The notes below the pieces were generated by a model. That model had not been told where the DNA came from. It worked only from the letters and a program-made list of their open reading frames with translations, and ran no database searches. Source: Escherichia coli (GTDB taxonomy: Bacteria; Pseudomonadota; Gammaproteobacteria; Enterobacterales; Enterobacteriaceae). From it: a stretch of DNA of 64,000 bases. The stretch is taken from the NCBI RefSeq assembly GCF_050320075.1, contig NZ_CP190018.1; one strand, 5' to 3'. This document shows, piece after piece, positions 1 through 64,000 of this stretch. The translations under genes were made by a program, and so were the position numbers. Positions within the stretch are counted from its first letter, which is position 1. Every line of letters starts with the position of its first letter.

Positions 1-88
1 CGTTTTCTGGCTGGAATTGCTGAAGCAGCGGATCGCGTGCATTTACAGGGAAGTAATGTTTGGATTTACGTTTACCGGGAAATTTCAT
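1..88 (-). CDS. gsk: Inosine-guanosine kinase, N-terminal 29 codons only (gene continues beyond window start)
   Basis: Reverse-complement of 1..88 translates MKFPGKRKSKHYFPVNARDPLLQQFQPEN, matching the Gsk N-terminus; divergent from aes as in K-12. Confidence 0.8.
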   Translation of the reverse strand, partial: MKFPGKRKSKHYFPVNARDPLLQQFQPEN

Positions 89-239
89 GGTTGTTTTTAC
101 GGGTGGTTAACTGAGCGGCGAATGTTAACACAATCTGACGGGAGCGCGCGAGACGCAGCCAGTTTCAATATCAGCAGGCGGGATCGCATTTTCATGGCAG
201 TGGTTCCTTACAATGACGTAATTTGAAAGGAGTTTTTGC

Positions 240-1199
240 ATGAAGCTGGAAAACAAATTACCCGTTCTGGACCTTATTTCTGCTGAAATGAAGACCGTTG
301 TGAATACTCTTCAGCCGGATTTACCGCCCTGGCCCGCAACGGGAACGATTGCTGAGCAACGACAGTATTACACGCTTGAGCGCCGATTCTGGAATGCGGG
401 CGCTCCAGAAATGGCAACCAGAGCTTACATGGTTCCAACAAAATATGGGCAGGTGGAAACACGTCTCTTTTGTCCGCAGCCAGATAGCCCAGCGACGCTA
501 TTTTATTTGCATGGAGGCGGTTTTATTCTCGGCAATCTCGATACCCACGATCGCATCATGCGCCTGCTGGCAAGCTACAGCCAATGTACGGTGATTGGTA
601 TTGATTACACCCTTTCACCTGAAGCGCGTTTTCCGCAAGCGATAGAGGAAATTGTGGCTGCTTGTTGTTATTTCCACCAGCAGGCGGAGGATTATCAAAT
701 CAATATGTCCCGCATTGGCTTTGCCGGTGATTCCGCAGGTGCCATGCTGGCGCTCGCCAGTGCGTTGTGGTTGCGTGATAAACAGATCGATTGCGGTAAA
801 GTTGCGGGCGTTTTGCTGTGGTATGGGCTTTACGGATTACGGGATTCCGTGACTCGTCGTCTGTTGGGCGGTGTCTGGGATGGCTTAACGCAACAGGATT
901 TACAGATGTATGAAGAGGCGTATTTAAGCAACGACGCGGACCGCGAGTCGCCGTATTACTGCCTGTTTAATAATGATCTCACTCGCGAAGTTCCGCCCTG
1001 TTTTATTGCCGGGGCGGAGTTCGATCCGCTGCTGGATGACAGCCGTCTGCTTTACCAGACGTTAGCGGCGCATCAGCAGCCCTGTGAGTTCAAACTCTAC
1101 CCAGGCACGCTGCACGCCTTTTTGCATTATTCACGGATGATGAAAACCGCCGACGAGGCTCTTCGCGACGGCGCTCAGTTCTTTACCGCTCAGCTTTAG
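240..1199 (+). CDS. aes: Acetyl esterase (alpha/beta hydrolase)
   Basis: 319-aa ORF with HGGGF oxyanion motif and GDSAG catalytic serine motif; 3' end overlaps hemH convergently by 4 bp. Confidence 0.95.
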
Positions 1200-2158
1200 C
1201 GATACGCGGCAACAAGATTAGCCATCATCTCGATATGTTCCGGAGTGGCATTAAGCGCCGGAATATATTCATATTTTTTCCCGCCCGCACCGAGGAAGAC
1301 CTCACGGTTTTGCTCGGCAATCTCTTCCAGCGTCTCCAGACAATCCGCAGCAAAGCCCGGGCACATCACCTGAATATGACCTACGCCTTTTTCTCCGAGC
1401 ATTTTCAGCGTTTCGTCGGTATAAGGCATCAGCCAGGGTTCCCGCCCAAAGCGCGACTGAAAGGTCATCATCACTTTTTCCGGTGCCATCCCCAGTGCGG
1501 AAGCCAGTTCGCGAGTCGTTGTGCGGCAACGTTGCGGATAATCATCGCCTTCATCTGCATAACGCTGGGGAATGCCATGATAAGAGAGCAGCAGCAGATC
1601 CGGTTCGCCATGTTTAGCGAAAGAAGCACGTACGCTGTTCGCCAGTGCATTAATGTAATCGTGGTTATCGGCGTAATCACGAATAAACGATATCCCCGGA
1701 ATGCTACGTTTGCGCGCCAGAATGCGTGCCAGTTCATCCCATACCGCACCGACCGTTGAACAGGAGTATTGCGGATAAAGCGGCAGTACCACAATATGAT
1801 CTACATGCTCTGCCAGGAGTTCATCTACGGCGCTTTCCAGTGATGGCGAGCCGTAGCTCATTCCCAGCGCTACGGGCGTCTCCGGTAAACGTTGTGCCAG
1901 CGCCTGCTGTTGCTGGCGGCTGTAAACCATCAGCGGCGAGCCACCCTCCATCCAGACAGAGGCATACAGCTTCGCCACACGCGGCGAGCGCAGTGGCAAA
2001 ATCACGCCGCGCAGCAATGGCCACCATAACAACCGTGAGGTATCAACCACGCGTCTGTCGCTTAAAAATTGTTTCAGATAGCGTTTTACCGCTTCAGGTG
2101 TGGGGGCATCGGGCGTACCCAGGTTTGCTAGCAGGATACCGGTTTTAGTCTGACGCAT
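1196..2158 (-). CDS. hemH: Ferrochelatase
   Basis: 320-aa ORF recognised as HemH; position between aes and adk matches K-12. Confidence 0.95.
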
Positions 2159-2289
2159 TACCGCCTCTTATCGATTCAACTTGTTGATAATTGTAGCGGA
2201 AAAGTGAAGAAGAAGAACTAATTGCTGTGAGAGGTATTGCCTGAGGAGAATGAGCAGACCTGCCCGAAAGCAGATCTGCTGCGGCTTGA

Positions 2290-3006
<717 letters not shown>

Positions 3007-3114
3007 TCAAGAAAGGCACCTGGGGCTGAAACGGTTAATGGCGAGATAATTTGCGGAAAGTGCAGATAATGAAAAGAAAAATGCCGGATGACACGAAGGT
3101 CATCCGGCATGACA

Positions 3115-4989
3115 TCAGGAAACCAGCAGCTGGTTCATACGACGAATAAACAGGTTCGGATCTTCCAGCGTGCCGCGTTCTGCCAGCAGCGCCTGATCCA
3201 GCAGCAGTTCTACCCACTCGCTGAACTTCGCTTCATCTTCAGTATCTGCCGCACGTTTCACCAGTACGTGATCCGGGTTCAGTTCAAAGATGTATTTCAC
3301 TTCTGGCACTTTCTGGCCCGCCGCAGCGAACAGTTTCGCCATCTGGGTGCTCATTTCGTCCGCATCGGTAGAGACAATCGCTGGCGTATCGGTCAGACGG
3401 TGAGTCAGACGGACATCTTTCACACGCTCGCCGAGCAGGGCTTTCACACGGTCGATGAACGGAGTCAGTGCTTTCTCCGCTTCTTTCGCGCTCTCATCAA
3501 CTTCGTCAGCCAGTTTTTCCAGCGACTCGTCAACTTTAGACACCGACTGGAACGGTTTACCGTCGAACTCAGTCAGATAGTTCATCATCCACTCATCGAT
3601 GCGGTCGGAAAGCAGCAGAACTTCGATGCCTTTCTTACGCAGCAGTTCCAGGTGCGGGCTGCTCTTCGCTGCCGCATAGCTGTCTGCGGTAATGTAGTAG
3701 ATTTTCTCCTGCCCTTCTTTCATGCGGGAAACGTAGTCTTCCAGAGACACGGTCTGCGCAGAAGAATCGGTATGGGTAGAAGCAAAACGCAGCAGTTTGG
3801 CGATCGCTTCCTGGTTAGCGAAATCTTCCGCCGGACCTTCTTTCAGTACCAGGCCAAACTGTTGCCAGAAGGTCTGGTATTTTTCCGCGTCGTCTTTCGC
3901 CAGTTTTTCCAGCATTTGCAGCACACGCTTGGTCAGCGCATTGCGCAGGTTACGCGTTACCGTGCTGTCCTGGAGGATTTCACGGGAAACGTTCAGCGGC
4001 AGATCGCTGGAGTCAATCAGACCACGCACGAAGCGCAGATAGTTCGGCATGAACTGTTCTGCGTCGTCCATGATGAACACACGCTGAACATACAGTTTCA
4101 GACCGTGTTTATGATCGCGGTTCCACATATCCCACGGTGCCTGAGACGGAATGTACAGCAGGCTGGTGTACTCCTGCTTACCTTCAACGCGGTTGTGGCT
4201 CCAAGTCAGCGGATCGTTAAAGTCGTGGGCGATGTGTTTGTAGAACTCTTTGTACTCTTCATCGGTGATTTCCGACTTGTTACGAGTCCACAGCGCCTGC
4301 GCTTTGTTGATTTTTTCCCAAGAGATAACGGTTTCGCCGTCTTTCTCTTCGCGTTTTTCGATCTCTACCGGCAGCGCGATATGGTCGGAGTATTTGCTGA
4401 TGATGGAACGCACGCGCCAGTCATCGAGGAACTCGTCTTCGCCTTCACGCAGATGCAGGGTGATTTCAGTACCACGATCTTCTTTGGTGATGTCGGCAAC
4501 GGTGTATTCACCTTCACCAGCCGATTCCCAGAAAACACCGTTTTCTGGTTTTTCGCCTGCCGCGCGAGTACGCACGGTCACTTTGTCGGCCACGATAAAC
4601 GCAGAGTAGAAACCAACACCAAACTGACCGATCAGCTGGCTGTCTTTCGCCTGGTCAGAACCCAGGGATTCGAGGAATGATTTGGTGCCGGATTTAGCGA
4701 TAGTCCCCAGATGGTCAATCACTTCGTCGCGGGTCATCCCTACGCCGTTATCGGAGATGGTCAGCGTACGCTTGTCTTTATCGAAAGAGACACGAACGCG
4801 CAGTTCGCCATCACCTTCGTACAGGTCCGGGTTAGAGAGCGCGCGGAAACGCAGCTTGTCCGCCGCATCGGAGGCGTTAGAGATAAGCTCACGCAGGAAG
4901 ATTTCTTTATTGGAATAGAGAGAATGGATCATCAGGTGCAGAAGCTGTTTCACTTCTGACTGAAAACCACGAGTTTCTTGTCCTTTCAT
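3115..4989 (-). CDS. htpG: Hsp90-family chaperone HtpG
   Basis: 624-aa ORF with GHKL ATPase N-terminus ([25 protein letters not shown]). Confidence 0.97.
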
Positions 4990-5040
4990 GTAGGTCTACC
5001 TCAATAATGCCATTTTAAGGTTAAAAACAGGATGTGGGAG

Positions 5041-5069
5041 AGATGGGGACAAGGGAGAATAATTTCAAG
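5041..5069 (-). promoter_or_regulatory. Candidate sigma-32 heat-shock promoter of htpG
   Basis: Minus strand reads CTTGAAA, 14 nt, CCCCATCT just upstream of htpG; matches the sigma-32 consensus. Confidence 0.6.
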
Positions 5070-5098
5070 CGAGAGCAGGTGATCCTGCTCTCGTTTGC

Positions 5099-5703
5099 TT
5101 AAAAACGAATCTTATGACGCCCGGCAAGGGAGTGTGACAGCGTGGTGCCATCGACCATTTCCAGTTCGCCGCCAACCGGTACGCCATGAGCGATTCGGCT
5201 GGCTTCCACGTCATATTGCGCGCAAAGCTCGGCAATGTAGTTAGCGGTAGCTTCACCTTCAACAGTGGGGTTGGTGGCGAGGATCACTTCAGTGATTTTT
5301 TCCTCTGCCAGACGCTGTTCCAGACGATCAAGGCCGATATCATCCGGACCGATGCCGTCCAGCGGTGACAGGTGCCCCATCAACACAAAATAACGGCCTG
5401 AAAACTGCCCCGTCTGCTCAATGGCGTAGATGTCCGCCGGACTCTCCACCACGCAGATTTGACCGTTTTCCTGACGACGCGGATTCGAACAGATGTTACA
5501 GACTTCCTGTTCGGTGAAGGTGCGGCAATCGGCGCAGTGGCCGATTTCCGACATCGCCCGGGTGAGCGCCTGCGCCAGACGCATCCCGCCGCTACGATCG
5601 CGCTGAAGCAGCGTGAACGCCATACGCTGCGCCGACTTCGGGCCAACGCCCGGCAGACAGCGCAGTGCTTCCATAAGCTGTGTTAACAGCGGGCTGGTTT
5701 GCA

Positions 5704-5704
<1 letters not shown>
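5099..5704 (-). CDS. recR: Recombination protein RecR
   Basis: 201-aa ORF with N-terminal HhH and C4 zinc finger ([16 protein letters not shown]) and Toprim region. Confidence 0.95.
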
Positions 5705-6048
<344 letters not shown>

Positions 6049-6085
6049 TCACGTTAAGGATGACGAACGTAAGCTGTGCTTACGA

Positions 6086-8017
6086 TCAAATGGGGCGGAT
6101 ACTTTCTTCATCCAGCTCCGCATCGAAGAACCGACGCAGGGTCTGAATATTATTATCCGCAATAATGGACTCGCGCGCCTGCGCAAGTTTTTCTTCGTAT
6201 ATCGCCTGACGCCATTCCAGCGGCGTACGCACCGCGGGATTATCATCTTCAACGATAGTCAGTTCAACCGTTGAACCTTTTAACATGCTCAACGCTTCAG
6301 CCAGTTTTTGCTGTGCGCCGCGGTTGTTCAAATGCCGCTGAGAGGAGCGCAAATGCAGACATACTGCGTTGTCGCTCTCCTCTTTCCAGGCATTTAACGC
6401 CACCTGTTCGACCAGTTTTGGTAGCGAAAGTTGACTCACCTGAGCCGCCCACGGGTCGCGCTCAATGGCTTCTGCCGCCAGCTTCGCCGCCAGTTCCGGC
6501 GTTTTTTCATGTTCCAGCGCTTTTTTCAGCGCCTTCGGCGTAGCGACCACTTCTTTTTGCTGCATCACTGGAGTGGTGGCCTTCCAGCGATACGCTTCTT
6601 TTTTGGCTGGCGCTTTTTCCAGCGCCGATGGCACCGGACGCGCCTGAACGCGATCGGTGACCGAAGCCAGTCTTTCCAGCGCAGCGTTATTCACCGGCCG
6701 CGCGCGGGTAGCGGCTGCCGGTTCACTCTTTTTTGCTTTGGTTGCTCCCTGCACGCGCTGCAACTGCTGGCGCGCCGCCAGCACCTGGCTGGTGGTTTCC
6801 GGGAGCGGTACAGTCGGTGCCTGCTGCGGCGCTGATTGCGGTTGCGGCGGCACCTGGGTTGGCGTCATTACTGCCGTTGGCGCGACGGGCGCAAAGGACT
6901 GGCGTGGCACTTCTGGCTCAGGCAGCGGCATACGCGGATGGAACGCCAGCGCGCGCAACAGCGTCATCTCAACGCCCATACGGCGGTCTGGCGCATACGG
7001 TAATTCTTTGCGACCAATCAACAGCGTCTGATAGTAAAGCTGAATATCCGTCGGCGGTATGGTGCGCGCCAGTTCACGCATCCGCAGCTCGATAGCGGCC
7101 ATGTCGTTGCCAAGTGCAGCAGGCGAAAGTTGTACCATCGCAATACGATGCAACAGGCCGAGCATTTCCACCAGCAACGCTTCCCACTCGATACCACGGG
7201 CAGCGGCTTCATTAATCAGTGCCATTACGCGCTCGCCGTTGGCCTCGATCATCGCTTCAACCAGCGACAGCGCCTGATCGTCGTCAAGCGTACCCAGCAT
7301 CGCACTGACCGCCTGAGTTGAAACCTGGCCGTCACCGCTGGCAATCGCCTGGTCGGTCAGACTTAAGGCATCTCGCAGGCTGCCTTCAGCGGCGCGTGCC
7401 AGCAATTGCAGCGCCCGCGGCTCGTGAGCGATATGTTCTTCGTTGAGGATGTGCTCAAGCTGATGGCGAATTTGCTCGACATCCAGCGCCTTGAGATGAA
7501 ATTGCAGACAACGTGACAAAATCGTCACCGGCAATTTCTGCGGATCGGTCGTCGCCAGCAGAAACTTAACGTGCTCTGGCGGCTCTTCAAGGGTTTTTAA
7601 CAGTGCGTTAAAGCTGTGGCGCGACAGCATATGCACTTCGTCGATCAGATAAACTTTGAAACGACCACGCGCCGGAGCGTACTGGACGTTATCCAGCAGG
7701 TCGCGAGTGTCTTCAACTTTAGTGCGCGAGGCGGCATCGATTTCAATCAGATCGACAAAGCGCCCCTGCTCGATTTCACGACAGTTATCGCACACGCCGC
7801 ACGGCGTCGCGGTAATGCCGGTTTCGCAGTTTAGCCCCTTCGCCAGCAGTCGGGCGATAGAGGTTTTTCCGACGCCACGGGTGCCGGAAAAAAGATAAGC
7901 ATGATGAATACGCCCTAACGACAAGCCGTTCGCCAGTGCGGTCAGCACATGTTCCTGGCCGACGACGTCAGCAAAGGTTTGTGGGCGCCATTTTCGGGCT
8001 AAGACCTGATAACTCAT
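6086..8017 (-). CDS. dnaX: DNA polymerase III tau subunit (gamma produced by -1 frameshift)
   Basis: 643-aa ORF with Walker A GTRGVGKTS; internal slippery heptamer present. Confidence 0.97.
   Translation of the reverse strand: MSYQVLARKWRPQTFADVVGQEHVLTALANGLSLGRIHHAYLFSGTRGVGKTSIARLLAKGLNCETGITATPCGVCDNCREIEQGRFVDLIEIDAASRTKVEDTRDLLDNVQYAPARGRFKVYLIDEVHMLSRHSFNALLKTLEEPPEHVKFLLATTDPQKLPVTILSRCLQFHLKALDVEQIRHQLEHILNEEHIAHEPRALQLLARAAEGSLRDALSLTDQAIASGDGQVSTQAVSAMLGTLDDDQALSLVEAMIEANGERVMALINEAAARGIEWEALLVEMLGLLHRIAMVQLSPAALGNDMAAIELRMRELARTIPPTDIQLYYQTLLIGRKELPYAPDRRMGVEMTLLRALAFHPRMPLPEPEVPRQSFAPVAPTAVMTPTQVPPQPQSAPQQAPTVPLPETTSQVLAARQQLQRVQGATKAKKSEPAAATRARPVNNAALERLASVTDRVQARPVPSALEKAPAKKEAYRWKATTPVMQQKEVVATPKALKKALEHEKTPELAAKLAAEAIERDPWAAQVSQLSLPKLVEQVALNAWKEESDNAVCLHLRSSQRHLNNRGAQQKLAEALSMLKGSTVELTIVEDDNPAVRTPLEWRQAIYEEKLAQARESIIADNNIQTLRRFFDAELDEESIRPI
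6723..6734 (-). other. dnaX: dnaX programmed -1 ribosomal frameshift site (A AAA AAG plus -1 frame UGA stop)
   Basis: Plus strand ctttttt at 6728..6734 is the reverse complement of AAAAAAG at about codon 430; -1 frame gives GAG UGA (stop at 6723..6725); GC-rich stem follows. Confidence 0.85.
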
Positions 8018-8145
8018 TGGCAGGCTCTGAAACGCTGGAAGGTGGATTCACGAAGGGGTAATGCTAACACAGCCCCGTCAGAACGGCGAGGCTGAATGCA
8101 CATCTTGTGCTGTCCGTAGCGTGGGCAGCACAAGACTGGCGATAA

Positions 8146-8697
8146 TTAATGGCCCGGGAACGGAACAAGGCTGTAGCTGGTAATGCCCTGTTTTTCGAGA
8201 CGCTGTTCGCCGCCGAGATCGAACAGATTGATAATGAACGCAGCATCAGCCACTTCACCACCCAGACGACGGATCAGTTTAACGGTCGCTTCGATAGTGC
8301 CGCCGGTTGCCAGCAGATCGTCCACCACCAGAACTTTGTCGCCCGGTTTGATGGCATCAACGTGGATTTCCAGCTGATCGGTGCCGTATTCCAGATCGTA
8401 AGTTTCACTGATGGTTTCACGCGGCAGTTTGCCCGGTTTACGGACCGGTACAAAGCCAACGCCCAGACCCAGAGCTACCGGAGCGCCAAACAAGAAGCCA
8501 CGCGCTTCGGTGCCGACAACTTTGGTAATGCCCGCATTTTTGTAACGCTCAACCAGCAAGTCGATGCTGAGAGCGTAAGCTTTCGGGTCTTCCAGTAAGC
8601 TGGTGACATCACGGAAAAGAATGCCGGGTTTTGGGTAGTCCTGAATGCTTTTGATGCTATTTTTGAGATACTCAAGCTGCTGTGCAGTCGCGGTCAT
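8146..8697 (-). CDS. apt: Adenine phosphoribosyltransferase
   Basis: ORF track 201 aa; true protein 183 aa from [16 protein letters not shown]; PRPP-binding motif [13 protein letters not shown]. Confidence 0.95.
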
Positions 8698-8849
8698 AAG
8701 TGTATGCCTGCTTGTTACGGTGGTACTCACGGCGCGTTTTAAACGTATCAAAAGTAACAGTTGTTTAACCTTTGACCGCCTGCGCCTGTGCTCGAAAACG
8801 CCAGAATGTACTGGCTGTACGCAATAATTGCAACTGCGATTGTTGTGCT

Positions 8850-9227
8850 TCAGTGCTTTTCTTGCTTTTCATCAATCACCGGAATTCGCCACATATAAAA
8901 AAGCAAACAGGCGAGAATTACCAGCAACATGATGCGCACCCATGGCATCTGGACGAACCACAGAGAAATTGCAAACGTGAGCAAAATAAGCAAAATCGCC
9001 CGCGGTTTGACGCCGCGCGGCATCGCATGATGTTTCTGCCAGAAACGTAGATAGCTGCCAAACCATGAGCGGTACAGCAACCAGGCGTGAAAGCGCGGGG
9101 AAGAACGGGCAAAGCACCAGGCCGCCAGCAGGATAAACGGCGTCGTCGGTAATACCGGTAATACCACGCCCAGCGTACCCAGCACTACCGCCAGCCAGCC
9201 AATGATGATTAAAATGATTCGTTGCAT
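8850..9227 (-). CDS. ybaN: Inner membrane protein YbaN (DUF454)
   Basis: 125-aa hydrophobic ORF; position conserved between apt and priC. Confidence 0.9.
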
Positions 9228-9296
9228 ATTGAGTGTTGTCAGCTTACAGAGTGGCTACTTTAGCATAACAATTATCATTTTCATTGAGGTCTTATC

Positions 9297-9824
9297 ATGA
9301 AAACCGCCCTGCTGCTGGAAAAACTGGAAGGACAGCTCGCCACGCTGCGCCAGCGTTGTGCCCCGGTAGCGCAATTTGCCACGCTAAGTGCCCGCTTTGA
9401 CAGGCACCTTTTTCAGACCCGTGCGACAACACTGCAGGCTTGTCTCGATGAGGCGGGCGATAACATGGCTGCGCTTCGTCATGCGGTTGAGCAGCAACAG
9501 CTGCCGCAAGTGGCCTGGCTGGCAGAACATCTGGCGGCGCAACTGGAGGCTATAGCGCGTGAAGCCACAGCCTGGTCGCTACGCGAGTGGGACAGTGCGC
9601 CACCGAAAATTGCCCGCTGGCAGCGTAAACGTATTCAGCATCAGGATTTTGAGCGGCGGCTACGTGAGATGGTAGCCGAACGTCGAGCCCGCCTGGCGCG
9701 GGTGACCGATCTCGTGGAACAGCAAACGCTGCATCGTGAAGTGGAAGCCTATGAAGCGCGCCTGGCACGCTGCCGCCATGCGCTGGAAAAAATCGAAAAC
9801 AGGCTAGCGCGCTTAACCCGCTAG
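9297..9824 (+). CDS. priC: Primosomal replication protein N'' (PriC)
   Basis: 175-aa ORF recognised as PriC; divergent from ybaN. Confidence 0.93.
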
Positions 9825-9837
9825 CAATGGAGAGAGT

Positions 9838-9999
9838 ATGTCACTGGAAAATGCCCCTGACGATGTCAAACTGGCTGTCGATTTGATTGTGCTGCTGGAA
9901 GAAAATCAGATCCCAGCCCGCACCGTGCTGCGCGCGCTGGATATTGTGAAGCGTGATTATGAAAAGAAGTTACAGAGCGATGAGGCTTCGCAAAGCGAG
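9838..9999 (+). CDS. ybaM: Small protein YbaM (DUF2496)
   Basis: 53-aa [34 protein letters not shown]..., 13 nt after priC stop; below the 60-aa ORF-track cutoff. Confidence 0.8.
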
Positions 10000-10000
10000 T

Positions 10001-10040
10001 AAAAAATAAAGGGCGGCATCACTGTCGCCCTTTATTGTCC
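10001..10040. terminator. Shared hairpin between convergent ybaM and mscK (bidirectional terminator candidate)
   Basis: AAAGGGCG...CGCCCTTT stem flanked by A-run and T-run in the 41-bp convergent spacer. Confidence 0.5.
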
Positions 10041-13000
10041 TTACCCTACCGCTGGTGTCGGATCGTCGCCTTTGTAGTCGCGTTTGACTTCCGTCACCTC
10101 ATCGCCCTTCTCGTTGTGCAGATGCACTTCAAGCTGGTTAAAGGCAATGTTGATATCGTTTTCACGGCACAGCTGATCGATAGTACGGTTCAGCTCATCG
10201 ACAGTACGGCTACGGTCACGCAGTTCACGCACATACAGACGCAGCTCATGATCCAACGTGCTGGCACCAAACGCCGTAAAGAAGACTTCCGGCATTGGTT
10301 CGTGCATCACCCTTGGGTGCTCAGTCGCCGCCTTCAGTAACACTTTACGCACTTTTTCCAGATCGGAGCCATAGGCCACGCCGAGACGGATCACCAGACG
10401 CGTAGTAGTGTCAGTCAACGACCAGTTGATCAGACGCTCGGTAACAAACGCTTTGTTCGGGATGATCACTTCTTTGCGATCGAAATCGGTAATCGTTGTC
10501 GCACGAATACGGATCTTACTTACCGTCCCCGAGAAGCTACCAATGGTTACCGTATCGCCAATGCGCACCGGACGTTCGAACAGAATGATCAAACCGGAGA
10601 CGAAGTTACCGAAGATCTCTTGTAAACCAAAACCAAGACCTACGGATAATGCTGCCGCCAGCCACTGGAGTTTATCCCACGAGACGCCCAGCGATCCGAA
10701 CACCGTCATCGCACCAACGGCAATAATGATGTAGTTAAGGATGGTAGTAATGGCATACGACGCGCCCTGCCGCATGTTCAGGCGCGAGAGCACCAACACT
10801 TCCAACAGACCAGGCAGGTTGCGAATCAACGCCCAGGCTACCATTGAGGCGATAATCGCAAACAACAGACTGCCCATGGTGACGTTTTTCACCACCGCAG
10901 CGCCAGCTTCAGTGCCGTTGTAATGCCAGAGCGTGATGCTGTCCAGATAGCTGAACACGGTGATCAAATCGGACCAAATTGCCCAGAACATGACACCGAA
11001 CAGCGCAAACATCAGCAACATGGTAATACGCAGCGTCTGCTGGTTAACCTGCTCCAGTGCAATGGTGGGTTCTTCCGGCGGTTCAGCACCTTCCGCGCCC
11101 TCTTTCACCAGATTCTGCCGACGCGCCAGCGCACGACGCCAGGCGATACGCCGCGCCGCTACGCTTAAGCCGCGCAATACCGTCTGGTACAGCAGGTTCC
11201 AGATGATCACCAAATAAACGGTTTCAATCCAACGCCCGGAGAGGCGCAGCGTGGTGTAGAAATAACCCGTGGCGGTCAGCACCATCAACGCAATCGGGAT
11301 AATCGACAGCACGGTAATGGTGACCAGTCGCATGGTGTGCGACTCTTTATCACGCCAGCTTTCGCGGCACATCGGCCATACCAGGAAGGCAATCAGCAGC
11401 AGGTTGAAGAAAATCATCGCCTGCCCCAGCACATCATCCATCAGATGCAGCGGGGAAAGTTCTGCCACCACAGACCAGAAATGGATAGGCAGCAATGCGA
11501 GACTGATGCGGACAATTTGCCGACGCCAGTGGCTGGTCTGCTGTTCCGGCATACCAAAGTGACGCACGGCAACGCCGTTTTTCTCCAGTACCTTCCAGCA
11601 CAGGCCAAACACCAGCCAGAAAATCGCCAGTTTTTTACTGAACGACCATAGCAGTTCGCTGATGTTGAGTTGCATGGTCAACAGAATCAGGCCAACCGCG
11701 AGAATAATCAGGCACACCGGCAGCGCACGGATCAGGTCGATAAGGATCGCTTTTGGTGTGTTGAGCTGGCTGTCGTTACGCAGGGAACCCACAGCGGAAG
11801 CCAGTTTCTGTTGATACGCTTTCAGCCAGCCCAGACGCCAGTGGATCAGCCCGGCAATCAACAGCAGCGGCAAACCGGCGAGGAAAGCGATAAAAACGGC
11901 AGGCCATGCTTTTTCCCAGTTCACTGTGATTTTCATCGACTTAAATTCATCTTTCAGGCTTTGCGGGAACGCTTTGATCCAGTCCCAGTCCATTGGACGG
12001 TTACTGTTCACCCAAAAGATTTGCTGAGTCAGGATGGATTTCAGGTTTTTCGACACACTCATTAACTGCTGCTGGTTGATTTGCAGGTTAATGGCCATCA
12101 TCAGCTGGTTACCCAACTGTTTGTTAAGCTGATCCAGCAATTCGCGACGCATATCAACTACTTGCAATAACGCATCGTGAACTTCGCTGTTGACTTCGTT
12201 GGTGTGACCTTCTTCCAGTTTGTTGACGAACGCATCGCTCTGGAAGAGTGCATCACGCTGCTGGTTAACTTCAAACTGTTCGAGACGCAAATCCGCGATG
12301 CGGTTGGTCATGTTTTCCAGCTCATCCGCCGAGGGCAGCGTTTGTTGTTGCTGGTAAAGGATACGAGACAACAGCAGGCTGCCCTTCAGGACGGCAATCT
12401 GCTCTTTAATATTGCGTTCCGATTGCAGCGCCCGCTCCAGCCAGTTTTTGACTTTAATGTTTTGCTGCATCAACTGATTACCGTTTTCAGTCGCGGTAAT
12501 CAGACGCTGACTTAACTGCTGGTTAATTTCCAGTTCCTGCTTCACCAGCGGATTAGCCTGAATACGCGCGGCTTCATCCGGGGAGACGGCTTCCTGCGCC
12601 GTTTTTTCGGTTAAAGTCAGGCGCTTGCTGTTTACTGCTTCTTGCAACAGCTGCAACTGGTGCTCCAGACGGGCGCTGTTCGCCGTCACGTAATCCCGTT
12701 GCTTTTGCAAGGTATCCTGTAAGACTGTGTTCCCTTCCAGGCTTTTACGCTGCTGGTCAATCTCGGCATTCAGCAAAGCCTGCTGAGCCTGCATTAACAC
12801 TTTCTGGCTGGGACGTAAGGCAGTCTCGCCGACATCAGTCCCATCCAGACGACTGCGAATTTGTTGCAGCTGCTGCGAAGCGTTATACATCGCATTTTGC
12901 ACGCGTTCGGGCTGCGTCTGTAACGAAACCAACTGGCTGTTATAAGACGCCAGATCGTTTTGTGCGTTCTGCAAATCGTCCAGCGCCTGGGCAACGCGAG

Positions 13001-13403
13001 TTTCCAGCTGGCGCAACGAAAGCGTACTCAGAATTTTGCGCGTTTCTTCGTCATTATCGACATCGCTAAGTGCAGTTAACGCCGCGGTCGCCTGGCGCAT
13101 TTTTTCCGGCGCTTCAGCGACTTTTTGCCGTAGCTGAACTGTCTCTTCTTTTACGCGATCGATTTTATCGAGGGTGGCTAATGTATCTGTCAGATCCTGC
13201 TGCACCAGTTTGTCCTGAGCAGAAAGATCTTTTTGTTTATTCAGTGAGTCAAGTTGTGCCTGCAGGTCCGCTTTTGTCGGCAGATCACCATTCGATGACG
13301 CCCGCGCAAACGCCGTGTTCTGGCATAACAAGACAAAAACAAAAGCAATAAATGCTGAAAAAACAAAATGCCGTGATCGTTTGTAATACTGGAACATAGT
13401 CAT
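10041..13403 (-). CDS. mscK: Potassium-dependent mechanosensitive channel MscK (KefA)
   Basis: 1120-aa ORF with signal peptide, long coiled-coil periplasmic region, multiple TM helices and C-terminal MscS-like domain. Confidence 0.95.
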   Translation of the reverse strand: MTMFQYYKRSRHFVFSAFIAFVFVLLCQNTAFARASSNGDLPTKADLQAQLDSLNKQKDLSAQDKLVQQDLTDTLATLDKIDRVKEETVQLRQKVAEAPEKMRQATAALTALSDVDNDEETRKILSTLSLRQLETRVAQALDDLQNAQNDLASYNSQLVSLQTQPERVQNAMYNASQQLQQIRSRLDGTDVGETALRPSQKVLMQAQQALLNAEIDQQRKSLEGNTVLQDTLQKQRDYVTANSARLEHQLQLLQEAVNSKRLTLTEKTAQEAVSPDEAARIQANPLVKQELEINQQLSQRLITATENGNQLMQQNIKVKNWLERALQSERNIKEQIAVLKGSLLLSRILYQQQQTLPSADELENMTNRIADLRLEQFEVNQQRDALFQSDAFVNKLEEGHTNEVNSEVHDALLQVVDMRRELLDQLNKQLGNQLMMAINLQINQQQLMSVSKNLKSILTQQIFWVNSNRPMDWDWIKAFPQSLKDEFKSMKITVNWEKAWPAVFIAFLAGLPLLLIAGLIHWRLGWLKAYQQKLASAVGSLRNDSQLNTPKAILIDLIRALPVCLIILAVGLILLTMQLNISELLWSFSKKLAIFWLVFGLCWKVLEKNGVAVRHFGMPEQQTSHWRRQIVRISLALLPIHFWSVVAELSPLHLMDDVLGQAMIFFNLLLIAFLVWPMCRESWRDKESHTMRLVTITVLSIIPIALMVLTATGYFYTTLRLSGRWIETVYLVIIWNLLYQTVLRGLSVAARRIAWRRALARRQNLVKEGAEGAEPPEEPTIALEQVNQQTLRITMLLMFALFGVMFWAIWSDLITVFSYLDSITLWHYNGTEAGAAVVKNVTMGSLLFAIIASMVAWALIRNLPGLLEVLVLSRLNMRQGASYAITTILNYIIIAVGAMTVFGSLGVSWDKLQWLAAALSVGLGFGLQEIFGNFVSGLIILFERPVRIGDTVTIGSFSGTVSKIRIRATTITDFDRKEVIIPNKAFVTERLINWSLTDTTTRLVIRLGVAYGSDLEKVRKVLLKAATEHPRVMHEPMPEVFFTAFGASTLDHELRLYVRELRDRSRTVDELNRTIDQLCRENDINIAFNQLEVHLHNEKGDEVTEVKRDYKGDDPTPAVG

Positions 13404-13530
13404 GATGAATGAAGGTTTCTGAACCTGAAGAACGACCTGAAAAAGTCAAACCGCAAGAATATCACGACGCAGTGAACCAGAATAGCAACGACGAAAATGT
13501 CCAGGAAAAATCCTGGAGTCAGATTCAGGG

Positions 13531-14178
13531 TTATTCGTTAGTGGCAGGATTACGAAGCGTGGGGCACAGGAGATACATCTCCAGTAAGATGGCGACGTAA
13601 TCGCGGGCTTCTTTTTTAAGATCAAAAGATTGCGGGGCAAAGAGCCAGTTTTCCATCAGGCCGGAAATATAGCCGCGCATAATAATTGCTGCCCGACGCG
13701 TCATTAAATCCGCAGGCAACATTTTCGCTTCAATACAATGTTTTAACGTTTGTTCTATACGGTCATAACTTTCCAGACAGAGATTACGTTGTGCCTGTTG
13801 CACAACAGCCATTTCTCCGACAAATTCGCATTTGTGGAATATAATCTCCATCAATAATCGACGCCGTTCTTCTGTCACCGTGGATTCAAGAACATGAATT
13901 AATATCTCTCTTAATACTGAGAGTGGATCGCCAGGGAATTTTGCCTGATACTCAAGCTCTAGTTCACCAATATTGGATTCTGACAGTTCCCAGATCTCAC
14001 TGAACAAATCCGACTTGTCTTTAAAATGCCAGTAGATTGCACCGCGCGTAACGCCAGCTGCTTTTGCAATCTCACCCAGCGAGGTGGATGATACCCCCTG
14101 CTGTGAGAAAAGACGTAGAGCCACATCGAGGATGTGTTGGCGCGTTTCTTGCGCTTCTTGTTTGGTTTTTCGTGCCAT
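13531..14178 (-). CDS. acrR: TetR-family repressor AcrR
   Basis: 215-aa ORF with TetR HTH; divergent from acrAB. Confidence 0.95.
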
Positions 14179-14206
14179 ATGTTCGTGAATTTACAGGCGT
14201 TAGATT

Positions 14207-14230
14207 TACATACATTTGTGAATGTATGTA
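14207..14230. promoter_or_regulatory. AcrR operator palindrome in acrR-acrA divergent promoter region
   Basis: Perfect 24-bp palindrome TACATACATT-TGTG-AATGTATGTA seen directly in sequence. Confidence 0.8.
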
Positions 14231-14319
14231 CCATAGCACGACGATAATATAAACGCAGCAATGGGTTTATTAACTTTTGACCATTGACCAATTTGAAATC
14301 GGACACTCGAGGTTTACAT

Positions 14320-15513
14320 ATGAACAAAAACAGAGGGTTTACGCCTCTGGCGGTCGTTCTGATGCTCTCAGGCAGCTTAGCCCTAACAGGATGTGACGAC
14401 AAACAGGCCCAACAAGGTGGCCAGCAGATGCCCGCCGTTGGCGTAGTAACAGTCAAAACTGAACCTCTGCAGATCACAACCGAGCTTCCGGGTCGCACCA
14501 GTGCCTACCGGATCGCAGAAGTTCGTCCTCAAGTTAGCGGGATTATCCTGAAGCGTAATTTCAAAGAAGGTAGCGACATCGAAGCAGGTGTCTCTCTCTA
14601 TCAGATTGATCCTGCGACCTATCAGGCGGCATATGACAGCGCGAAAGGCGATCTGGCGAAAGCCCAGGCTGCAGCCAATATCGCGCAATTGACGGTGAAT
14701 CGTTATCAGAAATTGCTCGGTACTCAGTACATCAGTAAGCAAGAGTACGATCAGGCTCTGGCTGATGCGCAACAGGCGAATGCTGCGGTAACTGCGGCGA
14801 AAGCTGCCGTTGAAACTGCGCGGATCAATCTGGCTTACACCAAAGTTACCTCTCCGATTAGCGGTCGCATTGGTAAGTCGAACGTGACGGAAGGCGCATT
14901 GGTACAGAACGGTCAGGCGACTGCGCTGGCAACCGTGCAGCAACTTGATCCGATCTACGTTGATGTGACCCAGTCCAGCAACGACTTCCTGCGCCTGAAA
15001 CAGGAACTGGCGAATGGCACGCTGAAACAAGAGAACGGCAAAGCCAAAGTGTCGCTGATCACCAGTGACGGCATTAAGTTCCCGCAGGACGGTACGCTGG
15101 AATTCTCTGACGTTACCGTTGATCAGACCACCGGGTCTATCACCCTACGCGCTATCTTCCCGAACCCGGATCACACTCTGCTGCCGGGTATGTTCGTGCG
15201 CGCACGTCTGGAAGAAGGGCTTAATCCAAACGCTATTTTAGTCCCGCAACAGGGCGTAACCCGTACGCCGCGTGGCGATGCCACCGTACTGGTGGTTGGC
15301 GCGGATGACAAAGTGGAAACCCGTCCGATCGTTGCAAGCCAGGCTATTGGCGATAAGTGGCTGGTGACAGAAGGTCTGAAAGCAGGCGATCGCGTAGTAA
15401 TAAGTGGGCTGCAGAAAGTGCGTCCTGGTGTCCAGGTAAAAGCACAAGAAGTTACCGCTGATAATAACCAGCAAGCCGCAAGCGGTGCTCAGCCTGAACA
15501 GTCCAAGTCTTAA
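14320..15513 (+). CDS. acrA: Multidrug efflux membrane-fusion protein AcrA
   Basis: ORF track 409 aa; true start at MNKNRGFTPLAVVLMLSGSLALTGC (lipoprotein signal), 397 aa. Confidence 0.97.
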   Translation: MNKNRGFTPLAVVLMLSGSLALTGCDDKQAQQGGQQMPAVGVVTVKTEPLQITTELPGRTSAYRIAEVRPQVSGIILKRNFKEGSDIEAGVSLYQIDPATYQAAYDSAKGDLAKAQAAANIAQLTVNRYQKLLGTQYISKQEYDQALADAQQANAAVTAAKAAVETARINLAYTKVTSPISGRIGKSNVTEGALVQNGQATALATVQQLDPIYVDVTQSSNDFLRLKQELANGTLKQENGKAKVSLITSDGIKFPQDGTLEFSDVTVDQTTGSITLRAIFPNPDHTLLPGMFVRARLEEGLNPNAILVPQQGVTRTPRGDATVLVVGADDKVETRPIVASQAIGDKWLVTEGLKAGDRVVISGLQKVRPGVQVKAQEVTADNNQQAASGAQPEQSKS

Positions 15514-15532
15514 CTTAAACAGGAGCCGTTAA

Positions 15533-18685
<3,153 letters not shown>

Positions 18686-18704
18686 TACAACGTGTAATCA
18701 CAAA

Positions 18705-18726
18705 GGCCGCGCAAGCGGCCTTTTTT
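18705..18726 (+). terminator. Rho-independent terminator after acrB
   Basis: GGCCGC-GCAA-GCGGCC hairpin followed by TTTTTT. Confidence 0.75.
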
Positions 18727-19230
18727 ATGCATAACCGACGAACATTAAGGAGTCATTGAACCACCAACTCAGGATCTCATACGAAAACCAGTATTAACCT
18801 CGCATAAAATTCATAAAAAATACTGATTGTTAGTTAATTTATATTAAGTAGCGCTAATAAATTTAATAATCCATAATCATTTAGAGGCTATTCTTAATTA
18901 TTTGCGGTAATTCTTTATTCATTCCTCGGTTATTACGTCATATTCAGAGCAATCCTGGTATTAGTGTCACCAATTTCATCTGGCGATAATCCTGAAATGT
19001 TATGAATAGTTCGAGCAGACTGCTTTTACCTACTGCGGGTTAGTGCTAGTATGAAAAAATGAGTCCTGTCCCGATTCCTTCCTAATTGTAATTTTTCGTA
19101 ATAATGCGATGAAAACCTGCAAAGAGTGGCTTATAGTTAAGCTAACAAACGAGAGGGCAAGTCCAGGTCAGTAAGTTTTTTCCATCCCGAAAGGTGTCCG
19201 TTAGTTCAACCACTAAGAAGGGGACGCGTT

Positions 19231-19605
19231 ATGGATGAATACTCACCCAAAAGACATGATATCGCACAGCTTAAGTTTCTCTGTGAAACCCTGTATCATG
19301 ACTGTCTTGCAAACCTTGAAGAAAGCAATCATGGCTGGGTTAACGACCCAACCTCGGCGATCAACCTCCAGTTGAATGAACTGATTGAGCATATTGCGAC
19401 CTTCGCACTTAATTACAAAATTAAGTATAATGAAGACAATAAGCTCATTGAGCAGATCGACGAATATCTGGATGACACCTTTATGTTGTTCAGCAGTTAT
19501 GGTATTAATATGCAGGATCTTCAGAAATGGCGGAAGTCAGGTAATCGACTATTCCGTTGTTTTGTCAATGCGACGAAAGAGAATCCTGCGAGTTTATCTT
19601 GTTAG
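19231..19605 (+). CDS. tomB: Hha toxicity modulator TomB (YbaJ)
   Basis: 124-aa [27 protein letters not shown]... recognised as TomB; immediately upstream of hha. Confidence 0.9.
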
Positions 19606-19630
19606 AATTATTACAACCATGGGTAGAAGT

Positions 19631-19849
19631 ATGTCCGAAAAACCTTTAACAAAAACCGATTATTTAATGCGTTTACGTCGTTGCCAGACAATTGACACGC
19701 TGGAGCGTGTTATCGAGAAAAATAAATACGAATTATCAGATAATGAACTGGCGGTATTTTACTCAGCCGCAGATCACCGCCTCGCCGAATTGACCATGAA
19801 TAAACTGTACGACAAGATCCCTTCCTCAGTATGGAAATTTATTCGCTAA
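19631..19849 (+). CDS. hha: Haemolysin expression modulator Hha (H-NS co-regulator)
   Basis: 72-aa [75 protein letters not shown], read from the tail of the 154-aa track ORF. Confidence 0.93.
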
Positions 19850-19926
19850 TAAATAATTCGCTTTCGGAGCTATAACCGGCTGTTTATTAAGAATTTTATA
19901 CTTTTTCGCCATGAAGACGTACCCTA

Positions 19927-19942
19927 TGTGATCTTTATCACA
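19927..19942. promoter_or_regulatory. Candidate CRP-type site (TGTGA-N6-TCACA) upstream of maa
   Basis: Perfect palindrome TGTGATCTTTATCACA about 80 bp upstream of maa start. Confidence 0.4.
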
Positions 19943-20020
19943 CAGATGTAATGGGAACGTTCTCTTCACTGACTTTTCGTCTTACTGTGTTGCCGCATTT
20001 TCAGCAACCGGAGGTCAGTA

Positions 20021-20572
20021 ATGAGCACAGAAAAAGAAAAGATGATTGCTGGTGAGTTGTATCGCTCGGCAGATGAGACGTTATCTCGCGATCGCCTGCG
20101 CGCTCGTCAGCTTATTCACCGATACAATCATTCCCTGGCGGAAGAGCACACATTACGCCAGCAAATTCTCGCTGATTTATTCGGTCAGGTGACAGAGGCT
20201 TATATTGAGCCAACGTTTCGCTGTGATTATGGCTATAACATTTTTCTCGGCAATAATTTTTTCGCCAACTTCGATTGCGTGATGCTTGATGTCTGCCCTA
20301 TTCGCATCGGTGATAACTGTATGTTGGCACCAGGCGTTCATATCTACACGGCAACACATCCCATCGACCCTGTAGCACGTAATAGCGGTGCTGAACTGGG
20401 GAAACCCGTCACCATCGGTAATAACGTCTGGATTGGCGGACGCGCGGTCATTAACCCTGGTGTGACCATTGGTGATAACGTCGTGGTAGCCTCAGGTGCA
20501 GTTGTCACAAAAGATGTCCCGGACAACGTTGTCGTGGGCGGTAATCCAGCCAGAATAATTAAAAAATTGTAA
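20021..20572 (+). CDS. maa: Maltose O-acetyltransferase (hexapeptide-repeat acyltransferase)
   Basis: 183-aa ORF with left-handed beta-helix hexapeptide repeats ([31 protein letters not shown]). Confidence 0.93.
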
Positions 20573-20687
20573 TAGGTTTTTCGCAACTGTTATGCAAAAT
20601 TGTGGTAAATCTGTTACTTTCCCTCTACTATTCCCACGTTAAAATAGGGTGTTCCCTGGAAAGTTGCAGATACCACGAAGGCAAACG

Positions 20688-21158
20688 ATGACCGAAATAC
20701 AACGCCTGCTGACCGAAACAATTGAGTCTCTAAATACCCGCGAAAAACGCGACAACAAACCCCGCTTTAGTATCAGTTTTATCCGTAAACATCCGGGGCT
20801 GTTTATCGGTATGTATGTTGCTTTTTTTGCCACCCTGGCGGTGATGTTGCAGTCCGAAACGCTTTCAGGCTCTGTCTGGCTACTGGTTGTATTATTTATC
20901 CTGCTTAATGGTTTCTTCTTTTTCGATGTCTACCCACGCTACCGCTATGAAGATATCGACGTGCTGGATTTCCGCGTTTGCTATAACGGCGAATGGTACA
21001 ACACGCGCTTTGTACCTGCCGCGCTGGTTGAAGCCATCTTGAACTCTCCGCGTGTCGCGGATGTTCATAAAGAACAACTGCAAAAAATGATCGTCCGTAA
21101 AGGTGAACTGTCTTTTTACGATATTTTTACCCTCGCTCGCGCCGAATCAACATCTTAA
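20688..21158 (+). CDS. ylaC: Inner membrane protein YlaC
   Basis: ORF track 169 aa; likely start [11 protein letters not shown] (156 aa); two predicted TM helices. Confidence 0.85.
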
Positions 21159-21315
21159 GTTAGGGTTACATACCAGGCGTAAAGCTCTGCGCCTGGTCAA
21201 ATGACAACGTTCGTTTCCACCCATCCCTTCATGAAATCCCGGCTCTACCTCCTTATCTCCTGCAAGCCTTTTTCCACAATCAGATATACTTTCCCTACAC
21301 TGTGTTAATAAGGAT

Positions 21316-22872
21316 ATGGTGGTGAGAACACGACATCTGGTCGGCCTTATTTCGGGAGTACTGATTCTTTCAGTATTGCTGCCTGTCGGCTTAAGCATCT
21401 GGCTGGCCCATCAGCAGGTAGAAACATCATTTATTGAAGAGCTGAATACGTATTCCTCCCGCGTCGCTATTCGGGCCAATAAGGTGGCGACACAAGGGAA
21501 AGATGCGCTGCAAGAGCTGGAAAGATGGCAAGGCGCTGCCTGTAGCGAAGCCCATCTCATGGAAATGCGTCGGGTATCTTACAGTTATCGCTATATTCAG
21601 GAAGTGGTTTATATCGATAACAACGTTCCCCAGTGTTCGTCTCTGGAGCATGAAAGCCCGCCCGATACCTTCCCCGAGCCAGGTAAAATTTCGAAAGATG
21701 GTTATCGTGTCTGGTTAACATCGCATAACGATTTAGGCATTATCCGTTACATGGTTGCCATGGGAACGGCACATTATGTCGTCATGATCGACCCCGCTTC
21801 CTTTATTGATGTCATTCCCTATAGCTCATGGCAAATTGATGCCGCCATTATTGGCAATGCCCATAACGTTGTGATAACCAGCAGCGATGAAATTGCTCAG
21901 GGAATTATTACCAGACTACAAAAAACACCCGGTGAGCATATCGAAAATAATGGAATCATTTACGATATCCTGCCCTTCCCGGAAATGAATATTTCGATCA
22001 TCACCTGGGCTTCAACGAAAATGTTGCAGAAAGGCTGGCATCGGCAAGTCTTTATTTGGTTACCGCTCGGGTTGGTGATTGGCCTGCTGGCAGCGATGTT
22101 TGTGCTGCGTATTTTGCGCCGTATCCAGTCACCGCATCATCGGCTGCAGGATGCTATCGAAAATCGTGATATTTGCGTGCACTATCAGCCGATTGTCTCC
22201 TTAGCCAATGGCAAAATTGTCGGTGCTGAGGCACTGGCGCGCTGGCCGCAGACAGACGGTAGTTGGTTGTCACCAGATAGTTTTATTCCGCTGGCACAGC
22301 AAACGGGCCTTTCTGAGCCATTGACGCTACTGATTATAAGAAGCGTCTTTGAAGATATGGGCGACTGGCTGCGTCAGCATCCGCAGCAGCATATTTCGAT
22401 CAATCTTGAATCCACCGTGCTCACCTCGGAAAAAATCCCGCAATTGCTGCGTGAAATGATCAATCACTATCAGGTTAATCCCAGACAGATCGCGCTTGAA
22501 CTCACTGAACGCGAGTTTGCCGATCCGAAAACCAGCGCCCCGATAATTTCTCGCTACCGGGAGGCGGGCCATGAAATTTATCTTGATGATTTTGGTACGG
22601 GGTATTCAAGTTTAAGTTATTTACAGGATCTGGATGTCGACATTCTGAAGATCGATAAATCTTTCGTTGATGCGCTGGAATATAAAAATGTCACGCCGCA
22701 TATCATCGAAATGGCAAAAACACTGAAACTGAAAATGGTAGCGGAGGGAATCGAAACCAGTAAACAAGAAGAGTGGTTACGCCAGCATGGCGTGCACTAC
22801 GGTCAGGGCTGGCTCTACAGCAAGGCATTACCGAAAGAAGATTTCTTACGCTGGGCCGAGCAACATTTGTGA
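21316..22872 (+). CDS. pdeB: c-di-GMP phosphodiesterase PdeB (YlaB), CSS-EAL domain protein
   Basis: 518-aa ORF with N-terminal TM/periplasmic sensor and EAL domain (GAEALARW); annotated start may be the GTG 2 codons downstream. Confidence 0.9.
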   Translation: MVVRTRHLVGLISGVLILSVLLPVGLSIWLAHQQVETSFIEELNTYSSRVAIRANKVATQGKDALQELERWQGAACSEAHLMEMRRVSYSYRYIQEVVYIDNNVPQCSSLEHESPPDTFPEPGKISKDGYRVWLTSHNDLGIIRYMVAMGTAHYVVMIDPASFIDVIPYSSWQIDAAIIGNAHNVVITSSDEIAQGIITRLQKTPGEHIENNGIIYDILPFPEMNISIITWASTKMLQKGWHRQVFIWLPLGLVIGLLAAMFVLRILRRIQSPHHRLQDAIENRDICVHYQPIVSLANGKIVGAEALARWPQTDGSWLSPDSFIPLAQQTGLSEPLTLLIIRSVFEDMGDWLRQHPQQHISINLESTVLTSEKIPQLLREMINHYQVNPRQIALELTEREFADPKTSAPIISRYREAGHEIYLDDFGTGYSSLSYLQDLDVDILKIDKSFVDALEYKNVTPHIIEMAKTLKLKMVAEGIETSKQEEWLRQHGVHYGQGWLYSKALPKEDFLRWAEQHL

Positions 22873-22913
22873 ATTGTAGGGCTGACGGCACGCCGCACAG
22901 CCCATCACGCTAC

Positions 22914-23267
22914 CTATTCGTCGATGATTGACTCGAATCCGCCATAGATCATTCGCTTACCATCAAACGGCATGGACTCGCCGAACTCTTTCATCCGTGG
23001 GTCCGACATCATCTTTTGATTAGCAGCGTCGCGGACCTCTTTTGAAGGGTATTCAATCCAGCTAAAGACAACCTCTTCATTCTCTTCAGCTTTTACCGCC
23101 ATACGAAAATCGGTCACTTTGCCATCCGGTACATCGCTGGCCCAGCATTCGACAATACGAAGCGCGCCAAACTCTTTAAACAATGGCGCAGCCTTAGCAG
23201 CCATTTCCCGATAGGCATCCTTTTTATCGACAGGAACGGCAACCACAAAACCATCAACATACTTCAT
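22914..23267 (-). CDS. ybaA: Uncharacterised protein YbaA (DUF1428)
   Basis: 117-aa ORF MKYVDGFVVAVPVDKKDAYREMAAKA..., convergent with pdeB. Confidence 0.9.
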   Translation of the reverse strand: MKYVDGFVVAVPVDKKDAYREMAAKAAPLFKEFGALRIVECWASDVPDGKVTDFRMAVKAEENEEVVFSWIEYPSKEVRDAANQKMMSDPRMKEFGESMPFDGKRMIYGGFESIIDE

Positions 23268-23377
23268 CAGACATACCTCCGAAGCGTACTGCGCAGCCAG
23301 ACAATTCTTGCGACGTCAGTTGTGGTTAAAGTTTAGCCATATTGGGATTTTTTGACGAAACGGGGGGAGGCAGAAAT

Positions 23378-23491
23378 GGGTGGGGGCCCTGCCAGCTACA
23401 TCCCGGCACACGCGTCATCTGCCTTGGCTGCTTCCTTCCGGACCTGACCTGGTAAACAGAGTAGCGTTGCGGGAGAACCAACAGAGCCCCC
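23378..23491 (-). ncRNA. ffs: 4.5S RNA (signal recognition particle RNA)
   Basis: Reverse complement of 23378..23491 reads GGGGGCTCTGTTGGTTCTCCCGCAACGC...GGCAGGGCCCCCACCC, the 114-nt 4.5S RNA. Confidence 0.97.
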
Positions 23492-23567
23492 ATTGAGAGC
23501 GTTGAGAACCAACGCGCAGGCGCATTATCACTGCTGCCCCGGCTAATTGCAACCCATTGCGTGCCGG

Positions 23568-23957
23568 ATGCTGGTTTCTTGCGCAATGCGGCTTCACTCG
23601 GGCGTTTTTCCAGATTATGCTGAAAAATTACCTCAGGAAGAAAAGATGGAAAAAGAAGATTCATTTCCCCAACGCGTCTGGCAAATCGTCGCCGCTATTC
23701 CCGAAGGCTATGTCACCACTTACGGTGATGTGGCGAAACTGGCAGGATCGCCCCGCGCCGCGCGCCAGGTGGGCGGTGTGTTAAAGCGTCTCCCCGAAGG
23801 CAGCACCTTACCCTGGCACCGGGTGGTTAATCGCCACGGCACAATTTCGCTAACCGGACCGGATTTACAGCGTCAACGACAGGCATTACTGGCAGAAGGT
23901 GTGATGGTATCGGGAAGCGGGCAAATCGACTTGCAGCGTTATCGCTGGAACTACTAA
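23568..23957 (+). CDS. atl: Alkyltransferase-like DNA damage-binding protein (Atl/YbaZ)
   Basis: ORF track 136 aa; likely 129-aa product from MLVSCAMRL; ends ...VMVSGSGQIDLQRYRWNY. Confidence 0.85.
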   Translation: MLVSCAMRLHSGVFPDYAEKLPQEEKMEKEDSFPQRVWQIVAAIPEGYVTTYGDVAKLAGSPRAARQVGGVLKRLPEGSTLPWHRVVNRHGTISLTGPDLQRQRQALLAEGVMVSGSGQIDLQRYRWNY

Positions 23958-23987
23958 CCCTCTCCGGGCGGAGAGGGTTAACTGCGC

Positions 23988-24560
23988 TTAATATTGCGTA
24001 GGAGCTGGAACTGCCGAAGACGGATTCACCTGAGTTGGTGAAGTCGAAGGTACGGTAGTCGTTGCGCCACCGCTGGCCTGAACCGGCACGGCGGTTTGCT
24101 GCACCGGCACCAATGTCAGGTCGGCTTTAGTTCCGCCCTGGTTGATCACCGGCTGAACGGTATCGGTAATAAATACCAGTTTGTCATTCACGGTAATCGC
24201 CGCACTCAACAGAATACGCGCATTCGGCTGAACATCTGCCGGGTTAAATGGCAGAACAAAGCTGAATGGTGACTGTTTGCCTTCGGTACGCACCGCTTTC
24301 TGCGCCAGTACTTTTGACGGTGCATCGGCTAACGACGCGTCAGAAAGTGTCACGGTCAGCACAGCATCAGGCGGCAGTGCGACTTTCTGACGGATCCAGA
24401 CGGTACCGGAGACATTCGGTTGCTGGATAGCAGGTTGTTGTGTTGCTGAAATAGACGTATTTGCAGCCGGTGCTGGCGTCTGAATATCCGCGCTTTTATC
24501 TGCGCAAGCCGCCAACGCAATCGCAACCGCTAAACCACTGGCCATGTGCACGAGTTTCAT
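23988..24560 (-). CDS. ybaY: Lipoprotein YbaY
   Basis: 190-aa ORF with lipobox (AIALAACADK). Confidence 0.9.
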   Translation of the reverse strand: MKLVHMASGLAVAIALAACADKSADIQTPAPAANTSISATQQPAIQQPNVSGTVWIRQKVALPPDAVLTVTLSDASLADAPSKVLAQKAVRTEGKQSPFSFVLPFNPADVQPNARILLSAAITVNDKLVFITDTVQPVINQGGTKADLTLVPVQQTAVPVQASGGATTTVPSTSPTQVNPSSAVPAPTQY

Positions 24561-24777
24561 TCACTTCTCCTTATTATCAATGCACCAGCGGGCTAACTTT
24601 CCTCGCCGGAAGAGTGGTTAACAAAATAGTAACGTCAACAAGTGTGGCACACATCACGCATTTCTGCCTGTAATTAGCCCGTAATTCAGACCATTGCACC
24701 CATCGGACCAGTGGCAAATTTGCGTTATACTCAACTCACTTTGGCTTGCTGCGGCAGCTTTGTTACTGGAGAGTTAT

Positions 24778-25638
24778 ATGAGTCAGGCGCTAAAAAATTT
24801 ACTGACATTGTTAAATCTGGAAAAAATTGAGGAAGGACTCTTTCGCGGCCAGAGTGAAGATTTAGGTTTACGCCAGGTGTTTGGCGGCCAGGTCGTGGGT
24901 CAGGCCTTGTATGCTGCAAAAGAGACCGTCCCTGAAGAGCGGCTGGTACATTCGTTTCATAGCTACTTTCTTCGCCCTGGCGATAGTAAGAAGCCGATTA
25001 TTTATGATGTCGAAACGCTGCGTGACGGTAACAGCTTCAGCGCCCGCCGGGTTGCTGCTATTCAAAACGGCAAACCGATTTTTTATATGACTGCCTCTTT
25101 CCAGGCACCAGAAGCGGGTTTCGAACATCAAAAAACAATGCCGTCCGCGCCAGCGCCTGATGGCCTGCCTTCGGAAACGCAAATCGCCCAATCGCTGGCG
25201 CACCTGCTGCCGCCAGTGCTGAAAGATAAATTCATCTGCGATCGTCCGCTTGAAGTCCGTCCGGTGGAGTTTCATAACCCACTGAAAGGGCACGTCGCAG
25301 AACCGCATCGTCAGGTGTGGATCCGCGCAAATGGTAGCGTGCCGGATGATCTGCGCGTTCATCAGTATCTGCTCGGTTACGCTTCTGATCTTAACTTCCT
25401 GCCGGTAGCTCTACAGCCGCACGGCATCGGTTTTCTCGAACCAGGAATTCAGATAGCGACCATCGACCATTCCATGTGGTTCCATCGCCCGTTTAATTTG
25501 AATGAATGGCTGCTGTATAGCGTGGAGAGCACCTCGGCGTCCAGCGCACGCGGCTTTGTGCGCGGTGAGTTTTATACCCAGGACGGCGTGCTGGTTGCCT
25601 CGACCGTTCAGGAAGGAGTAATGCGTAATCACAATTAA
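24778..25638 (+). CDS. tesB: Acyl-CoA thioesterase II
   Basis: ORF track 314 aa; true start [25 protein letters not shown] (286 aa). Confidence 0.95.
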
Positions 25639-25644
25639 AAAAAT

Positions 25645-25676
25645 AGCCGGAGGTGAAAACCGTCCGGCTGTTTTTT
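25645..25676. terminator. Bidirectional rho-independent terminator between convergent tesB and amtB
   Basis: AGCCGGA...TCCGGCT stem flanked by an A-run upstream and TTTTTT downstream. Confidence 0.65.
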
Positions 25677-25686
25677 GCAGTGCTTG

Positions 25687-26973
25687 TTACGCGTTATAGG
25701 CATTTTCGCCGTGGCTGTTGACGTCAAGCCCTTCTCGCTCCTGTTCTTCCGGCACACGCAGGCCAACCGTCAGATCCGCCAGTTTGTAGCCGATAAATGC
25801 CACCACACCGGACCAGACGATCGTAATGGCGATGCTTTCCAGCTGTACCAGCAACTGATGGCCCATCGTCACACCTTCAGCGAAGCCCACGCCGCCCAGC
25901 GAACTGGCGGCAAAAATCCCGGTCATGATACAGCCGACAATGCCACAAACGCCGTGCACACCGAAGACATCGCAGGGATCATCCACCCGCAGCAAGCGTT
26001 TGAGCATGGTAACGCCCCACAAGCCCGCCAGACCAGCTACCACGCCGATAATCAACGCGCCGCCAACACCAATGTAGCCACACGCTGGCGTCACGCCGAC
26101 CAGACCGGCAATCGCGCCAGAACACGCTCCCAGCAGTGAAGGCTTTCCGCGCAGCGCCCATTCACCGAAGATCCAGCCAAGAATTGCTGCCGCCGTTGCG
26201 ACCACAGTATTCACAAATGCCAGTGCCGCGATTTCATTCGCCGTGCCCGCTGACCCGGCGTTAAAGCCAAACCAACCGATATAGAGAATGGCAGTCCCGG
26301 TGAAGACCATCGGCAGGTTGTGCGGTTTAAACGCCTCTTTACCGAAGCCCACGCGTTTGCCTATCAGATATGCGCCCACCAGACCGGCGATTGCGGCGTT
26401 AATGTGCACCACCGTGCCACCCGCGAAATCCAGCGCACCGTGAGAAGCCAGCAAACCACCGCCCCAGACCATATGCGCAATCGGAATGTAGGAGAGCGTC
26501 AGCCATACCACCACGAAAATCAACACAGCTGAGAAGCGGATTCGTTCCGCCAGCGCCCCAACTATCAAGCCTACGGTAATGCAGGCAAACGATCCCTGAA
26601 ACGCTACGTGGATATACTGATAAATGCTGCCCATCACCGCCGTCAGTTCGATGTTTTTCAGCATCAACCAGTTAATGTTGCCGAAGAAGTTGTTTCCCTC
26701 ACCAAACGCCAGCGAGTAACCGTAAACCACCCAGAGAATACAGACCAGTGCAAACGTCACCGTCACCTGCGTCAGCATCGACAGCACGTTTTTGCCGCGA
26801 ATCAACCCACCGTAAAACAGGGCAATCCCCGGAATAGTCATAAACAGCACCAGCGCAGTACAAATCATCATAAACGCATTGTCGGCTTTATCGGCCACCG
26901 CAGGTGCAGCCATTACCAGTCCCGGCAGCATCGCCAGTGAAGCAAGCCCAGTTTTTATCGTCGCTATCTTCAT
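25687..26973 (-). CDS. amtB: Ammonium transporter AmtB
   Basis: 428-aa ORF with signal peptide and Amt/MEP architecture; immediately downstream of glnK. Confidence 0.97.
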   Translation of the reverse strand: MKIATIKTGLASLAMLPGLVMAAPAVADKADNAFMMICTALVLFMTIPGIALFYGGLIRGKNVLSMLTQVTVTFALVCILWVVYGYSLAFGEGNNFFGNINWLMLKNIELTAVMGSIYQYIHVAFQGSFACITVGLIVGALAERIRFSAVLIFVVVWLTLSYIPIAHMVWGGGLLASHGALDFAGGTVVHINAAIAGLVGAYLIGKRVGFGKEAFKPHNLPMVFTGTAILYIGWFGFNAGSAGTANEIAALAFVNTVVATAAAILGWIFGEWALRGKPSLLGACSGAIAGLVGVTPACGYIGVGGALIIGVVAGLAGLWGVTMLKRLLRVDDPCDVFGVHGVCGIVGCIMTGIFAASSLGGVGFAEGVTMGHQLLVQLESIAITIVWSGVVAFIGYKLADLTVGLRVPEEQEREGLDVNSHGENAYNA

Positions 26974-27002
26974 TTTTCGTTCCTGTTGCTGTGTGCCAGA
27001 GA

Positions 27003-27341
27003 TTACAGCGCCGATTCGTCGGCTTCGCCGGTACGAATACGAATGACGCGTTGCAATTCAGCGACGAAGATTTTGCCGTCGCCAATTTTTCCGGTGTAAG
27101 CCGCTTTGCTGACGATATCGATCACTTCATCGAGTTGGTCATCAGCAATCGCCACATCAATTTTTACTTTTGGCAGGAAATTGACGCTGTATTCCGCCCC
27201 CCGGTACAGCTCGGCATGTCCTTTCTGACGCCCGAAACCTTTCACTTCGGTGACGGTCAGGCCCTGAATACCAATGGAAGATAACGCTTCACGAACGTCT
27301 TCCAGCTTGAATGGTTTGATTATCACGGTCACCAGCTTCAT
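27003..27341 (-). CDS. glnK: Nitrogen regulatory protein PII-2 (GlnK)
   Basis: ORF track 158 aa; true start MKLVTVIIKPFKLEDVREAL (112 aa), uridylylation loop RGAEYSV. Confidence 0.97.
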   Translation of the reverse strand: MKLVTVIIKPFKLEDVREALSSIGIQGLTVTEVKGFGRQKGHAELYRGAEYSVNFLPKVKIDVAIADDQLDEVIDIVSKAAYTGKIGDGKIFVAELQRVIRIRTGEADESAL

Positions 27342-27393
27342 AGATCCCCTCCGGTCAGAATTCGGTAATGGTTCTGCTACACGAAGAAGGTAT

Positions 27394-27409
27394 TGCAAGC
27401 GGTGTGCCA
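27394..27409 (-). promoter_or_regulatory. Sigma-54 (-24/-12) promoter of glnK-amtB
   Basis: Minus strand reads TGGCAC-N5-TTGCA; inverted TGCACC...GGTGCA motifs further upstream fit NtrC enhancer sites. Confidence 0.7.
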
Positions 27410-27521
27410 GAAATGAAAAACGAGAAGGAGAGCAGGAAGTTAAGAAGATTGAAAACAAAAACGCACTATGACAGTGCACAGTGCGTTACATTTTTGCACC
27501 AACGATGAAATATTGCGCTAT

Positions 27522-31068
<3,547 letters not shown>

Positions 31069-31097
31069 GCGTTGTGTCCTGACCTGATTCTGGATAT

Positions 31098-31556
31098 TTA
31101 TTCGATGGGTAAAGAAGTGGTGTATTTAATCTGTTCCATCGCGAAGCTGGAAGTGACGTCCGACAGCCCCGGCACGCTGTTTACCAGGCGCTTATAAAAC
31201 TCGTCGTAGCGTTTCATGTCGGCAACCTGGACGCGCATCAGATAATCGTATTCACCAGCCATGCGCCAGAACCCCAGCACTTCTGGCATTTCGGTAACCA
31301 CCGTGACAAAGCGGCAATACCATTCGCTGCTGTGATGTTGCGTTTTTATCAGCACAAAGGCGGTCAGGCCGAGGCCTATTTTTTCCGGATCCAGCAGGGC
31401 GACTTTGCCGATAAGAATACCGTCGTCCTCCAGCCGTTTCAGACGCTTCCAGCAGGGGGTAGTTGTCAGATTAACGGCTTCAGCCAGTGCCTGCAAAGAG
31501 AGGGTGCAATCCTGCTGTAGTAAGGCCAGCAGCTTACGGTCAATTTTATCTAACAT
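31098..31556 (-). CDS. decR: Lrp/AsnC-family transcriptional regulator DecR (YbaO)
   Basis: ORF track 188 aa; true start [28 protein letters not shown] (152 aa). Confidence 0.9.
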
Positions 31557-31667
31557 AGCCCTTCCACGGAGAATTTTTTTCTCTTTTAATTCTATTTTAA
31601 AGGTGAAATCGCGACAATTTATTCTGTGCGGTTTAAACACCACGGCACAAAATGACAAATTCAACGC

Positions 31668-32378
31668 AAATAAATATCCTCCGGCATAGCCGGAGGTTTT
31701 TCAAATGCGCCTGTAAGGCTCTGTTACCAGCCGCGCCCTAACAGGCGCATACGATCTGACATTTGCATTCAACTTCGTTACTTACGGCCCGTAAACGGGC
31801 TGCCCGGATATGGAATCGATAACTGCTCCCCCATTTTATCCTCTTCAAGCTGGTGCTTTATGTAGTCCTGTATCTTCGCCGTGTTCTTACCCACCGTATC
31901 GACATAGTACCCTCGGCACCAGAACTCCCTGTTTCTGTATTTGAATTTCAAATCCCCAAACTGCTCGTAAAGCATCAGACTGCTTTTCCCTTTCAGATAT
32001 CCCATAAAGCCGGATACGCTCATTTTGGGTGGGATTTCCACAAGCATATGGATATGATCTGCGCGGCACTCTGCTTCCAGAATCCGTACGCTTTTCCACT
32101 CACACAGCTTTCTCAAAATACTGCCTATCGCCCTACGCTTCTCTCCGTAAAACGCCAGTCTTCGGTATTTCGGCGCAAAAACTATGTGATATTTACAGTT
32201 CCAGCGGGTGTGCGCTAAGCTCTTTTCGTCCCCCATTGGGACCCCCTTTTGATTTCTTGTTTGACACTTGCAGTTGCCAGACCGCAAGGTGTTTTAACAA
32301 ATCAAAAGGGGTTTGAATAACTGGCTCAAAGCTGAAAGCTTTCCGGAACCCCCAGCCTAGCTGGGGGTTTTCTGTGCA
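31668..32378 (-). mobile_element. IS200 insertion sequence (IS200/IS605 family), boundaries approximate to about 10 bp
   Basis: About 710 bp extra in the decR-cof spacer; encodes an IS200-type TnpA; subterminal hairpins CCCCCAGC-CTA-GCTGGGGG (32349..32367) and CCTCCGGC-ATA-GCCGGAGG (31678..31696); no terminal inverted repeats, as expected for this family. Confidence 0.85.
31778..32236 (-). CDS. tnpA: IS200 transposase TnpA (HUH/Y1 single-strand transposase)
   Basis: 152-aa product MGDEKSLAHTRWNCKYHIVFAPKYRR...HIHMLVEIPPK...YVDTVG; HUH motif HIH and catalytic Tyr region present. Confidence 0.92.
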   Translation of the reverse strand: MGDEKSLAHTRWNCKYHIVFAPKYRRLAFYGEKRRAIGSILRKLCEWKSVRILEAECRADHIHMLVEIPPKMSVSGFMGYLKGKSSLMLYEQFGDLKFKYRNREFWCRGYYVDTVGKNTAKIQDYIKHQLEEDKMGEQLSIPYPGSPFTGRK

Positions 32379-32381
32379 CAA

Positions 32382-32404
32382 AAAAACCGGGCAATTGCCC
32401 GGTG
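32382..32404 (-). terminator. Rho-independent terminator downstream of cof
   Basis: CCGGGCAATTGCCCGG hairpin followed by a T-run on the minus strand. Confidence 0.7.
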
Positions 32405-32419
32405 CTGGAAGGGATCTCG

Positions 32420-33238
32420 TTATTCGGGGGAATAAGGTAGATGTGGATAGTCCAGCCAGTGCGTCAAATAGTGAGAGACAGCCTGATTTCGGCAATGTCC
32501 AATCACCGGTAAATGCGGGAGCTCCGCGCGCAATTGCGGCATCGCATTGCCCATAATAAATCCGCTACCGACGCAGCCTAACATTTCGCGATCGTTCATC
32601 GCATCACCAAAGGCCATGCAATCGCGCAACGATAAACCTAAATGTTGGGTCAGCACCGTCAATGCAGCGCCTTTATTGCAGCCCACCGGCAGCACTTCGA
32701 GGCAATCCGTAGCGGAAAAACACAAATGTGCACGCTCGCCTAATGCTTCGTATAGCTGGATCTGCAAGCGTGTAAGATCGTCGTGATCGCCACAGAAGCA
32801 GATCTTGGTGACGCTGCCGAGTGGCATTTTTTTGACATCGATTATCTGATAACGAAAACCGCTATAGACAAATGCCTGCAACAACGCAGGGATCTCTTTC
32901 CCGGTAAACCAACCGTCGTCATTGAAGATATGCATGCTGGCTCGGGTATCCCATTGCTGATACAGCACCAGCTCCGCGACATCCGCAGGTAAATCATCAC
33001 GATGTAAAAGTTCACCTTCCAGAGAATGCACGCGCGTTCCGTTGCCGGTAATCAAATATGCATCCAGCGATAGCGCCCCGAGAATATGCTGCATCTCCAG
33101 CGCATGACGCCCCGTGGCAAAAGTGAGGGTAATGTCGCGTTCACGCAGTCGCGCCAAAGTAGAGAGGGTTTTCTCACCTAAATGATGGTCAGGCATCAAT
33201 AAAGTGCCATCCATATCAAATGCTGCCAGACGAGCCAT
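32420..33238 (-). CDS. cof: HMP-PP phosphatase Cof (HAD superfamily)
   Basis: ORF track 276 aa; HAD motif I in [10 protein letters not shown]; 272-aa product from MARLAAF. Confidence 0.92.
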
Positions 33239-33337
33239 TTCTTTCTCCACTCTGTGACACGGTTAATGGTGATTGAGTATCACCTGATATATACGGAAGT
33301 AATAGTGAATAGTTAAATAATATTGTTCCGGGTTTAT

Positions 33338-35038
33338 ATGCGACTGCTCAACCGTCTTAACCAGTATCAACGTCTGTGGCAACCTTCCGCCGGAAAGCCG
33401 CAAACCGTCACCGTCAGCGAACTGGCCGAACGCTGTTTTTGCAGCGAACGCCATGTTCGTACGCTGTTACGCCAGGCACAGGAGGCGGGATGGCTGGAGT
33501 GGCAGGCGCAGTCAGGACGCGGAAAGCGCGGGCAACTACGCTTTCTGGTCACGCCAGAATCGCTACGCAATGCGATGATGGAACAGGCGCTGGAAACCGG
33601 AAAGCAGCAAGATGTGCTGGAGCTGGCGCAACTGGCCCCAGGTGAGCTGCGCACTCTGTTACAGCCGTTTATGGGCGGACAATGGCAAAACGATACGCCC
33701 ACGTTGCGTATTCCCTACTATCGCCCGCTCGAACCGCTACAACCGGGCTTTTTGCCCGGCCGTGCCGAGCAGCATCTCGCCGGACAGATATTTTCCGGCC
33801 TGACCCGCTTCGATAATAATACCCAGCGCCCGATTGGCGATTTAGCGCATCACTGGGAAACCTCTGCTGACGGGTTACGCTGGGACTTTTATCTTCGTTC
33901 AACCCTACACTGGCATAACGGCGATGCAGTAAAAGCCTCACACTTACACCAGCGATTATTGATGCTGTTACAACTGCCAGCACTGGATCAATTATTTATT
34001 AGCGTGAAGCGTATTGAAGTCACCCATCCGCAGTGTCTGACCTTCTTTTTACATCGCCCCGATTACTGGCTTGCGCACCGGCTGGCGAGCTATTGCAGCC
34101 ATCTGGCGCATCCGCAATTCCCCCTGATCGGCACTGGTCCTTTTCGCTTAACACAATTCACAGTGGAACTGGTGCGCCTGGAGAGTCATGATTATTACCA
34201 TTTACGTCATCCGCTGCTTAAAGCGGTTGAGTACTGGATAACTCCGCCGCTTTTCGAAAAAGATTTGGGAACCAGTTGTCGGCATCCCGTGCAAATCACT
34301 ATCGGCAAACCGGAGGAGTTGCAACGGGTCAGCCAGGTCAGTAGTGGCATCAGTTTAGGTTTTTGCTATTTAACGTTGCGCAAAAGTCCCCGACTGTCCC
34401 TCTGGCAGGCGCGAAAAGTGATCTCCATTATTCATCAATCCGGTTTATTACAAACGTTAGAAGTCGGAGAAAACCTGATCACCGCCAGTCATGCATTACT
34501 GCCAGGCTGGACTATTCCGCAATGGCAAGTACCGGATGAGGTCAAACTACCGAAAACCTTGACACTGGTTTATCACCTACCGATAGAACTTCATACCATG
34601 GCAGAACGTCTACAGGCGACACTGGCAGCGGAAGGCTGTGAACTCACAATTATTTTTCATAACGCAAAAAACTGGGACGACACGACCCTACTGGCACACG
34701 CAGACCTCATGATGGGCGACAGATTAATTGGCGAAGCACCGGAATATACCCTGGAGCAATGGCTGCGTTGCGATCCACTATGGCCACATGTTTTCGACGC
34801 TCCAGCATATGCACATTTGCAATCGACACTGGACGCGGTGCAAGTAATGCCTGATGAGGAAAACCGATTTAATGCCCTAAAAGCGGTTTTTAGCCAGTTA
34901 ATGGCAGACGCGACGCTGACGCCGCTATTCAACTATCACTATCGCATTAGTGCCCCTCCCGGCGTGAACGGTGTGCGACTGACACCGCGCGGCTGGTTTG
35001 AATTTACCGAAGCCTGGCTTCCCGCGCCGTCGCAATGA
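33338..35038 (+). CDS. ybaE: SgrR-like / solute-binding family 5 protein YbaE
   Basis: ORF track 571 aa; likely start MRLLNRLNQYQRLWQ (566 aa). Confidence 0.88.
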   Translation: MRLLNRLNQYQRLWQPSAGKPQTVTVSELAERCFCSERHVRTLLRQAQEAGWLEWQAQSGRGKRGQLRFLVTPESLRNAMMEQALETGKQQDVLELAQLAPGELRTLLQPFMGGQWQNDTPTLRIPYYRPLEPLQPGFLPGRAEQHLAGQIFSGLTRFDNNTQRPIGDLAHHWETSADGLRWDFYLRSTLHWHNGDAVKASHLHQRLLMLLQLPALDQLFISVKRIEVTHPQCLTFFLHRPDYWLAHRLASYCSHLAHPQFPLIGTGPFRLTQFTVELVRLESHDYYHLRHPLLKAVEYWITPPLFEKDLGTSCRHPVQITIGKPEELQRVSQVSSGISLGFCYLTLRKSPRLSLWQARKVISIIHQSGLLQTLEVGENLITASHALLPGWTIPQWQVPDEVKLPKTLTLVYHLPIELHTMAERLQATLAAEGCELTIIFHNAKNWDDTTLLAHADLMMGDRLIGEAPEYTLEQWLRCDPLWPHVFDAPAYAHLQSTLDAVQVMPDEENRFNALKAVFSQLMADATLTPLFNYHYRISAPPGVNGVRLTPRGWFEFTEAWLPAPSQ

Positions 35039-35102
35039 ATAGCTGGTCCGGGTTAATCGCAGGCGTTACCATAACGCTTTTATTGTTCAAGCAGGATTAT
35101 CT

Positions 35103-35798
35103 ATGAAACGTGCTGTCGTTGTGTTCAGTGGAGGCCAGGATTCCACCACCTGTCTGGTGCAGGCATTACAACAATATGATGAAGTCCATTGCGTGACGTT
35201 CGATTACGGTCAGCGGCATCGCGCAGAAATCGACGTGGCACGCGAACTGGCGCTGAAACTGGGGGCACGCGCGCATAAGGTGCTGGATGTCACCCTGCTC
35301 AACGAGCTGGCGGTCAGTAGCCTGACGCGTGACAGCATTCCGGTGCCTGATTATGAACCTGAAGCTGATGGCATCCCGAATACGTTTGTCCCTGGGCGTA
35401 ATATTTTGTTCCTGACGCTGGCGGCAATATATGCGTATCAGGTAAAAGCAGAAGCGGTGATTACCGGCGTCTGTGAAACGGATTTCTCCGGCTACCCGGA
35501 TTGCCGCGATGAGTTTGTGAAAGCACTAAACCATGCCGTCAGTTTGGGCATGGCGAAAGATATTCGTTTTGAAACGCCGCTGATGTGGATTGATAAAGCG
35601 GAAACCTGGGCGCTGGCAGATTATTACGGCAAACTGGATTTAGTCCGTAACGAAACGTTGACCTGCTATAACGGCATTAAAGGCGACGGTTGCGGTCATT
35701 GTGCGGCATGTAATTTACGCGCCAACGGTTTGAATCATTATCTGGCCGATAAACCGACGGTGATGGCAGCGATGAAGCAGAAAACCGGGTTGAGGTAA
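35103..35798 (+). CDS. queC: 7-cyano-7-deazaguanine synthase QueC
   Basis: 231-aa ORF with PP-loop SGGQDS and C-terminal Cys cluster (CGHCAAC). Confidence 0.95.
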
Positions 35799-35849
35799 TT
35801 ATTCCGGGTGTCGCCGGATGCGGCTTGAGCATCCGGCACCACAAAACGT

Positions 35850-36248
35850 TTACTTAACCATCTGCTCGAGCTTTTCGCGCAATTCCCCTTCCAGAGCTAA
35901 CGCTTTCTGCGTTTTAAGATCAATACAAACAAACGTAATAAGCGCATCCGCTACCACCTGCCCTTCCGGCTCCAGTGTAATGACCTGGCTTAAGATGCCG
36001 CTTTTACCGTTTAATTGCTGCAACTGACTGGTAATGGTTAACAGGTCGCTTAATACCGCCGGGCGACGATAGTTAATATTGATATTGACCACGACGAAGG
36101 CGATGTTATGGGCCGTCATCCACTGAAAACTGTCGCTATTTTCCAACCCATCCCAGCGGGCTTCTTCGAGAAACTCCAGATAGCGAGCGTTGTTTACGTG
36201 CTGGTAAACGTCGAGATGATATCCACGAACTTTGATTTGTGTTTGCAT
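35850..36248 (-). CDS. fadM: Long-chain acyl-CoA thioesterase III FadM (YbaW)
   Basis: 132-aa hotdog-fold ORF MQTQIKVRGYHLDVYQHVNNARYLEFLEEAR. Confidence 0.93.
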   Translation of the reverse strand: MQTQIKVRGYHLDVYQHVNNARYLEFLEEARWDGLENSDSFQWMTAHNIAFVVVNININYRRPAVLSDLLTITSQLQQLNGKSGILSQVITLEPEGQVVADALITFVCIDLKTQKALALEGELREKLEQMVK

Positions 36249-36301
36249 AGCGCAATAACCTTACGTTGTTTTTATAAAAACTGTTATAAGTACAGAGGCC
36301 A

Positions 36302-38747
<2,446 letters not shown>

Positions 38748-38938
38748 GGTGTAACAACACTCCGCTGTAGATGACTGTGTACCTCACGCAACGTATCGAT
38801 GCGCGCAAAGGCCTATTGTGACAAGAAACGGGGGCAATTGTCAGCCCACAAGACGCAGAAAGTCACCGAATACAAATAAAAAAGGCACATCAGTAGATGC
38901 GCCCTTGAACTTCGTCACATCCCCACTGGGGACAACGC

Positions 38939-39211
38939 TTAGTTTACCGCGTCTTTCAGTGCTTTACCTGCACGGAAGCTCGGTACTTTAGCGGCAGCGA
39001 TGGTGATCTCTTTACCGGTCTGCGGGTTGCGGCCAGTACGGGCAGCACGCTCTTTAACGGCAAAAGTACCAAAACCTACCAGTGCTACATCATCCCCTTC
39101 TTTCAGAGATTCAGTTACGGAAGCAATAATAGCATCTAACGCACGGCCAGCCGCAGCTTTAGAGATATCAGCCCCTGCAGCAATCTTGTCGATCAATTGA
39201 GATTTATTCAC
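38939..39211 (-). CDS. hupB: DNA-binding protein HU-beta
   Basis: 90-aa [53 protein letters not shown]... Confidence 0.97.
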
Positions 39212-39350
39212 TCTTCTCTTCCTCTTTATAATTTATATCGCACTTGAATCCTTCAAGGTACGAACGCGCAGCAGTTATATCAGGCCAGCCATCCCCTTAC
39301 AACACCCCTTAATAAGGGCAAGCCCGATCCGCCATCTAACTTAGCGAGAC

Positions 39351-39398
39351 AAAAAAAGGCTGGCAAGCCCGAATTAGCCTGCCAGCCCTGTTTTTATT
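39351..39398. terminator. Bidirectional rho-independent terminator downstream of lon
   Basis: GGCTGGCA...TGCCAGCC stem flanked by AAAAAAA and TTTTTATT. Confidence 0.7.
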
Positions 39399-39419
39399 AG
39401 TGCATTTTGCGCGAGGTCA

Positions 39420-41774
39420 CTATTTTGCAGTCACAACCTGCATGCCAGACGGTTCATTTTGCAGCGCCAGAGTCAGAACTTCCTCAATGCGTTTCACAGG
39501 ATGAATGTCCAGATCGGCAATTACGTTGTCAGGAATCTCTTCCAGATCGCGTTTATTTTCGAACGGAATTAACACTGTTTTAATCCCGCCGCGATGCGCT
39601 GCCAGTAGTTTTTCTTTCAAACCACCGATAGGCAGTACCTGACCACGCAGAGTGATCTCACCGGTCATTGCCACATCGGCACGAACCGGGTTACCGGTCA
39701 GGCAAGAAACCAGCGCGGTGCACATAGCAATACCGGCACTCGGACCATCTTTCGGCGTCGCACCTTCCGGTACGTGGACGTGGATGTCGCGTTTTTCGTA
39801 AAAATCAGGGTTGATCCCCAGTTTTTCCGCACGCGCACGAACCACCGTTAACGCCGCCTGAATGGACTCCTGCATCACTTCACCGAGCGAACCGGTATAG
39901 GTCAGTTTGCCTTTCCCCGGAACACATGCGGTTTCAATGGTCAGCAAGTCACCGCCCACTTCCGTCCACGCCAGACCGGTTACCTGACCGACACGGTTTT
40001 CGTTATCAGCGCGTCCATAGTCGAAACGCTGAACACCGAGGTAGTCATGCAGGTTATCACCGTTAATTTCGATATGTTTTAATGACTTATCGAGCAGTAA
40101 CTGCTTAACCGCTTTGCGACACAGTTTGGAGATTTCACGCTCCAGACCACGCACGCCCGCCTCACGGGTGTAATAACGAATAATGCCGATAATGGCGCTA
40201 TCGTCGACGGTCAGCTCACCTTTTTTCAGTGCATTACGTTCAATCTGCTTCGGCAGCAGGTGACGTTTGGCGATGTTCAGTTTTTCATCTTCGGTATAAC
40301 CGGAGAGGCGAATCACTTCCATACGATCCAGCAGCGGTGCCGGAATGTTCATGGAGTTCGACGTCGCGACAAACATCACGTCGCTGAGATCGTAATCCAC
40401 TTCCAGGTAGTGGTCGCTGAACGCTACGTTCTGCTCTGGATCCAGCACTTCAAGCAGTGCGGAGGCCGGATCGCCACGCATGTCAGAAGACATTTTGTCG
40501 ATCTCATCAAGCAGGAACAGCGGGTTTTTCACGCCCACTTTCGCCATTTTCTGGATCAGTTTACCCGGCATAGAACCGATGTAAGTACGGCGGTGACCAC
40601 GGATTTCCGCTTCATCACGCACGCCGCCCAGCGCCATACGGACATATTTACGCCCGGTTGCTTTGGCGATGGACTGACCCAGGGAGGTTTTACCTACCCC
40701 CGGCGGCCCTACCAGGCAGAGGATCGGTCCCTTGATTTTGTTGACACGGCTTTGAACCGCAAGATACTCAAGGATGCGATCTTTCACGCGCTCCAGACCA
40801 TAATGGTCGGTATCAAGGATTTCCTGCGCCTGACGCAGGTCTTTTTTGACCTTGCTACGCGCATTCCACGGCACCTGTACCATCCAGTCGATATAACCAC
40901 GCACTACGGTCGCTTCTGCCGACATCGGAGACATCATTTTCAGCTTCTGCAACTCTGCTTCCGCTTTCTCTTTTGCCTCTTTCGGCATTTTCGCCGCGTC
41001 GATTTTGCGCTTCAGGGCTTCGTTTTCGTCCGGCGCGTCGTCCATTTCACCGAGTTCTTTCTGAATAGCTTTCATTTGCTCGTTCAGATAGTACTCACGC
41101 TGGGATTTCTCCATCTGCTTTTTAACGCGGTTGCGAATGCGTTTCTCAACCTGCAGCAGATCGATTTCCGATTCCATCATTGCCATCAGATATTCCAGAC
41201 GTTCGTTAACGTCGGACATCTCCAGAACGGACTGTTTGTCAGCCAGTTTCAGCGGCATATGTGCAGCAATGGTATCCGCCAGACGCGCCGGGTCGTCGAT
41301 GCTATTCAGCGACGTCAGCACTTCTGGTGGGATTTTTTTGTTCAGCTTGATGTAGCCTTCGAACTGGCTGATTGCAGTACGCACCAGCACTTCCTGTTCC
41401 CGCTCATCAATGGTCGGCGACTCCAGATACTCCGCCTTCGCAGAAAAGTGTTCGCCATTGTCAGAGAGCGCAGAAATACGCGCGCGCTGTAACCCCTCGA
41501 CCAGCACTTTGACGGTGCCGTCAGGCAGTTTCAGCATCTGCAATATAGAGGCCACGGTCCCGACGGTGAAAAGATCGTTTACACCCGGCTCATCCGTTGA
41601 AGCTTCTTTCTGCGCGACCAGCATAATTTTTTTATCATGGTCCATCGCCGCTTCCAGACAACGGATAGATTTTTCCCGCCCGACAAATAAGGGGATGACC
41701 ATGTGCGGATAAACCACCACATCGCGCAGCGGCAATACGGGGATTTCAATGCGTTCAGAACGCTCAGGATTCAT
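39420..41774 (-). CDS. lon: ATP-dependent Lon protease
   Basis: ORF track 799 aa; true start [18 protein letters not shown] (784 aa); Walker [10 protein letters not shown] and catalytic Ser in DGPSAG. Confidence 0.97.
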
Positions 41775-41857
41775 AGAGCTCTCTCTTAGTTTAATTTCCG
41801 CCAGGTAATCAGATGACACGACTGTGCTTCACGCCATCTATTAACATGTACGTCAGT

Positions 41858-41884
41858 ATATGGGGATGTTTCCCCCACATTCAA
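41858..41884 (-). promoter_or_regulatory. Candidate sigma-32 heat-shock promoter of lon
   Basis: Minus strand TTGAATG, spacer, CCCCATAT upstream of lon. Confidence 0.55.
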
Positions 41885-41908
41885 CGCCGAGAATAGAGGA
41901 AAAATTAA

Positions 41909-41933
41909 AGGGGAGATAAAATCCCCCCTTTTT
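41909..41933 (-). terminator. Hairpin/T-run after clpX
   Basis: GGGGAG...CCCCCC hairpin with T-runs on both strands, directly after clpX stop. Confidence 0.55.
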
Positions 41934-41961
41934 GGTTAACTAATTGTATGGGAATGGTTAA

Positions 41962-43236
41962 TTATTCACCAGATGCCTGTTGCGCTTCCGGCTTGCCATA
42001 AATCAGCAACGGCTTGCTTTGACCATCAATTACCGATTCGTCGATAACCACTTTTTCGACGTCTTCCATGGACGGCAGATCGTACATGGTATCGAGCAGT
42101 GCGGCTTCTACGATGGAACGCAGGCCACGGGCACCGGTTTTACGCGCCATCGCTTTCTTAGCGATAGCATCCAGCGCCTCGTCACGGAATTCCAGATCCA
42201 CGCCTTCCAGATTAAACAGCGCCTGATACTGCTTGGTCAGGGCGTTTTTCGGCTCTTTGAGGATCTGAATCAGAGCTTCTTCGCTCAGTTCATTCAACGT
42301 TGCGACAACCGGCAGACGACCAATAAACTCAGGGATAAGACCAAACTTGATCAGATCTTCCGGTTCAACCTGCGCCAGCAGCTCGCCTTCGCTTGCTTTG
42401 TCGGACTTCGCTTTTACCGTCGCGCCAAAACCAATGCCGGAGCCGGTTTCTACACGATGGGAAATCACTTTATCCAGACCGGCAAACGCACCGCCACAAA
42501 TAAACAGGATCTTAGAGGTATCAACCTGCAAGAATTCCTGCTGCGGATGTTTACGCCCACCTTGCGGCGGAACAGCAGCTACCGTACCTTCGATCAGTTT
42601 CAACAGTGCCTGCTGTACGCCTTCACCGGAAACGTCTCGGGTAATGGACGGGTTGTCTGACTTACGAGAAATCTTGTCGATTTCATCGATGTAGACAATC
42701 CCGCGCTGCGCTTTCTGTACGTCGTAATCGCACTTCTGCAACAGCTTCTGAATGATGTTTTCAACGTCTTCGCCCACATAACCGGCTTCGGTCAGCGTGG
42801 TTGCGTCGGCCATGGTGAACGGGACGTCCAGCAGGCGCGCCAGCGTTTCGGCCAGCAGCGTTTTACCGGAACCGGTCGGACCGATCAGCAGAATGTTACT
42901 TTTGCCCAACTCGACACCATTGCTGGTATCGCCGTTGCGCAGACGTTTGTAGTGGTTGTATACCGCGACCGCCAGCACTTTTTTCGCCTGTTCCTGGCCG
43001 ATAACGTAATCGTCCAGGTGGTTACGAATTTCATGCGGCGTCGGTAGCGCACTGCGTTCACGATGCGGTGCAACTTCTTTAATCTCTTCGCGAATGATGT
43101 CGTTACATAAATCAACACATTCGTCGCAGATATACACGGATGGACCGGCAATCAGCTTGCGCACTTCATGCTGGCTTTTGCCGCAAAAAGAGCAATACAG
43201 CAATTTGCCTGAGCCATCTTTGCGTTTATCTGTCAT
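41962..43236 (-). CDS. clpX: ATP-dependent Clp protease ATP-binding subunit ClpX
   Basis: 424-aa ORF with N-terminal zinc finger (CSFCGKS...CDEC) and Walker A GPTGSGKT. Confidence 0.97.
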
Positions 43237-43361
43237 GGGTCAAAACCTCTTCTTTGTTCTTTGTGCCGCACACGACGACGCAAATGCCATTCTCAGGCGC
43301 AAGCCGCTTACAGCGTTGTGCCGCCCTGGATAAGTATAGCGGCACAGTTGCGCCTCTGGCA

Positions 43362-43985
43362 TCAATTACGATGGGTCAGAATCGAATCGACCAGACCGTA
43401 TTCCACCGCTTCAGGGGCGGAAAGGAAGCGATCGCGCTCGGTATCACGTTCAATCTGTTCTAATGATTGACCCGTATGAAGCGCCATAAGTTCATTCATG
43501 CGTCCTTTAACTTTCAGAATTTCACGGGCATGAATTTCGATATCGGTCGCCTGGCCCTGGTAGCCGCCCAACGGCTGGTGAATCATCACGCGCGAATTCG
43601 GCAGGCAGAAACGTTTACCTTTTGCCCCTGCAGTCAGCAAGAAAGCGCCCATCGAAGCCGCCTGGCCCATACAGATGGTGCTGACATCAGGCTTGATAAA
43701 CTGCATGGTGTCATAGATAGACATCCCGGCAGTAATCACCCCGCCTGGGGAGTTGATGTACAGATAGATATCTTTTTCTGGGTTTTCTGCTTCCAGGAAC
43801 AGCATCTGCGCCACAATCAGGTTAGCCATGTGGTCTTCAACCTGGCCAGTCAGAAAAATGACGCGTTCCTTAAGTAGACGAGAATAGATATCAAAAGAGC
43901 GCTCACCACGTGAGGTCTGTTCAATGACCATCGGCACCAGCGCCATATGGGGTGCAAAGTTATCTCGTTCGCCGCTGTATGACAT
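43362..43985 (-). CDS. clpP: ATP-dependent Clp protease proteolytic subunit ClpP
   Basis: 207-aa ORF with active-site Ser in GQAASMGAF. Confidence 0.97.
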
Positions 43986-44064
43986 TTCCGTCTCCTGGAT
44001 AAAATTGAAAAAACCTGCTGTACCGATTGTAACCTTATGGACGGATTATCAGCTAGTCCCTGTG

Positions 44065-44093
44065 TTATGGGTACGGCATCACCATATTTCAAG
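44065..44093 (-). promoter_or_regulatory. Candidate sigma-32 promoter of clpPX
   Basis: Minus strand CTTGAAA, 14 nt, ACCCATAA upstream of clpP. Confidence 0.5.
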
Positions 44094-44163
44094 CATAACA
44101 ATCTTTTGTTGTTACGCTAACACCGAAAGAGGCTTTTCGCACGGTTCCATGCAAAATTCATGA

Positions 44164-44197
44164 CAAAAAAAAAGCCCACCACCTGGCGGTGACGGGC
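44164..44197 (-). terminator. Rho-independent terminator after tig
   Basis: GC-rich imperfect hairpin followed by a 9-nt T-run on the minus strand, directly after tig stop. Confidence 0.6.
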
Positions 44198-44231
44198 CTT
44201 TGTGCGAATTTAGCGCGTTATGCTGCGTAAA

Positions 44232-45539
<1,308 letters not shown>

Positions 45540-45873
45540 TCAAAAAATCACAGTGCTCGGTCAACTCTTACCCCGCAAGCACAGGTTGTTGGCTTCGCGG
45601 AACCGGGATGTTCTTATAATCAATCACATTCCCTGTTACCAGAATCATCCCGAAAGCATTCAAATAGGACGCGGCATTATAGCGGCATCACTTTTATGAG
45701 TCGAGAACGGTTATTGCGCGCTGTCGCGTATTTTTTCACAATTCCCGGGCAATTTTCGTCTGAATGCTGGGCAAAAAGCGCAAAATCCAGACAAAACAAA
45801 ACGGCCCGCAGGCCGTTTTTCATAAAATCTTTAGCAACATACTGGAAAAGCGCCGACAGTTGCAAATGCGTTT

Positions 45874-46191
45874 TTACGCGATGCTTCCTGCTCCACGACA
45901 GGGAGGAGAGGCAAAGACGGTGTCCTGCAACCCTTCCCACTCCTTAATAGTGTAAGTATGCAGAGCCAGCGCATGAACGGTAGTAGAGAGTTCCTCCGCT
46001 AAAGTACTGTAAATCATTCGATGACGATTCAGAAAACGTTCACCCGTAAAACGATCGCTGACCAGCACAACTTTAAAATGGCTTTCAGAGCCGGCTGGGA
46101 CATTGTGACGATAGCTTTCATCCACTACTTCGAGGAATACGGGTTGGAACGCCGCCCTTAATTTTTCTTCTATCCGCTCACGTATCATCAT
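45874..46191 (-). CDS. bolA: Morphogene / transcriptional regulator BolA
   Basis: ORF track 116 aa; true start [15 protein letters not shown] (105 aa). Confidence 0.92.
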
Positions 46192-46495
46192 GAAATATCT
46201 CCTCCGACAACGCTGAGATGTCATCCATCCCTTTAAATACTAGCCGCTTTTACCGTTTCCATTGCAGCTTAACAACAAATATTTAGGTTTCGTCCTGGTT
46301 TTTCTGTCAAGCGTATGAAGTTTACTGATTTAAAGATTGAAACACAGGCCTCGCATCAGCGTTTCTTTTACCAGGGGCGATTATTTCGTCAACATGATGA
46401 ATTTACATGCCTTACCCACTTCCCCTCGCCGTTGGCAATGTTATGATGGCGGGAATTTTTACCAAACACGCTTAAGAGTCTCTGAGAGCCCGAAC

Positions 46496-47074
46496 ATGTT
46501 CAAAAAAATCCTCTTCCCGTTAGTTGCTCTGTTTATGCTTGCAGGATGCGCAAAACCGCCAACAACTATTGAAGTTTCCCCGACGATGACACTGCCACAG
46601 CAGGATCCAAGCCTGATGGGCGTCACCGTAAGCATTAATGGTGCCGATCAGCGTACCGATCAGGCGCTGGCAAAAGTCACCCGCGATAATCAAATCGTTA
46701 CCCTGACCGCCTCCCGCGATCTGCGTTTCCTGCTGCAAGAAGTGCTGGAAAAACAGATGACCGCGCGTGGTTACATGGTCGGTCCGAATGGCCCGGTTAA
46801 TCTGCAAATCATCGTTAGCCAACTGTATGCTGATGTGTCCCAGGGCAACGTGCGCTATAACATCGCGACCAAAGCGGATATCGCCATCATCGCTACCGCG
46901 CAGAATGGCAACAAAATGACCAAGAACTATCGTGCCAGCTACAACATTGAAGGTGCGTTCCAGGCCTCCAACAAAAATATCGCCGATGCGGTTAACAGTG
47001 TGCTGACCGATACCATCGCTGATATGTCTCAGGACACCAGCATCCACGAATTCATCAAGCAGAACGCGCGTTAA
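46496..47074 (+). CDS. yajG: Lipoprotein YajG
   Basis: ORF track 245 aa; true start MFKKILFPLVALFMLAGC (lipobox), 192 aa. Confidence 0.9.
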   Translation: MFKKILFPLVALFMLAGCAKPPTTIEVSPTMTLPQQDPSLMGVTVSINGADQRTDQALAKVTRDNQIVTLTASRDLRFLLQEVLEKQMTARGYMVGPNGPVNLQIIVSQLYADVSQGNVRYNIATKADIAIIATAQNGNKMTKNYRASYNIEGAFQASNKNIADAVNSVLTDTIADMSQDTSIHEFIKQNAR

Positions 47075-47117
47075 TTTCTGCCCTCTGGCCCGGTGCAAGC
47101 CGGGCCTGTAGACGCCC

Positions 47118-48593
47118 ATGTCCAGTCAATATTTACGTATTTTTCAACAGCCGCGTTCAGCCATATTGCTGATCCTGGGTTTTGCTTCCGGGCTACCGCT
47201 CGCCCTGACATCCGGCACCTTACAGGCCTGGATGACGGTCGAGAATATCGACCTCAAAACCATTGGTTTCTTCTCGCTGGTAGGCCAGGCTTACGTTTTT
47301 AAATTCCTCTGGTCACCGCTGATGGACCGCTACACGCCCCCATTTTTTGGGCGGCGGCGCGGTTGGCTGCTCGCCACGCAAATCCTGTTATTAGTCGCCA
47401 TTGCGGCGATGGGTTTTCTCGAACCTGGCACCCAACTCCGCTGGATGGCGGCACTGGCAGTGGTGATCGCTTTTTGCTCTGCCTCCCAGGATATTGTCTT
47501 CGATGCGTGGAAAACCGATGTGCTCCCGGCAGAAGAACGTGGCGCGGGCGCGGCAATCAGCGTGCTGGGTTACCGTTTAGGGATGCTGGTTTCCGGCGGC
47601 TTAGCCCTATGGCTGGCAGATAAATGGCTGGGCTGGCAGGGCATGTACTGGTTGATGGCGGCGCTGTTGATCCCCTGTATTATCGCGACGTTGCTTGCAC
47701 CAGAACCAACCGACACCATTCCTGTGCCAAAAACGCTGGAACAAGCGGTTGTTGCACCTCTGCGAGATTTCTTTGGTCGCAATAATGCCTGGCTTATTTT
47801 GCTTCTTATCGTGCTGTATAAGCTGGGCGACGCATTCGCCATGAGCCTGACAACCACGTTTTTGATTCGTGGCGTCGGGTTTGATGCGGGTGAAGTAGGC
47901 GTGGTTAACAAAACGCTTGGCTTACTGGCGACCATTGTTGGCGCATTGTACGGTGGGATTTTGATGCAGCGCCTGTCACTGTTCCGGGCGCTGCTAATTT
48001 TCGGTATTTTACAAGGTGCGTCTAACGCCGGTTACTGGCTGCTGTCGATTACTGATAAGCATCTCTACAGCATGGGCGCAGCCGTCTTTTTCGAAAACCT
48101 CTGTGGCGGGATGGGTACATCAGCCTTTGTCGCGCTGTTAATGACGCTGTGTAATAAGTCATTTTCCGCTACTCAATTTGCCCTGCTCTCAGCGCTTTCT
48201 GCTGTAGGGCGAGTTTATGTCGGCCCCGTGGCGGGTTGGTTTGTTGAAGCACACGGCTGGTCGACATTCTATCTGTTCTCCGTCGCCGCTGCCGTACCAG
48301 GGCTTATTTTGCTGCTGGTTTGCCGCCAGACGCTTGAATATACACGAGTAAATGACAACTTTATCTCCCGTACCGAATATCCTGCAGGTTATGCCTTTGC
48401 CATGTGGACACTGGCGGCGGGCGTCAGCCTGTTGGCCGTGTGGTTACTGCTGTTGACGATGGACGCGCTGGATTTGACGCACTTCTCTTTCCTGCCTGCT
48501 CTGCTGGAAGTCGGGGTTTTAGTCGCCCTTTCTGGCGTCGTGCTTGGTGGTTTACTGGATTATCTGGCGCTACGAAAAACGCATCTGACGTAA
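47118..48593 (+). CDS. ampG: Muropeptide (anhydromuropeptide) permease AmpG, MFS
   Basis: 491-aa polytopic MFS ORF directly after yajG. Confidence 0.95.
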   Translation: MSSQYLRIFQQPRSAILLILGFASGLPLALTSGTLQAWMTVENIDLKTIGFFSLVGQAYVFKFLWSPLMDRYTPPFFGRRRGWLLATQILLLVAIAAMGFLEPGTQLRWMAALAVVIAFCSASQDIVFDAWKTDVLPAEERGAGAAISVLGYRLGMLVSGGLALWLADKWLGWQGMYWLMAALLIPCIIATLLAPEPTDTIPVPKTLEQAVVAPLRDFFGRNNAWLILLLIVLYKLGDAFAMSLTTTFLIRGVGFDAGEVGVVNKTLGLLATIVGALYGGILMQRLSLFRALLIFGILQGASNAGYWLLSITDKHLYSMGAAVFFENLCGGMGTSAFVALLMTLCNKSFSATQFALLSALSAVGRVYVGPVAGWFVEAHGWSTFYLFSVAAAVPGLILLLVCRQTLEYTRVNDNFISRTEYPAGYAFAMWTLAAGVSLLAVWLLLLTMDALDLTHFSFLPALLEVGVLVALSGVVLGGLLDYLALRKTHLT

Positions 48594-49052
48594 TCTGTAA
48601 ATATTATTTAGCTGTAGTAATCACTCGCCGTAATTATTACGGCTAAATAAACATCAGCATCGCTTATTAATATTTGTTCTTTTGTGCGGCTTAGCGTCTG
48701 GAAATTATTGACGCCATTTATGAATTCTATTTTTCTTACACGATTCAGCTAATGAGTCTTTATTTTCTCACTACCCAGTTGTCACCTTAATGATAATTAT
48801 TTGTTAAATAATTGTTTTATTTCGCATTGGTTATACCAATTGCCCGCCCAGACTCCTTCTGCACTCCCCTTTTGTTATAACGCCCTTTTGCAACAGCTTC
48901 TTAAAATCAACCTGATATGTTTTGCAACATATGTGACCTGGAAGCCAAATCCAAGTAACAGGAATTTAATCATGTTTACAGTAATGTAACCTTCCCGTAA
49001 AATGCCCACACACTTTAAACGCCACCAGATCCCGTGGAATTGAGGTCGTTAA

Positions 49053-50000
<948 letters not shown>

Positions 50001-50009
50001 AGGGGTTGA

Positions 50010-52946
<2,937 letters not shown>

Positions 52947-52957
52947 GAGCGGCGGTT

Positions 52958-53848
52958 ATGATGTTTAAGCAATACCTGCAAGTAACGAAACCAGGCATCA
53001 TCTTTGGCAACCTGATCTCGGTGATTGGGGGATTCCTGCTGGCCTCAAAGGGCCGCATTGATTATCCCCTGTTTATCTACACGCTGGTTGGGGTGTCACT
53101 GGTTGTGGCGTCGGGTTGTGTGTTTAACAACTACATCGACAGGGATATCGACAGAAAGATGGAAAGGACGAAGAATCGGGTGCTGGTTAAAGGCCTGATC
53201 TCTCCTGCTGTCTCGCTGGTGTACGCCACCTTGCTGGGTATTGCTGGCTTTATGCTGCTGTGGTTTGGCGCGAATCCGCTGGCCTGCTGGCTGGGGGTGA
53301 TGGGCTTTGTGGTTTACGTCGGCGTTTATAGCCTGTACATGAAACGCCACTCAGTCTACGGCACATTGATTGGTTCGCTCTCCGGCGCTGCGCCGCCGGT
53401 GATCGGCTACTGTGCAGTAACCGGCGAGTTCGATAGTGGCGCAGCGATCCTGCTTGCTATCTTCAGTCTGTGGCAGATGCCTCACTCCTATGCCATCGCC
53501 ATTTTCCGCTTTAAGGATTACCAGGCGGCAAACATTCCGGTATTGCCAGTGGTAAAAGGCATTTCGGTGGCGAAGAATCACATCACGCTGTATATCATCG
53601 CCTTTGCCGTTGCCACGCTGATGCTCTCTCTTGGCGGTTACGCTGGGTATAAATATCTGGTAGTCGCCGCGGCGGTTAGCGTCTGGTGGTTAGGTATGGC
53701 CCTGCGCGGTTATAAAGTTGCTGATGACAGAATCTGGGCGCGCAAGCTGTTCGGCTTCTCTATCATCGCCATCACTGCCCTCTCGGTGATGATGTCCGTT
53801 GATTTTATGGTGCCGGATTCGCATACGCTGCTGGCTGCTGTGTGGTAA
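52958..53848 (+). CDS. cyoE: Haem O synthase (protohaem IX farnesyltransferase)
   Basis: 296-aa polytopic UbiA-family ORF ending the cyo operon. Confidence 0.95.
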
Positions 53849-53866
53849 TACAACCTCTCAGTTAAA

Positions 53867-53888
53867 AAGGTGCTGCGGCACCTTTTTT
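53867..53888 (+). terminator. Rho-independent terminator of the cyo operon
   Basis: AGGTGC-TGCG-GCACCT hairpin followed by TTTTTT. Confidence 0.75.
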
Positions 53889-53996
53889 CTTAGCATTAGA
53901 AACATATCCCTCTCGAAATATTTACTAAAAAATCCGTATGTTTACCCCATTCGTTTGCCGCTTTACACTAGTCGCGAATTTAAAACAGAGGTGGTA

Positions 53997-55361
53997 ATGA
54001 ACGATTATAAAATGACGCCAGGTGAGCGGCGCGCGACCTGGGGTTTAGGGACCGTATTCTCGTTGCGCATGCTGGGCATGTTTATGGTTCTGCCGGTTCT
54101 GACCACGTACGGCATGGCTCTGCAAGGTGCCAGCGAAGCATTAATCGGTATTGCCATTGGTATTTATGGTCTGACTCAGGCCGTTTTTCAGATTCCGTTT
54201 GGCCTGCTTTCCGACCGCATTGGTCGCAAACCATTAATTGTCGGTGGGCTGGCAGTGTTTGCCGCCGGTAGCGTTATCGCTGCGCTCTCTGACTCCATCT
54301 GGGGAATTATTCTGGGCCGGGCGCTACAAGGCTCCGGTGCGATTGCCGCTGCCGTTATGGCGCTGCTTTCCGATCTCACGCGCGAACAAAACCGCACCAA
54401 AGCAATGGCGTTTATCGGCGTGAGCTTTGGCATTACCTTTGCCATTGCGATGGTGCTTGGCCCGATCATCACTCACAAACTTGGGCTGCACGCGCTGTTC
54501 TGGATGATCGCTATTCTGGCAACGACCGGCATTGCGTTGACCATTTGGGTTGTGCCCAACAGTAGCACTCACGTACTTAATCGTGAGTCCGGAATGGTGA
54601 AAGGCAGTTTCAGTAAAGTGCTGGCGGAACCGCGGCTGCTGAAACTCAACTTTGGCATTATGTGTCTGCATATTTTGCTGATGTCGACGTTTGTTGCCCT
54701 GCCCGGACAACTGGCTGATGCGGGGTTCCCGGCGGCTGAACACTGGAAGGTCTATCTGGCGACAATGCTAATCGCCTTTGGCTCGGTCGTGCCTTTCATT
54801 ATCTACGCTGAAGTTAAGCGCAAAATGAAGCAAGTCTTTGTCTTCTGCGTTGGGTTGATCGTGGTTGCGGAAATTGTGTTGTGGAACGCACAAACGCAGT
54901 TCTGGCAACTGGTGGTCGGCGTGCAGCTTTTCTTTGTAGCGTTTAATTTGATGGAAGCCCTTCTGCCTTCACTTATCAGTAAAGAGTCGCCAGCAGGTTA
55001 CAAAGGTACGGCGATGGGTGTTTACTCCACCAGCCAGTTTCTTGGCGTGGCGATTGGCGGTTCGCTGGGCGGCTGGATTGACGGCATGTTTGACGGTCAG
55101 GGAGTATTTCTCGCTGGCGCAATGCTGGCCGCAGTGTGGCTGGCAGTCGCCAGTACCATGAAAGAACCGCCGTATGTCAGCAGCTTGCGCATTGAAATCC
55201 CGGCGGACATTGCCGCAAACGAGGCGTTAAAAGTGCGTTTGCTGGAAACCGCGGGCGTCAAAGAAGTGTTGATTGCAGAAGAAGAACATTCAGCTTATGT
55301 GAAAATCGACAGCAAAGTGACGAATCGCTTTGAGGTTGAACAGGCAATTCGTCAGGCATAA
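53997..55361 (+). CDS. yajR: MFS transporter YajR
   Basis: ORF track 520 aa; true start MNDYKMTPGERRATWG (454 aa). Confidence 0.9.
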   Translation: MNDYKMTPGERRATWGLGTVFSLRMLGMFMVLPVLTTYGMALQGASEALIGIAIGIYGLTQAVFQIPFGLLSDRIGRKPLIVGGLAVFAAGSVIAALSDSIWGIILGRALQGSGAIAAAVMALLSDLTREQNRTKAMAFIGVSFGITFAIAMVLGPIITHKLGLHALFWMIAILATTGIALTIWVVPNSSTHVLNRESGMVKGSFSKVLAEPRLLKLNFGIMCLHILLMSTFVALPGQLADAGFPAAEHWKVYLATMLIAFGSVVPFIIYAEVKRKMKQVFVFCVGLIVVAEIVLWNAQTQFWQLVVGVQLFFVAFNLMEALLPSLISKESPAGYKGTAMGVYSTSQFLGVAIGGSLGGWIDGMFDGQGVFLAGAMLAAVWLAVASTMKEPPYVSSLRIEIPADIAANEALKVRLLETAGVKEVLIAEEEHSAYVKIDSKVTNRFEVEQAIRQA

Positions 55362-55374
55362 AAAACGAGGCGAA

Positions 55375-55465
55375 TTGCCTGCTGCGCTACGCTTACCAGG
55401 CCTACAAAGTTCCTGAGTTACAAATCGTTGTAGGCCGAATTAGCTGTTCATGCTGCATTCGGCAT
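55375..55465. repeat. REP-like palindromic extragenic element between convergent yajR and yajQ
   Basis: Nested inverted repeats GGCCTACAA...TTGTAGGCC and GCCGAAT...ATTCGGC, typical of REP/BIME units. Confidence 0.55.
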
Positions 55466-55488
55466 GAACAAAACGCACATTGTCGCGA

Positions 55489-55980
55489 TTAATCGCGGAA
55501 GTTTTTGAACTGGAACGGCTGACCGAGATCGCCACCACGTACCATCGCCATGACAGCCTGCAAATCATCACGAGATTTACCCGTTACGCGGATCTCATCA
55601 CCCTGAATTTGCGCCTGCACTTTCAGTTTGCTGTCTTTGATCATCTTGACGATTTTCTTCTGGGTCGCGCTCTCAATGCCCTGTTTCAGTTTCGCTTCCA
55701 CAAACCAGGTTTTACCGCTATGAACGATATTTTCCGGTACATCCAGTGAACTGCCTTCAATGCCGCGCTTCAGCAGCTTGGCACGCAGAATATCCAGCAA
55801 CTGATTGACCTGGAAATCGGACTCGCTCAACACTTTGATGGTTTTGCTGGCGTCGTTCAGCTCAAATGAGGCTTCAACATTACGGAAGTCAAAACGGGAC
55901 TCCACTTCGCGGCTCGCGTTATCGACCGCGTTACGTGCTTCCTGAAGATCAACTTCAGAGACAATATCGAAAGATGGCAT
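55489..55980 (-). CDS. yajQ: Nucleotide-binding protein YajQ (UPF0234)
   Basis: ORF track 219 aa; true start [22 protein letters not shown] (163 aa). Confidence 0.92.
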
Positions 55981-56057
55981 CTTTTCCTCTCCCTTCATTT
56001 TTGATGCGAAGCATAATACCTGCAAAGTTAAATAACCAACAGTCCTGCACCAGGACG

Positions 56058-56105
56058 TATCCCTTAATTGTGCATAGTCGCAACAGCATGCACAATTAAG
56101 GGATA
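56058..56105. repeat. Perfect 18-bp inverted repeat with 12-bp spacer in yajQ-panE divergent intergenic region
   Basis: TATCCCTTAATTGTGCAT - AGTCGCAACAGC - ATGCACAATTAAGGGATA read directly; a second small palindrome GTCCTG-CAC-CAGGAC lies just upstream (56042..56056). Confidence 0.6.
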
Positions 56106-56147
56106 GCCTTATTGAACACCCGGAGTGGTTGCGGGTGAGGAGGAACA

Positions 56148-57612
<1,465 letters not shown>

Positions 57613-57660
57613 TGTCGGATGCGGCAAACGTCGCATCTGACCAGATGCGACGTAAAAAAC
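57613..57660. repeat. REP-like palindromes between convergent yajL and thiI
   Basis: GTCGGATGCGGC... with alternative hairpins GATGCG/CGCATC and GTCGCATCTG/CAGATGCGAC. Confidence 0.45.
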
Positions 57661-57665
57661 ACAAA

Positions 57666-59114
57666 TTACGGGCGATATACCTTCACATTGTTAAAGCCCT
57701 GCTCGCGCAGATAGAGCGCCTGCAGGCGGCTCATCACCCCGCGCTCACACCACAGCAGCCAGGTTTTGTTCTGGTCGAGATCGCCAAATTTGGTGCTCAG
57801 TTTATAGAACGGCAGAGAAACCACATCAATCCCTTCGACTTTCAGCGGCTTATCTTCCTGTTCATCGATAGAACGGATATCGAGGATCACGTCGTTCGGG
57901 CCGAAGCCATTGACGGTTTCCACTTCCACCACTTCCTGCTCGGTCTGCTGGGCGATTTCGCGGATATCAACGTTATTCGCTTCCTCAACCACTTTATCGA
58001 GAATGCTGAAGTCGAACTTCTCTTCTTCCGCTTCAATCTTCGATTTAACCGCTTTCACCGTCGGGCTTTTGGAGATCACACCGCAATATTCGGGCATCGT
58101 GCGGGCAAAGTCTTCAGTGCCAATCTGGCGAGCCAGGTTGATGATGTGCTCTTTGTCGTAAGAAATCAGCGGACGCAGGATCAGCGTGTCGGAGACGTTA
58201 TCAATCAGGCGCAGGTTAGTCAGCGTCTGGCTGGACACCTGGCCCAGTGCTTCGCCGGTGACCAGCGCCTGTACGCCGTAACGTTCAGCCACTTTAGACG
58301 CGGCACGCACCATCATACGTTTGAGGATAACGCCCATCTGACCGTCGTCGATTTTCTCGAGAATTTCCCCGACGACCGGCTCGAAATTAATAGCGACAAA
58401 ACGCACGCGGTGGGAGCTGCCAAAGCGGTTCCACAGATAATGTGCCACCTGACGCACGCCAATTTCATGCGCCTCGCCGCCGAGGTTAAAGAAGCAGTAA
58501 TGCACGCGGCAGCCGCGACGCATCAACATATAACTGGAAACACCGGAGTCGAAACCACCGGAAATGAGCGACAGCACATCTTCCTGGGTGCCGATCGGGA
58601 AACCGCCAATACCTTCGTAGCGACCTTTAATCAGCAGGAGACGATCGTCTTCCACTTCCAGATGGACAGTCACATCCGGATTGGTCAGCTTCACGCGCGC
58701 GGATTCAATATGCTGATTTAAACCGCCGCCGACGTAACGTTCCACATCAATCGAGCTAAAATCATGTTTGCCACGGCGCTTCACGCGTACGCAGAAGGTT
58801 TTCCCTTCCAGCTGATCGCGATACTGAACCAACGCTTTCTCGAAAATATCGTGCATGTCGGTAAACGGCACGTCTTCGACTTCGAGAATATGGTGGATAC
58901 CCGGAATACGGGTCAGGGCGTCGCGAATAGCCAGACGCTGGTTTTCATCTTTTGCGCGAACCTCGATGTTATCCCAGTGGCGGACGACAGCGAGCGTCTC
59001 ATCATAGTGCTTTAAAACGTTACGAATGTTCCCGGTAAGGATTTTTATAAAGCGCAAGCGCACAGATTGGCTTTTGATGGTGATTTCCGGGAACAATTTA
59101 ATGATAAACTTCAT
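57666..59114 (-). CDS. thiI: tRNA 4-thiouridine synthase / thiazole sulfur transferase ThiI
   Basis: 482-aa ORF with THUMP domain, PP-loop (SGGFDSGV) and C-terminal rhodanese domain. Confidence 0.96.
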
Positions 59115-59319
59115 GGCGGCAATGGTTCGTTGGCAAGCCTTAAGCGACTTGTATAGGGAAAAATACAGCAGCCCACACCTGCGGCTGCATCCAGGCGCGG
59201 AAGTATACCACTAACATCGCTTTGCTGCGCACATCACCTTACCATTGCGCGTTATTTGCTATTTGCCCTGAGTCCGTTACCATGACGGGGCGAAAAATAT
59301 TGAGAGTCAGACATTCATT

Positions 59320-59562
59320 ATGCCGAAGAAAAATGAGGCGCCCGCCAGCTTTGAAAAGGCGCTGAGCGAGCTGGAACAGATTGTAACCCGTCTGGAAAGT
59401 GGTGACCTGCCGCTGGAAGAGGCGCTGAACGAGTTCGAACGCGGCGTGCAGCTGGCACGTCAGGGGCAGGCCAAATTACAACAAGCCGAACAGCGCGTAC
59501 AAATTCTGCTGTCTGACAATGAAGACGCCTCTCTAACCCCTTTTACACCGGACAATGAGTAA
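59320..59562 (+). CDS. xseB: Exodeoxyribonuclease VII small subunit
   Basis: 80-aa [39 protein letters not shown]... Confidence 0.95.

Positions 59563-64000: not shown

Follow-up and report, generated by a model that had tools for sequence, protein, structure and literature searches.

The seven short gene overlaps found in the 64-kb stretch of E. coli DNA analyzed here (referred to as the window) are best read, with a probability of roughly 85%, as ordinary and already annotated overlaps of core E. coli genes that fall into three mechanistic classes and are better kept apart than explained by a single mechanism. In class A, which comprises ybaB/recR, cyoC/cyoD, xseB/ispA, mdlA/mdlB, and, at the margin, cyoB/cyoC, a ribosome ending the upstream gene would stop on or beside the downstream start, where it would either re-initiate or open structure at the downstream start site. 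In class B, represented by panE/yajL, the PanE reading frame continues for 12 codons past the yajL start to reach a stop supplied by the conserved Gly-Ser-Glu codons of yajL, and yajL would be started independently at an AAGGAG site inside panE. In class C, represented by aes/hemH, two convergent genes simply abut without a spacer, with only their stop codons interlocking in a YTAR pattern; hemH read-through is ended by Rho some 315 nt into aes, and aes probably ends at a hairpin and T-run inside hemH. We draw this reading from overlap coordinates, conservation patterns, published ribosome densities, a published Rho termination region, and the published listing of hemH-aes among overlapping transcripts. 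Nothing in it is new in kind: all of it fits published general rules, which already cover enriched spacings, phase bias, the link to complex subunits, and overlapping convergent transcripts. The overlaps are textbook material for a well-annotated model genome and matter little, and an earlier note made from the sequence of this DNA was right to call them core features of low interest.

The window is a base-for-base match (100% identity) to positions 3735582-3799581 of E. coli YZLc1-3 (NZ_CP123240.1). It contains the core region gsk-aes-hemH ... cyoABCDE ... dxs-yajO in reversed orientation relative to K-12, and most of its first 25 kb was present in 5,418 of 5,426 complete E. coli genomes. Overlap coordinates were taken from the RefSeq (PGAP) annotation of NZ_CP123240.1, and the bases of each junction were also read directly (Table 1). 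All six overlaps named in the earlier note were recovered, each at exactly the coordinates given there, together with a seventh, cyoC/cyoD, that was absent from its list. Alignment with the K-12 annotation, which the note had proposed as a check, was carried out against the curated RefSeq record of MG1655 and returned the same seven overlaps with identical lengths.

Table 1. Overlaps, flanking genes, and initiation or termination features in the window
Feature	Position	Strand	Description
aes/hemH, convergent overlap	1196-1199		4 bp, TTAG; aes stop TAG at 1197-1199 (+); 1196-1198 read on the complementary strand gives the hemH stop TAA; two bases common to the aes and hemH stops
aes (acetyl esterase)	240-1199	+	319 aa; C-terminal end variable
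hemH (ferrochelatase)	1196-2158	-	320 aa
Candidate one-way intrinsic terminator for aes	1232-1279	+	Inside hemH coding sequence
Published Rho termination region, hemH read-through	~860-900	-	Antisense to aes
ybaB stop / recR start	5704	-	1 bp, TGATG; recR without Shine-Dalgarno site
mdlA stop / mdlB start	29296-29303	-	8 bp, ATGCGTAG
mdlB Shine-Dalgarno site	29310-29316	-	GAGGAGG, strong; inside mdlA coding sequence
cyoB stop / cyoC start	52003-52013	+	11 bp, ATGGCAACTGA
cyoC stop / cyoD start	52617	+	1 bp, TAATG
yajL Shine-Dalgarno site	57009-57014	+	AAGGAG; Lys-Glu in the panE frame
panE 3' tail / yajL 5' end	57022-57059	+	38 bp
xseB stop / ispA start	59562	+	1 bp, TAATG; ispA nearly without Shine-Dalgarno site

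The overlaps had been presented as a case of tight gene packing. However, the window is not more tightly packed than expected. Among its 42 same-strand neighbor pairs, six overlap, each consisting of adjacent genes on the same strand, and four have a stop-to-start spacing within -8 to +6 nt. Genome-wide, 707 of 2,987 E. coli pairs (24%) fall in this band (Huber et al. 2023, PMC10666635). The four pairs observed compare with ~9.9 expected in the window (binomial P for four or fewer, 0.017), and the window is therefore, if anything, below average in tight packing. The commonest overlap type, the 4-bp ATGA (-4), has no case here, and one of the eight convergent pairs overlaps. Genome compaction was considered as a driver and rejected: the window holds many spacers of 100-500 bp, and the literature also argues against it.

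All in-frame ATG, GTG, and TTG codons near each downstream start were examined for their pairing energy to the 3' end of 16S rRNA. By far the best Shine-Dalgarno pairing belonged to the annotated starts of mdlB (-11.8 kcal/mol), yajL (-8.7), cyoD (-8.4), and cyoC (-8.0); the values for recR (-1.5 kcal/mol) and ispA (-3.2 kcal/mol) correspond to essentially no Shine-Dalgarno site. An annotation artifact, in which the downstream genes would start further downstream and the overlaps would be absent, is extremely unlikely and already largely refuted by these comparisons. In-frame alternatives do exist for recR (ATG, 10 codons downstream), cyoC (TTG, 5 codons), cyoD (ATG, 18 codons), mdlB (ATG, 30 codons), and ispA (GTG, 31 codons), but none of them has a Shine-Dalgarno site, and use of the nearest ones would remove 10-35 conserved residues. 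For yajL, no alternative downstream start was found within 40 codons. The one close alternative, the TTG at cyoC codon 6, is CTG, CTA, CTC, or TTA in most other species and is thus not a start codon there; the annotated cyoC ATG is kept in 36 of 36 species. Annotated ATGs are likewise kept across genera, with N-termini conserved from residue 1, and the curated K-12 annotation agrees with them. The aes/hemH overlap consists of stop codons only and involves no annotation choice. Since the annotated starts are the best supported and the alternatives fail, the overlaps are real; alternative start codons, which the earlier note had named as the finding that would overturn them, do not remove them.

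Conservation across species was assessed from a YajL scan with one genome per species, which yielded 80 Enterobacteriaceae loci, each with flanks of up to 10 kb per side, in which orthologous stops and starts were placed by tblastn. The claim that the overlaps are conserved held for panE/yajL, cyoB/cyoC, cyoC/cyoD, ybaB/recR, and mdlA/mdlB but failed for aes/hemH, where the spacing runs from -26 to +2, and for xseB/ispA. The cyoB/cyoC spacing was -11 in 35 of 36 species, the remaining genome having reached -1 through a 1-nt insertion, and cyoC/cyoD was -1 in all 42 species in which it was scored. At xseB/ispA, the -1 arrangement was seen in only 7 of 75 species (Escherichia, Trabulsiella, and Yokenella), with a spacing of 0 in 52 and of +1 to +4 in most others. 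Sampling was thin for the other two same-strand pairs: ybaB/recR is -1 in Salmonella, E. marmotae, and Citrobacter (three in all), and mdlA/mdlB is -8 in Citrobacter as well as in E. coli. Because the MdlB homolog search returned almost exclusively E. coli and Citrobacter clusters, conservation of this last overlap rests on one other genus.

Published work provides the spacing rules against which these junctions can be placed. The enriched spacings are -4, -1, and -8 nt (PMC12548453), and the efficiency of coupling drops with longer overlap, with none seen at -25 nt (work summarized by Brown and Wade 2025, PMC12548453). Among native E. coli -4 pairs, coupling was found in four of the five tested (PMC6728339). 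Subunits of multi-protein complexes are overrepresented 4.5-fold among pairs spaced at -8 to +10, and long overlaps are several-fold commoner in "phase 1" (-8, -11, -14, and so on) (PMC10666635), a bias that follows from the inability of point mutations to shorten such overlaps to -4 or -1. The -8, -11, and -38 overlaps of the window are all phase 1. By spacing, ybaB/recR, cyoC/cyoD, and xseB/ispA (-1) and mdlA/mdlB (-8) lie inside the coupling range; relative to the -8 to +6 band, cyoB/cyoC (-11) is marginal and panE/yajL (-38) lies outside. Translational coupling, which the earlier note had proposed for the overlaps as a group, is accordingly uneven in its appeal: judged by spacing, the -1 and -8 pairs are plausible candidates and cyoB/cyoC is perhaps another, but coupling is unlikely at panE/yajL, which is beyond the coupling range, and has no bearing on aes/hemH. 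The two cyo overlaps join subunits of cytochrome bo3, and mdlA/mdlB, annotated as the SmdA/SmdB pair, joins the two halves of the MdlAB transporter. The pairs ybaB/recR, xseB/ispA, and panE/yajL are not known to encode complex partners.

Ribosome profiling, the other check proposed for coupled translation, was taken from published K-12 data (Burkhardt et al. 2017, PMC5318159, supplementary file 1), with translation efficiency (TE) defined as ribosome density divided by mRNA abundance. Among the cyo genes, TE was 0.35 for cyoB (ribosome density, 633; mRNA, 1829), 0.48 for cyoC (793; 1658), and 0.70 for cyoD (1269; 1811). The corresponding values were 1.20 for xseB (220; 182) and 0.55 for ispA (92; 168), and 2.18 for ybaB (1686; 772) and 0.127 for recR (86; 673) (PMC5318159). 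No values are given in these tables for panE, yajL, mdlA, or mdlB, probably because coverage was too low; where values are given, mRNA levels are similar within pairs. Ribosome densities give ratios rather than dependence, and similar or different values neither prove nor exclude coupling; read as ratios, they show that output is comparable among the cyo subunits (cyoB:C:D, ~1:1.25:2), that ispA TE is 2.2-fold below that of xseB, and that recR TE is 17-fold below that of ybaB at similar mRNA. The check thus came out in favor of similar output for the cyo subunits and against equal output at ybaB/recR, where a 17-fold drop across a 1-bp overlap means that the overlap does not equalize output.

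We therefore consider it unlikely that all six same-strand overlaps enforce tight, near-equal coupled translation, as the blanket wording of the earlier note implied. The similar cyo densities speak for such an arrangement, as do the enrichment of short overlaps for complex subunits (PMC10666635) and the coupling of most tested -4 pairs (PMC6728339). The TE differences at recR and ispA speak against it, and so do the -38 spacing of panE/yajL and the drift of xseB/ispA from -1 to +4 among species, along with the three pairs that are not known complex partners. What we favor is coupling by different routes at different class A junctions, each route being one that we infer from the features of the downstream start. 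The low output of recR fits inefficient re-initiation at a start without a Shine-Dalgarno site, and recR and ispA would be the genes most likely to rely on low-efficiency re-initiation, since neither has a usable site. For mdlB and cyoD, whose strong Shine-Dalgarno sites are buried in predicted structure, an unfolding route would apply. Predicted opening energies of the initiation regions, computed for the small set of 58 genes in the window, were highest for mdlB (10.6 kcal/mol) and cyoD (10.5 kcal/mol), against a median of 5.5 kcal/mol, as would be predicted if their start sites had to be opened by upstream ribosomes.

These junctions share several features with described termination-reinitiation pairs (Huber et al. 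2019, 2023; Brown and Wade 2025). The TGATG or TAATG (-1) layout is found at ybaB/recR, cyoC/cyoD, and xseB/ispA, and mdlA/mdlB has the ATGNNTAG (-8) layout. The Shine-Dalgarno sites of mdlB, cyoC, and cyoD lie inside the upstream gene, and the cyo and mdl pairs encode complex subunits. In contrast to the described pairs, the window lacks a -4 (ATGA) pair, recR and ispA lack a Shine-Dalgarno site, and ribosome densities here are up to 20-fold apart (ybaB/recR). The ybaB/recR junction, in particular, illustrates through published profiling how large a TE difference a 1-bp overlap can accompany.

The panE/yajL junction offers a clean example of a family-wide fixed overlap in which selection acts on a single frame. 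An overlap of this type was present in all 80 species, with a spacing of -38 in 67 and of -41 in 12; in the 80th (locus L037), panE is frameshifted and the junction is of the -41 type. An apparent 102-bp gap between panE and yajL at that locus proved to result from a frameshift or an assembly error within the panE gene. Column-by-column entropy over the 80 loci was 0.16, 0.13, and 0.68 bits at yajL codon positions 1, 2, and 3 within the overlap, where the third positions of yajL are the first positions of panE. Just upstream of the yajL ATG, variation shifts to the third position of panE (0.76 versus 0.33 and 0.32). Because variation inside the overlap follows the yajL frame, selection there acts on YajL only. 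The last 12 residues of PanE change freely (for example, G/D, P/S, and I/V/S/N). The overlap therefore has the form of a phase 1 read-on, with a length of 38 = 3 × 12 + 2 and a PanE tail free of protein-level constraint. The panE stop is built from the Gly12-Ser13 codons of yajL (GGT AGT, read as ..T AG.). When the yajL Gly codon is GGG, GGC, or GGA, the panE stop shifts by 3 nt to a TGA drawn from the Ser-Glu codons, which gives the -41 form.

Initiation signals at yajL are equally constant. Its AAGGAG site, 8 nt before the ATG, does not vary at positions -13 to -9 and hardly varies at -8 in the 80 species, and the initiation region is predicted to be accessible (4.2 kcal/mol, 23rd percentile of the 58 genes). 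No promoter-like site was found inside panE on the + strand, which places yajL on the panE transcript. These observations suggest that yajL is co-transcribed with panE but initiated independently, the overlap being a frozen PanE read-on tail and not a coupling device; ribosomes translating panE may have some effect on yajL initiation. Long phase 1 overlaps of this sort are known (Fukuda 2003; discussion in Huber 2023), and both panE/yajL (-38/-41) and cyoB/cyoC (-11) resemble them. The likeness at panE/yajL extends to the unconstrained PanE tail and to the way in which a synonymous GGT-to-GGG change in yajL moves the panE stop by 3 nt. However, such overlaps are usually described as transient, whereas panE/yajL is fixed in every one of the 80 sampled Enterobacteriaceae species, a consequence of the stop's position in the conserved PGSEE motif of yajL.

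Since no spacer separates aes from hemH, each transcript must end inside the other gene. A terminator scan around position 1196 found none at the junction, its hits lying only inside aes and far upstream of the aes stop, and the 101-nt junction folded no better than shuffled sequence on either strand (z-scores, +1.89 and +0.85). On the aes strand, TCATATTTTTT, with its T6 run at 1274-1279, comes after a hairpin whose stem of 12 bp spans 1232-1269. This hairpin and T-run lie 33-80 nt past the aes stop, and the fold of a 136-nt stretch gave a z-score of -3.16. Both elements recur in K-12, E. marmotae, Salmonella, and Citrobacter, but the same bases specify conserved residues of HemH, and it may be the protein alone that preserves them. 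No Term-seq 3' end is listed for aes in Adams et al. 2021 (PMC7815308). The hairpin is therefore treated here as a candidate, probably the aes terminator. Past the hemH stop, no folding signal was detected on the hemH strand (z = 0.18); G-rich sequence extends over the first 250 nt and gives way to a stretch rich in C and poor in G. Published mapping places a Rho termination region on the strand opposite aes, 315 nt beyond the hemH stop, at K-12 499332(+) (Adams et al. 2021, PMC7815308), with a Rho score of 4.07 and p = 6e-10 (supplementary file 2, PMC7815308). In addition, hemH-aes is among 165 convergent overlapping-transcript pairs (excludons) of E. coli MG1655 and was seen in at least half of 58 RNA-seq sets (PMC12288877). 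Gene geometry, this published list, and the Rho region on the hemH strand inside aes all identify the pair as one with convergent transcript overlap.

The earlier note had suggested shared termination at this junction. Bidirectional terminators are indeed frequent between convergent genes, and aes/hemH resembles pairs served by bidirectional intrinsic terminators in having a palindromic hairpin close by, 36-73 nt from the junction. A single terminator common to both genes is nevertheless very unlikely. The hairpin sits within the coding sequence of hemH, ahead of its stop codon, and so cannot end hemH transcripts; its U-run is on one side, with none on the hemH strand, and hemH read-through ends in a Rho-dependent manner inside aes. 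With no spacer, no junction hairpin, and a junction fold no better than shuffled, the idea was dropped in favor of two transcripts that end inside each other by different means. It is also improbable that the overlap is a selected regulatory excludon, with transcription of one gene repressing the other. Like the convergent excludons cataloged with ExcludonFinder (NAR 2025), where hemH-aes is itself named, the pair lacks a spacer, its transcripts necessarily overlap, and antisense RNA runs into the neighbor. However, the length of the aes/hemH overlap is not conserved: the junction is fluid, taking values of -26, -4, and +2 both between close relatives and inside E. coli, and aes and hemH are neighbors only in Escherichia, Salmonella, and Citrobacter. 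Moreover, aes can be interrupted by an insertion sequence in natural strains.

The aes/hemH overlap is better regarded as a by-product of stop-codon placement, and it differs between E. coli lineages. A 4-bp convergent overlap needs YTAR on the + strand, which is TTAG in E. coli and TTAA in Salmonella. A 401-bp query spanning the junction matched 5,424 of the 5,426 E. coli genomes. About 95% of E. coli genomes, like Salmonella, have the 4-bp overlap; the other ~5%, like E. marmotae, have the 26-bp form, and Citrobacter has a 2-bp gap. In the minority allele (for example, in strain AREA_486), 13 bp are missing just before the aes stop, giving an Aes of 322 aa (…FFSDRLQQD) and the 26-bp overlap. 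A query with this allele matched ~230-275 genomes (4-5%) at ≥90% identity and ~5,146 genomes at 80-90% identity, the latter with a match 13 bp longer.

Adaptive readings of the panE/yajL and aes/hemH junctions are distinctly improbable, whether panE/yajL is taken as a selected gate linking pantothenate synthesis to protein-deglycase output or the 4- and 26-bp aes/hemH alleles are taken to differ in antisense interference with hemH, a gene of heme synthesis. If the former were true, ribosomes finishing panE might pass over the yajL start and gate it. Beyond a conserved …DGAxFFxxQL motif, Aes proteins have C-termini of varying length. The aes genes of [Enterobacter] lignolyticus, Edwardsiella, and Proteus are located away from hemH, and these more distant genera are therefore uninformative on the junction. 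In Proteus, aes overlaps a different convergent gene through a 4-bp TTAA of the same type.

Inside the convergent gene yajL, the thiI strand carries a terminator-like hairpin (see the table below) whose position matches that of a Rho termination region reported at K-12 position 443228 (+), antisense to yajL (PMC7815308). Taken together, the hairpin and the Rho region indicate that the thiI transcript, too, ends within its convergent neighbour. Two other convergent pairs in the window, pdeB/ybaA (gap of 41 bp, 22873-22913) and atl(ybaZ)/ybaY (gap of 30 bp, 23958-23987), appear in the list of convergent excludons (convergent genes with overlapping transcripts) of E. coli MG1655 (PMC12288877). 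The start position of atl/ybaZ is uncertain: automated annotation places it 78 bp downstream of the K-12 annotated start, giving a gene of 312 bp versus 390 bp.

Features of the window discussed in this section
Feature	Position	Strand	Remark
dnaX programmed -1 frameshift element	6689-6753	-	annotated; tau and gamma subunits
atl/ybaZ	23646-23957	+	312 bp in automated annotation
IS200/IS605-family transposase gene	31778-32236	-	between decR and cof
Terminator-like hairpin in yajL	57424-57442	-	~225 nt beyond the stop codon of thiI
Gene annotated "pentapeptide repeat-containing protein"	63608-64000	+	follows yajO; continues beyond the window end

An aes allele shorter by 13 bp, encoding an Aes protein of 322 aa and overlapping hemH by 26 bp (loci L003, 1384-1409, and L088, 6944-6969), is common to ∼5% of E. 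coli genomes and to E. marmotae, a distribution that hints at either an old polymorphism or exchange between lineages. An IS3-family element interrupts aes in the E. coli strain OkiPb01713 (233-1446 of locus L004); the gene is therefore dispensable in nature. The aes homologue of Proteus hauseri overlaps another convergent gene, of the NUDIX family, by 4 bp (TTAA; locus L092, 6966-6969), which is the same stop-on-stop pattern as at aes/hemH but of independent origin.

Three spacers are much shorter in the window than in K-12: hemH-adk (2159-2289; 131 versus 235 bp), rsmS-mscK (10003-10040; 38 versus 211 bp), and dxs-yajO (62349-62402; 54 versus 179 bp). Presence or absence of putative repetitive extragenic elements likely accounts for these differences. 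Comparison of the annotations also revealed that the decR-cof spacer, which carries the transposase gene in the window, measures only 152 bp in K-12; the transposase region is therefore a strain-specific insertion of ∼0.7 kb. At the window end, the pentapeptide repeat-containing protein gene (full length in the source record, 1,572 bp) lies where pgpA is found in K-12, which suggests that this gene, too, may be a strain-specific insert.

The dnaX frameshift element represents a further kind of overlapping reading frame, absent from the list in the earlier note. Just beyond the window, thiL shares 23 bp with pgpA in K-12 (590-612 of the K-12 locus, L005), one more long phase 1 overlap adjoining this region.

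Follow-up and report, generated by a model that had tools for sequence, protein, structure and literature searches.

The window, by which we mean the whole 64,000-nt stretch of DNA that was analysed, carries the genes htpG, recR, ybaB, dnaX, apt and ybaN in the order found in K-12, in reverse orientation. The product of its dnaX gene is identical to K-12 DnaX at 642 of 643 residues, the sole difference being the conservative substitution V257I, and reaches 981.6 bits with the NCBIfam equivalog NF005942 (DNA polymerase III gamma/tau), for which the cut-off is 613. At the nucleotide level the gene is 98.65% identical to that of K-12, with 26 of 1932 positions substituted, 24 of them third codon positions. 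Of 5426 complete E. coli genomes, 5424 have a dnaX gene; the particular allele present here (6086-8017) has at least 99% identity to only 186 of those 5424 genomes and is 100% identical to that of strains YZLc1-3 and Ec-U3. Because its dnaX is 100% identical to E. coli chromosomes, we take the window to be E. coli. The coordinates of dnaX, of the elements within it and of the structured RNAs elsewhere in the window are collected in Table 1.

Table 1. Coordinates of the dnaX reading frames, the recoding elements within dnaX and the other RNA features of the window.
Feature	Position	Strand	Basis
dnaX full-length 0-frame ORF (tau, 643 aa + stop)	6086..8017	-	ORF list
Gamma coding span (0-frame codons 1-430, -1 shift, Glu (GAG), UGA)	6723..8017	-	Conceptual translation, -1 slip at the heptamer
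Rfam RF00382, DnaX ribosomal frameshifting element, full 65 nt	6689..6753	-	cmscan
Internal Shine-Dalgarno-like AGGGAG	6745..6750	-	Position; spacer of 10 nt before the heptamer
Slippery heptamer A AAA AAG (0-frame Lys429-Lys430)	6728..6734	-	Sequence and phase
-1-frame codons GAG (6728..6726) and UGA stop (6725..6723)	6723..6728	-	
3' stimulatory hairpin, 11 bp, two bulges	6693..6722	-	MFE fold and Rfam consensus structure
Bacterial small SRP RNA (ffs)	23387-23483	-	Rfam gathering-level, 68.1 bits
STnc490 Hfq-binding sRNA	32246-32369	-	Rfam gathering-level, 143.9 bits
sraA	41846-41941	+	Rfam gathering-level, 106.7 bits

The matches to ffs, STnc490 and sraA fit with this neighbourhood of the K-12 chromosome. 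A further match, to the Salmonella sRNA STnc460, falls inside the 3' end of dnaX (6146-6235, minus strand); scoring 26 bits where the gathering score is 70 (E 0.05), it was dismissed as most likely a chance match.

The feature of interest lies about two-thirds of the way along dnaX, at codons 429-430 of 643, where the minus strand from 6734 to 6723 reads AAAAAAGAGTGA. The slippery heptamer with which this stretch begins starts at gene position 1284, in phase 2, within the 0-frame codons GC[A AAA AAG] AGU GAA, arranged as X XXY YYZ in the way that tandem -1 slippage requires. Following a slip of one base, the -1 frame runs AAA AAA GAG UGA. An earlier sequence-only reading had reported an intact dnaX frameshift signal at 6723-6734, and this interval does run exactly from the heptamer to the end of the -1 stop, with the heptamer in phase. 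The same reading had the stop following the heptamer immediately, which needs a small amendment: the stop is present, but one sense codon (GAG) intervenes. Conceptual translation through the slip predicts a gamma product of 431 aa with the C-terminus ...ATKAKKE, and the predicted coding end, at gene coordinate 1295, is the same as that of the joined gamma CDS held in K-12 RefSeq.

The bare heptamer is not beyond chance, AAAAAAG being present 21 times in the window against an expected 15.2 +/- 4.0. Three of these copies are inside dnaX, spread over 210 nt, and only the copy listed in Table 1 is in the X XXY YYZ phase. The remaining two, at 6604..6598 and 6526..6520 on the minus strand (lying 130 and 208 nt 3' of the in-phase site), were rejected as shift sites, since their phase is AAA AAA G.

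On the 5' side, the internal AGGGAG is separated from the heptamer by a 10-nt spacer, CAACCAAAGC. The sequence-only reading had given neither this third element nor the strand (minus) on which the signal lies. In the published dnaX cassette, the heptamer is preceded at 10 nt by a Shine-Dalgarno sequence and followed at 6 nt by an 11-bp hairpin (PMC4344849, PMC5389563); the geometry of AGGGAG in the window agrees with that arrangement, and AGGGAG is the sequence that was mutated in PMC5389563.

On the 3' side, the GC-rich stem that had been claimed corresponds to the hairpin ACCGGC-A-GCCGC-uaccc-GCG-C-GC-G-GCCGGU, whose spacer from the heptamer is 5 nt when measured to the A-U closing pair, as in the Rfam model, or 6 nt when measured to the first C-G pair. 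Folding of the downstream sequence, which had been proposed as a check on the stem, predicts this hairpin, with a minimum free energy of -19.7 kcal/mol for the 48-nt segment. Measured against dinucleotide shuffles, however, the energy is unexceptional (z -0.73 for 48 nt, -0.22 for 101 nt). Since folding energy fails to separate the stem from its GC-rich background, we used covariation and the Rfam model as the evidence for the stem instead.

Viewed as a unit, the cassette gives a cmscan match to RF00382 that extends over model positions 1-65 of 65 and scores 96.8 bits (gathering score 35, E 2.2e-21). Over the 161 nt surrounding the site there is no difference from K-12 MG1655 (100% identity), and the substitutions nearest to the heptamer are 156 nt away on its 5' side and 150 nt away on its 3' side. 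Alignment with K-12 dnaX had also been suggested as a check, and it brought to light neither a heptamer mutation nor any loss of the stem; together with the full-length RF00382 match, this identity upholds the earlier description of the signal as a known recoding site. Comparing the window with the K-12 site element by element, we find the same heptamer, phase, GAG UGA, AGGGAG at -10, hairpin, spacing and 431-aa gamma, with no differences in the cassette. All three published stimulatory elements (Shine-Dalgarno-like sequence, heptamer and hairpin) are unmutated and at their published spacing. The cassette also sits in the longest run of dnaX that is free of substitutions relative to K-12 (311 nt, 6889..6579), a run that is only marginally unusual (P ~0.06 in a simulation with uniform third-position changes) and suggestive at best.

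Within E. coli, 5372 of 5423 complete genomes have the identical 65-nt element. Its 32-nt core (6719-6750) is found exactly in 5405 complete genomes, compared with 5424 that have dnaX, and some 19 complete E. coli genomes with dnaX thus carry some variant within the core formed by the Shine-Dalgarno-like sequence, heptamer and stop.

For a comparison across species, one genome per prokaryotic species was scanned with the pattern AGGGAG-N10-AAAAAAGAGTGA, which yielded at least 120 loci. The matches listed include 77 Enterobacterales dnaX loci with 63 distinct cassettes. As the loci were chosen by a pattern requiring the Shine-Dalgarno-like sequence, the heptamer and the stop, only the stem is independently tested by this comparison. 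Among the matches listed, 62 of the 63 distinct Enterobacterales cassettes fold into a hairpin in the same place, whose apical stem and loop vary in sequence and length between genera. We examined covariation over eight stem pairs in an alignment of 32 distinct sequences. At the closing pair, 20 sequences have A-U and 11 have G-C, both sides having changed, and one further pair changes from G-C to A-U. Overall, 98.8% of stem cells are paired, a figure that drops to 19-57% once the partners are shifted by 1-3 columns; 12 cells are changed on both sides, and the observed covariation was reached in none of 500 shuffles. Five of the eight pairs are invariant. Because the stem also encodes tau residues, and because most of its pairs do not vary, coding constraint adds to its conservation. 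Even so, it is the combination of this covariation with the RF00382 score and the identity to K-12 that places the cassette as a whole far beyond chance.

The Enterobacterales dnaX cassettes (from Citrobacter, Enterobacter, Pantoea, Serratia, Erwinia, Mixta and others) have the same AGGGAG-N10-A AAA AAG-AGUGA core as the window, and likewise the outer stem CCGGC/GCCGG at equal spacing. Where they differ is in the apical part of the hairpin, for which there are three stem/loop architectures; the cassette in the window is of the Escherichia/Citrobacter type, with an A-U closing pair, whereas the Pantoea and Erwinia types have a G-C closing pair. Candidatus Pantoea persica has the only one of the 63 cassettes among the matches listed that is without the canonical hairpin. 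Relative to other Pantoea it shows an apparent 12-nt in-frame deletion, with the apical region and the 3' arm gone and the Shine-Dalgarno-like sequence, heptamer and -1 stop retained.

The same 28-nt pattern, AGGGAG-N10-A AAA AAG-AG-UGA, also occurs among the matches listed in Collinsella sp. AM34-10 (8474-8510) and at about 35 other Collinsella loci. There it falls at the extreme 5' end of a gene for a 453-aa RpoD/SigA-like sigma factor, downstream of a primase-like ORF, and the sequence is ATG AAG GGA GAA TCT GTG CCA AAA AAG AGT GAG, with the heptamer in phase and a -1 stop after it. No downstream hairpin was found at the Collinsella locus (MFE -8.7, z +0.99). Given their position at the 5' end of a primary sigma-factor gene and the absence of the hairpin, we rejected these loci as a second family of cassettes; they probably go back to a single chance match, multiplied because the genus is densely sampled.

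Taking these results together, the site is almost certainly the canonical cassette for programmed -1 ribosomal frameshifting in E. coli dnaX, in unaltered form. How it would act is suggested by published studies of the identical sequence. While two tRNA-Lys molecules sit on AAA and AAG, the anti-Shine-Dalgarno end of 16S rRNA would pair with AGGGAG, and the GC-rich hairpin, positioned at the mRNA entry channel, would hinder or slow the translocation driven by EF-G. A large fraction of ribosomes would then slip one base back, with both tRNAs re-pairing on AAA AAA; those that slip would read GAG (Glu) and stop at UGA to give the 431-aa gamma, and those that do not would go on to complete the 643-aa tau. 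In E. coli a single tRNA-Lys (anticodon mnm5s2UUU) decodes both AAA and AAG, making AAG slippery (PMC5009743); there are no tRNA genes anywhere in the 64,000-nt window.

The contribution of each element has been quantified in vitro, where the wild type dnaX cassette gives ~84% frameshifting (PMC5389563). This falls to 50% with the Shine-Dalgarno sequence mutated, to 20% with the hairpin deleted and to 2% with a G AAG AAG heptamer (PMC5389563). In vivo, ~50% of ribosomes shift and terminate one codon later (PMC5009743). Carrying these findings over to the window, the cassette would be expected to shift ribosomes with ~50-80% efficiency, with its three elements in the roles assigned to them in the published experiments. 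Likewise, we infer from its identity to the experimentally studied K-12 sequence that this dnaX would produce both tau and gamma.

Several other ways of accounting for the site were considered. The exact timing of the shift and the possible existence of minor -4 and +2 paths are debated (PMC4344849, PMC5009743), and one could suppose that the cassette is intact but that the -1 phase is entered by several paths (-1, -4 and +2), with excursions of the ribosome between the Shine-Dalgarno and hairpin barriers giving rise to a small family of gamma-like products. Mass spectrometry and optical tweezers have indeed revealed a broad branching of frameshift pathways on mRNAs derived from dnaX (PMC4344849). 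However, the constructs used in that work were engineered, with far longer duplexes (25-55 bp), and caution has been urged against extrapolating -4 shifts to biology (PMC5009743). We regard multiple paths as unlikely here, and in any case they would refine the mechanism and leave the identity of the element unchanged. Much less likely still is that the ratio of tau to gamma made from this allele differs from that of K-12 through long-range mRNA context, the local cassette being identical.

The short product could also, in principle, be made without any ribosomal frameshift. In other bacteria the same outcome, one dnaX gene giving both tau and the shorter gamma, is reached by transcriptional slippage on an A run (Thermus thermophilus) or by proteolysis of tau (Caulobacter crescentus) (PMC5009743), and a run of six A is present at our site. 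Efficient bacterial slippage, however, takes place on runs of ~9 A or T (PMC5009743). Compared with the Thermus and Caulobacter genes, the dnaX of the window has signals that act on the ribosome, is without a long homopolymer for RNA polymerase slippage and offers no protease-site evidence. The conserved Shine-Dalgarno-like sequence and hairpin are stimulators of just this ribosome-acting kind, and mutation of either cuts frameshifting in purified translation systems supplied with pre-made mRNA (PMC5389563). As ribosomal frameshifting is the established route in K-12, which is identical in sequence, we find either of these other routes to gamma scarcely credible. The notion that the heptamer amounts to no more than a pair of lysine codons within a lysine-rich linker, with the stem and stop coincidental and no recoding, can draw on how common AAAAAAG is (21 against ~15 in the window, three copies within 210 nt of dnaX) and on a hairpin energy unexceptional for a GC-rich region, but we give it practically no credence in view of a copy that alone in dnaX combines the X XXY YYZ phase with a Shine-Dalgarno-like sequence at -10, a hairpin at +5/6 and a -1 stop, of the 96.8-bit score with the RF00382 covariance model, of a stem that covaries across genera and of identity to the experimentally characterised K-12 site.

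The canonical dnaX cassette can also be set beside the insertion sequences of the IS3 family (e.g. IS911), which use A AAA AAG-type heptamers too, often with an upstream Shine-Dalgarno sequence and downstream structure (PMC5009743). In those elements the shift fuses two transposase ORFs into a longer product, whereas the dnaX shift truncates the product and does so in a core replication gene.

The feature is thus an already known, textbook example and is entirely ordinary: this is the site that serves as the standard model for -1 programmed frameshifting in bacteria, and its presence here adds nothing new on the biology. It matters only for correct annotation, in that one gene would give two essential clamp-loader subunits of which a mechanical ORF list shows tau alone. 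On this point the claim that ordinary ORF calling misses the site holds for the mechanical list, in which the 643-aa ORF is the only one shown, but not for annotation pipelines, which do capture the element; other genomes of E. coli carry the PGAP label 'DnaX frameshifting element' over these 65 nt. What the case does illustrate is that a genuine recoding signal on the reverse strand is recognisable from raw sequence.

Follow-up and report, generated by a model that had tools for sequence, protein, structure and literature searches.

The gap between acrB and tomB in Escherichia coli is most likely an ordinary intergenic control region with a short tomB 5' UTR

The DNA between acrB and tomB of Escherichia coli is most likely an ordinary intergenic control region and not a long leader of the tomB-hha pair, as had been proposed in an earlier note on this sequence. 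What the gap contains has for the most part been documented already, and we obtained no evidence of a concealed RNA or protein gene. The anatomy of the gap, its pattern of conservation, the transcription start site (TSS) of tomB and the in-vitro binding of spacer DNA by RNA polymerase and H-NS come from the present analysis or from published data; how CpxR, H-NS and Rcs act at the tomB promoter, and in which direction, is what we infer. Hha acts together with H-NS as a co-repressor of virulence genes and of genes acquired horizontally, and its toxicity is counteracted by TomB. The segment studied here is part of a 64-kb window, by which we mean the whole stretch of DNA that was analysed, and corresponds to acrB-tomB-hha-maa-ylaC of E. 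coli in an orientation that is reversed compared to K-12. From the acrB stop codon to the tomB ATG the gap measures exactly 545 bp (18686-19230). The gap of K-12 MG1655 has the same length of 545 bp and contains no RefSeq annotation. The length of about 545 bp and the AT-richness given in the earlier note are thus correct, but the acrB terminator, which had been placed before this stretch, sits within it. The features of the region are compiled in Table 1.

Table 1. Coordinates of genes, known elements and candidate elements in and around the acrB-tomB gap (positions in the window).
Feature	Position	Strand	Basis or remarks
acrB	15536-18685		stop codon borders the gap
acrB intrinsic terminator, AAAGGCCGC-GCAA-GCGGCCUUU + U-run	18702..18726	+	fold and conservation
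Escherichia-only fast-evolving filler	18729..18803 (~75 bp)	.	alignment gap in >90% of other genera
AT-rich core, 23% GC	18804..18940	.	motifs AAATTCATAAAA, CTkATTG, TTTATwTT and AATAAr-N3-TATAAT-like; conservation about 0.55-0.67
RcsB/RcsAB-box-like palindrome, weak in E. coli, TCAGAGCAATCCTG	18944..18957	.	alignment and consensus match
conserved CTAAC-N3-NTGAAW element	18997..19007	.	E. coli ATG at 19002-19004
candidate second promoter, extended -10, TGCTAGTAT	19044..19052	+	hypothetical
invariant block TAATTGTAATTTTTCGTAATA	19083..19103	+	contains the CpxR-box-like direct repeat GTAAT-N5-GTAAT, 19088-19102
tomB-hha sigma-70 promoter	19109..19137	+	-35 ATGAAA 19109-19114, 17-bp spacer, -10 TATAGT 19132-19137; promoter scan
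tomB 5' UTR, 87 nt	19144..19230	+	TSS A19144; CCATCCC 19182-19188; hairpin TTAGT 19201-19205/ACTAA 19212-19216; Shine-Dalgarno AGGGGA 19219-19224
tomB	19231-19605	+	Pfam YbaJ, E 1e-65; RefSeq annotation
hha	19631-19849	+	Pfam HHA, E 8e-40; RefSeq annotation

Transcription of tomB starts close to the gene. A single TSS has been mapped for E. coli tomB at position 480019 of U00096.2, with a UTR of 87 nt, in a study that covered few growth conditions (Kim et al. 2012, PMC3415461 Table S1). The upstream sequence published there, which ends in GATGAAAACCTGCAAAGAGTGGCTTATAGTTAAGCTA, maps the TSS to A19144 of the window, 7 nt after TATAGT. The orthologous promoter of K. pneumoniae likewise has one TSS and gives a 97-nt UTR (PMC3415461 Table S1). 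With the TSS at A19144, the ~415 bp between terminator and promoter are upstream DNA and not leader, and the description of the gap as a long leader has to be given up. The promoter matches the consensus at nine of twelve hexamer positions (ATGAAA-17-TATAGT) and both hexamers are kept across genera. A genomic SELEX study with RNA polymerase lists the same hexamers for a constitutive RpoD promoter in front of tomB-hha (PMC3946193), and an RNAP/sigma-S ChIP-seq peak converts to ~19048-19243 (PMC4447067). Within the AT-rich block, the threshold of the promoter scan was not reached, and manual pairing of the TATAAT-like with the TTG-like motifs of the block gave the wrong spacing for sigma-70 on both strands. 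No opposite-strand TSS is listed for 479900-480499 in the part of the Cappable-seq table that covers the K-12 + strand up to 1.09 Mb. The earlier note had named a single promoter near tomB, with neither further transcripts nor protein binding in the leader, as the finding that would speak against it. The single promoter near tomB is what we found, but protein binding upstream of it is documented. The expectation that this DNA holds regulatory elements was well founded.

The upstream DNA stands out by its composition and has been retained throughout the family. The gap has a GC content of 37.6% compared to 51.5% for the window, and the 137 bp of the AT-rich core are at 23.4%. The AT-richest 200 bp of the 64-kb window are found at 18804-19003, and just 0.2% of all 200-bp segments have a GC content of 30% or less. 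Of 5426 complete E. coli genomes, 5424 contain the region. A TomB alignment was used to retrieve 80 loci, one genome per species, and in 74 of these the acrB-tomB gap could be delimited. These 74 other Enterobacteriaceae species share the acrB-tomB-hha synteny, with gaps of 435-559 bp and 35-40% GC, and inside every one of the 75 gaps (the window and the 74 other species) there is a 130-bp tract with 21-32% GC. Both the E. coli genomes and the synteny bear out the earlier statement that the DNA belongs to the core genome and is not an insertion, with the qualification that 18729-18803 occur in Escherichia only. This filler is present as a single copy in each E. coli genome and is more variable than its flanks, 949 genomes having 90-95% identity. 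We considered it as a repeat or a remnant of a mobile element and rejected this because it is single-copy in every genome.

A MAFFT alignment of the 75 gaps is a mosaic. Conservation is seen in the terminator and in both promoter hexamers, to a moderate degree in the AT block and partly in the 5' UTR, and the block at 19083-19103 is nearly invariant. Further short conserved islands are located at 18941-18957 and at 18997-19007. The latter is the CTAAC-N3-NTGAAW element, in which conservation of the TG is 95% or more while the first base of the triplet can be A, G, T or C. Between genera, a large part of 18960-19080 resists alignment. The terminator is formed by a 9-bp stem with a GCAA loop (GGCCGC-GCAA-GCGGCC) followed by T6 (U6 in the transcript) and has a predicted folding energy of -16.5 kcal/mol (z = -3.8). 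In the alignment of the 75 gaps, conservation of its stem and T-run is 95% or more, and C. amalonaticus carries one compensatory pair (GGTCGC/GCGACC). A scan with a terminator consensus missed the acrB terminator.

The nearly invariant block, whose identity is close to 100% across all genera in the alignment, contains a direct repeat, invariant over 74 species, that spans -56 to -42 relative to the E. coli TSS and lies directly upstream of the poor -35. The consensus box of CpxR is GTAAA-N5-GTAAA, as found for example at cpxP, degP, yccA and yebE. The repeat of tomB agrees with this consensus in eight of ten bases, both half-sites being GTAAT. In the 64-kb window, GTAAW-N5-GTAAW occurs once, at 19088-19102, with 0.32 occurrences expected, and about 65 loci have GTAAT-N5-GTAAT at an identical offset. 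The CpxR-type box is also found in Cronobacter, and it is near-identical in Erwinia and Pantoea, where acrB is not the neighbour of tomB-hha. With its direct repeat, 10-bp periodicity and adjoining weak -35, the tomB promoter resembles CpxR-activated sigma-70 promoters. It differs from promoters of the cpxP type in its GTAAT instead of GTAAA half-sites and in the outcome of CpxR ChIP-exo in E. coli, in which tomB is absent from the direct targets (PMC7657598). Both tomB and hha are CpxR targets in RegulonDB, and tomB is a member of the CpxR iModulon (PMC7657598). The orthologous ymoB-ymoA operon of Yersinia provides a parallel: its promoter is shifted by CpxR~P, EMSA and reporter data put the CpxR motif 56 bp in front of TSS2, the proximal start and the same -56 offset as in E. 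coli, and the 5' UTR has about 100 nt (PMC13353760). Unlike E. coli with its one TSS, Yersinia starts ymoBA transcription from another mapped site as well, 82 nt farther upstream (PMC13353760). A LolCDE inhibitor induces tomB 5.9-fold and also induces cpxP, rcsA and cps genes; since rcsA/cps and cpxP are induced together, the response of tomB cannot tell Rcs from Cpx.

For the AT-rich tract, the earlier note had suggested binding by H-NS and Hha. The acrB-tomB spacer indeed carries an 'HNS' mark in genomic SELEX tables, which report binding in vitro (PMC3946193), and the composition of the tract agrees with the suggestion, but the gap shows no enrichment of the high-affinity H-NS motif TCGATAAATT: its single match there has two mismatches and falls on the spacer of the CpxR box. 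The tract is similar to other H-NS-bound DNA upstream of promoters in that 137 bp have 23% GC and carry the SELEX mark in front of an operon that encodes Hha, a partner of H-NS. Unlike typical H-NS regions, it contains no high-affinity nucleation motif and is core-genome DNA that was not horizontally acquired. One in-vitro mark and the composition point to binding of H-NS, and the tract may serve as an autoregulatory platform for H-NS/Hha. Among the forms taken by the motifs of the block are AAATCATAAAA, CTTATTG, GTTTATTT and AATAAG-N3-TATAAT. We compared the AT-block motifs by eye with sites of IHF, Fur, PhoP, ArcA and OmpR and found no convincing fit. An action of PdhR in the gap was rejected as well, as the SELEX peak and an 8/14 box are located inside acrB at ~18218-18234.

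The island next to the AT-rich core contains a palindrome that resembles operators of the Rcs system. The RcsAB box has the consensus TaAGaatatTCctA and the general RcsB box reads TN(R)GAN4TC(Y)NA; operators of this kind are found at wza, rcsA and Erwinia amsG. Compared with TAAGAATATTCCTA, the orthologous palindrome reaches at least 11 of 14 matches in 65 of the 75 gaps, versus 6% of Markov shuffles, and in most gaps it precedes the CpxR box by 159-187 bp. Such a far-upstream position resembles that of the cps/ams boxes. The palindrome of Kluyvera ascorbata is TAAGAATATTCCTA itself and equals the RcsAB-box consensus at 14 of 14 positions; variants are TAAGAATATTCCTG in Salmonella, TAGGAATATTCCTA in Enterobacter and Lelliottia and TAAGAATATTCTTA in Raoultella. 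It is absent from Cronobacter and Mangrovibacter. As a positive control, the regions upstream of K-12 rcsA and wza gave 10/14 matches each, which we take to be authentic RcsAB boxes. The sites of Salmonella, Citrobacter, Enterobacter, Klebsiella, Kluyvera, Kosakonia and others resemble RcsAB operators with 11-14 of 14 matches, more than upstream of rcsA and wza in E. coli. Unlike RcsAB operators, the copy of E. coli, TCAGAGCAATCCTG, matches at only 9 of 14 positions; wherever it deviates from that of Salmonella, the general RcsB box has an N. In the whole 64-kb window there is just one RcsAB-type site with at least 11/14 matches. In the literature, TAAGAATATTCCTA co-occurs with the term 'RcsAB box' in PMC4325325, and a search of the searchable literature returned no report of Rcs control of tomB/ybaJ. 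Judged by sequence, a putative RcsAB-like box that is present in sister genera and has decayed in Escherichia would be the sole, modestly new lead of this study.

Several other explanations of the gap have to be weighed. The leader could extend to roughly 170 to 350 nt if a second, condition-specific promoter were located upstream of the CpxR box, either at 19044-19052 or in the AT tract. We regard this as unlikely, although 30% of gaps, versus 4% of shuffles, have an extended -10 with a score of at least 6 located 41-51 bp in front of the CpxR box, and the spacing of about 85 nt predicted for E. coli is close to the distance between TSS1 and TSS2 of Yersinia (PMC13353760). The enrichment of the extended -10 is limited to the clade of Citrobacter, Salmonella, Klebsiella and Raoultella, and the element is absent from Enterobacter and from three of the four other Escherichia species, and the -35 that would go with it is poor. 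SELEX with the RpoS holoenzyme gave a second peak near 18709, which would favour an additional promoter, but its resolution is coarse, and for both E. coli and K. pneumoniae one tomB TSS has been reported (Kim 2012, PMC3415461).

Quite improbable, too, is a 5' UTR that acts as a structured translational switch, in which CCAUCCC would mask the Shine-Dalgarno sequence GGGG(A)UG in a thermometer-like manner or under the control of an sRNA or protein. The idea draws on the conserved elements of the UTR, CCATCCC and AAGGGGA, of which CCATCCC hardly varies and in most genera is the complement of GGGAUG, and on the link of Hha and YmoA to thermoregulation. RNAalifold on 42 UTRs paired just three CCC:GGG positions, all invariant and with no covariation; because these pairs never vary, they are uninformative on structure. 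In E. coli, where the sequence concerned is GGGGAC, the pairing probability between CCATCCC and the Shine-Dalgarno sequence is about 0. According to the partition function, the overall pairing probability of the Shine-Dalgarno sequence is 0.75 for native sequences versus 0.69 for shuffles, and we therefore rejected CCATCCC as an anti-Shine-Dalgarno element. The E. coli UTR is no more stable than its shuffles (MFE z-score -0.38). The 5-bp hairpin before the Shine-Dalgarno sequence has some support, being paired to 86.5%, with UA-to-GC changes in 11 sequences that probably go back to one or two events. A conserved structured motif, for which the earlier note had proposed a covariance analysis across Enterobacteriaceae, was not convincingly visible in the RNAalifold analysis of the UTRs.

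An unannotated gene for a small RNA or a small protein in the gap, a possibility raised by its length and its conserved islands, appears extremely unlikely. An Rfam scan of 18400-20200 with a permissive E-value yielded no match at its gathering score; the best one, uxuA, had 22.9 bits versus the required 66.8, and the weak matches were centred on the terminator. The Cappable-seq table, in its K-12 + strand part, gives no support for an antisense transcript, and K-12 is unannotated here. No terminator-like end was detected within the gap by a scan, the same scan that missed the acrB terminator. As to a protein, all gap ORFs of at least 10 codons were compared over five Escherichia species; each is broken in at least three of the four other Escherichia species, so that none is conserved even within the genus. 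The conserved NTG at 19002 might point to a start codon, and in E. coli an ATG at this position opens a 13-codon ORF, but it has no Shine-Dalgarno sequence, and neither its length nor its sequence is conserved: the peptides that follow the NTG range from 11 to about 40 codons and are unrelated between genera. At 18756-18797, AAGGAG is followed by a 13-codon ORF with a TTG start. The small RNA and the ORF suggested by the earlier note thus both lack support in these data.

Conversely, the upstream 360 bp could be a mostly non-functional spacer, with AT-richness and length as side effects, for instance of a mutational bias acting on untranscribed DNA that separates a terminator from a promoter. 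This fits the fast evolution of the 75 bp confined to Escherichia and the poor alignability of 18960-19080, and insertions appear to be tolerated: strain Nord58 carries an IS1 in the AT tract, at 18864-18872, and a transposon insertion in the gap is also on record. We nevertheless consider it an unlikely account, as a length of 435-559 bp and an AT-rich tract have been kept in 75 species where the flanks of the islands no longer align, and discrete islands are conserved at fixed offsets.

Returning to an ordinary control region as the preferred reading, we envisage the following layout. The acrB terminator would insulate tomB-hha against read-through from acrAB. The ~360 bp behind it, for which no transcript is mapped, comprise the Escherichia-only filler, the AT tract and conserved islands of a protein-binding type. 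One sigma-70 promoter at the end of the gap starts transcription at A19144 and gives rise to the 87-nt 5' UTR. Its poor -35 may be boosted by CpxR~P bound to GTAAT-N5-GTAAT, which would tie tomB-hha to envelope stress, and the AT-rich tract may act as a platform of H-NS, possibly of H-NS/Hha, for basal repression. A box of the RcsAB type, located ~200 bp in front of the TSS in most of the sister genera, could add an Rcs input there; this site is weak in E. coli. Only tentatively do we extend this to a spacer that works as a conserved integrator of Rcs and Cpx signals, in which a candidate RcsAB/RcsB operator ~200 bp upstream of the TSS and the CpxR box would be set against H-NS/Hha silencing nucleated on the AT tract; we find this possible but doubtful.

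The main outcome of this study is a correction, and it adds no new annotation beyond the promoter, the TSS and the CpxR site that databases already contain. Sensing of the environment by the tomB-hha operon has a bearing on the regulation of biofilm formation and virulence. If the spacer did integrate Rcs and Cpx signals, tomB-hha and, via Hha, the H-NS regulon would respond to both. The Rcs site would then have drifted to a weak state in Escherichia, beside a lineage-specific insertion of 75 bp, and the input would have been rewired compared to Salmonella, Klebsiella and Enterobacter. A functional RcsAB-type box would link the Rcs envelope-stress system to silencing by H-NS/Hha and would represent a clear case of lineage-specific loss of a regulatory input.

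After the 200 bp at 18804-19003, the window's next AT-richest stretches of this length have 29% and 30.5% GC (Table). A scan of 18500-20100 with a consensus terminator model returned 0 sites, although the acrB terminator is clear; since the scan missed this terminator, its negatives, taken alone, should not be trusted.

In strain Nord58 (locus L082, NZ_CP139846.1) an IS1 element of 768 bp sits inside the AT-rich tract, flanked by a 9-bp target duplication, TAATAATCC; apart from IS1 the locus is 100% identical to the window, and the insertion places the upstream islands and the tomB promoter 0.8 kb apart. Strain Br_112_kylling (L089, NZ_CP182371.1) has lost the 3' end of acrB, the entire gap, tomB and the first hha codons, and its annotation passes from a truncated acrB pseudogene directly to an hha of 60 aa.

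Within the Escherichia-only segment, a good Shine-Dalgarno sequence, AAGGAG, is followed after 4 nt by a 13-codon ORF starting with TTG (LNHQLRISYENQY). It lies upstream of the mapped tomB TSS and is disrupted in all four other Escherichia species compared. PdhR is reported to control tomB-hha; its box (AAcgGaatcgACCAgcT, 8/14 match) is located about 450 bp within the acrB coding region, and the tomB TSS lies over 900 bp downstream of it.

Features and their window coordinates
Feature	Position
PdhR box	18218-18234
Br_112_kylling deletion (corresponding interval)	~18500-19660
acrB terminator	18702-18726
13-codon TTG ORF	18756-18797
IS1 site in Nord58	18864-18872
TTCGCA-18-TATAAT, in tomB	19402-19431
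hha TSS, 115 nt upstream of hha	19516
hha TSS, 16 nt upstream of hha	19615
AT-rich stretch, 30.5% GC	48636-48835
AT-rich stretch, 29% GC	63687-63886

In Erwiniaceae (Erwinia, L083, 1004-1357; Pantoea, L086, 1001-1354) tomB-hha does not adjoin acrB and is preceded by an ORF of 117 aa without a Pfam match; in Erwinia the CpxR-like box, GTAAT-N5-GTAAT in the window, starts within the stop codon of this ORF (CTGTAATTTTTAGTAAG). The acrB-tomB gap of Mangrovibacter (L085, 655-1500) measures 846 bp, and here the -10 region (CTTATAGTTAA) is retained despite a degenerate CpxR-like repeat (GGAATTTTTACACTA).

A number of database entries, each about 201-205 aa long (P0005, P0008, P0010, P0026, P0027, P0039, P0046, P0048 and P0077), combine YbaJ (TomB) and HHA domains and look like TomB-Hha fusions. 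As tomB and hha stand in different frames in the window, 25 nt apart, such fusions require an indel together with loss of the stop codon; otherwise the two-domain proteins are artefacts of assembly or gene calling.

Transcription start site profiling has placed two hha starts upstream of the gene in E. coli (Kim 2012, PMC3415461). TTCGCA-18-TATAAT, a strong promoter-like sequence (10/12), is also present inside tomB; K. pneumoniae starts hha transcription at this place, 170 nt ahead of the gene. The hha gene has internal starts of its own, so Hha can be made without TomB.

Follow-up and report, generated by a model that had tools for sequence, protein, structure and literature searches.

A conserved CRP site at the maa promoter of Escherichia coli and an adjacent palindrome resembling the treB operator

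The window analysed here, a 64-kb stretch of Escherichia coli DNA, comprises the acrB-tomB-hha-maa-ylaC-pdeB region, in which the listing of open reading frames and the RefSeq annotation of the identical E. coli region place all six genes on the plus strand. The acrB gene (15536-18685, +) is followed by tomB (19231-19605, +) and by hha (19631-19849, +), the co-directional upstream neighbour of maa, which is considered here as context only and not as a target. The maa coding sequence (20021-20572, +) specifies maltose O-acetyltransferase (183 amino acids) and is preceded by a Shine-Dalgarno sequence, GGAGG (20010-20014, +), which forms part of a purine-rich block that is conserved in a cross-species alignment. 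The spacer between hha and maa measures 171 bp, differs from that of K-12 MG1655 at a single base located outside the motifs described below, and is found in 5424 of 5426 complete E. coli genomes. In strain ML35 (NZ_CP025747.1), the sole such genome among the matches listed, the spacer match is split between two places with 79% coverage and overlaps a 'hypothetical protein', suggesting that the DNA between hha and maa has undergone insertion or rearrangement. Just 3' of acrB (18695-18772), we note a weak, sub-threshold match to the Rfam family 'uxuA RNA' (22.9 bits compared with a gathering score of 66.8, E = 0.3), which is probably due to chance.

The segment immediately 3' of hha (19850-19926) presents no more than an AU-rich hairpin with a U-rich tract after it, and the length of a T-run at ~19902-19906 differs between E. 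coli strains. No intrinsic terminator after hha was predicted in a consensus promoter and terminator scan of positions 19600-20200, and read-through from tomB-hha into maa is therefore possible independently of CRP, such that part of maa transcription may arise in this way. An RNA element within the spacer was considered and rejected, since the predicted fold is no better than that of shuffled sequences (z = -0.69) and Rfam places no family there.

Within the hha-maa spacer, 78 bp past the hha stop codon, lies the palindrome TGTGATCTTTATCACA (19927-19942). As proposed in the original prediction, both half-sites are perfect (TGTGA and TCACA) and are separated by the canonical 6-bp spacer, so that all 10 core positions match TGTGA-N6-TCACA. 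The centre of the palindrome at 19934.5 is located 86.5 bp 5' of the maa ATG (A at 20021), in good agreement with the earlier estimate of about 85 bp. The consensus core recognised by CRP is TGTGATCTAGATCACA, with which TGTGATCTTTATCACA shares 14 of 16 bases, while the outer flanks are poor (CTA and CAG, compared with AAA and TTT). A perfect TGTGA-N6-TCACA motif occurs only this once in the 64-kb window, where 0.12 such sites are expected by chance. Scaled by our own arithmetic to a genome of ~4.6 Mb, this corresponds to roughly 9 perfect sites by chance; taken alone, the match is only weakly unlikely. Indeed, the palindrome could be viewed as a chance match to which no protein binds, given that at least one such site appears in 10 of 100 dinucleotide-preserving shuffles of the window. 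What raises the site above chance is its position, its conservation and its published occupancy by CRP.

Binding of CRP to this sequence has been observed both in vitro and in vivo. In the genomic SELEX-chip analysis of Shimada 2011 (PLoS One, PMC3105977), which employed purified CRP and where the peaks are absent without cAMP, maa is included among 119 newly identified CRP targets, and the supplementary row "10.329 maa< <hha TGTGATAAAGATCACA" contains the reverse complement of TGTGATCTTTATCACA. The same peak also lists AGCGATACAACTCACC, the reverse complement of GGTGAGTTGTATCGCT, a weak second CRP-like box that maps to 20051-20066 within the maa coding sequence and is probably incidental (PMC3105977). 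We note that the coordinates of the strong and weak boxes in this table look swapped with respect to the mapping obtained here. In the CRP ChIP-seq analysis of enterotoxigenic strain ETEC H10407 by Haycocks 2015 (PLoS Pathog, PMC4287617), Table 1 contains the entry '540805 TGTGATCTTTATCACA ETEC_0511 maa', which belongs to a set of 111 high-confidence sites. CRP binding at maa is already known, in vitro since 2011 and in living cells since 2015. The original prediction did not regard the link between CRP and maa as established, and this has to be revised in light of the listing of maa as a CRP target since 2011 (PMC3105977), whereas the comparison with CRP ChIP data that it proposed finds the site occupied in ETEC H10407 (PMC4287617). 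A ChIP record of the maa site in K-12 was not found in the literature searched, and the text supplements of the Crp ChIP-exo study of Latif 2018 name hha transcription units, not maa.

By our own count, eight sites in the table of Haycocks 2015 (PMC4287617) have a perfect core, the maa site included. The others, at caiT, ycfQ/bhsA, ygcW/yqcE, galP, yibI, mtlA and fdoG, resemble the maa site in having no core mismatch and being positive by ChIP-seq, although several of them lie between divergent genes or are in tandem, whereas at maa a single site is flanked by co-directional genes. With SELEX and ChIP-seq both placing CRP on the exact sequence, and with the sequence being conserved between genera, a chance match lacking bound protein is vanishingly improbable, and the published binding data already refute it.

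CRP sites are symmetric, and the box could in principle regulate hha and tomB, or drive a leftward transcript antisense to hha, for which the AT-rich DNA to the left of the box offers -10-like hexamers on the minus strand, such as TAAAAT at 19898-19893. The original prediction had entertained regulation of hha and tomB, described there as divergent-facing and downstream, but both are located upstream of the site and on the plus strand like maa, and their promoter lies more than 700 bp away, before tomB. Since hha and tomB are co-directional and the site follows the hha stop codon, it cannot act on the tomB-hha promoter, and regulation of hha and tomB was rejected on the basis of gene orientation. 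A leftward antisense promoter was likewise rejected, because its minus-strand -10 candidates would put CRP at a non-activating position near -46 to -49, and because conservation within the spacer is lowest to the left of the box. Taken together, we consider regulation of hha and tomB, or of an antisense transcript, to be very improbable, and maa to be most likely the gene controlled by the CRP site at 19927-19942.

The CRP box is conserved both within and beyond the species. In an alignment of 10 E. coli alleles (100-95% identity) together with E. albertii and a divergent Escherichia lineage, the CRP half-sites are invariant and one base of the intervening spacer is polymorphic (T/C), while most of the polymorphism of the hha-maa spacer in the E. 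coli allele alignment is located upstream of the box. The variant base corresponds to window position 19936, where TGTGATCTTCATCACA replaces ...CTTTATCACA in several strains, including O18:H1 and APEC-like strains, leaving the half-sites intact. A scan with the Maa protein, using one genome per species, identified 13 enterobacterial loci among the matches listed, and the tomB-hha-maa-ylaC gene order is present in all 13. In 12 of these 13 species, a CRP box with 8-10 of the 10 core matches is found 87-109 bp before the maa ATG, whereas the sequence of its spacer varies. Retention of the half-sites together with drift of the spacer is, at the level of sequence, the classic footprint of a working transcription factor site.

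The same comparison yields two further observations about the proteins encoded at the locus. Across the Enterobacteriaceae, conservation is much higher for TomB (84-99% identity) and Hha (90-99%) than for the adjacent Maa (73-90%) and YlaC (74-92%). In addition, the next-best relatives of Maa after the 13 enterobacterial loci are all from Bacillota (61-72% identity), with no other Proteobacteria among the matches listed, and include the Bacillales genera Paenibacillus, Bacillus and Oceanobacillus, a distribution that hints at maa having moved horizontally between Bacillota and Enterobacteriaceae.

The position of the box relative to a conserved hexamer allows a model of the maa promoter to be proposed. 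Among 13 sequences compared, comprising the window and 12 species, 11 have a TAnnnT hexamer whose first base lies exactly 48 nt 3' of the CRP centre, and in one more this distance is 47 nt. Five kinds of hexamer are encountered at CRP +48 nt, namely TACTGT, TACCGT, TACGCT, TAAAGT and TAGCCT. With TAnnnT expected by chance at one fixed position only once in 64, the hexamer is best explained as the -10 element of maa. In the window, the predicted -10 hexamer is TACTGT (19983-19988, +), which would direct transcription from a predicted start at 19995-19996 (+), such that the CRP centre would lie at -60.5/-61.5, close to -61.5, which along with -71.5, -82.5 and -92.5 is a characteristic position of CRP at class I promoters. 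A simple consensus promoter scan called no plus-strand promoter within 19600-20200. The -35 region of the predicted promoter is poor, which explains why it was missed by the consensus scan and fits with dependence on an activator. A class II arrangement, with CRP at -41.5, was rejected, as the -10 element would then be required at 19964-19969, which reads CTTCAC, and the second palindrome described below would be placed between CRP and the start.

The distance between CRP and the hexamer also bears on the possibility that CRP binds at maa with little or no effect on transcription, as one of many occupied but non-regulatory sites on the chromosome. In line with this possibility, we found no direct demonstration in the literature searched of a change in maa expression in crp or cya mutants, and chance alone would yield roughly nine perfect sites per genome. 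However, the box is retained in 12 of 13 species although its spacer drifts, and its distance to TAnnnT is held constant between genera with base-pair precision, a combination that is hard to explain in the absence of a promoter function. We therefore regard a silent site as unlikely. Rather, we consider it likely that TGTGATCTTTATCACA serves the maa promoter as a genuine, high-affinity site for cAMP-CRP, from which CRP activates transcription in a class I manner at a predicted position of about -61. CRP control of maa, the principal suggestion of the original prediction, is thus the supported reading, based on binding in vitro, occupancy in vivo and a conserved class-I-like distance to the predicted -10 element.

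In the arrangement that we propose, CRP centred ~60.5-61.5 bp 5' of the predicted start most probably stimulates a weak, sigma-70-dependent maa promoter by contacting the RNA polymerase alpha subunit at its C-terminal domain, as at lac P1. The cell would thereby produce the maltose/glucose O-acetyltransferase during use of alternative sugars in the absence of glucose. The resemblance to lac P1, a class I promoter with CRP at -61.5 and a LacI operator, extends to several features, in that both promoters have a single CRP site ~61 bp upstream of the start (inferred in the case of maa) and that maa likewise has a weak -35 region and a putative palindromic operator of the LacI-family type nearby. 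Moreover, maa is a paralogue of lacA, with both genes encoding sugar O-acetyltransferases of the hexapeptide-repeat family. In contrast to lac P1, the putative operator of maa overlies the -35 region (centre about -36.5) rather than position +11, and the CRP box of maa is nearer to the consensus than that of lac.

The putative operator is the palindrome GGGAACGTTCTC (19953-19964), a LacI-family-type sequence and putative TreR box that matches GGGAACGTTCCC at 11 of 12 positions, in the window and also in MG1655. It is the only inverted repeat in the spacer besides the CRP box, and its centre is located 24 bp 3' of the CRP centre, which corresponds to about -36.5 relative to the predicted start. 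Upstream of maa, GGGAACGTTCCC is perfect (12 of 12) in six species, represented by an Enterobacter MAG, four Citrobacter genomes and Enterobacter sp. R1. A single base departs from GGGAACGTTCCC in E. coli and Pluralibacter, and two bases do so in Cedecea and Enterobacter sp. Ag1, whereas the copies in E. albertii and in two further Escherichia lineages are degenerate. At maa, the CRP centre and the palindrome are separated by exactly 24 bp in the window and in six species, seven sequences in all, and by exactly 18 bp in three species, while the distance from CRP to the -10 element stays at 47-48 nt in both groups.

A similar module is present at the treB (treBC) promoter of E. coli, where a CRP box (TGTGATCTT...) is followed by GGGAACGTTCCC and then by an AT-rich -10 element. 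Here, the same 12-mer, GGGAACGTTCCC, lies 18 bp 3' of the CRP half-site TGTGATCTTCGCTGCG, the same CRP-to-palindrome distance as at maa in three species. The two E. coli promoters are the reverse of each other in the quality of their elements. At treB, only the left CRP half-site (TGTGATCTTCGCTGCG) is good and the palindrome is perfect and invariant, whereas at maa the CRP box is perfect and the palindrome, 24 bp away, matches at 11 of 12 positions. Indeed, GGGAACGTTCCC is invariant at treB promoters of six genera, namely those of E. coli and of Citrobacter, Salmonella, Enterobacter, Kosakonia and Yokenella, the treR-treB spacers of the latter five having been obtained via TreR orthologues. 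We take the treB palindrome GGGAACGTTCCC to be the TreR operator, presumably that footprinted by Horlacher & Boos 1997; the operator sequence itself was not found in print in the literature searched.

Both the hha-maa and treR-treB spacers also appear in the part of the FlhDC genomic SELEX data considered here (PMC9962212), with peaks at 479234 and 4464250, respectively, the latter being the strongest among the rows listed. These two spacers hold the promoters that share the module of a CRP box and GGGAACGTTCCC, and the peaks might be due to a motif common to both or to a protein that co-purifies.

In the RegPrecise-derived table of Ravcheev 2014, the entry TreR(1) for Enterobacteriales comprises 8 sites in 8 regulons, which we read as one site per genome, and the table does not indicate maa as a member of the TreR regulon. 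Nothing relevant linking TreR or trehalose to maa was found in the literature searched, where co-control of maa by TreR appears to be unrecorded. On the basis of the shared palindrome and its placement, we put forward, as a tentative proposal that we judge slightly more apt to fail than to hold, that maa is under real TreR control, at least in the genera with a perfect box, and would thereby join treBC as a second, hitherto unnoticed member of the TreR regulon in Enterobacteriaceae. In this proposal, TreR would bind the conserved GGGAACGTTC(C/T)C over the maa -35 region, and GGGAACGTTCTC, which overlies the -35 region with the CRP box on one side and the predicted -10 element on the other, would be a candidate TreR operator that provides a specific off-switch. 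Like treBC, maa would then need both cAMP-CRP and trehalose-6-phosphate for full expression. The putative Escherichia operator is decayed (11 of 12 matches in E. coli and worse in E. albertii) next to a perfect CRP box, which suggests a shift in this genus from dual control to control by CRP only.

TreC releases free glucose. Glucose is reportedly a substrate of Maa (Brand & Boos 1991). Control of maa by TreR would be biochemically sensible because the free glucose released by TreC is then a substrate of Maa. A plausible purpose would be an overflow or detoxification valve, in which glucose freed in the cell by TreC, as well as maltose, is acetylated by Maa.

With respect to the published CRP regulon, the CRP site described here adds nothing beyond showing that a reading of sequence alone can find a true CRP target. 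What is added is a model of the maa promoter at the level of base pairs, with CRP at about -61 and a predicted -10 element TACTGT, of which we found no counterpart in the literature searched. The sole fresh lead is the second palindrome beside the CRP site, and with it the suggestion that maa, whose physiological role has long been unclear, is wired to trehalose catabolism via TreR. If true, TreR control of maa would enlarge a regulon that apparently has one site per genome (Ravcheev 2014), and would hint at the purpose of Maa.

Follow-up and report, generated by a model that had tools for sequence, protein, structure and literature searches.

The locus is the intergenic region between mdlB and glnK of Escherichia coli, analysed within a 64-kb window, by which the whole stretch of DNA under study (64,000 nucleotides) is meant. 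Positions 27342-27521 make up the entire 180-bp mdlB-glnK spacer, and mdlB, glnK and amtB are all located on the minus strand of the window. The spacer is framed by the following genes and codons.

27522-29303, minus strand: mdlB coding sequence, 593 amino acids (translation MRSFSQ...SLSA*), in the same direction as glnK; RefSeq annotation of identical DNA
27524-27522, minus strand: mdlB stop codon TGA; ORF list, sequence and RefSeq annotation
27341-27339, minus strand: glnK start codon ATG; sequence
27003-27341, minus strand: glnK coding sequence, PII-2 nitrogen regulator, 112 amino acids; ORF and RefSeq annotation
25687-26973, minus strand: amtB coding sequence, ammonium channel, 428 amino acids; ORF and MG1655 annotation

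The second gene of the operon, amtB, is located 29 nt past glnK. In strain MG1655 the genes are ordered mdlA, mdlB, glnK, amtB, and the mdlB-glnK spacer likewise comprises 180 bp. Of 5426 complete E. coli genomes, 5421 contained a match covering 80% or more of a 371-bp query around the spacer, and this query was 100% identical to records that carry mdlB and glnK annotations at the flanks. The locus shares 99% identity with K-12 MG1655, without any difference in the promoter and the dyads described below. Two further open reading frames, a GTG-initiated one of 158 amino acids (27003-27479) and one of 65 amino acids on the plus strand (27274-27471), were dismissed as mechanical output of the ORF finder, because they run through the promoter and through spacer sequence that cannot be aligned between genera. 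A scan of positions 26900-27700 against Rfam (E <= 1) returned no RNA family.

For comparison, orthologous loci were collected with one genome per species, giving 14 Enterobacterales loci and one Orbaceae locus among the matches listed; Salmonella and Klebsiella pneumoniae were outside the ortholog set among these matches. The promoter and leader were aligned in 16 sequences ranging from Escherichia to Orbaceae, and the dyads were compared in 15 loci, namely MG1655 and the 14 Enterobacterales loci, again among the matches listed. Within the same matches, mdlB is positioned directly upstream of glnK on the same strand in all Enterobacterales loci.

The promoter and leader of glnK comprise the following elements of the spacer.

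27394-27409, minus strand: sigma-54 promoter TGGCACACCGCTTGCA, an exact match to TGGCAC-N5-TTGCA
27383, minus strand: predicted transcription start (MG1655 U00096.3 position 472556), derived from the published motif centre
27342-27382, minus strand: glnK 5' UTR, approximately 42 nt including the start base 27383; sequence, alignment and folding
27362-27358, minus strand: conserved AATTC motif in the 5' UTR; alignment
27352-27346, minus strand: Shine-Dalgarno sequence GGAGGGG within the 5' UTR

The GG of the -24 element lies at 27408-27407 and the GC of the -12 element at 27396-27395 (minus strand). In the 64-kb window TGGCAC-N5-TTGCA has this single exact match, compared with 0.04 expected from dinucleotide shuffles, and four of 100 shuffles held an exact match. 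Every orthologue among the 16 sequences from the matches listed carries TGGCAY-N5-YTGCW in the sense direction 59-104 nt before the glnK ATG, and in the alignment of these sequences no columns other than TGGCA, TTGC and the start codon are invariant. The sense orientation and the short distance to the gene are those of a sigma-54 promoter, with a predicted start 42 nt before the ATG. The published data agree with this assignment. A sigma-54 ChIP-seq peak, OS03, contains CTGGCACACCGCTTGCA, a motif whose centre lies 61 bp ahead of the glnK ATG (PMC4591121) and which corresponds to positions 27410-27394 of the window, and gSELEX revealed in vitro binding of both the RpoN holoenzyme and NtrC to the mdlB-glnK spacer (PMC8743547). 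The core of glnKp has been described as a perfect match to the -24/-12 consensus (PMC7045595). In 2015 the glnK promoter was classed as 'predicted' in EcoCyc (PMC4591121). The start was placed 19 bp past the motif centre and 42 nt before the ATG in the same study (PMC4591121), so that the exact start at 27383 is to be read as a predicted position.

According to the sigma-54 ChIP-seq study, many E. coli sigma-54 sites are intragenic and transcriptionally silent (PMC4591121). A rival explanation is that the motif matches by chance or is bound without productive transcription, glnK being transcribed from a different promoter or by transcripts that read through from mdlAB. The probability of this explanation is close to nil. 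It is contradicted by the low number of exact matches expected per window, by the invariance of the motif in 16 orthologues at the level of genera (among the matches listed), always in sense and 59-104 nt before the ATG, and by a scan of positions 26900-27800 that yielded no sigma-70-like promoter. In addition, glnK mRNA is NtrC-dependent, being undetected after deletion of glnG (PMC4066584), and the promoter fragment of Salmonella is sigma-54-dependent.

The earlier note on this DNA had located the promoter and its upstream repeats in a glnK leader that overlaps the mdlB 3' region. From the coordinates of the flanking mdlB stop codon and glnK ATG, the interval it covered, 27343-27521, matches the intergenic spacer except for one base. 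The promoter and the dyads are positioned upstream of the predicted start at 27383 and do not belong to the leader, which consists of 27383-27342 only. The interval begins one base after the stop codon and does not overlap the mdlB coding sequence; it overlaps at most a putative mdlB 3' UTR or terminator.

Upstream of the promoter, two palindromic elements resemble binding sites of NtrC and are separated from the promoter by a spacer of variable sequence.

27462-27478, minus strand: NtrC-type dyad 1, strong, TGCACTGTCATAGTGCG, centred at -87 from the predicted start
27482-27498, minus strand: NtrC-type dyad 2, weak, TGCAAAAATGTAACGCA, with its centre at -107 relative to the predicted start
27411-27449, minus strand: pyrimidine-rich spacer with T-tracts between enhancer and promoter, varying in length and sequence among genera

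Each dyad spans 17 bp; the two are separated by a gap of 3 nt and their centres are 20 bp apart. Dyad 1 shows one mismatch to TGCAC-N7-GTGCA in ten core positions. The pattern TGCAC-N7-GTGCR occurs once in the window compared with 0.62 expected occurrences and is, taken alone, no rarer than chance. The weight given to dyad 1 is therefore that of its position, its conservation and the published binding data. NGCAC-N7-GTGCG was found exactly once within the 420 nt before glnK in each of the 15 loci of the comparison set (among the matches listed). Dyad 2 deviates from TGCACC-N4-TGGTGCA in five of 13 positions, and for this reason its assignment is a putative one; its register is likewise provisional, being set solely by the cross-species alignment. 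This register (TGCAN-N7-RCGCR or GGCG, with the gap of 3 nt) is kept in Escherichia, Citrobacter, Enterobacter, Yersinia, Rahnella and Acerihabitans and is less evident in Photorhabdus and Klebsiella sp. BIGb0407. With centres at -87 and -107, both dyads are located at a distance typical for enhancers of sigma-54 promoters, roughly 80-150 bp upstream. No other NtrC-like dyad was found in the mdlB-glnK spacer. TGGTGCA at 27501-27495 was considered as the right half of a further upstream dyad and rejected, since the left half, ATTTC, is mismatched and by visual inspection not conserved.

The reading of TGGCAC-N5-TTGCA in the earlier note was exact, and the element is unique at 27394-27409, but its strand, the minus strand, needs to be stated. 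Similarly, NtrC-type repeats are indeed present upstream, but not as the literal TGCACC...GGTGCA pair that had been described. The dyads are degenerate, and the interval harbors a single TGCACC, on the plus strand at 27495-27500, and this hexamer reads as GGTGCA on the minus strand.

Binding of NtrC to this region has been shown by ChIP-seq in nitrogen-starved cells, where glnK-amtB was peak 1 with 39.7-fold enrichment (PMC4066584). The resolution of these data is an 80-bp bin next to the ATG, which is too coarse to place the dyads, and the base-level positions of the NtrC sites given here are predictions from the sequence. NtrC-specific activation of glnKp was reported to be approximately 400-fold higher in ammonium starvation (PMC3870243), and the glnK enhancer was described as weaker than that of glnAp2 and as requiring more NtrC~P (PMC10657418).

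The palindromic region also has the appearance of a canonical hairpin followed by a U-run, and the dyad pattern by itself does not exceed chance expectation. Both observations would suit an interpretation in which the region is only a terminator of mdlB and NtrC acts elsewhere or indirectly. This interpretation is very improbable. GCAC-N7-GTGCG is kept in Yersinia, Rahnella, Acerihabitans and Photorhabdus, where the context of T-run and hairpin is absent, and the region lies as far from a sigma-54 promoter as enhancers usually do, promoters of this type being unable to fire without an activator. Moreover, NtrC binds the spacer in vivo and in vitro according to the published data, and an alternative NtrC-like dyad is missing from the spacer.

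The spacer is assigned, with a probability of about 0.95, as the NtrC- and sigma-54-dependent glnK-amtB promoter already known from E. coli, read on the minus strand. This is textbook nitrogen regulation, and the functional motifs are identical to those of the K-12 element that has already been studied. The interpretation is both supported and known, owing to the published ChIP-seq of sigma-54 and NtrC, the gSELEX on identical sequence and the reporter data from Salmonella. The nitrogen-limitation control proposed in the earlier note agrees with the ChIP-seq and gSELEX results on the same sequence and with the conservation among orthologues, and its rating as expected biology was appropriate for a promoter well studied in K-12. 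Its observation is partly confirmed and right in substance, and its interpretation is supported. The main finding itself adds little; its value lies in the corrections concerning strand, coordinates, dyad sequences and the overlap with mdlB.

According to this assignment, sigma-54 RNA polymerase would sit as a closed complex on 27409-27394. Under nitrogen limitation, phosphorylated NtrC would assemble on both adjacent dyads at -87 and -107, reach the polymerase by looping out the pyrimidine-rich spacer of approximately 50 bp, and use ATP for promoter opening; the geometry of the loop is a presumed one. The transcript would start near 27383 with a leader of approximately 42 nt, followed by glnK and amtB. 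The spacer at 27411-27449 could not be aligned between genera, and the distance from dyad to promoter is longer in Enterobacter. No IHF-like site with up to one mismatch was present between enhancer and promoter, and the counts of such sites across the window correspond to chance.

The arrangement resembles glnAp2 of the glnALG operon, where NtrC~P likewise activates a sigma-54 promoter by way of 17-bp dyads (type TGCACC-N5-GGTGCA) located upstream. At glnAp2, however, NtrC has two sites of high affinity, positioned at -140 and -108, whereas of the two glnK dyads the one at -87 is good and the one at -107 poor. The glnK dyads are also located nearer to the promoter and to each other than the sites of glnAp2. 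Furthermore, glnAp2 is accompanied by an overlapping sigma-70 promoter, glnAp1, and by low-affinity 'governor' sites (PMC3870243), whereas the glnK region has neither. The pairing of a strong with a weak site would form a weak enhancer, and for that reason the operon may fire only at high NtrC~P, later than glnA. The combination of one good and one poor site fits the late activation at high NtrC~P that has been reported. A close counterpart exists in the glnK-amtB operon of Salmonella Typhimurium (STM0462), where the orthologous sigma-54 site TGGCACATCCTTTGCAAT was bound in ChIP-chip experiments (PMC3844500). It differs from the E. coli site in the spacer bases between -24 and -12. Under nitrogen limitation the activity of the Salmonella glnK promoter rose from 1.1 to 1778 Miller units, an induction of approximately 1600-fold, in a sigma-54-dependent manner (PMC3844500).

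The two dyads also combine into a structure that resembles an intrinsic terminator of the upstream operon.

27450-27487, minus strand: intrinsic-terminator-like element, a hairpin followed by a T-run; terminator scan
27487-27460, minus strand: hairpin AACGCACTGTG/CACTGT/CATAGTGCGTT with 11 pairs, five of them G-C, and a loop of 6 nt
27459-27450, minus strand: tail TTTGTTTTCA, directly after the hairpin

Each arm of the hairpin corresponds to the right half of one dyad, dyad 2 or dyad 1, and 34 nt separate the hairpin from the mdlB stop codon. A stable, G+C-rich hairpin followed by a U-run is hence present downstream of the co-directional mdlB. The hairpin has a dG of -12.9 kcal/mol in the window, and the RNA of the 86-nt stretch 27530-27445 folds at -25 kcal/mol (z = -2.45). 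All ten orthologues from Enterobacteriaceae harbor the hairpin, with dG values between -11.5 and -19.4 kcal/mol, directly followed by T5-8, and across these ten hairpins 93.6% of the cells are paired. In a 900-bp region the terminator scan gave two overlapping matches compared with 0.9 +/- 1.0 in shuffled sequences, a difference that is not significant alone. The element shares with canonical intrinsic terminators the 11-bp G+C-rich hairpin, the 6-nt loop, the subsequent UUUUUGUUUU, the position 34 nt past a stop codon and an upstream A-run. In contrast to canonical terminators, the stem consists of half-sites of the activator enhancer of the next operon, and termination is putative.

Most of the hairpin pairs are formed by invariant bases of the NtrC half-sites. 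This leads to an alternative in which the dyads serve as an NtrC enhancer only, the RNA hairpin being an unavoidable by-product of adjacent palindromic sites and the T-run a DNA bend or without a role, while mdlAB transcription would be halted in another way, for example by Rho. Such an arrangement stands an even chance of being the correct one. It is favored by the hairpin arms being the conserved NtrC half-sites themselves, and by Yersinia, Rahnella and Acerihabitans, which keep both dyads and lack a terminator-like site throughout the spacer. Yersinia carries A5 on the same strand exactly where the Enterobacteriaceae carry T5-8, which suits a strand-independent role of the DNA. Intrinsic bending by A/T-tracts would also be useful because the spacer contains no IHF-like site. 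Finally, the searchable supplements of three studies of RNA 3' ends (Adams 2021, TERMITe 2025 and SMRT-Cappable-seq) hold no entry for mdlB or glnK and no coordinate near 4724xx-4725xx, a result that fits the enhancer-only arrangement. The missing 3' ends of mdlAB may also reflect an expression of mdlAB that is too weak.

Several features argue against a role confined to the enhancer. The residues T48-T51 right after the hairpin are invariant in the ten Enterobacteriaceae, whereas the remaining spacer is unalignable. A base outside both dyads, located in the 3-nt gap, covaries with a dyad base, the pair being C-G in five sequences and U-A in five; this is the only covarying pair and probably reflects a single event. 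The AA preceding the left arm is 90% conserved although it lies outside the NtrC consensus, and it pairs with the first two U residues. The location 34 nt past the stop codon of a gene in the same direction is one typical of terminators, and Photorhabdus has a separate hairpin with a T-run just past its dyad. Judged from these sequence features, the hairpin with its U-run may represent a working intrinsic terminator of mdlAB, a tentative proposal whose chances lie a little short of even.

If the terminator is functional, the same DNA would provide two means of shielding glnK from the mdlAB transcript that arrives in the same direction, as a secondary layer on the regulation described above. 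The first would be the RNA hairpin built from the dyads with its U-run, a probable intrinsic terminator, and the second would be pairing of CCUUCUUC with the Shine-Dalgarno sequence of glnK, confined to read-through RNA. The enhancer of glnK in Enterobacteriaceae would then be used twice, the dyads docking NtrC as DNA and the hairpin with its U-run ending mdlAB as RNA, and together with the anti-Shine-Dalgarno segment two layers of insulation would result. This combined proposal is a tentative one that is somewhat more doubtful than not. If true, the two layers would prevent expression of glnK-amtB when nitrogen is in excess, although an operon of the same direction lies only 180 bp upstream. 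Since bound NtrC and the terminator share the same DNA, nitrogen status could influence the end of the mdlAB transcript. An overlap of enhancer and terminator, if real, would be a compact case of one sequence acting at the level of both DNA and RNA, and would help to explain the very tight off state of glnK (activation of approximately 400-fold on ammonium starvation). It is the only part of the locus of possible interest to specialists.

The second layer corresponds to a segment at the predicted transcription start.

27383-27390, minus strand: anti-Shine-Dalgarno 'insulator' segment CCTTCTTC, located immediately before the predicted start and extending to it

Levy et al. showed that a 50-bp fragment of glnKp silences downstream translation when it is transcribed from upstream, and that this silencing of read-through translation requires a CT-rich 7-mer centred at -4 (bioRxiv 10.1101/086108). 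The glnKp fragment is the founding example of this type of insulator, and the published 7-mer, CCTTCTT, is positioned at 27390-27384 of the window. In their construct the fragment was followed by a synthetic ribosome binding site and mCherry, and mdlB or a terminator is not mentioned (bioRxiv 10.1101/086108). In the predicted fold of the native read-through RNA, the segment at 27390-27383 (-7 to +1) pairs with all seven bases of the Shine-Dalgarno sequence, and the probability of the latter being unpaired is 0.01, compared with 0.37 in the transcript from 27383. When the 60 nt upstream of the start were replaced by mononucleotide shuffles and the native leader and Shine-Dalgarno sequence were kept, the mean probability was approximately 0.10, and 7-10% of these shuffles reached a value as low as the native one. 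The additional occlusion is absent in Citrobacter, Superficieibacter, Yersinia and Klebsiella sp., and it is pronounced only in Escherichia and a single Enterobacter. An occlusion that is conserved and specific to this arrangement was rejected, as it is unsupported outside Escherichia and shuffled sequences behave similarly. It is best seen as a feature at the level of Escherichia that is largely reproduced by shuffled upstream sequence of equal base composition. A second candidate in the leader, the hairpin CAGAA-N11-UUCUG from the folding prediction, was rejected as a conserved structure, because its left arm is missing in Superficieibacter and others.

Within E. coli, variation is confined to a few positions. 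The element is the same as glnKp of K-12 (the b0450 upstream region in EcoCyc/RegulonDB), and no base of the promoter, the two dyads, the hairpin or the leader differs from MG1655, whereas the 180-bp spacer contains four substitutions, all outside the motifs. Two of these are located in the T-run, which reads TTTTTGTTTT here and in E. albertii as opposed to TTTTCATTTT in MG1655, O157 and most E. coli. Of the other two, one changes AAACTT to AATCTT in the spacer and one lies within a CT tract. The dyads and the core elements of the promoter are invariant in six E. coli strains sampled across the range of identity and in E. albertii, and the variable sites of these sequences are the T-run and the spacer.

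The hairpin predicted for the NtrC-type dyads upstream of glnK is followed by a T-run that differs between alleles.

27452-27461: T-run 3' of the hairpin, from the allele comparison with the sampled E. coli and E. albertii

The window shares the allele TTTTTGTTTT with E. albertii, and MG1655, O157:H7 and the remaining sampled E. coli carry TTTTCATTTT. Among 5423 E. coli records, no more than 203 share at least 99% identity with the window spacer, therefore the T-run of the window represents a minority allele. TTTTTGTTTT is probably the ancestral form. The difference between the alleles could be of functional importance if the run serves as the U-tract of a terminator.

In Photorhabdus (loci L019 and L020) no T-run is fused to the NtrC-type dyad. 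In P. caribbeanensis the dyad is directly followed by a hairpin of its own, GGGAGAGTA...CTCTCCTCCC, with TTCTTATT after it. This arrangement would fit a requirement for termination within the mdlB-glnK spacer that different lineages meet in different ways. Outside the window, an 'orphan' RNA 3' end is listed 53 nt upstream of glnH (MG1655 848057, minus strand; Adams et al. 2021, supplement). As the 3'-flank of this end contains the sigma-54 promoter glnHp2, CTGGCACGATTTTTTCA (Adams et al. 2021, supplement), a transcript arriving from upstream stops at another NtrC-dependent promoter. A transcript ending at glnHp2 may be a parallel to the insulation proposed for the glnK promoter, by which glnK would be kept silent despite read-through from mdlAB.

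Two observations fall downstream of the promoter: a short motif in the glnK leader and the end of the spacer match in one E. coli isolate.

27358-27362, minus strand: AATTC motif in the glnK leader, from the alignment of promoter and leader in 16 orthologous sequences
approximately 27356 (locus positions ~206-246): end of the match between the window spacer and L084, the locus of E. coli isolate 30859_5#287

In the alignment AATTC, located 15-25 nt 5' of the ATG, is common to E. coli through Yersinia, Rahnella and Acerihabitans, whereas the leader is otherwise unalignable across genera. A leader hairpin involving AATTC was rejected, as the hairpin is not conserved. The spacer match in the isolate (NZ_OZ040756.1) ends after ...GAATTCTG and continues with GGTGATGCTGCCAACTTACTGATTTAGTGTATGATGGTG, which we take to resemble the terminal repeat of IS1. 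If so, an insertion sequence is positioned between the sigma-54 promoter and the Shine-Dalgarno sequence of glnK. No glnK coding sequence is annotated in the 40 nt past the end of the match.

The ORF finder predicted two reading frames across the spacer.

27003-27479, minus strand: 158-aa ORF, a GTG-initiated extension of glnK through the promoter
27274-27471, plus strand: 65-aa ORF antisense across the glnK leader

Both are most likely artefacts and span sequence that is rich in indels between genera.

A search of complete E. coli assemblies with window positions 27250-27620 placed the mdlB-glnK region on plasmid-typed records instead of chromosomes in two of 5424 matching places.

Follow-up and report, generated by a model that had tools for sequence, protein, structure and literature searches.

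We found that the spacer between decR (ybaO) and cof in an Escherichia coli chromosome contains a complete IS200, a member of the IS200 group (tnpA only) of the IS200/IS605 family. The copy lies within a 64,000-nucleotide stretch of DNA, here called the window. We are highly confident of the overall explanation, namely, that this is an intact, autonomous IS200C-type copy that would have arrived by the route typical of its family, would be silenced in the way described for Salmonella, and is most likely neutral. The element is of an already known kind, and the locus is an already published instance. The present analysis covers the identity of the element, its completeness, boundaries, and structures, the empty site, and the distribution in the population. 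For transposition chemistry, regulation, and neutrality, we drew on the literature on Salmonella IS200 and on IS608 and ISDra2. The element, its gene, and its neighbors are as follows.

31669..32379, minus strand (sense strand): complete IS200 (IS200C-type variant), 711 bp, with the left end at 32379 and the right end at 31669
31778..32236, minus strand: tnpA, encoding a 152-aa Y1 HUH transposase (open reading frame; H61-I-H63, catalytic Y125)
32241..32248, minus strand: tnpA Shine-Dalgarno sequence AAGGGGGU (read from the sequence; identical to that quoted in PMC4513863)
32420..33238, minus strand: cof, the upstream neighbor, co-oriented with tnpA (RefSeq annotation of identical loci)
31098..31556, minus strand: decR (ybaO), the downstream neighbor (RefSeq annotation of identical loci)

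From the cof stop codon (32420) to the decR ATG (31556), the spacer is 863 bp here versus 152 bp in K-12. When we aligned it to the K-12 MG1655 spacer, we found a net gain of exactly 711 bp in a single clean insertion. This agrees with the first-pass annotation, made from the sequence alone, which had estimated that the decR-cof spacer was about 710 bp longer than a simple intergenic region. That annotation gave the interval as 31668..32378. The length was correct, but the position was off by one base, since the element occupies 31669..32379 when judged by 11 independent copies and two empty sites. The 11 independent E. coli sites share GTGCACAG... at the left through ...GGATATTTATT at the right, and the next right-hand base varies (T, A or G). 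Because the flank and the IS end are both T-rich, an ambiguity of 1 to 2 nt cannot be removed from sequence alone, and the right boundary is ambiguous by 1 to 2 T's. The 28Eco12 paper draws the same copy as 709 bp, ending 2 nt earlier (PMC6963479). In an inverted-repeat scan, we found no pairing between the two termini and thus no terminal inverted repeats.

We aligned the element to copies that RefSeq labels IS200C and found that the alignment is gap-free across 711 columns. Together with identical copies elsewhere, this gap-free full-length alignment indicates that the element is neither truncated nor chimeric. The alignment and the profile scores given below uphold the earlier claim that the element is complete and does not belong to another IS family. 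tnpA is its only gene. The other open reading frames overlap tnpA in other frames, and none extends past the 711 bp; in the open reading frame map, the longest of them encodes 121 aa and is antisense to tnpA.

The transposase had been described as a 152-aa TnpA with an HUH motif that matches IS200, and both its residues (H61-I-H63 and Y125) and its profile matches bear this out. TnpA matched Pfam Y1_Tnp (E=9e-37) and the NCBIfam equivalog transpos_IS200 (143.9 bits versus a cutoff of 55). Its relatives with solved structures (PDB 2ec2, 2f5g, 2a6m, and 2xm3) are Sulfolobus IS200-type proteins and the TnpA proteins of IS608 and ISDra2. Y125 corresponds to the residue that, when changed in Salmonella IS200 TnpA (Y125F), leaves the protein catalytically dead; the Salmonella protein is active in E. 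coli (PMC4513863).

The protein variant encoded here is WP_001550737, which RefSeq names only "IS200/IS605 family transposase." The element resembles IS200C (E. coli; ISfinder/RefSeq naming) in its 711-bp length, gap-free collinearity, identical ends and hairpins, and similar insertion sites, and TnpA is 97% identical. It differs from the IS200C copies that encode WP_000526135, the commonest IS200C protein, by ~5% at the nucleotide level and by 5 amino acid substitutions (D3/N, L27/Q, A28/V, G31/R, and R58/C). The five variant positions of WP_001550737 (3, 27, 28, 31, and 58) are all in the N-terminal half.

We also considered whether the transposase could come from another Y1 system, either a RAYT/REPtron or an IS605/IS608-type element with tnpB. 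TnpA does have the Y1 fold in common with IS608 and ISDra2 TnpA, and it gave a weak match to NCBIfam REP_Tyr_transpos (E=1e-6). However, the latter match (NF047646) reached 28.6 bits, far under the cutoff of 80, while the transpos_IS200 score is well above its own. There is no tnpB-sized open reading frame inside or beside the 711 bp in the open reading frame map, and the element is mobile and present in multiple copies, unlike a lone domesticated gene between REP arrays. The profile scores and the open reading frame map refute the RAYT/REPtron and IS605-type readings, and we regard an origin in another Y1 system as having practically no chance of being right. We concluded that tnpA encodes an IS200 transposase.

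Both ends of the element contain structures that are expected of IS200, and the right end contains a second repeat.

32347..32369, unstranded: left-end subterminal hairpin AACCCCCAGC-TAG-GCTGGGGGTT, 10 bp, the presumed TnpA recognition hairpin, with a putative terminator role by analogy (PMC4513863, PMC5435999)
31678..31696, unstranded: right-end subterminal hairpin CCTCCGGC-ATA-GCCGGAGG (given also as CCTCCGGC-TAT-GCCGGAGG), z -3.6
31705..31750, minus strand: a further right-end inverted repeat, ATGCGCCTGT...ACAGGCGCAT, located past the tnpA stop codon and before the right-end hairpin (scan repeat I4)

The 8-bp core of the left-end hairpin, CCCCCAGC-CTA-GCTGGGGG at 32349..32367, occurs once in the window, with 0 occurrences expected by chance. 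Folded as DNA, the left-end hairpin has an energy of -11.7 kcal/mol (z -4.0 versus shuffled sequences). The left and right hairpins are of one design, two compensatory pair changes apart, and GAAAA precedes each of them. The hairpins with 8-bp stems and 3-nt loops that had been noted at the two ends are therefore both present as described (32349..32367 and 31678..31696). In the tnpA sense, the right-end hairpin is followed by ATATTTATT, and the hairpin is terminator-like in both directions. The 92 nt of the right end folded with a z of -6.4. The repeat at 31705..31750 was absent from the first-pass annotation; we found that it is kept in other copies with a G-U change.

Two further candidates in this region were rejected. 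A match to Rfam Ysr202 (Yersinia sRNA 202) at 31633..31701 fell far below the gathering threshold (27.5 bits versus 315) and is limited to the right-end hairpin, probably because an IS1541 right end forms the end of that Yersinia family. We attributed to chance an inverted repeat (I5, 80%) that pairs the decR-side flank with sequence beyond the tnpA stop codon, because the flanks at other IS sites are unrelated.

The sense strand, folded as RNA over its first 180 nt, gave three structures, a hairpin at nucleotides 11 to 33, a stem-loop at nucleotides 69 to 137, and a 5-bp hairpin at the AUG. The first is the left-end hairpin listed above. The others, and the RNAs matched or expected in this region, are as follows.

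32243..32311, minus strand: 5' untranslated region (UTR) stem-loop with lower stem CCCCUUUUGAUUU / AAAUCAAAAGGGG, predicted to bury the Shine-Dalgarno sequence (minimum free energy and centroid folds, z -4.3)
32228..32242, minus strand: small hairpin GUCCC-AAUGG-GGGAC, 5 bp, with a 5-nt loop that includes the AUG (z -2.5)
32246..32369, minus strand: match to Rfam RF01405 STnc490 (IS200 5' region RNA), full model 1-124 (143.9 bits versus a gathering threshold of 56, E=8e-31)
32227..32316, plus strand: expected position of the art200 antisense small RNA (sRNA), ~90 nt, placed by homology only (PMC4513863; near-identity to the STnc490 consensus)

The 5' UTR stem is inverted repeat I3 of our scan and is 94% complementary. 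Previous work on Salmonella IS200 (Lam and Roth; Beuzon/Casadesus, Ellis/Haniford) provides a counterpart for each of the larger structures, which we compared by published positions. A stem-loop at nucleotides 69 to 138 (69 to 137 here) sequesters the Shine-Dalgarno sequence (PMC4513863). A bidirectional terminator at nucleotides 12 to 34 (11 to 33 here) shields tnpA from impinging transcription, and 30S binding is blocked by the art200 antisense RNA (90 nt, formerly STnc490, with its 5' end at nucleotide 153/154) and, independently, by Hfq (PMC4513863, PMC5435999). Like the Salmonella element, the copy in the window has a single tnpA, has its parts in equal order, and matches STnc490 end to end, and the Shine-Dalgarno sequence AAGGGGGU and catalytic Y125 are found in both. 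Unlike the copy in the window, which is 711 bp, the Salmonella element is 707 bp. Regulation by art200 and Hfq and a trans-acting 5'tnpA sRNA (with invF as a target) are Salmonella features, which may extend to E. coli chromosomal copies by analogy.

By the same analogy with the Salmonella element, silencing of tnpA would occur in three ways. The left-end hairpin would terminate incoming transcription, the long 5' UTR stem would bury the Shine-Dalgarno sequence, and the antisense sRNA art200, together with Hfq, would repress tnpA further.

The first-pass annotation had instead assigned the known translational sequestration to a third hairpin, GTCCC-AAT-GGGGAC around 32228..32245, that encloses the tnpA start codon. 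A hairpin does exist at this place, but its form and extent are different (GUCCC-AAUGG-GGGAC, 32228..32242). The proposed role did not hold up, as the documented block is the 5' UTR stem that buries the Shine-Dalgarno sequence, which that annotation did not list. In the common IS200C copies, the AUG hairpin has a G-to-A change and folds no better than shuffled sequences (z -0.28). The AUG hairpin is variant specific and probably minor.

We observed that the STnc490 model matches the tnpA-sense strand, including the left-end terminator hairpin, whereas in the literature STnc490/art200 is antisense to the tnpA 5' UTR. The orientation or extent of the model may not match art200. An Rfam match to snoU36a (E=1) was dismissed as chance.

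Comparison with K-12 placed the insertion in the terminator of cof.

32380..32403, minus strand: insertion target, the cof intrinsic terminator, ACCGGGCAATTGCCCGGT plus T7; the IS starts right after the seventh T
31668, minus strand: eighth T of the T-run in the uninterrupted cof terminator, separated from the other seven by the IS (K-12 alignment)

K-12 reads CCCGG-T8-GCGTTGA, and the window reads CCCGG-T7-[711 bp]-T-GCGTTGA. Because the eighth T lies across the IS, there is no target duplication. At a second empty site, lysS-idi (K-12 versus CFT073), TTATT is host sequence and nothing is duplicated. We found TTNTT immediately 5' of the left end at all 11 of the E. coli sites. The element is co-oriented with cof, and all three genes are on the minus strand.

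From its family, we infer that the element arrived by "peel and paste" transposition of a single strand. Joining of the sense strand would have taken place in the cof terminator T-tract, 3' of TTTTT (the general form is TTNTT), without duplication. By analogy with IS608, TnpA would bind the end hairpins on the sense strand (PMC3597680, PMC5934647). The choice of T-rich cleavage sites (TTNTT ahead of the left end, TTATT where the element ends) would be guided in part by the A-rich sequence 5' of each hairpin. IS608 and ISDra2 biochemistry suggests that the intermediate would be a single-stranded circle and that TnpA would catalyze the reaction. The plus strand of the window has a negative GC skew, and there is a weak indication that the IS sense strand is on the lagging-strand template side, which would fit the expectation for the family.

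The likeness to IS608 (H. pylori) and ISDra2 (D. radiodurans) extends to several features. Their Y1 HUH TnpA proteins are homologous to that of the window (E 1e-19 to 1e-16), they have subterminal hairpins and no terminal inverted repeats, and they insert 3' of a short sequence without duplication. They also have a short guide-like sequence 5' of the hairpin foot, which is GAAAA here; guide-target pairing in IS200 would follow by analogy. In contrast to the element in the window, they carry tnpB and recognize TTAC / TTGAT rather than a TTNTT flank.

The placement after cof is typical of the group. All 11 E. coli sites have a GC-rich hairpin and then a T-run that ends in TTNTT right up against the left end of the IS, and in every case the IS is co-oriented with the gene upstream. 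We scanned species-representative genomes for the exact 19-nt left-end hairpin and obtained at least 120 stretches. These include 25 distinct Yersinia pestis IS1541 sites, as well as sites in Vibrio, Edwardsiella, Brenneria, Dickeya, and Pluralibacter. Hairpins upstream of the insertion site were counted as follows.

111 distinct IS200-group sites: hairpin (at most 1 mismatch) ending 2 to 11 nt before the site at 95/111 (86%); perfect stems at 62/111 (56%)
Control, intergenic TTNTT sites in the window with the IS removed: hairpin (at most 1 mismatch) at 15%; perfect stems at 4.5%

IS1541 (Y. pestis / Y. pseudotuberculosis) is similar to the element in the window in its identical 19-nt left-end hairpin and identical right terminus, ...CCTCCGGCTATGCCGGAGGATATTTATT, and it sits right after a hairpin plus T-run at 24 of 25 sites. 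It differs in its left terminus (GTGCCCAG versus GTGCACAG here), its much higher copy number, and its tandem copies. In Y. pestis, some IS1541 copies are directly after the right end of another copy, and these tandem junctions indicate that the right end of one copy is used as a target by another. Such tandems are found in Y. pestis NCTC5923, where the left end GTGCCCAG is directly on the other copy's right end, ...CCTCCGGCTATGCCGGAGGATATTTATT.

Terminators of this kind, in which a GC hairpin follows an A-tract and a T-tail runs to TTNTT ~5 to 9 nt past the stem, resemble the right end of the element (GAAAAA, the hairpin, and ATATTTATT). IS200-group elements might thus actively select intrinsic terminators as structured targets rather than just a pentanucleotide. 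We propose this tentatively and hold it to be possible but on balance doubtful; the enrichment may fit either active targeting or the survival of harmless insertions under purifying selection. The terminator-proximal enrichment itself is already known statistically. A preprint reported an enrichment of terminator-like sequences immediately upstream of ISs, which was strongest for IS200/IS605 (10.1101/2025.07.22.666184). In the literature on IS1541 insertions and IS608 targets, we found nothing specific to IS200 on target choice; only the 28Eco12 paper and the preprint bear on it.

We also encountered the 19-nt left-end hairpin, CCCCCAGCTAGGCTGGGGG, preceded by the conserved GTnnnnnGAAAA, in metagenome-assembled genomes (MAGs), which was unexpected. 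These were assigned to Bacillota, Peptococcaceae, Ruminococcus, Mailhella/Desulfovibrio (Desulfovibrionaceae), Elusimicrobia, Saccharibacteria, and Oxalobacter. The hairpins in MAGs are often ~100 nt from contig ends, which is the signature of a multicopy repeat, and at some Firmicutes loci the resemblance to the E. coli element is limited to the initial ~140 nt. Horizontal spread, extreme conservation of the left end, or MAG contamination could account for these occurrences.

The first-pass annotation had put the right end roughly 110 bp upstream of the decR start codon, and we measured the distance as 112 nt. It had also suggested that the insertion may alter the decR promoter context. The 112-nt segment upstream of decR is retained, with three single-nucleotide differences from K-12, and contains one candidate promoter.

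31589..31617, minus strand: promoter-like TTGTCG-17-TAGAAT upstream of decR (candidate, consensus scan only)

In the consensus scan, this site (31617..31589) was the only promoter-like site facing decR in the 112-nt segment. Upstream of the segment, K-12 has the cof terminator; in the window, its place is taken by the IS right-end hairpin and ATATTTATT, again a terminator-like arrangement.

The insertion could be consequential and alter decR expression, through displaced upstream sequence, read-through, or termination, even if the element is an ordinary IS200. The IS is just 112 bp from the decR ATG, the sequence beyond -112 has been replaced, and the insertion has gone to fixation in a successful clinical lineage. 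However, the promoter-like -35/-10 site is untouched, 51 bp inside the retained segment, and transcriptional insulation is similar, with the IS right-end hairpin and T-rich tail standing in for the cof terminator. IS200 is not known for outward promoters. Moreover, IS200-group elements are in such positions almost everywhere, which points to a generic reason and not one specific to decR. Since the promoter-like site is kept and one terminator is swapped for another, we judged a change in decR expression to be unlikely. A changed promoter context is possible but not favored, and by analogy the insertion is most likely neutral.

The decR upstream segment also contains an imperfect 22-nt palindrome, CAATTTATTCTGTGCGGTTTAA / TTAAACACCACGGCACAAAATG, at 31615..31654, which overlaps the promoter-like -35 and is present in K-12 as well. 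From its sequence, it could be an operator.

We examined how widely the insertion is distributed. Of 5426 complete E. coli genomes, 138 had the decR-side junction and 5236 had the uninterrupted site. MG1655 has the empty site and a K-12-like genome matches the flank only, as expected from the earlier statement that IS200 is absent from K-12. Strains that include 28Eco12 match the window at 100% identity over 24 kb around the element. 28Eco12 is typed as ST38, and the copy is listed there as IS200C at 3939865..3940573 in a T-rich region (PMC6963479). The insertion thus marks a lineage other than K-12, as had been proposed, and this lineage is an ST38-like clade.

Other features of the window and its relatives were noted. 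The window contains three landmarks that are usual for this part of the E. coli chromosome, the dnaX frameshift element, the 4.5S/SRP RNA (ffs), and sraA, at 6689..6753, 23387..23483, and 41846..41941; no tRNA genes were found in the 64 kb. CFSAN061763 and CFSAN061768 (NZ_CP042899.1 / NZ_CP042973.1) match positions 20000..44000 of the window in two pieces and are ~776 bp longer than the query, and they appear to carry an extra small insertion in this interval that the window lacks.

IS200-like DNA that matches the element was found in 2644 of the 5426 complete genomes; per genome, the median number of places was 2 and the maximum was 35. The exact TnpA protein was found on 499 contigs. Copies of the element that are at least 99% identical are confined to 222 records, and most E. 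coli genomes carry variants that are 90 to 99% identical.

We asked whether the copy might be a dead relic, structurally complete but immobile, and a mere marker of ancestry. IS200 is notoriously inactive and mostly dormant (PMC4513863; PMC12594629), and the same insertion is fixed in 138 genomes. In contrast, the open reading frame is intact with its catalytic residues, and both ends and the regulatory structures are intact. Related strains have full-length 711-bp copies that are 100% identical at no fewer than three further loci (among them yfeX/yfeY, ycaL/aroA, and mglA/mglB) and carry 8 to 15 copies per genome. Identical copies at several loci suggest recent transposition of the same variant. 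We consider it very improbable that the copy is a relic and favor an intact, autonomous element.

Landing in the T-tract of a host terminator doubly insulates IS200-group elements from host transcription, which helps explain their long and quiet persistence. This copy is a lineage marker for the ST38-like clade and may cause breaks in assemblies or recombine with other IS copies; otherwise, it matters little beyond annotation.

Follow-up and report, generated by a model that had tools for sequence, protein, structure and literature searches.

A conserved stem-loop between ampG and the cyo control region of Escherichia coli

The ampG-cyoA junction and the cyo control region

The window, that is, the whole 64-kb stretch of E. 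coli DNA that was analysed, carries the muropeptide permease gene ampG directly upstream of the co-directional cyoABCDE operon. The two are separated by a spacer of 459 bp (48594-49052), the cyoA ATG being placed at 49053 by the ORF list. The spacer of K-12 MG1655 has the same length and lies in the opposite orientation (451611-452069). Region 48560-49080, which comprises the spacer and about 30 nt of each flanking gene, is 100% identical to that of E. coli CFSAN061763, in which the flanking genes are annotated ampG and cyoA, and 5424 of 5426 complete E. coli genomes contain it, flanked by annotated ampG and cyoA. The G + C content of the spacer is 0.33-0.38, compared with about 0.53 in the flanking genes. 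An earlier note, made from the letters of the window, had described an AT-rich cyo control region that begins with nested palindromes after ampG; the spacer coordinates and the sequences that it quoted (GCCGTAATTATTACGGC, TTATTTAGC and GCTAAATAA) are exact and lie where it had placed them.

For comparative purposes, 80 Enterobacteriaceae loci were retrieved with AmpG as query. The ampG to cyoA gene order is found in most of these loci, with a spacer of about 450-480 bp. The features of the E. coli junction are listed in Table 1, in which negative positions are relative to the cyo transcription start, inferred at about 49010 from the ArcA site positions given in PMC3798270.

Table 1. Features of the ampG-cyoA junction (positions in the 64-kb window)
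Feature	Position	Strand	Basis
ampG CDS (muropeptide permease), stop TAA at 48591-48593	47118-48593	+	ORF list; RefSeq annotation of an identical strain and of K-12
Conserved long stem-loop, 47 nt	48604-48650	+	Inverted repeat, MFE folds, covariation, covariance-model match of 59 bits
Perfect 8+1+8 palindrome GCCGTAAT-T-ATTACGGC, i.e. GCCGTAATTATTACGGC	48627-48643	.	Repeat finder; alternative pairing, E. coli-specific
Three conserved blocks	AATATTTGTTcTTTTGTGCG 48671-48689, TGGAAATTATTG 48699-48710, CTTACACGATTCAGC 48734-48749	.	Conservation profile of 62 aligned spacers
ArcA site, four direct repeats (-231 to -189)	48779-48821	+	'cyoA3' of Park et al. 2013 (PMC3798270), identical at all but 2 nt
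C-rich, G-poor tract, candidate rut-like Rho-loading region for ampG read-through RNA	48820-48917	+	Composition
PdhR box AATTGGTataACCAATg (-185 to -169)	48825-48841	-	Identical to the cyoA PdhR site of PMC7660256, Table 1
Two copies of TTTTGCAACA (48886-48895 and 48920-48929), then CRP-like half-site ATATGTGACCTGGAAGCCAAAT (48929-48950)	48886-48950	.	Repeat finder, motif scan
cyo core promoter: -35 TTTACA (48975-48980), -10 TAAAAT (48998-49003)	48972-49003	+	Promoter scan, 10/12 positions
cyoA 5' UTR, about 43 nt, with ribosome-binding region	49010-49052	+	ArcA site positions and ORF; nearly invariant

Apart from the hairpin described below, this AT-rich spacer consists of the cyo control region already known (ArcA, PdhR, core promoter). 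This part of the earlier description holds, as both the PdhR box and the ArcA sites of the literature can be placed exactly in the spacer. A Fur-box-like sequence (48786-48804, 13/19 positions) overlaps the four-repeat ArcA site, and ATATGTGACCTGGAAGCCAAAT agrees with the CRP consensus at 14 of 22 positions. The PdhR box matches at 12 of 12 core positions and is invariant across genera. A three-repeat ArcA site (-38 to -7, 48972-49003), the reverse complement of which is identical to 'cyoA1' (PMC3798270), overlaps the core promoter, and promoter and site are together invariant across genera. ArcA ChIP-seq peaks of the same study map near 49030, 48886 and 48807, and none maps at the hairpin. 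The peak near 48886, 'cyoA2', for which Park et al. predicted no site, falls near the first copy of TTTTGCAACA. This sequence is an exact 10-nt direct repeat with a spacing of 34 nt, each copy lying within a TTGCAA-type palindrome; the second copy is conserved across genera together with TATGTGAC.

The alignment of 62 spacers displays the whole spacer as a mosaic of conserved blocks, one of them at 48920-48938. The three blocks within 48671-48749 lie at -339 to -261, between the hairpin and the ArcA site, and no regulator is assigned to them in the cyo literature examined. In several genera, the block AATATTTGTTcTTTTGTGCG pairs with variable upstream sequence to give a weak AU-rich hairpin followed by UUUUGUG. 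Compared with the published cyoABCDE control region (ArcA, PdhR, Fur, CRP, FNR), the remaining 400 bp or so of the spacer correspond to that region, whereas the hairpin (-406 to -360) and these blocks lie outside any site described in the papers examined.

Structure, conservation and spacing of the stem-loop

The repeat finder returned 17 pairs of inverted repeats in the 521 bp of the spacer region, the top one pairing 48604-48624 with 48630-48650 (21 nt, 86% complementary). The corresponding hairpin begins 10 nt past the ampG stop codon. Its left arm (48604-48621) pairs with its right arm (48633-48650) over 18 bp, including 2 G.U, and is topped by an apical helix of 2 bp (48623-48624 with 48630-48631) and a loop of 5 nt (48625-48629). 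The stem is AU-rich, with G-C in only 5 of the 20 pairs and G.U in 2 of the 20. This long hairpin is the MFE structure of the ampG-sense RNA, at -20 to -22 kcal/mol. Only one of 300 dinucleotide shuffles of the whole spacer contained a 60-nt segment as stable as the best one of the real spacer (-20.5 kcal/mol), and a 96-nt stretch folds at z = -3.8, none of 200 shuffles folding equally well. The symmetric element that had been noticed just 3' of ampG is therefore real and selected, considering this z-score and its conservation across genera.

The symmetry had been read as nested palindromes, and on this point the comparative data give another picture, namely one long stem-loop, the short palindrome being specific to E. 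coli. The outer arms TTATTTAGC and GCTAAATAA lie at 48604-48612 and 48642-48650, respectively; the left one is 14 nt away from the inner palindrome and the right one overlaps it by 2 nt. The short palindrome competes with the long hairpin for one right arm. The fold energy is -18.1 kcal/mol for the 18-bp stem of the long hairpin alone and about -20 kcal/mol for its MFE fold with the 2-bp apical helix, compared with -8.8 kcal/mol for the short perfect palindrome as RNA (6 bp, right arm shared) and -8.2 kcal/mol for a nested fold combining outer arms and inner palindrome. The nested fold was rejected on this comparison (-8.2 against -18 to -20 kcal/mol). The symmetric sequence after ampG is one conserved stem-loop of about 47 nt, and its geometry is not nested.

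A covariance model detected the hairpin after ampG in 55 of the 80 Enterobacteriaceae loci (56 sequences including the window) and in one copy only in the 64-kb window. The hairpin is confined to the ampG-cyoA junction, with one copy per locus, and is conserved with covariation over more than 20 genera; its consensus in most genera is TTATTTAGCCGTTGTAATCAC-N4-CGTAATTATAACGGCTAAATAA, with a stem of 18-22 bp and small internal loops. In 38 genera aligned without gaps, pairing was observed in 81% of cells, compared with 30-55% in controls with slid partners, and changes were found on both sides in 12 of 20 pairs; none of 500 shuffles matched the observed percentage of pairing or the covariation score, and one of 500 matched the 12 pairs. 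RNAalifold predicted no structure on this ungapped alignment, one-nucleotide bulges in the basal stem being the probable cause, and was replaced by an explicit structure, pair counts and the covariance model.

The restriction of the short palindrome to E. coli results from a compensatory swap (GTAGT/ATTAC in E. coli, GTTGT/ATAAC in other genera) together with one loop substitution, the other genera having TGCGTAAT...ATAACGGC in place of the E. coli palindrome. In E. coli OZ259269, the two changes T48615C and A48639G preserve the long stem and weaken the short palindrome. In a blastn search with 59 nt, the median number of places per E. coli genome was one, and identity was at least 99% in 4986 genomes. 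Exact-motif scans gave 52 matches in metagenomes, all 52 at the ampG-cyoA junction, and zero matches in viral contigs. A dispersed repeat (REP/BIME, ERIC, MITEs) or a phage origin was rejected on these grounds, that is, single copy, junction-bound metagenome matches and absence of viral ones.

Conservation is distributed unevenly along the hairpin. The apex CCGTTGTAATnAC-N5-GTAATTATAACGG is nearly unchanged, the base covaries and the loop is free. Majority identity is 0.91 for the apical 13 + 13 nt of the stem, 0.63 for the basal stem, where pairing is kept through covariation, and 0.44 for the 5-nt loop; the values for ampG codon positions 2 and 3 are 0.914 and 0.606, respectively. One G.U pair is held in 49 of 55 sequences. 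Over the alignment there are 102 G.U cells and 31 A.C cells, and of the two strands it is the ampG-sense RNA that folds more stably in 37 of 55 species. This asymmetry leans towards a structure of the sense-strand RNA; it is modest, the lineages are not independent, and the strand test is not decisive since a C.A mismatch beside the apical helix would be G.U on the other strand.

The stem is missing in Buttiauxella and Pseudescherichia, although ampG-cyoA adjacency is kept, and apex remnants survive in loci where the basal stem was lost. Rebuilt hairpins are observed in two genera, at about 4486-4552 of the respective loci. In Kluyvera (L014, L018, L021), a new downstream segment has become the partner of the ancestral left arm, and GTAATAATAACG, the ancestral right arm, lies in the loop; in Atlantibacter (L060, L061, L070), GTAAT forms the loop of a new CCGTG/CACGG helix within a longer stem. 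The two GTAAT motifs stay 13 nt apart throughout these rebuilt hairpins. Weak model matches (E = 0.02-0.09, both strands) were also obtained in Buttiauxella about 880 nt upstream of ampG (2117-2168 of L026 and L067); both loci are without the hairpin after ampG, and the matches are probably due to chance.

In 53 loci the hairpin lies 396-417 nt from the cyoA ATG (sd 6.6 nt), and its distance from the ampG stop varies from -4 to +271, three kinds of insertion being responsible for the long distances. Mobile or repetitive insertions all lie between the ampG stop and the hairpin, and, where the hairpin is kept, none was found on its cyoA side. Since its distance is fixed to cyoA but not to the ampG stop, the hairpin may belong to the cyo side, and the insulator role considered in the earlier note, or that of a boundary, would fit these spacing data. 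Regarding the insertions themselves, that of L013 (4477-4606) has the core AATCCCCAGGAGCTTACTCAAGTAAGTGACTGGGGTGAGC and is an ERIC-like element; a 270-bp element at 4477-4747 of L009 and L025 has the same left end; and L044 and L076 carry GC-rich REP-like palindromes at 4477-4525.

Search for transcript ends and known motifs at the hairpin

A classical terminator, which had been one of the functions suggested for the hairpin, is not supported. The terminator scan of 48400-49200 returned no terminator-like site. The E. coli tail after the stem, ACATCAGCAT, is without a U-tract, and the 10 nt after the stem contain a mean of 3.0 T over 55 species, many tails being runs of A; a few species have a moderately T-rich tail, such as Yokenella (ATTTATTTTT). 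In L059 and L068, two loci without cyoA downstream, a canonical terminator with GC stem and U-run follows ampG, and the hairpin is absent. The Term-seq lists available for two conditions from Adams et al. 2021 (PMC7815308) contain no transcript 3' end at the hairpin or at the 3' base of its stem, the entry at 451530 (inside cyoA) being followed by that at 452393 (inside ampG); as ampG is weakly expressed, this negative result weighs little. The TERMITe paper (PMC12207403), in which published Term-seq data were analysed, does not mention ampG in its supplement. An intrinsic terminator was rejected on the basis of tail composition and published 3'-end maps.

Regarding Rho, Adams et al. 2021 (PMC7815308) list no site in the spacer in the accessible part of their bicyclomycin table. 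The tract 48820-48917 has a C/G ratio of 2.3-2.8, which places it in the top 0.1-0.4% of 78-nt windows in the 64 kb. With 27 C and 9 G in 78 nt, it displays the most extreme C/G ratio of the window. Other genera have a comparable C-rich, G-poor bias (top 2% or so of 78-nt windows per locus), at varying positions and with poorly conserved sequence.

Several RNA features were noted within ampG itself. The part of the bicyclomycin table available from Adams et al. 2021 (PMC7815308) includes a Rho-sensitive read-through site at K-12 453334 (- strand), that is, at about 47329 in the window and about 210 nt into the ampG ORF, which suggests Rho-dependent attenuation inside the gene. In the available data of the same study, a strong ORF-internal RNA 3' end lies at 48270 (K-12 452393, - strand), and an abundant small RNA of less than 100 nt, 'ampG int', forms RIL-seq chimeras with CyaR. 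A gSELEX peak of RpoS also lies within ampG (PMC5493296). The 'ampG int' 3' end and the RpoS peak show that the 3' half of ampG yields stable RNA species.

The hairpin was then compared with known motifs and families. Consensus scans for PdhR, Fur, ArcA, CRP, FNR, IHF, Fis and CusR/HprR gave no match to any of these eight motifs in 48604-48650. A few other candidates were considered and set aside: NagC-like TTATTT/AAATAA arms, which are 29 nt apart for a NagC site of about 23 bp; a CpxR site of the GTAAA-N5-GTAAA type, as the period is 13 nt and not 10; the Tus Ter core, with 8 of 11 positions in other genera and fewer in E. coli; a TyrR box, for which the spacing is wrong; and an antisense promoter, for which other genera have a minus-strand TATAAT and no -35, the motif being absent in E. 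coli. The promoter scan likewise found no antisense promoter at the hairpin.

The PdhR SELEX site (PMC7660256) is the box at 48825-48841 and not the hairpin. Rfam 15 gave only chance-level matches in the window region (E above 5) and none in six orthologous loci, and RefSeq has no annotation under the hairpin. No description of the hairpin, be it as stem-loop, terminator, UTR element or RNase III site, was found in the literature searched. The cyo control region is already known, and the hairpin is an unannotated 3'-UTR or boundary stem-loop without U-tract and with an unusually conserved apex.

Possible roles of the stem-loop

We tentatively propose, while granting it somewhat less than an even chance, that the hairpin acts as an RNA stem-loop within the ampG 3' UTR, where it would define or protect the end of the transcript and form the boundary to the cyo control region. 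In this view it belongs to the 3' UTR of the yajG-ampG mRNA, and a polymerase that passes ampG would go on to synthesise some 400 nt of RNA that is untranslated, rich in C and poor in G. The transcript may be ended within this stretch by Rho termination or by RNase cleavage, and 3' exonucleases would trim it back to the stable stem; termination by Rho followed by trimming is plausible because the read-through RNA is untranslated and reaches a C/G ratio of 2.8. The stem, presumably active in its RNA form, could then protect the ampG mRNA or insulate cyo. It would constitute a border between the ampG transcription unit and a tightly length-constrained cyo control region placed under ArcA, PdhR and other promoter-level control. 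As cyo is derepressed 65-fold in an arcA mutant (PMC3798270), read-through from ampG would be costly. Other points in favour of the proposal are the stability of the long hairpin, its covariation and compensatory changes, its distribution, the strand bias, and the canonical terminator in the contrasting loci L059 and L068.

Among the closest known systems are the protective 3'-UTR stem-loops at the processed ends of Rho-dependent E. coli transcripts (Dar & Sorek 2018, PMC6061677), which likewise consist of a stable stem-loop shortly past the stop codon, without U-tract, with C-rich untranslated RNA downstream, at the end of a transcription unit. The ampG hairpin differs from them in that no 3' end is mapped at its base in the accessible data, that its apex does not vary across genera, a constraint beyond the needs of a purely structural barrier, and that it is in register with the downstream gene and not with ampG. 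The apical identity of 0.91 counts against a mere stability hairpin, as stability needs no such sequence constraint. The lack of the stem in Buttiauxella and Pseudescherichia, where ampG and cyoA are still adjacent, also speaks against the proposal.

An apex as conserved as ampG codon position 2 may be a regulator site, which the earlier note had also considered. In the corresponding explanation, the main alternative and possible though on the unlikely side, CCGTTGTAATnAC-N5-GTAATTATAACGG would be the site of a sequence-specific protein, either a far-upstream DNA operator or architectural protein or an RNA-binding protein, and the stem would be secondary. Conserved apical arms around a variable 5-nt centre (0.91 and 0.44) form the pattern of a dimer operator such as the PdhR box, which lies in the same regulator-dense spacer; the narrow range of distances to the cyoA ATG with all mobile insertions on the ampG side, the persistence of apex remnants after loss of the basal stem, and a G.U position that is never 'repaired' to G-C or A-U point in the same direction. 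However, the basal 8-9 bp covary with sequence turnover (identity 0.63), which a DNA operator would not need, and the element differs from such operators in its length of 47 bp, its covarying outer stem and its position 360-406 bp upstream of the transcription start. It has no consensus match to the eight motifs and no ChIP or SELEX peak in the papers examined, the three ArcA ChIP-seq peaks being at least 180 bp away, and half-site centres about 17 bp apart would be awkward for a simple helix-turn-helix dimer. A more specific version, which we hold to be unlikely, is that the apex with its retained G.U pair (49/55) is the recognition site of a sequence-specific factor, this being either an RNase or RNA-binding protein that targets the 3' UTR of ampG, or a DNA-binding or architectural protein that sets the upstream limit of a phased nucleoprotein complex of about 400 bp on the cyo promoter.

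Less probable still, the hairpin would serve for processing of the ampG 3' UTR by an endonuclease, for instance RNase III, which would set ampG decay or split ampG and cyo transcripts. The length of the stem (18-22 bp in most genera, interrupted by small internal loops) and a strand bias in favour of the sense RNA would suit such a site, and the lack of a stable 3' end at the stem in the available Term-seq tables is expected if cleavage destabilises the upstream RNA. Nevertheless, the AU-rich stem contains mismatches as well as G.U pairs, the literature search on ampG with RNase III returned nothing, and RNase III leaves the invariance of the apex unexplained. A Rho-independent terminator of the yajG-ampG operon is very improbable: the element is, like intrinsic terminators, a hairpin immediately downstream of a gene and between co-directional units, its fold is stable and the tail is moderately T-rich in a few species, but its lower stem is AU-rich, and a U-tract and a detected termination point are lacking (empty scan, mean of 3 T in 10 nt, no 3' end in the accessible Term-seq tables, no ampG in the PMC12207403 supplement), and loci without cyo downstream use a textbook terminator instead. 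Finally, short inverted repeats are common in AT-rich spacers (17 pairs in the 521 bp here) and mobile elements do insert at the ampG-cyoA junction, so that the palindromes could be thought a functionless feature of chance, or the decayed end of a mobile element. We consider this extremely improbable, as covariation over more than 20 genera, presence in 5424 of 5426 E. coli genomes, single copy number and the result of the shuffles (1/300) speak against it, and the conservation data effectively refute it.

The proposal of a 3'-UTR stem-loop at the transcript border concerns one of the most strongly oxygen-regulated operons of E. coli, which has a co-directional gene directly upstream and no classical terminator in between. 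Lying exactly at the upstream edge of a length-constrained control region, the hairpin is a simple, testable candidate for keeping read-through off a tightly repressed promoter, or for finishing the ampG message. If no factor binds the apex, it would be one more 3'-UTR stem-loop without U-tract, the remainder of the spacer being already in the literature. If the apex does bind a specific factor, a textbook locus would gain a regulator, and a shared boundary element would join a cell-wall recycling gene and the main aerobic oxidase.

Follow-up and report, generated by a model that had tools for sequence, protein, structure and literature searches.

Two convergent gene junctions of Escherichia coli, yajR/yajQ and yajL/thiI, carry palindromic elements that are very probably vertically inherited REP/BIME relics in the 3' ends of the converging genes; any activity they have would be that of RNA hairpins. 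Neither is new: the two are catalogued for E. coli K-12 as REP40 (yajR/yajQ, here junction 1) and REP39 (yajL/thiI, junction 2). REP numbers follow EcoCyc, and the PU/BIME nomenclature is that of Gilson and Bachellier. They are two of several hundred E. coli REP sites, and the value of describing them lies mainly in correct annotation. The window, that is, the whole stretch of DNA that was analysed, is 64,000 nt (64 kb) of E. coli in reversed orientation relative to K-12, and coordinates below are positions in it unless K-12 is named. Across junction 1, a 261-nt stretch is 100% identical to strain 7/2 (NZ_CP023820.1), the closest genome. The genes concerned are cyoE (52958-53848, +), yajR (ending at 55361, +), yajQ (55489-55980, -), panE (56148-57059, +), yajL (ending at 57612, +) and thiI (57666-59114, -). 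A preliminary description, made from the sequence, had named yajR, yajQ, yajL and thiI and called both junctions convergent, which matches the annotation of strain 7/2.

The same description had placed nested GC-rich palindromes at both junctions, and inverted repeats with structure above the shuffled expectation are indeed present in the two ranges. At junction 1 there are three perfect pairs, of 11 nt (55341-55351/55371-55381), of GGCCTACAA with TTGTAGGCC (55399-55407/55428-55436) and of 9 nt (55445-55453/55462-55470). Junction 2 has a perfect 12-nt pair with a 2-nt spacer (57628-57639/57642-57653) and a second pair at 90% identity (57614-57623/57632-57641). For the 127-nt yajR/yajQ spacer the folding energy is -41.5 kcal/mol on the + strand (z -3.1, equalled by 0 of 200 shuffles) and -41.9 kcal/mol on the - strand (z -2.1), and the two strands of the 56-nt yajL/thiI spacer give -23.3 (z -5.2) and -20.1 kcal/mol (z -3.7). 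A search of 54800-58200 against Rfam returned no family at E up to 1.

Junction 1 was compared with the REP family by means of a covariance model, R1, given that an nhmmer REP profile returned only matches with E near 1 and was too insensitive for a 40-nt model. R1 is based on 24 canonical REPs collected by a strict pattern from 267 kb of K-12; the K-12 yajQ copy was excluded from training, the other 23 were used, and the window was scanned with filters off. The two best matches in the whole window both fall at junction 1, at 55374-55408 on the + strand (24.7 bits, E 3.8e-5) and at 55427-55466 on the - strand (19.3 bits, E 0.0016). They agree closely with the range first proposed, 55375-55465, and at 50-54% GC they make the term 'GC-rich' moderately true.

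The left member of the pair is a z1-type REP of 29 nt (55377-55405, - strand). On the + strand it reads GCCTGCTGCGCTACGCTTACCAGGCCTAC, in iREP orientation, with CTAC at 55402-55405 and so GTAG on the - strand. It has 2 mismatches in 29 nt relative to the z1 copy of the K-12 mscK/ybaM BIME-1 and folds alone at -9.5 kcal/mol. The alternative classification of this element as a 'truncated Z REP' was rejected, as it is a full-length z1 REP. The right member is a y-type REP of 35 nt (55430-55464, + strand) with GTAG at 55430-55433 and the foot stem GCCGAAT/ATTCGGC. Published hallmarks of a REP are a GTAG that abuts the hairpin foot, a central mismatch of A12A13 opposite G26C27, and the residues T11, C27 and G32. 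The y REP has T11, T12, A13, G26, C27 and G32, and its middle is unpaired in the predicted fold; A12 has become T, a base that published SELEX found tolerated at position 12, and the pairing of the upper stem is degraded. Junction 1 hence shows both the GTAG and the imperfect stem of a REP.

The two REPs face each other across a 24-nt head-to-head linker (55406-55429), a shortened BIME-1 'L' linker without the IHF-binding core: in alignment, an 11-nt gap lies exactly opposite TCAATATATTG of two true K-12 BIME-1 copies. Over about 120 nt the junction is collinear with the K-12 mscK/ybaM BIME-1, through flank, y REP, linker and 29-nt z1 REP, and the outer flank GTGCG..TTGTTCATG is common to both. 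The composition is that of a BIME-1, with one y and one z1 REP in inverse orientation and in single copy. A 101-nt piece of the junction, used as query, matches each E. coli genome at a median of 36 places, and the pair is extragenic, between the convergent stop codons of yajR and yajQ. Table 2 of PMC10100675 names a REP40a for yajQ. The annotation of NC_000913.3 contains no REP features, but it omits even the known yaaX/yaaA BIME-1, and therefore the missing annotation is uninformative. Judged by its sequence, junction 1 is K-12 REP40, a BIME-1-type doublet with a truncated linker, because the R1 scores, the tetranucleotides, the collinearity with BIME-1, the copy number and the published REP40a entry all point to it. 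The REP/BIME type proposed for this junction is thus borne out by every sequence test run except the one for an IHF core in the linker.

That exception bears on the idea that the main role of junction 1 lies in chromosome structure, as a site on the DNA bound by IHF, DNA gyrase or DNA polymerase I, which is how other BIMEs have been described. The composition of one y and one z1 REP is that of BIME-1, whose L linker usually carries an IHF site according to published work, and it would fit such a role. However, the 11-nt IHF core is deleted in every Escherichia allele aligned, and a search of 55400-55435 for the IHF consensus WATCAANNNNTTR finds nothing with up to one mismatch allowed. Harris et al. 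2026 (bioRxiv 10.64898/2026.03.23.713779) furthermore report that REPs have no measurable effect on chromosome compaction or REP-REP contacts. We consider a mainly DNA-level role very improbable and retain the reading of junction 1 as a relic that could act as an RNA hairpin.

The predicted structure of the doublet is not restricted to its two REP hairpins. An alternative 9-bp hairpin, TGTTCATGC/GCATGAACA (55445-55470, an inverted repeat), pairs the loop and upper stem of the y REP (55445-55453, with GTTCATG) with 55462-55470 (GCATGAACA), a stretch that covers the last bases of the y REP and part of the outer flank conserved in BIME-1. This alternative is in competition with the hairpin of the y REP and dominates the minimum-free-energy fold on both strands.

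Junction 2 resembles a REP far less. Its range in the preliminary description, 57613-57660, spans two hairpins. The first is a REP39-like hairpin, GTCGGATGCGGC-AAAC-GTCGCATCTGAC (57614-57641, strandless), which starts 1 nt past the yajL stop and as RNA of the + strand folds at -20.4 kcal/mol (z -5.2). The second is a perfect 12-bp palindrome, ACGTCGCATCTG-AC-CAGATGCGACGT (57628-57653, strandless), the bidirectional terminator hairpin mapped in K-12 for thiI and panE-yajL, which is invariant in all seven alleles compared. R1 gives junction 2 only 6.3 and 5.4 bits, and the junction is absent among window-wide matches with E up to 10, so that by R1 score it departs from the family consensus. Its stem is fully paired save for two G-T pairs and has no AA/GC bulge. 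A search for the conserved REP tetranucleotide, which had been suggested as a check, finds GTAG and CTAC in place at junction 1, but at junction 2 the GTAG (57609-57612) is separated from the stem by 1 nt and is formed by the GAG-TAG (Glu-stop) codons of yajL, which are also found in Lelliottia. With a 61-nt query the median is 2 places per genome, although this short query in 28 Gb has limited sensitivity; we infer that the two places are the locus itself and the palindrome's own opposite-strand match, with no second copy. Junction 2 is therefore apparently not multi-copy in the manner of a REP.

What ties junction 2 to REPs is its arms. All three resemble REP tail arms, and the arm TGTCGGATGCGGC carries the 10-mer CGGATGCGGC, which occurs 16 times in 267 kb of K-12 where 0.5 occurrences are expected; 15 of the 16 are in clear REPs and the sixteenth is junction 2. 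According to Harris et al. 2026, 78 REPs lie inside 306 mapped bidirectional terminators, and a row in the listed part of their Table S16 gives K-12 443004-443039, equivalent to window 57624-57659, as a bidirectional terminator whose stem has 11 bp (-17.4 kcal/mol), seen in log and stationary phase and assigned to yajL:panE:thiI. The same row gives 0 A in the 5' flank and 2 U in the 3' flank, and a 20-nt overlap with REP39, with REP locations taken from EcoCyc. This overlap fits the left hairpin, 57614-57641. The 306-terminator set, ref. 47 in Harris et al. 2026, is presumably that of Ju et al. 2019. The REP/BIME type proposed for junction 2 is thus supported by the REP39 listing and the diagnostic 10-mer, whereas the R1 score, the missing bulge, the displaced GTAG and the copy number speak against it. 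Junction 2 is probably a REP relic whose working part is the 12-bp palindrome at 57628-57653. The proposed REP39 ancestry rests on the diagnostic 10-mer and the annotation, and REP39 would be a REP in name more than in sequence.

These differences decide how far the two junctions could be simple, unique intrinsic terminators that merely look like REPs, which had been named as the outcome that would overturn the REP assignment. The low score of junction 2 against the REP model, its apparent lack of a second genomic copy and its listing in Table S16 as a mapped bidirectional terminator would all fit, as would the plain yajR/yajQ terminators of 32-35 nt in Enterobacter-type genera (among the matches listed; see below). 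At junction 1, however, the E-values of 3.8e-5 and 0.0016, the GTAG and CTAC in place, the BIME-1 alignment of about 120 nt and the tens of similar places per genome are not those of a unique element; no T-run comes after either REP hairpin, and the yajQ end maps elsewhere. Even at junction 2 the arm TGTCGGATGCGGC holds a 10-mer that is otherwise confined to REPs in 267 kb of K-12, and the listed catalogue entry is REP39. Unique terminators are hence refuted at junction 1, and junction 2 is closer to one while probably being REP-derived. For the two junctions together we judge this explanation unlikely and keep to REP relics.

The transcript ends place REP40 within RNA. Term-seq data of Adams et al. 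2021 (PMC7815308, Supplementary file 1) contain a 3' end at K-12 445327(+), sense to yajQ, with 5179 reads in one growth condition and 1381 in another. This position, checked on the sequence, is window 55336, 5 nt past the hairpin CAGGCAATTCG...CGAATTGCCTG, which belongs to the 3' end of the yajQ transcript (55336-55381, - strand; arms 55371-55381 and 55341-55351). The hairpin folds at -22.3 kcal/mol (z -2.9), and in its loop are a U6 run and, in complement, the stop codon of yajR. Because the mapped 3' end falls beyond the pair, yajQ transcripts in K-12 continue across both REPs and have their end at a hairpin spanning the yajR stop; all mapped RNA ends are from K-12, from which the y REP of the window strain differs at 7 positions. 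For yajR no 3' end was found in the mapped-end datasets examined. A pattern scan gave one candidate, the hairpin TCGCGATTAATCGCGG followed by T5 (55483-55505, + strand), which overlaps the yajQ stop; its -7.3 kcal/mol (z -0.9) is no better than shuffles. The listed rows of Table S16 in Harris et al. 2026, which span the REP40 coordinates, hold no bidirectional-terminator entry for REP40/yajQ. Rho-dependent regions lie downstream of the junctions at K-12 445853(+), 443228(+) and 442717(-), the last two flanking junction 2 (Adams et al. 2021, PMC7815308).

A role as mRNA stabiliser, also put forward in the preliminary description, or as terminator is plausible and partly documented. Harris et al. 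2026 describe REPs as context-dependent terminators and stabilisers, place about 60% of those in E. coli between convergent genes and note a REP in about 30% of convergent spacers, but find no general effect of terminal REPs on half-life. At the two junctions, the yajL stop is 1 nt from the first hairpin, thiI is 12 nt from the second, and yajR is 15 nt from the z1 REP. Reportedly, Liang, Rudd and Deutscher found in 2015 that ribosomes are stalled during termination by REPs lying no more than about 15 nt from the stop codon, and given distances of 1, 12 and 15 nt this effect could apply here.

A comparison of REP content across E. coli genomes shows that the position and number of REPs are constant in all alleles examined. 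Of 5426 complete genomes searched, 5424 match the 261-nt junction-1 query, and 5284 of these cover at least 80% of it at the REP40 site; the junction-2 element is likewise present in 5424 of 5426. The claim that these elements vary between strains therefore holds for point substitutions but not, among the alleles examined, for REP copy number at either site. The yajR/yajQ spacer is a local peak of divergence, with 12 differences per 100 nt relative to K-12 against a background of about 2. One larger replacement is an exception: strain 1368KP has SEL1/TPR genes instead of yajR and the REP pair. That strain also has a different hairpin beside yajQ, and in some other E. coli strains TPR/SEL1-repeat protein genes lie between cyoE and yajR.

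The y REP of the window carries 7 lineage-specific substitutions within 22 nt (55441, 55444, 55445, 55454, 55459, 55460 and 55462), which set it apart from all other alleles sampled, including those of the cryptic clades. The derived allele is found in 586 of 5426 genomes (about 11%), in single copy in each; in the same search, 3 genomes match at 90-99% identity. The changes at 55459, 55460 and 55462 alter the 3' arm of the foot so that it pairs perfectly with the 5' arm (GCCGAAT/ATTCGGC, 7 bp), and those at 55445 and 55462 bring the competing flank/loop hairpin from 7 bp to 9. The y-REP hairpin folds at -12.7 kcal/mol (z -3.8) in the window, compared with -10.2 kcal/mol (z -0.5) in K-12. The data do not support a second REP as donor in a gene conversion: the 35-nt derived sequence is always single-copy in its carriers, and therefore no donor is visible. 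Strain A19 was considered as a close relative without the derived allele, but at 4.8% regional divergence it cannot date the change. Templated correction of a quasipalindrome, or host selection for the RNA or DNA hairpin in a lineage without the transposase, is a tentative and rather doubtful source of the 7 substitutions; if host selection were true, it would speak for REP hairpins being maintained to the advantage of the host and not of the transposase. Ordinary drift in a fast-evolving spacer could also have produced them.

Further observations on REPs come from other parts of the window. At 10013-10023 the K-12 mscK/ybaM BIME-1 is absent and only a plain terminator hairpin is present, a clean polymorphism of REP presence and absence. 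The site of K-12 REP38 (pgpA/yajO) holds AT-rich DNA in the window (63378-64000), which according to the annotation of strain 7/2 encodes the start of a pentapeptide-repeat protein gene running off the window end. Short, nearly perfect GCCGGATG...CATCCGGC hairpins without GTAG are found at 35810-35845 and 3080-3115 (weak R1 scores, E 0.1 and 0.08); the former is the homologue of K-12 REP41 at fadM/queC, which the listed part of the terminator table also gives as a bidirectional terminator.

The remaining function named in the preliminary description, a site for the REP-associated transposase, is unlikely here because hicB replaces the transposase gene rayT in strain 7/2. In that genome, hicB occupies the yafL-lfhA interval, the only locus known for tnpAREP, and hicAB at this position is a replacement of tnpAREP (Ton-Hoang et al. 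2012). No rayT is found in the 64-kb window. Across E. coli, rayT is present in 3575 of 5426 genomes, which matches the two-thirds of Ton-Hoang et al. 2012. Judging from the canonical locus of strain 7/2 and from the window, the host is probably without rayT, and if so its REP40 and REP39 copies are fossils. Also in strain 7/2, a tnpA pseudogene and a TnpB gene of the IS200/IS605 type interrupt a DUF3251 gene where K-12 has yajI.

Live TnpA-REP/RayT substrates, with cleavage, recombination or copying behind the strain differences, would be the opposite of fossils. The y REP does keep GTAG, T11, A13, G26, C27 and G32, a perfect foot stem and an unpaired middle; CT dinucleotides are close by; and the mscK/ybaM BIME-1 of K-12 is missing in the window. 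Against this, position and REP number are the same in every allele examined and only point substitutions are seen, the derived y-REP allele is single-copy in 586 of 586 carriers, and hicB is at the rayT locus in strain 7/2. Published work shows that the central AA/GC mismatch is needed by the REP transposase and that perfect stems abolish TnpA-REP binding and cleavage, and the stem of REP39 is fully paired. It is highly unlikely that the two elements are live substrates, and vertical inheritance as relics is the reading that we carry forward.

The same two spacers were followed in other genera through a DNA-pattern scan of species genomes, and statements on genera hold among the matches listed. 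Among these, the yajR/yajQ spacer is a bidirectional terminator of 32-35 nt (A-run, hairpin and T-run) in Enterobacter, Leclercia, Lelliottia, Siccibacter and Trabulsiella, and in Citrobacter, Pseudocitrobacter and two cryptic-clade Escherichia genomes it contains two REPs head to head. Genus-specific REP doublets are found in the yajL/thiI spacer of Leclercia, Lelliottia, Pluralibacter and others, again among the matches listed. Because the genera show either plain terminators or REP doublets of their own at these places, both convergent spacers are, as far as sequence can tell, recurrent REP sites. They offer a small, clean illustration of REPs settling at terminator sites across the Enterobacteriaceae.

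Taken together, the following course of events can be proposed. REP40 is transcribed within the yajQ 3'UTR, as the K-12 end shows, and probably within the yajR 3'UTR too; should yajR transcripts cross the pair, which is predicted, there would be an overlap between the two 3'UTRs. From the general REP literature, the REP40 hairpins may slow 3'-to-5' exonucleases and pause or attenuate RNA polymerase, and Rho may give back-up termination further downstream. Junction 2 is a degenerate REP-like arm fused to the perfect 12-bp palindrome, at which the convergent thiI and panE-yajL transcripts of K-12 have their mapped ends; it would hence work for both as a bidirectional, U-tract-poor terminator or as a hairpin that protects their 3' ends. 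Neither element is likely to be mobile in a host that apparently has no rayT.

Compared with K-12 REP40, junction 1 is at the orthologous position and shares the two REPs in their head-to-head order, the 24-nt linker and the outer flank, with 95% column identity over 171 nt. The difference lies in the 7 derived substitutions of the y REP, by which the foot stem is perfected and the upper stem weakened, the opposite of K-12. Unlike a typical BIME-1, REP40 has a linker without the 11-nt IHF core. With its two inverted REPs and short spacer it is similar to the REPINs of Bertels and Rainey 2011 (PMC3116915), and in the minimum-free-energy fold the REP heads GGCCTACAA and TTGTAGGCC pair into one long hairpin, as in a REPIN. 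In contrast to REPINs, it shows no sign of recent replication, given one allele copy per genome and no rayT at the canonical locus. Canonical bidirectional terminators also differ from the yajR/yajQ junction, which in E. coli has a 127-nt spacer and of which only the yajQ end is mapped, inside the coding end of yajR. Junction 2 differs from K-12 REP39 in one aligned base; the hairpin of 11-12 bp and its flanks are the same, and the structure is unchanged. Relative to canonical REPs, REP39 lacks the AA/GC bulge, has its GTAG shifted by 1 nt and consists of three arms of the 'tail-arm' kind. Like canonical bidirectional intrinsic terminators, yajL/thiI has one hairpin for both convergent transcripts, although this hairpin is not a classic A-tract/U-tract terminator.

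Follow-up and report, generated by a model that had tools for sequence, protein, structure and literature searches.

The Escherichia coli DNA analyzed here, a stretch of 64 kb referred to below as the window, carries a long perfect inverted repeat between the divergently oriented genes yajQ and panE. The locus raises the question of what such symmetry is for. The original prediction regarded it as more typical of a dimeric regulator operator or of a structured RNA element than of chance. The palindrome proved to be real and functional, but it is very probably not an orphan operator. The reading that we prefer, with a probability of roughly two thirds, comprises two layers: an inserted hairpin that is cut by RNase III, which has been published, and a pair of mirror-image promoters, which we infer.

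The inverted repeats of the yajQ-panE intergenic region

A repeat search returned an 18-bp perfect inverted repeat with a 12-nt spacer at 56058-56105, just as had been described, and its arms (56058-56075 and 56088-56105) were 100% complementary. The second palindrome, GTCCTG-CAC-CAGGAC, was located at 56042-56056. As the original prediction stated, the repeat lies between divergent starts, namely the start codons of yajQ (55980, minus strand) and panE (56148, plus strand), which are separated by an intergenic region of 167 nt. The gene names are those of the RefSeq annotation under sequence matches. The elements of the two palindromes and a third hairpin are as follows.

56058-56075, no strand assigned: left arm of the large palindrome, TATCCCTTAATTGTGCAT
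56076-56087, no strand assigned: loop (12-nt spacer) of the large palindrome, AGTCGCAACAGC
56088-56105, no strand assigned: right arm of the large palindrome, ATGCACAATTAAGGGATA, which includes the published RNase III position 56090
56042-56056, minus strand: small palindrome GTCCTG-CAC-CAGGAC, a 6-bp hairpin at nt 6-20 of the P2 yajQ mRNA
56117-56137, plus strand: 6-bp hairpin CACCCG-N9-CGGGTG, directly before the panE Shine-Dalgarno sequence

The symmetry indeed goes beyond chance. The repeat is the longest perfect one in the window when loops of up to 30 nt are allowed (the runner-up has 12 bp), and in 40 copies of it simulated with a first-order Markov model the longest perfect inverted repeats measured 9-14 bp. 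Within the window the arm sequence matched only itself (0.04 expected from shuffles). Folded as RNA, the 48-mer reached -26 to -27 kcal/mol on either strand, with z values of -8.6 and -7.7 against shuffles, and the large stem was retained in folds of the whole intergenic region. Its dyad centre is at 56081.5.

Published positions were converted from MG1655 (NC_000913.3), where the window position equals 500663 - x; U00096.2 coordinates are 776 below those of NC_000913.3, which was checked with the yajQ gene coordinates printed in the supplement. Over the 167 intergenic nucleotides the window differed from MG1655 at 56021 and 56038 only, outside both palindromes, and a 351-bp query across the locus was 100% identical to E. 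coli strain 118UI. Two small open reading frames, 55866-56099 (plus strand) and 55955-56095 (minus strand), run across the palindrome; relative to the yajQ start, they are either antisense or in a different frame.

Several familiar identities were tried and rejected. The large hairpin was not called as an intrinsic terminator on either strand in a terminator scan. A permissive comparison with Rfam families gave two chance-level snoRNA hits only (E = 4-8), neither of them on the palindrome. REP/BIME and ERIC elements are likewise palindromic, intergenic, and hairpin-forming as RNA; the palindrome differs from them in being single-copy per genome. A dispersed repeat, including a MITE, was rejected on this count, with one locus per E. 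coli genome; the two places reported for the sequence can most likely be explained by self-matching of the palindrome on either strand. Collections of phages and plasmids gave no phage match, and the full-length matches labeled as plasmids were megabase E. coli records, presumably mislabeled chromosomes.

The 6-bp hairpin CACCCG-N9-CGGGTG ahead of panE is a separate element. In 13 aligned sequences its pairing was complete (100%), one pair covaried from U-A to C-G, and the motif recurred in most of 80 Enterobacteriaceae loci; it had no match in Rfam. It could be a leader stabilizer or serve translational control of this pantothenate gene.

RNase III cleavage and the transcripts that cross the palindrome

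The original prediction knew of no regulator assigned to the repeat. At the post-transcriptional level this statement is outdated, as RNase III had been published for the exact site. In the study of Gordon, Cameron, and Pfleger (mBio 2017, PMC5371410), an RNase III site is entered as "Intergenic (panE-yajQ)"; its coordinate, MG1655 444573, corresponds to window position 56090 in the right arm, and the site is among the eleven that were verified in that study. At 444573 there were 96 reads in the rnc mutant and 2-3 in the wild type, i.e. 30-50-fold fewer in the wild type, in RNA-seq that was apparently not strand-specific. T7 transcripts of both orientations, made from templates whose primers map to 55936 (plus) and 56286 (minus), were cut in vitro by purified RNase III, and 5' RACE of the panE-sense RNA revealed several cleavage sites. 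The half-life of yajQ mRNA was ~6 min in the wild type and ~3 min in the rnc mutant (PMC5371410). The core identity of the palindrome, an RNase III-cleaved hairpin at the yajQ/panE leaders, has therefore been known since 2017; a paper on p19-captured double-stranded RNA made no mention of the locus. What is expected of an RNase III substrate was found here: the perfect stem of 18 bp provides about two helical turns, and its transcription in vivo is evident from the yajQ 5' end at 56247 and from the reads over 56090 in the rnc mutant. Of the two options first considered, the structured RNA element thus stands, as a published RNase III substrate, and nothing was found in support of the operator of a dimeric regulator.

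The hairpin resembles the RNase III leader hairpins of rnc, pnp, phage T7 R1.1, and the adhE 5' UTR, in which a long, near-perfect leader stem is cut and the stability of the mRNA shifts. In contrast to rnc and pnp, yajQ mRNA is steadier with RNase III than without it, i.e. the effect is reversed. The stem also differs from those hairpins in being entirely Watson-Crick paired without an internal loop, in overlapping apparent core promoters, and in being made from both DNA strands, as the two divergent genes have overlapping leaders.

Transcripts that could carry the stem follow from 5' ends mapped in other studies.

56103, plus strand: capped panE-yajL 5' end (SMRT-Cappable-seq, PMC6131387), 7 nt past CACAAT
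56061-56063, minus strand: yajQ P2 5' ends, 56061 from SMRT-Cappable-seq and 56063 from Cho 2014
56013-56018, minus strand: -10 element TATTAT of yajQ P1, with 5' ends at 56006 and 56005 (SMRT-Cappable-seq and Cho 2014)
56254-56259, minus strand: -10 element TACAAT of yajQ P3, with its 5' end at 56247 in the panE coding sequence (Kim 2012 and Cho 2014)

Supplementary Data 2 of the SMRT-Cappable-seq study (PMC6131387) places the panE-yajL start at MG1655 444560 on the reverse strand (window 56103) and yajQ starts at 444602 (56061) and 444657 (56006). In the Cho 2014 tables, yajQ starts are given in U00096.2 coordinates at 443640, 443824, and 443882, corresponding to 56247, 56063, and 56005, and all three are assigned to sigma-70/sigma-S; Kim 2012 also lists 443640. 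The accessible part of those tables contains no panE start, and the panE end at 56103 rests on a single dataset. The accessible part of the Cappable-seq supplement (PMC4782308) contains no positions at the yajQ-panE locus. According to the authors of SMRT-Cappable-seq, primary RNA was recovered 1200-fold better than processed RNA, and 93% of the reads began at start sites annotated before.

The yajQ leader from P3 is ~267-273 nt long, includes the whole palindrome, and runs antisense to the panE 5' region; the hairpin was kept in its minimum-energy and centroid folds. With 142 reads, the P3 start ranked highest of the three yajQ starts in Cho 2014. P3 RNA is antisense to the leader and the first ~100 nt of the panE coding sequence, and P3 RNA and panE mRNA could pair as an intermolecular RNase III substrate.

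Transcription in the opposite direction is suggested by the element GCATAATACC near yajQ, which was conserved in all loci aligned and in which TATTAT (56013-56018, minus strand) overlaps CATAAT (56012-56017, plus strand). In Klebsiella pneumoniae, a panE start has been mapped 7 nt past the CATAAT of GCATAATACC, and by analogy the E. coli counterpart would be 56024. Warman et al. (bioRxiv 10.1101/2020.01.31.928960) described bidirectional promoters with overlapping -10 elements and starts 7-25 bp, mostly 18 bp, apart. The element GCATAATACC falls into this class, as yajQ P1 (56006) and the predicted panE start (56024) are 18 bp apart. With one yajQ promoter inside panE and a predicted distal panE promoter next to yajQ, the palindrome can be transcribed both ways. 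We thus regard yajQ and panE as having interleaved promoters and overlapping leaders, with plus-strand read-through inferred only from the K. pneumoniae start.

In the RNA layer of the preferred reading, which published experiments show, long leaders from these interleaved promoters carry the palindrome and fold it into the 18-bp hairpin. RNase III cuts the hairpin, and yajQ mRNA lasts about twice as long with RNase III present.

The surroundings of GCATAATACC showed a further symmetry. In most genera it is flanked by an inverted repeat of 6-10 bp, GCGTTGCA-TAATACC-TGCAACGC or GTTGCG-N12-CGCAAC, which looks like an operator centered on the bidirectional -10. It was seen in loci L004, L009, L059, L064, and others (intergenic positions ~20-50), and the corresponding stretch of the window is 56001-56030. 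In Escherichia and many Citrobacter only 3 bp of the repeat are left, and both lineages with the large palindrome are among these.

Distribution and constraint

The panE loci of 80 species, with intergenic lengths of 113-337 nt, were compared. The palindrome is invariant in Escherichia and absent from most genera sampled. The perfect 18-bp repeat was confined to Escherichia, where the window, E. albertii, and E. whittamii have it, and in ten members of the Citrobacter freundii group the corresponding position was occupied by an imperfect homologue. The element was missing from Salmonella, C. koseri, the C. amalonaticus group, Enterobacter, Klebsiella, and every other genus sampled. From this restricted distribution at a single spot, we deduced that the palindrome is a lineage-specific insertion of ~50-60 bp just downstream of the ancestral panE -10, as judged from sequence comparison.

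That -10, GCGCTATACT, is present in nearly all genera, and the alignment shows a TGCACC-containing sequence in its stead in Escherichia. A role of the conserved GCGCTATACT element as the driver of panE in E. coli was consequently ruled out. The site of the ancestral -10 (TATACT) is occupied in Escherichia by the small palindrome, which contains TGCACCA; when this place was inspected visually for a full NtrC dyad or a sigma-54 promoter, a single TGCACCA half-site was all that was seen. Followed by TGTTGGTTATTT, the small palindrome has a terminator-like score on the minus strand, with a weak tail. It could attenuate yajQ-sense transcripts from P3 and P2 or be a 5'-proximal hairpin of the P2 mRNA. 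Strain APEC E16002 has C in place of T at 56046, a variant in which the pair survives as G·U on the yajQ-sense strand only.

Other lineages have taken up sequence in the same region. Unrelated insertions were observed in Raoultella, Kluyvera, Intestinirhabdus, and others (loci L022, L039, L046, L049, L057, L058, and L063-L074), and that of Intestinirhabdus comes immediately after the ancestral panE -10. Together with the length range of 113-337 nt, these insertions indicate that the yajQ-panE control region is insertion-prone.

Within Escherichia, sequence comparison points to strong constraint on the palindrome. Between E. coli and E. albertii there were no differences in its 48 positions, loop included, and none in the 42 positions of the panE leader, against 4 of 21 in the adjacent spacer; at third codon positions, 29% differed in panE and 14% in yajQ. 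The loop of E. albertii was identical, and that of E. whittamii differed by one base. The locus was matched in 5424 of 5426 complete E. coli genomes, 5124 of which were identical to the window over 71 bp, and eight sampled E. coli genomes including MG1655 had no variants in the large palindrome.

The Citrobacter homologues were examined as RNA and as DNA. In 13 aligned sequences (12 of them distinct), 88% of helix cells were paired and three pairs had changed on both sides, counts that overstate independent events because the Citrobacter sequences are closely related; the register nevertheless beat all slid controls, and RNAalifold recovered the stem from the alignment. The ATTGT/ACAAT core of both arms was invariant in Citrobacter, and the other positions covaried or formed G·U pairs. 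As evident from the G·U cells, of which the panE-sense strand had 35 and the yajQ-sense strand 3, and from fold energies of -16 to -23 kcal/mol for the panE-sense and -7 to -15 kcal/mol for the yajQ-sense RNA, the two strands are not equivalent. Taken together, this asymmetry and the energies indicate that the Citrobacter hairpin has been selected as a panE-sense RNA stem. Two -10-like elements, CATAAT and TATACT, both lie upstream of the palindrome homologue in Citrobacter.

Promoter-like elements in the arms and alternative explanations

The 5' ends at 56103 and at 56061-56063 occupy mirror positions about the dyad centre. The original prediction had overlooked these ends, which mark the outer limits of the palindrome and are preceded by -35-like and -10-like hexamers borne by the arms.

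56068-56073, plus strand: -35-like TTGTGC of the inferred panE promoter
56091-56096, plus strand: -10-like CACAAT of the inferred panE promoter, 17 bp past the -35-like hexamer
56090-56095, minus strand: -35-like TTGTGC of the inferred yajQ P2 promoter, the mirror of that for panE
56067-56072, minus strand: -10-like CACAAT of the inferred yajQ P2 promoter

Each arm carries TTGTGC on one strand and CACAAT on the opposite strand, offset by one base, and the minus strand reads the same TTGTGC-17-CACAAT because the repeat is perfect. As a -10 element we accepted a hexamer with A at position 2 and T at position 6 that ends 6-8 nt ahead of a mapped 5' end, and as a -35 element a hexamer 16-18 bp upstream of it; such a pair was present on both strands, with the -35 hexamer at 17 bp. 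From the end of CACAAT to the 5' end there are 7 nt for 56103 and 6 nt for 56061. A configuration of the TTGTGC-17-CACAAT type was found at 0.16% of window positions. The strength of the hexamers is modest, with 3 of 6 consensus matches for the -35 (its TTG core is kept) and 4 of 6 for the -10, and a stricter promoter scan of the region called no promoter, TTGTGC being below its threshold. In 10 of 10 Citrobacter homologues a mirror promoter-like pair was also present, TTGTAC-18-AACAAT on the plus and TTGTTC-18-TACAAT on the minus strand, in stems whose other positions vary.

Escherichia lost its ancestral proximal panE -10, the hexamers have canonical spacing, and the ends come from methods that enrich primary RNA. 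On these grounds the arms were read as promoters: the published 5' ends and the sequence suggest that they double as the panE promoter and yajQ P2, a mirror-image pair of the sigma-70 type. Two fully overlapping, outward-directed promoters would thereby produce panE mRNA from 56103 and yajQ P2 mRNA from ~56061, and in Escherichia the palindrome promoter would replace the ancestral panE -10 that changed from TATACT to TGCACC. The loop (56076-56087) makes up most of the 17-bp spacer of both inferred promoters on both strands. A promoter role leaves the invariant outer 9 bp of each arm and the invariant loop in Escherichia unexplained.

In strain 13TMH22 (NZ_CP019256.1, locus L083), an IS1203 element of the IS3 family sits in the right arm at ~56093-56095 with a CAA target duplication and splits the palindrome. 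The terminal TCA of IS1203 and CAAT re-form CACAAT ahead of panE.

Overlapping divergent promoters of a similar build are known. The ilvY-ilvC and Tn10 tetA-tetR pairs are built round operators of a known regulator, IlvY and TetR, respectively. They are alike in firing outward, in having -10 and -35 regions that overlap on opposite strands, and in having starts ~40-45 bp apart, so that RNA polymerase cannot fill both at once; the starts at the palindrome are 42 bp apart. In contrast to those pairs, the overlap at the palindrome is an exact dyad without a known regulator. The bidirectional promoters of Warman et al. share with it the principle that symmetry lets one stretch of DNA serve as a promoter on both strands. 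The palindrome nevertheless falls outside their class, given its start separation of 42 bp and an arrangement in which each -10 overlaps the -35 of the other promoter.

The promoter layer and the RNase III layer compete for the same 5'-end data, and cleavage fits these data too, which makes it a serious rival. On this explanation the palindrome would act as RNA only and have no promoter activity, the true starts would be distal (~56024 on the plus and 56247 on the minus strand), and 56103 and 56061-56063 would be products of RNase III. Such an origin is consistent with the published cleavage in both orientations and with the multiple sites on the panE template (PMC5371410). Symmetric cuts are to be expected when the stems of the two RNAs are identical, and the ends sit 3-4 bp above the base of the perfect stem, where the implied staggered cut encloses two C-G pairs, in line with the in vivo rule (PMC6212723). 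The position of the K. pneumoniae panE start far upstream, at the conserved CATAAT, agrees with it as well, and so does the G·U asymmetry in Citrobacter, which speaks for selection as panE-sense RNA. However, the yajQ end was called a start by two chemically different methods that enrich primary ends, and SMRT-Cappable-seq has the 1200-fold preference for primary over processed RNA given above. The hexamers, moreover, lie at exactly the canonical distances, the rare configuration noted above, and are kept on both strands in Citrobacter, and the ancestral proximal panE -10 has been lost in Escherichia. Cleavage as the sole source of these ends is accordingly judged unlikely, although it is the strongest of the alternatives.

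That a dimeric or tetrameric DNA-binding regulator controls both divergent genes from two 18-bp half-sites is improbable. The perfect symmetry, the full conservation of loop and arms between E. coli and E. albertii, and the overlap of the palindrome with both inferred core promoters are what an operator would show. Long palindromic operators do occur in such places: bioO is a 40-bp palindromic BirA operator between the divergent bio promoters. The palindrome resembles bioO in its length and in covering divergent promoters of vitamin-biosynthesis genes; it differs in lacking a known cognate repressor and in evolving like an RNA stem. A regulator or binding data for the large palindrome were not found in the literature searched. 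An NtrC gSELEX peak lies in the yajQ-panE spacer, at 443846 in old coordinates (~56041), with a modest intensity of 41%, and was the only in vitro protein-DNA signal found there; it adjoins the TGCACCA of the small palindrome and is off the large one. The distance of 30 bp between the half-site centers is unusual for a single dimer, and the arm has no further copy in the window or in E. coli genomes and hence no regulon. Furthermore, the Citrobacter arms drift by compensatory and G·U changes and the loop varies freely, as is typical of an RNA stem.

Less probable still is a cruciform, extruded by negative supercoiling between the divergent promoters and shutting both embedded promoters as a topological feedback. 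The perfect 18-bp arms exactly between outward-firing starts are what invites the idea. A central spacer of 12 nt, such as the palindrome has, strongly disfavors cruciform extrusion on kinetic grounds, and the Citrobacter copies fold well as RNA despite their imperfect symmetry as DNA. Least credible of all is a functionless relic of an insertion or template-switch event: despite the absence of the palindrome from Salmonella, C. koseri, Enterobacter, Klebsiella, and the other genera sampled and the unrelated insertions at the same spot elsewhere, it has no substitution in its 48 bp between species whose synonymous positions have diverged by 14-29%, it is near-invariant in 5424 genomes, and its biochemical activity has been published.

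The two-layer reading was therefore retained: a 48-bp palindrome that was inserted into the shared control region of yajQ and panE-yajL, acts there as a hairpin in RNA, and would also act as promoter DNA. A more far-reaching version is held only tentatively, at somewhat less than even odds. The 48-bp palindrome would be a cassette, gained in the lineage of Escherichia and Citrobacter freundii, that supplies both promoters and insulates the RNA through RNase III cutting of read-through transcripts, and in Escherichia it would have taken over from the ancestral panE -10. Perfect symmetry would be maintained because both strands must meet the constraints of a promoter and of a stem.

Beyond the published work, the analysis adds the probable mirror promoters, the lineage-specific insertion that displaced the panE -10, and the strand-asymmetric RNA constraint in Citrobacter. 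One short palindrome may thus act on two levels, its DNA serving as a promoter pair and its RNA as an RNase III target, and the locus illustrates how, in a single genus, an insertion can reorganize the region that controls two conserved housekeeping genes.
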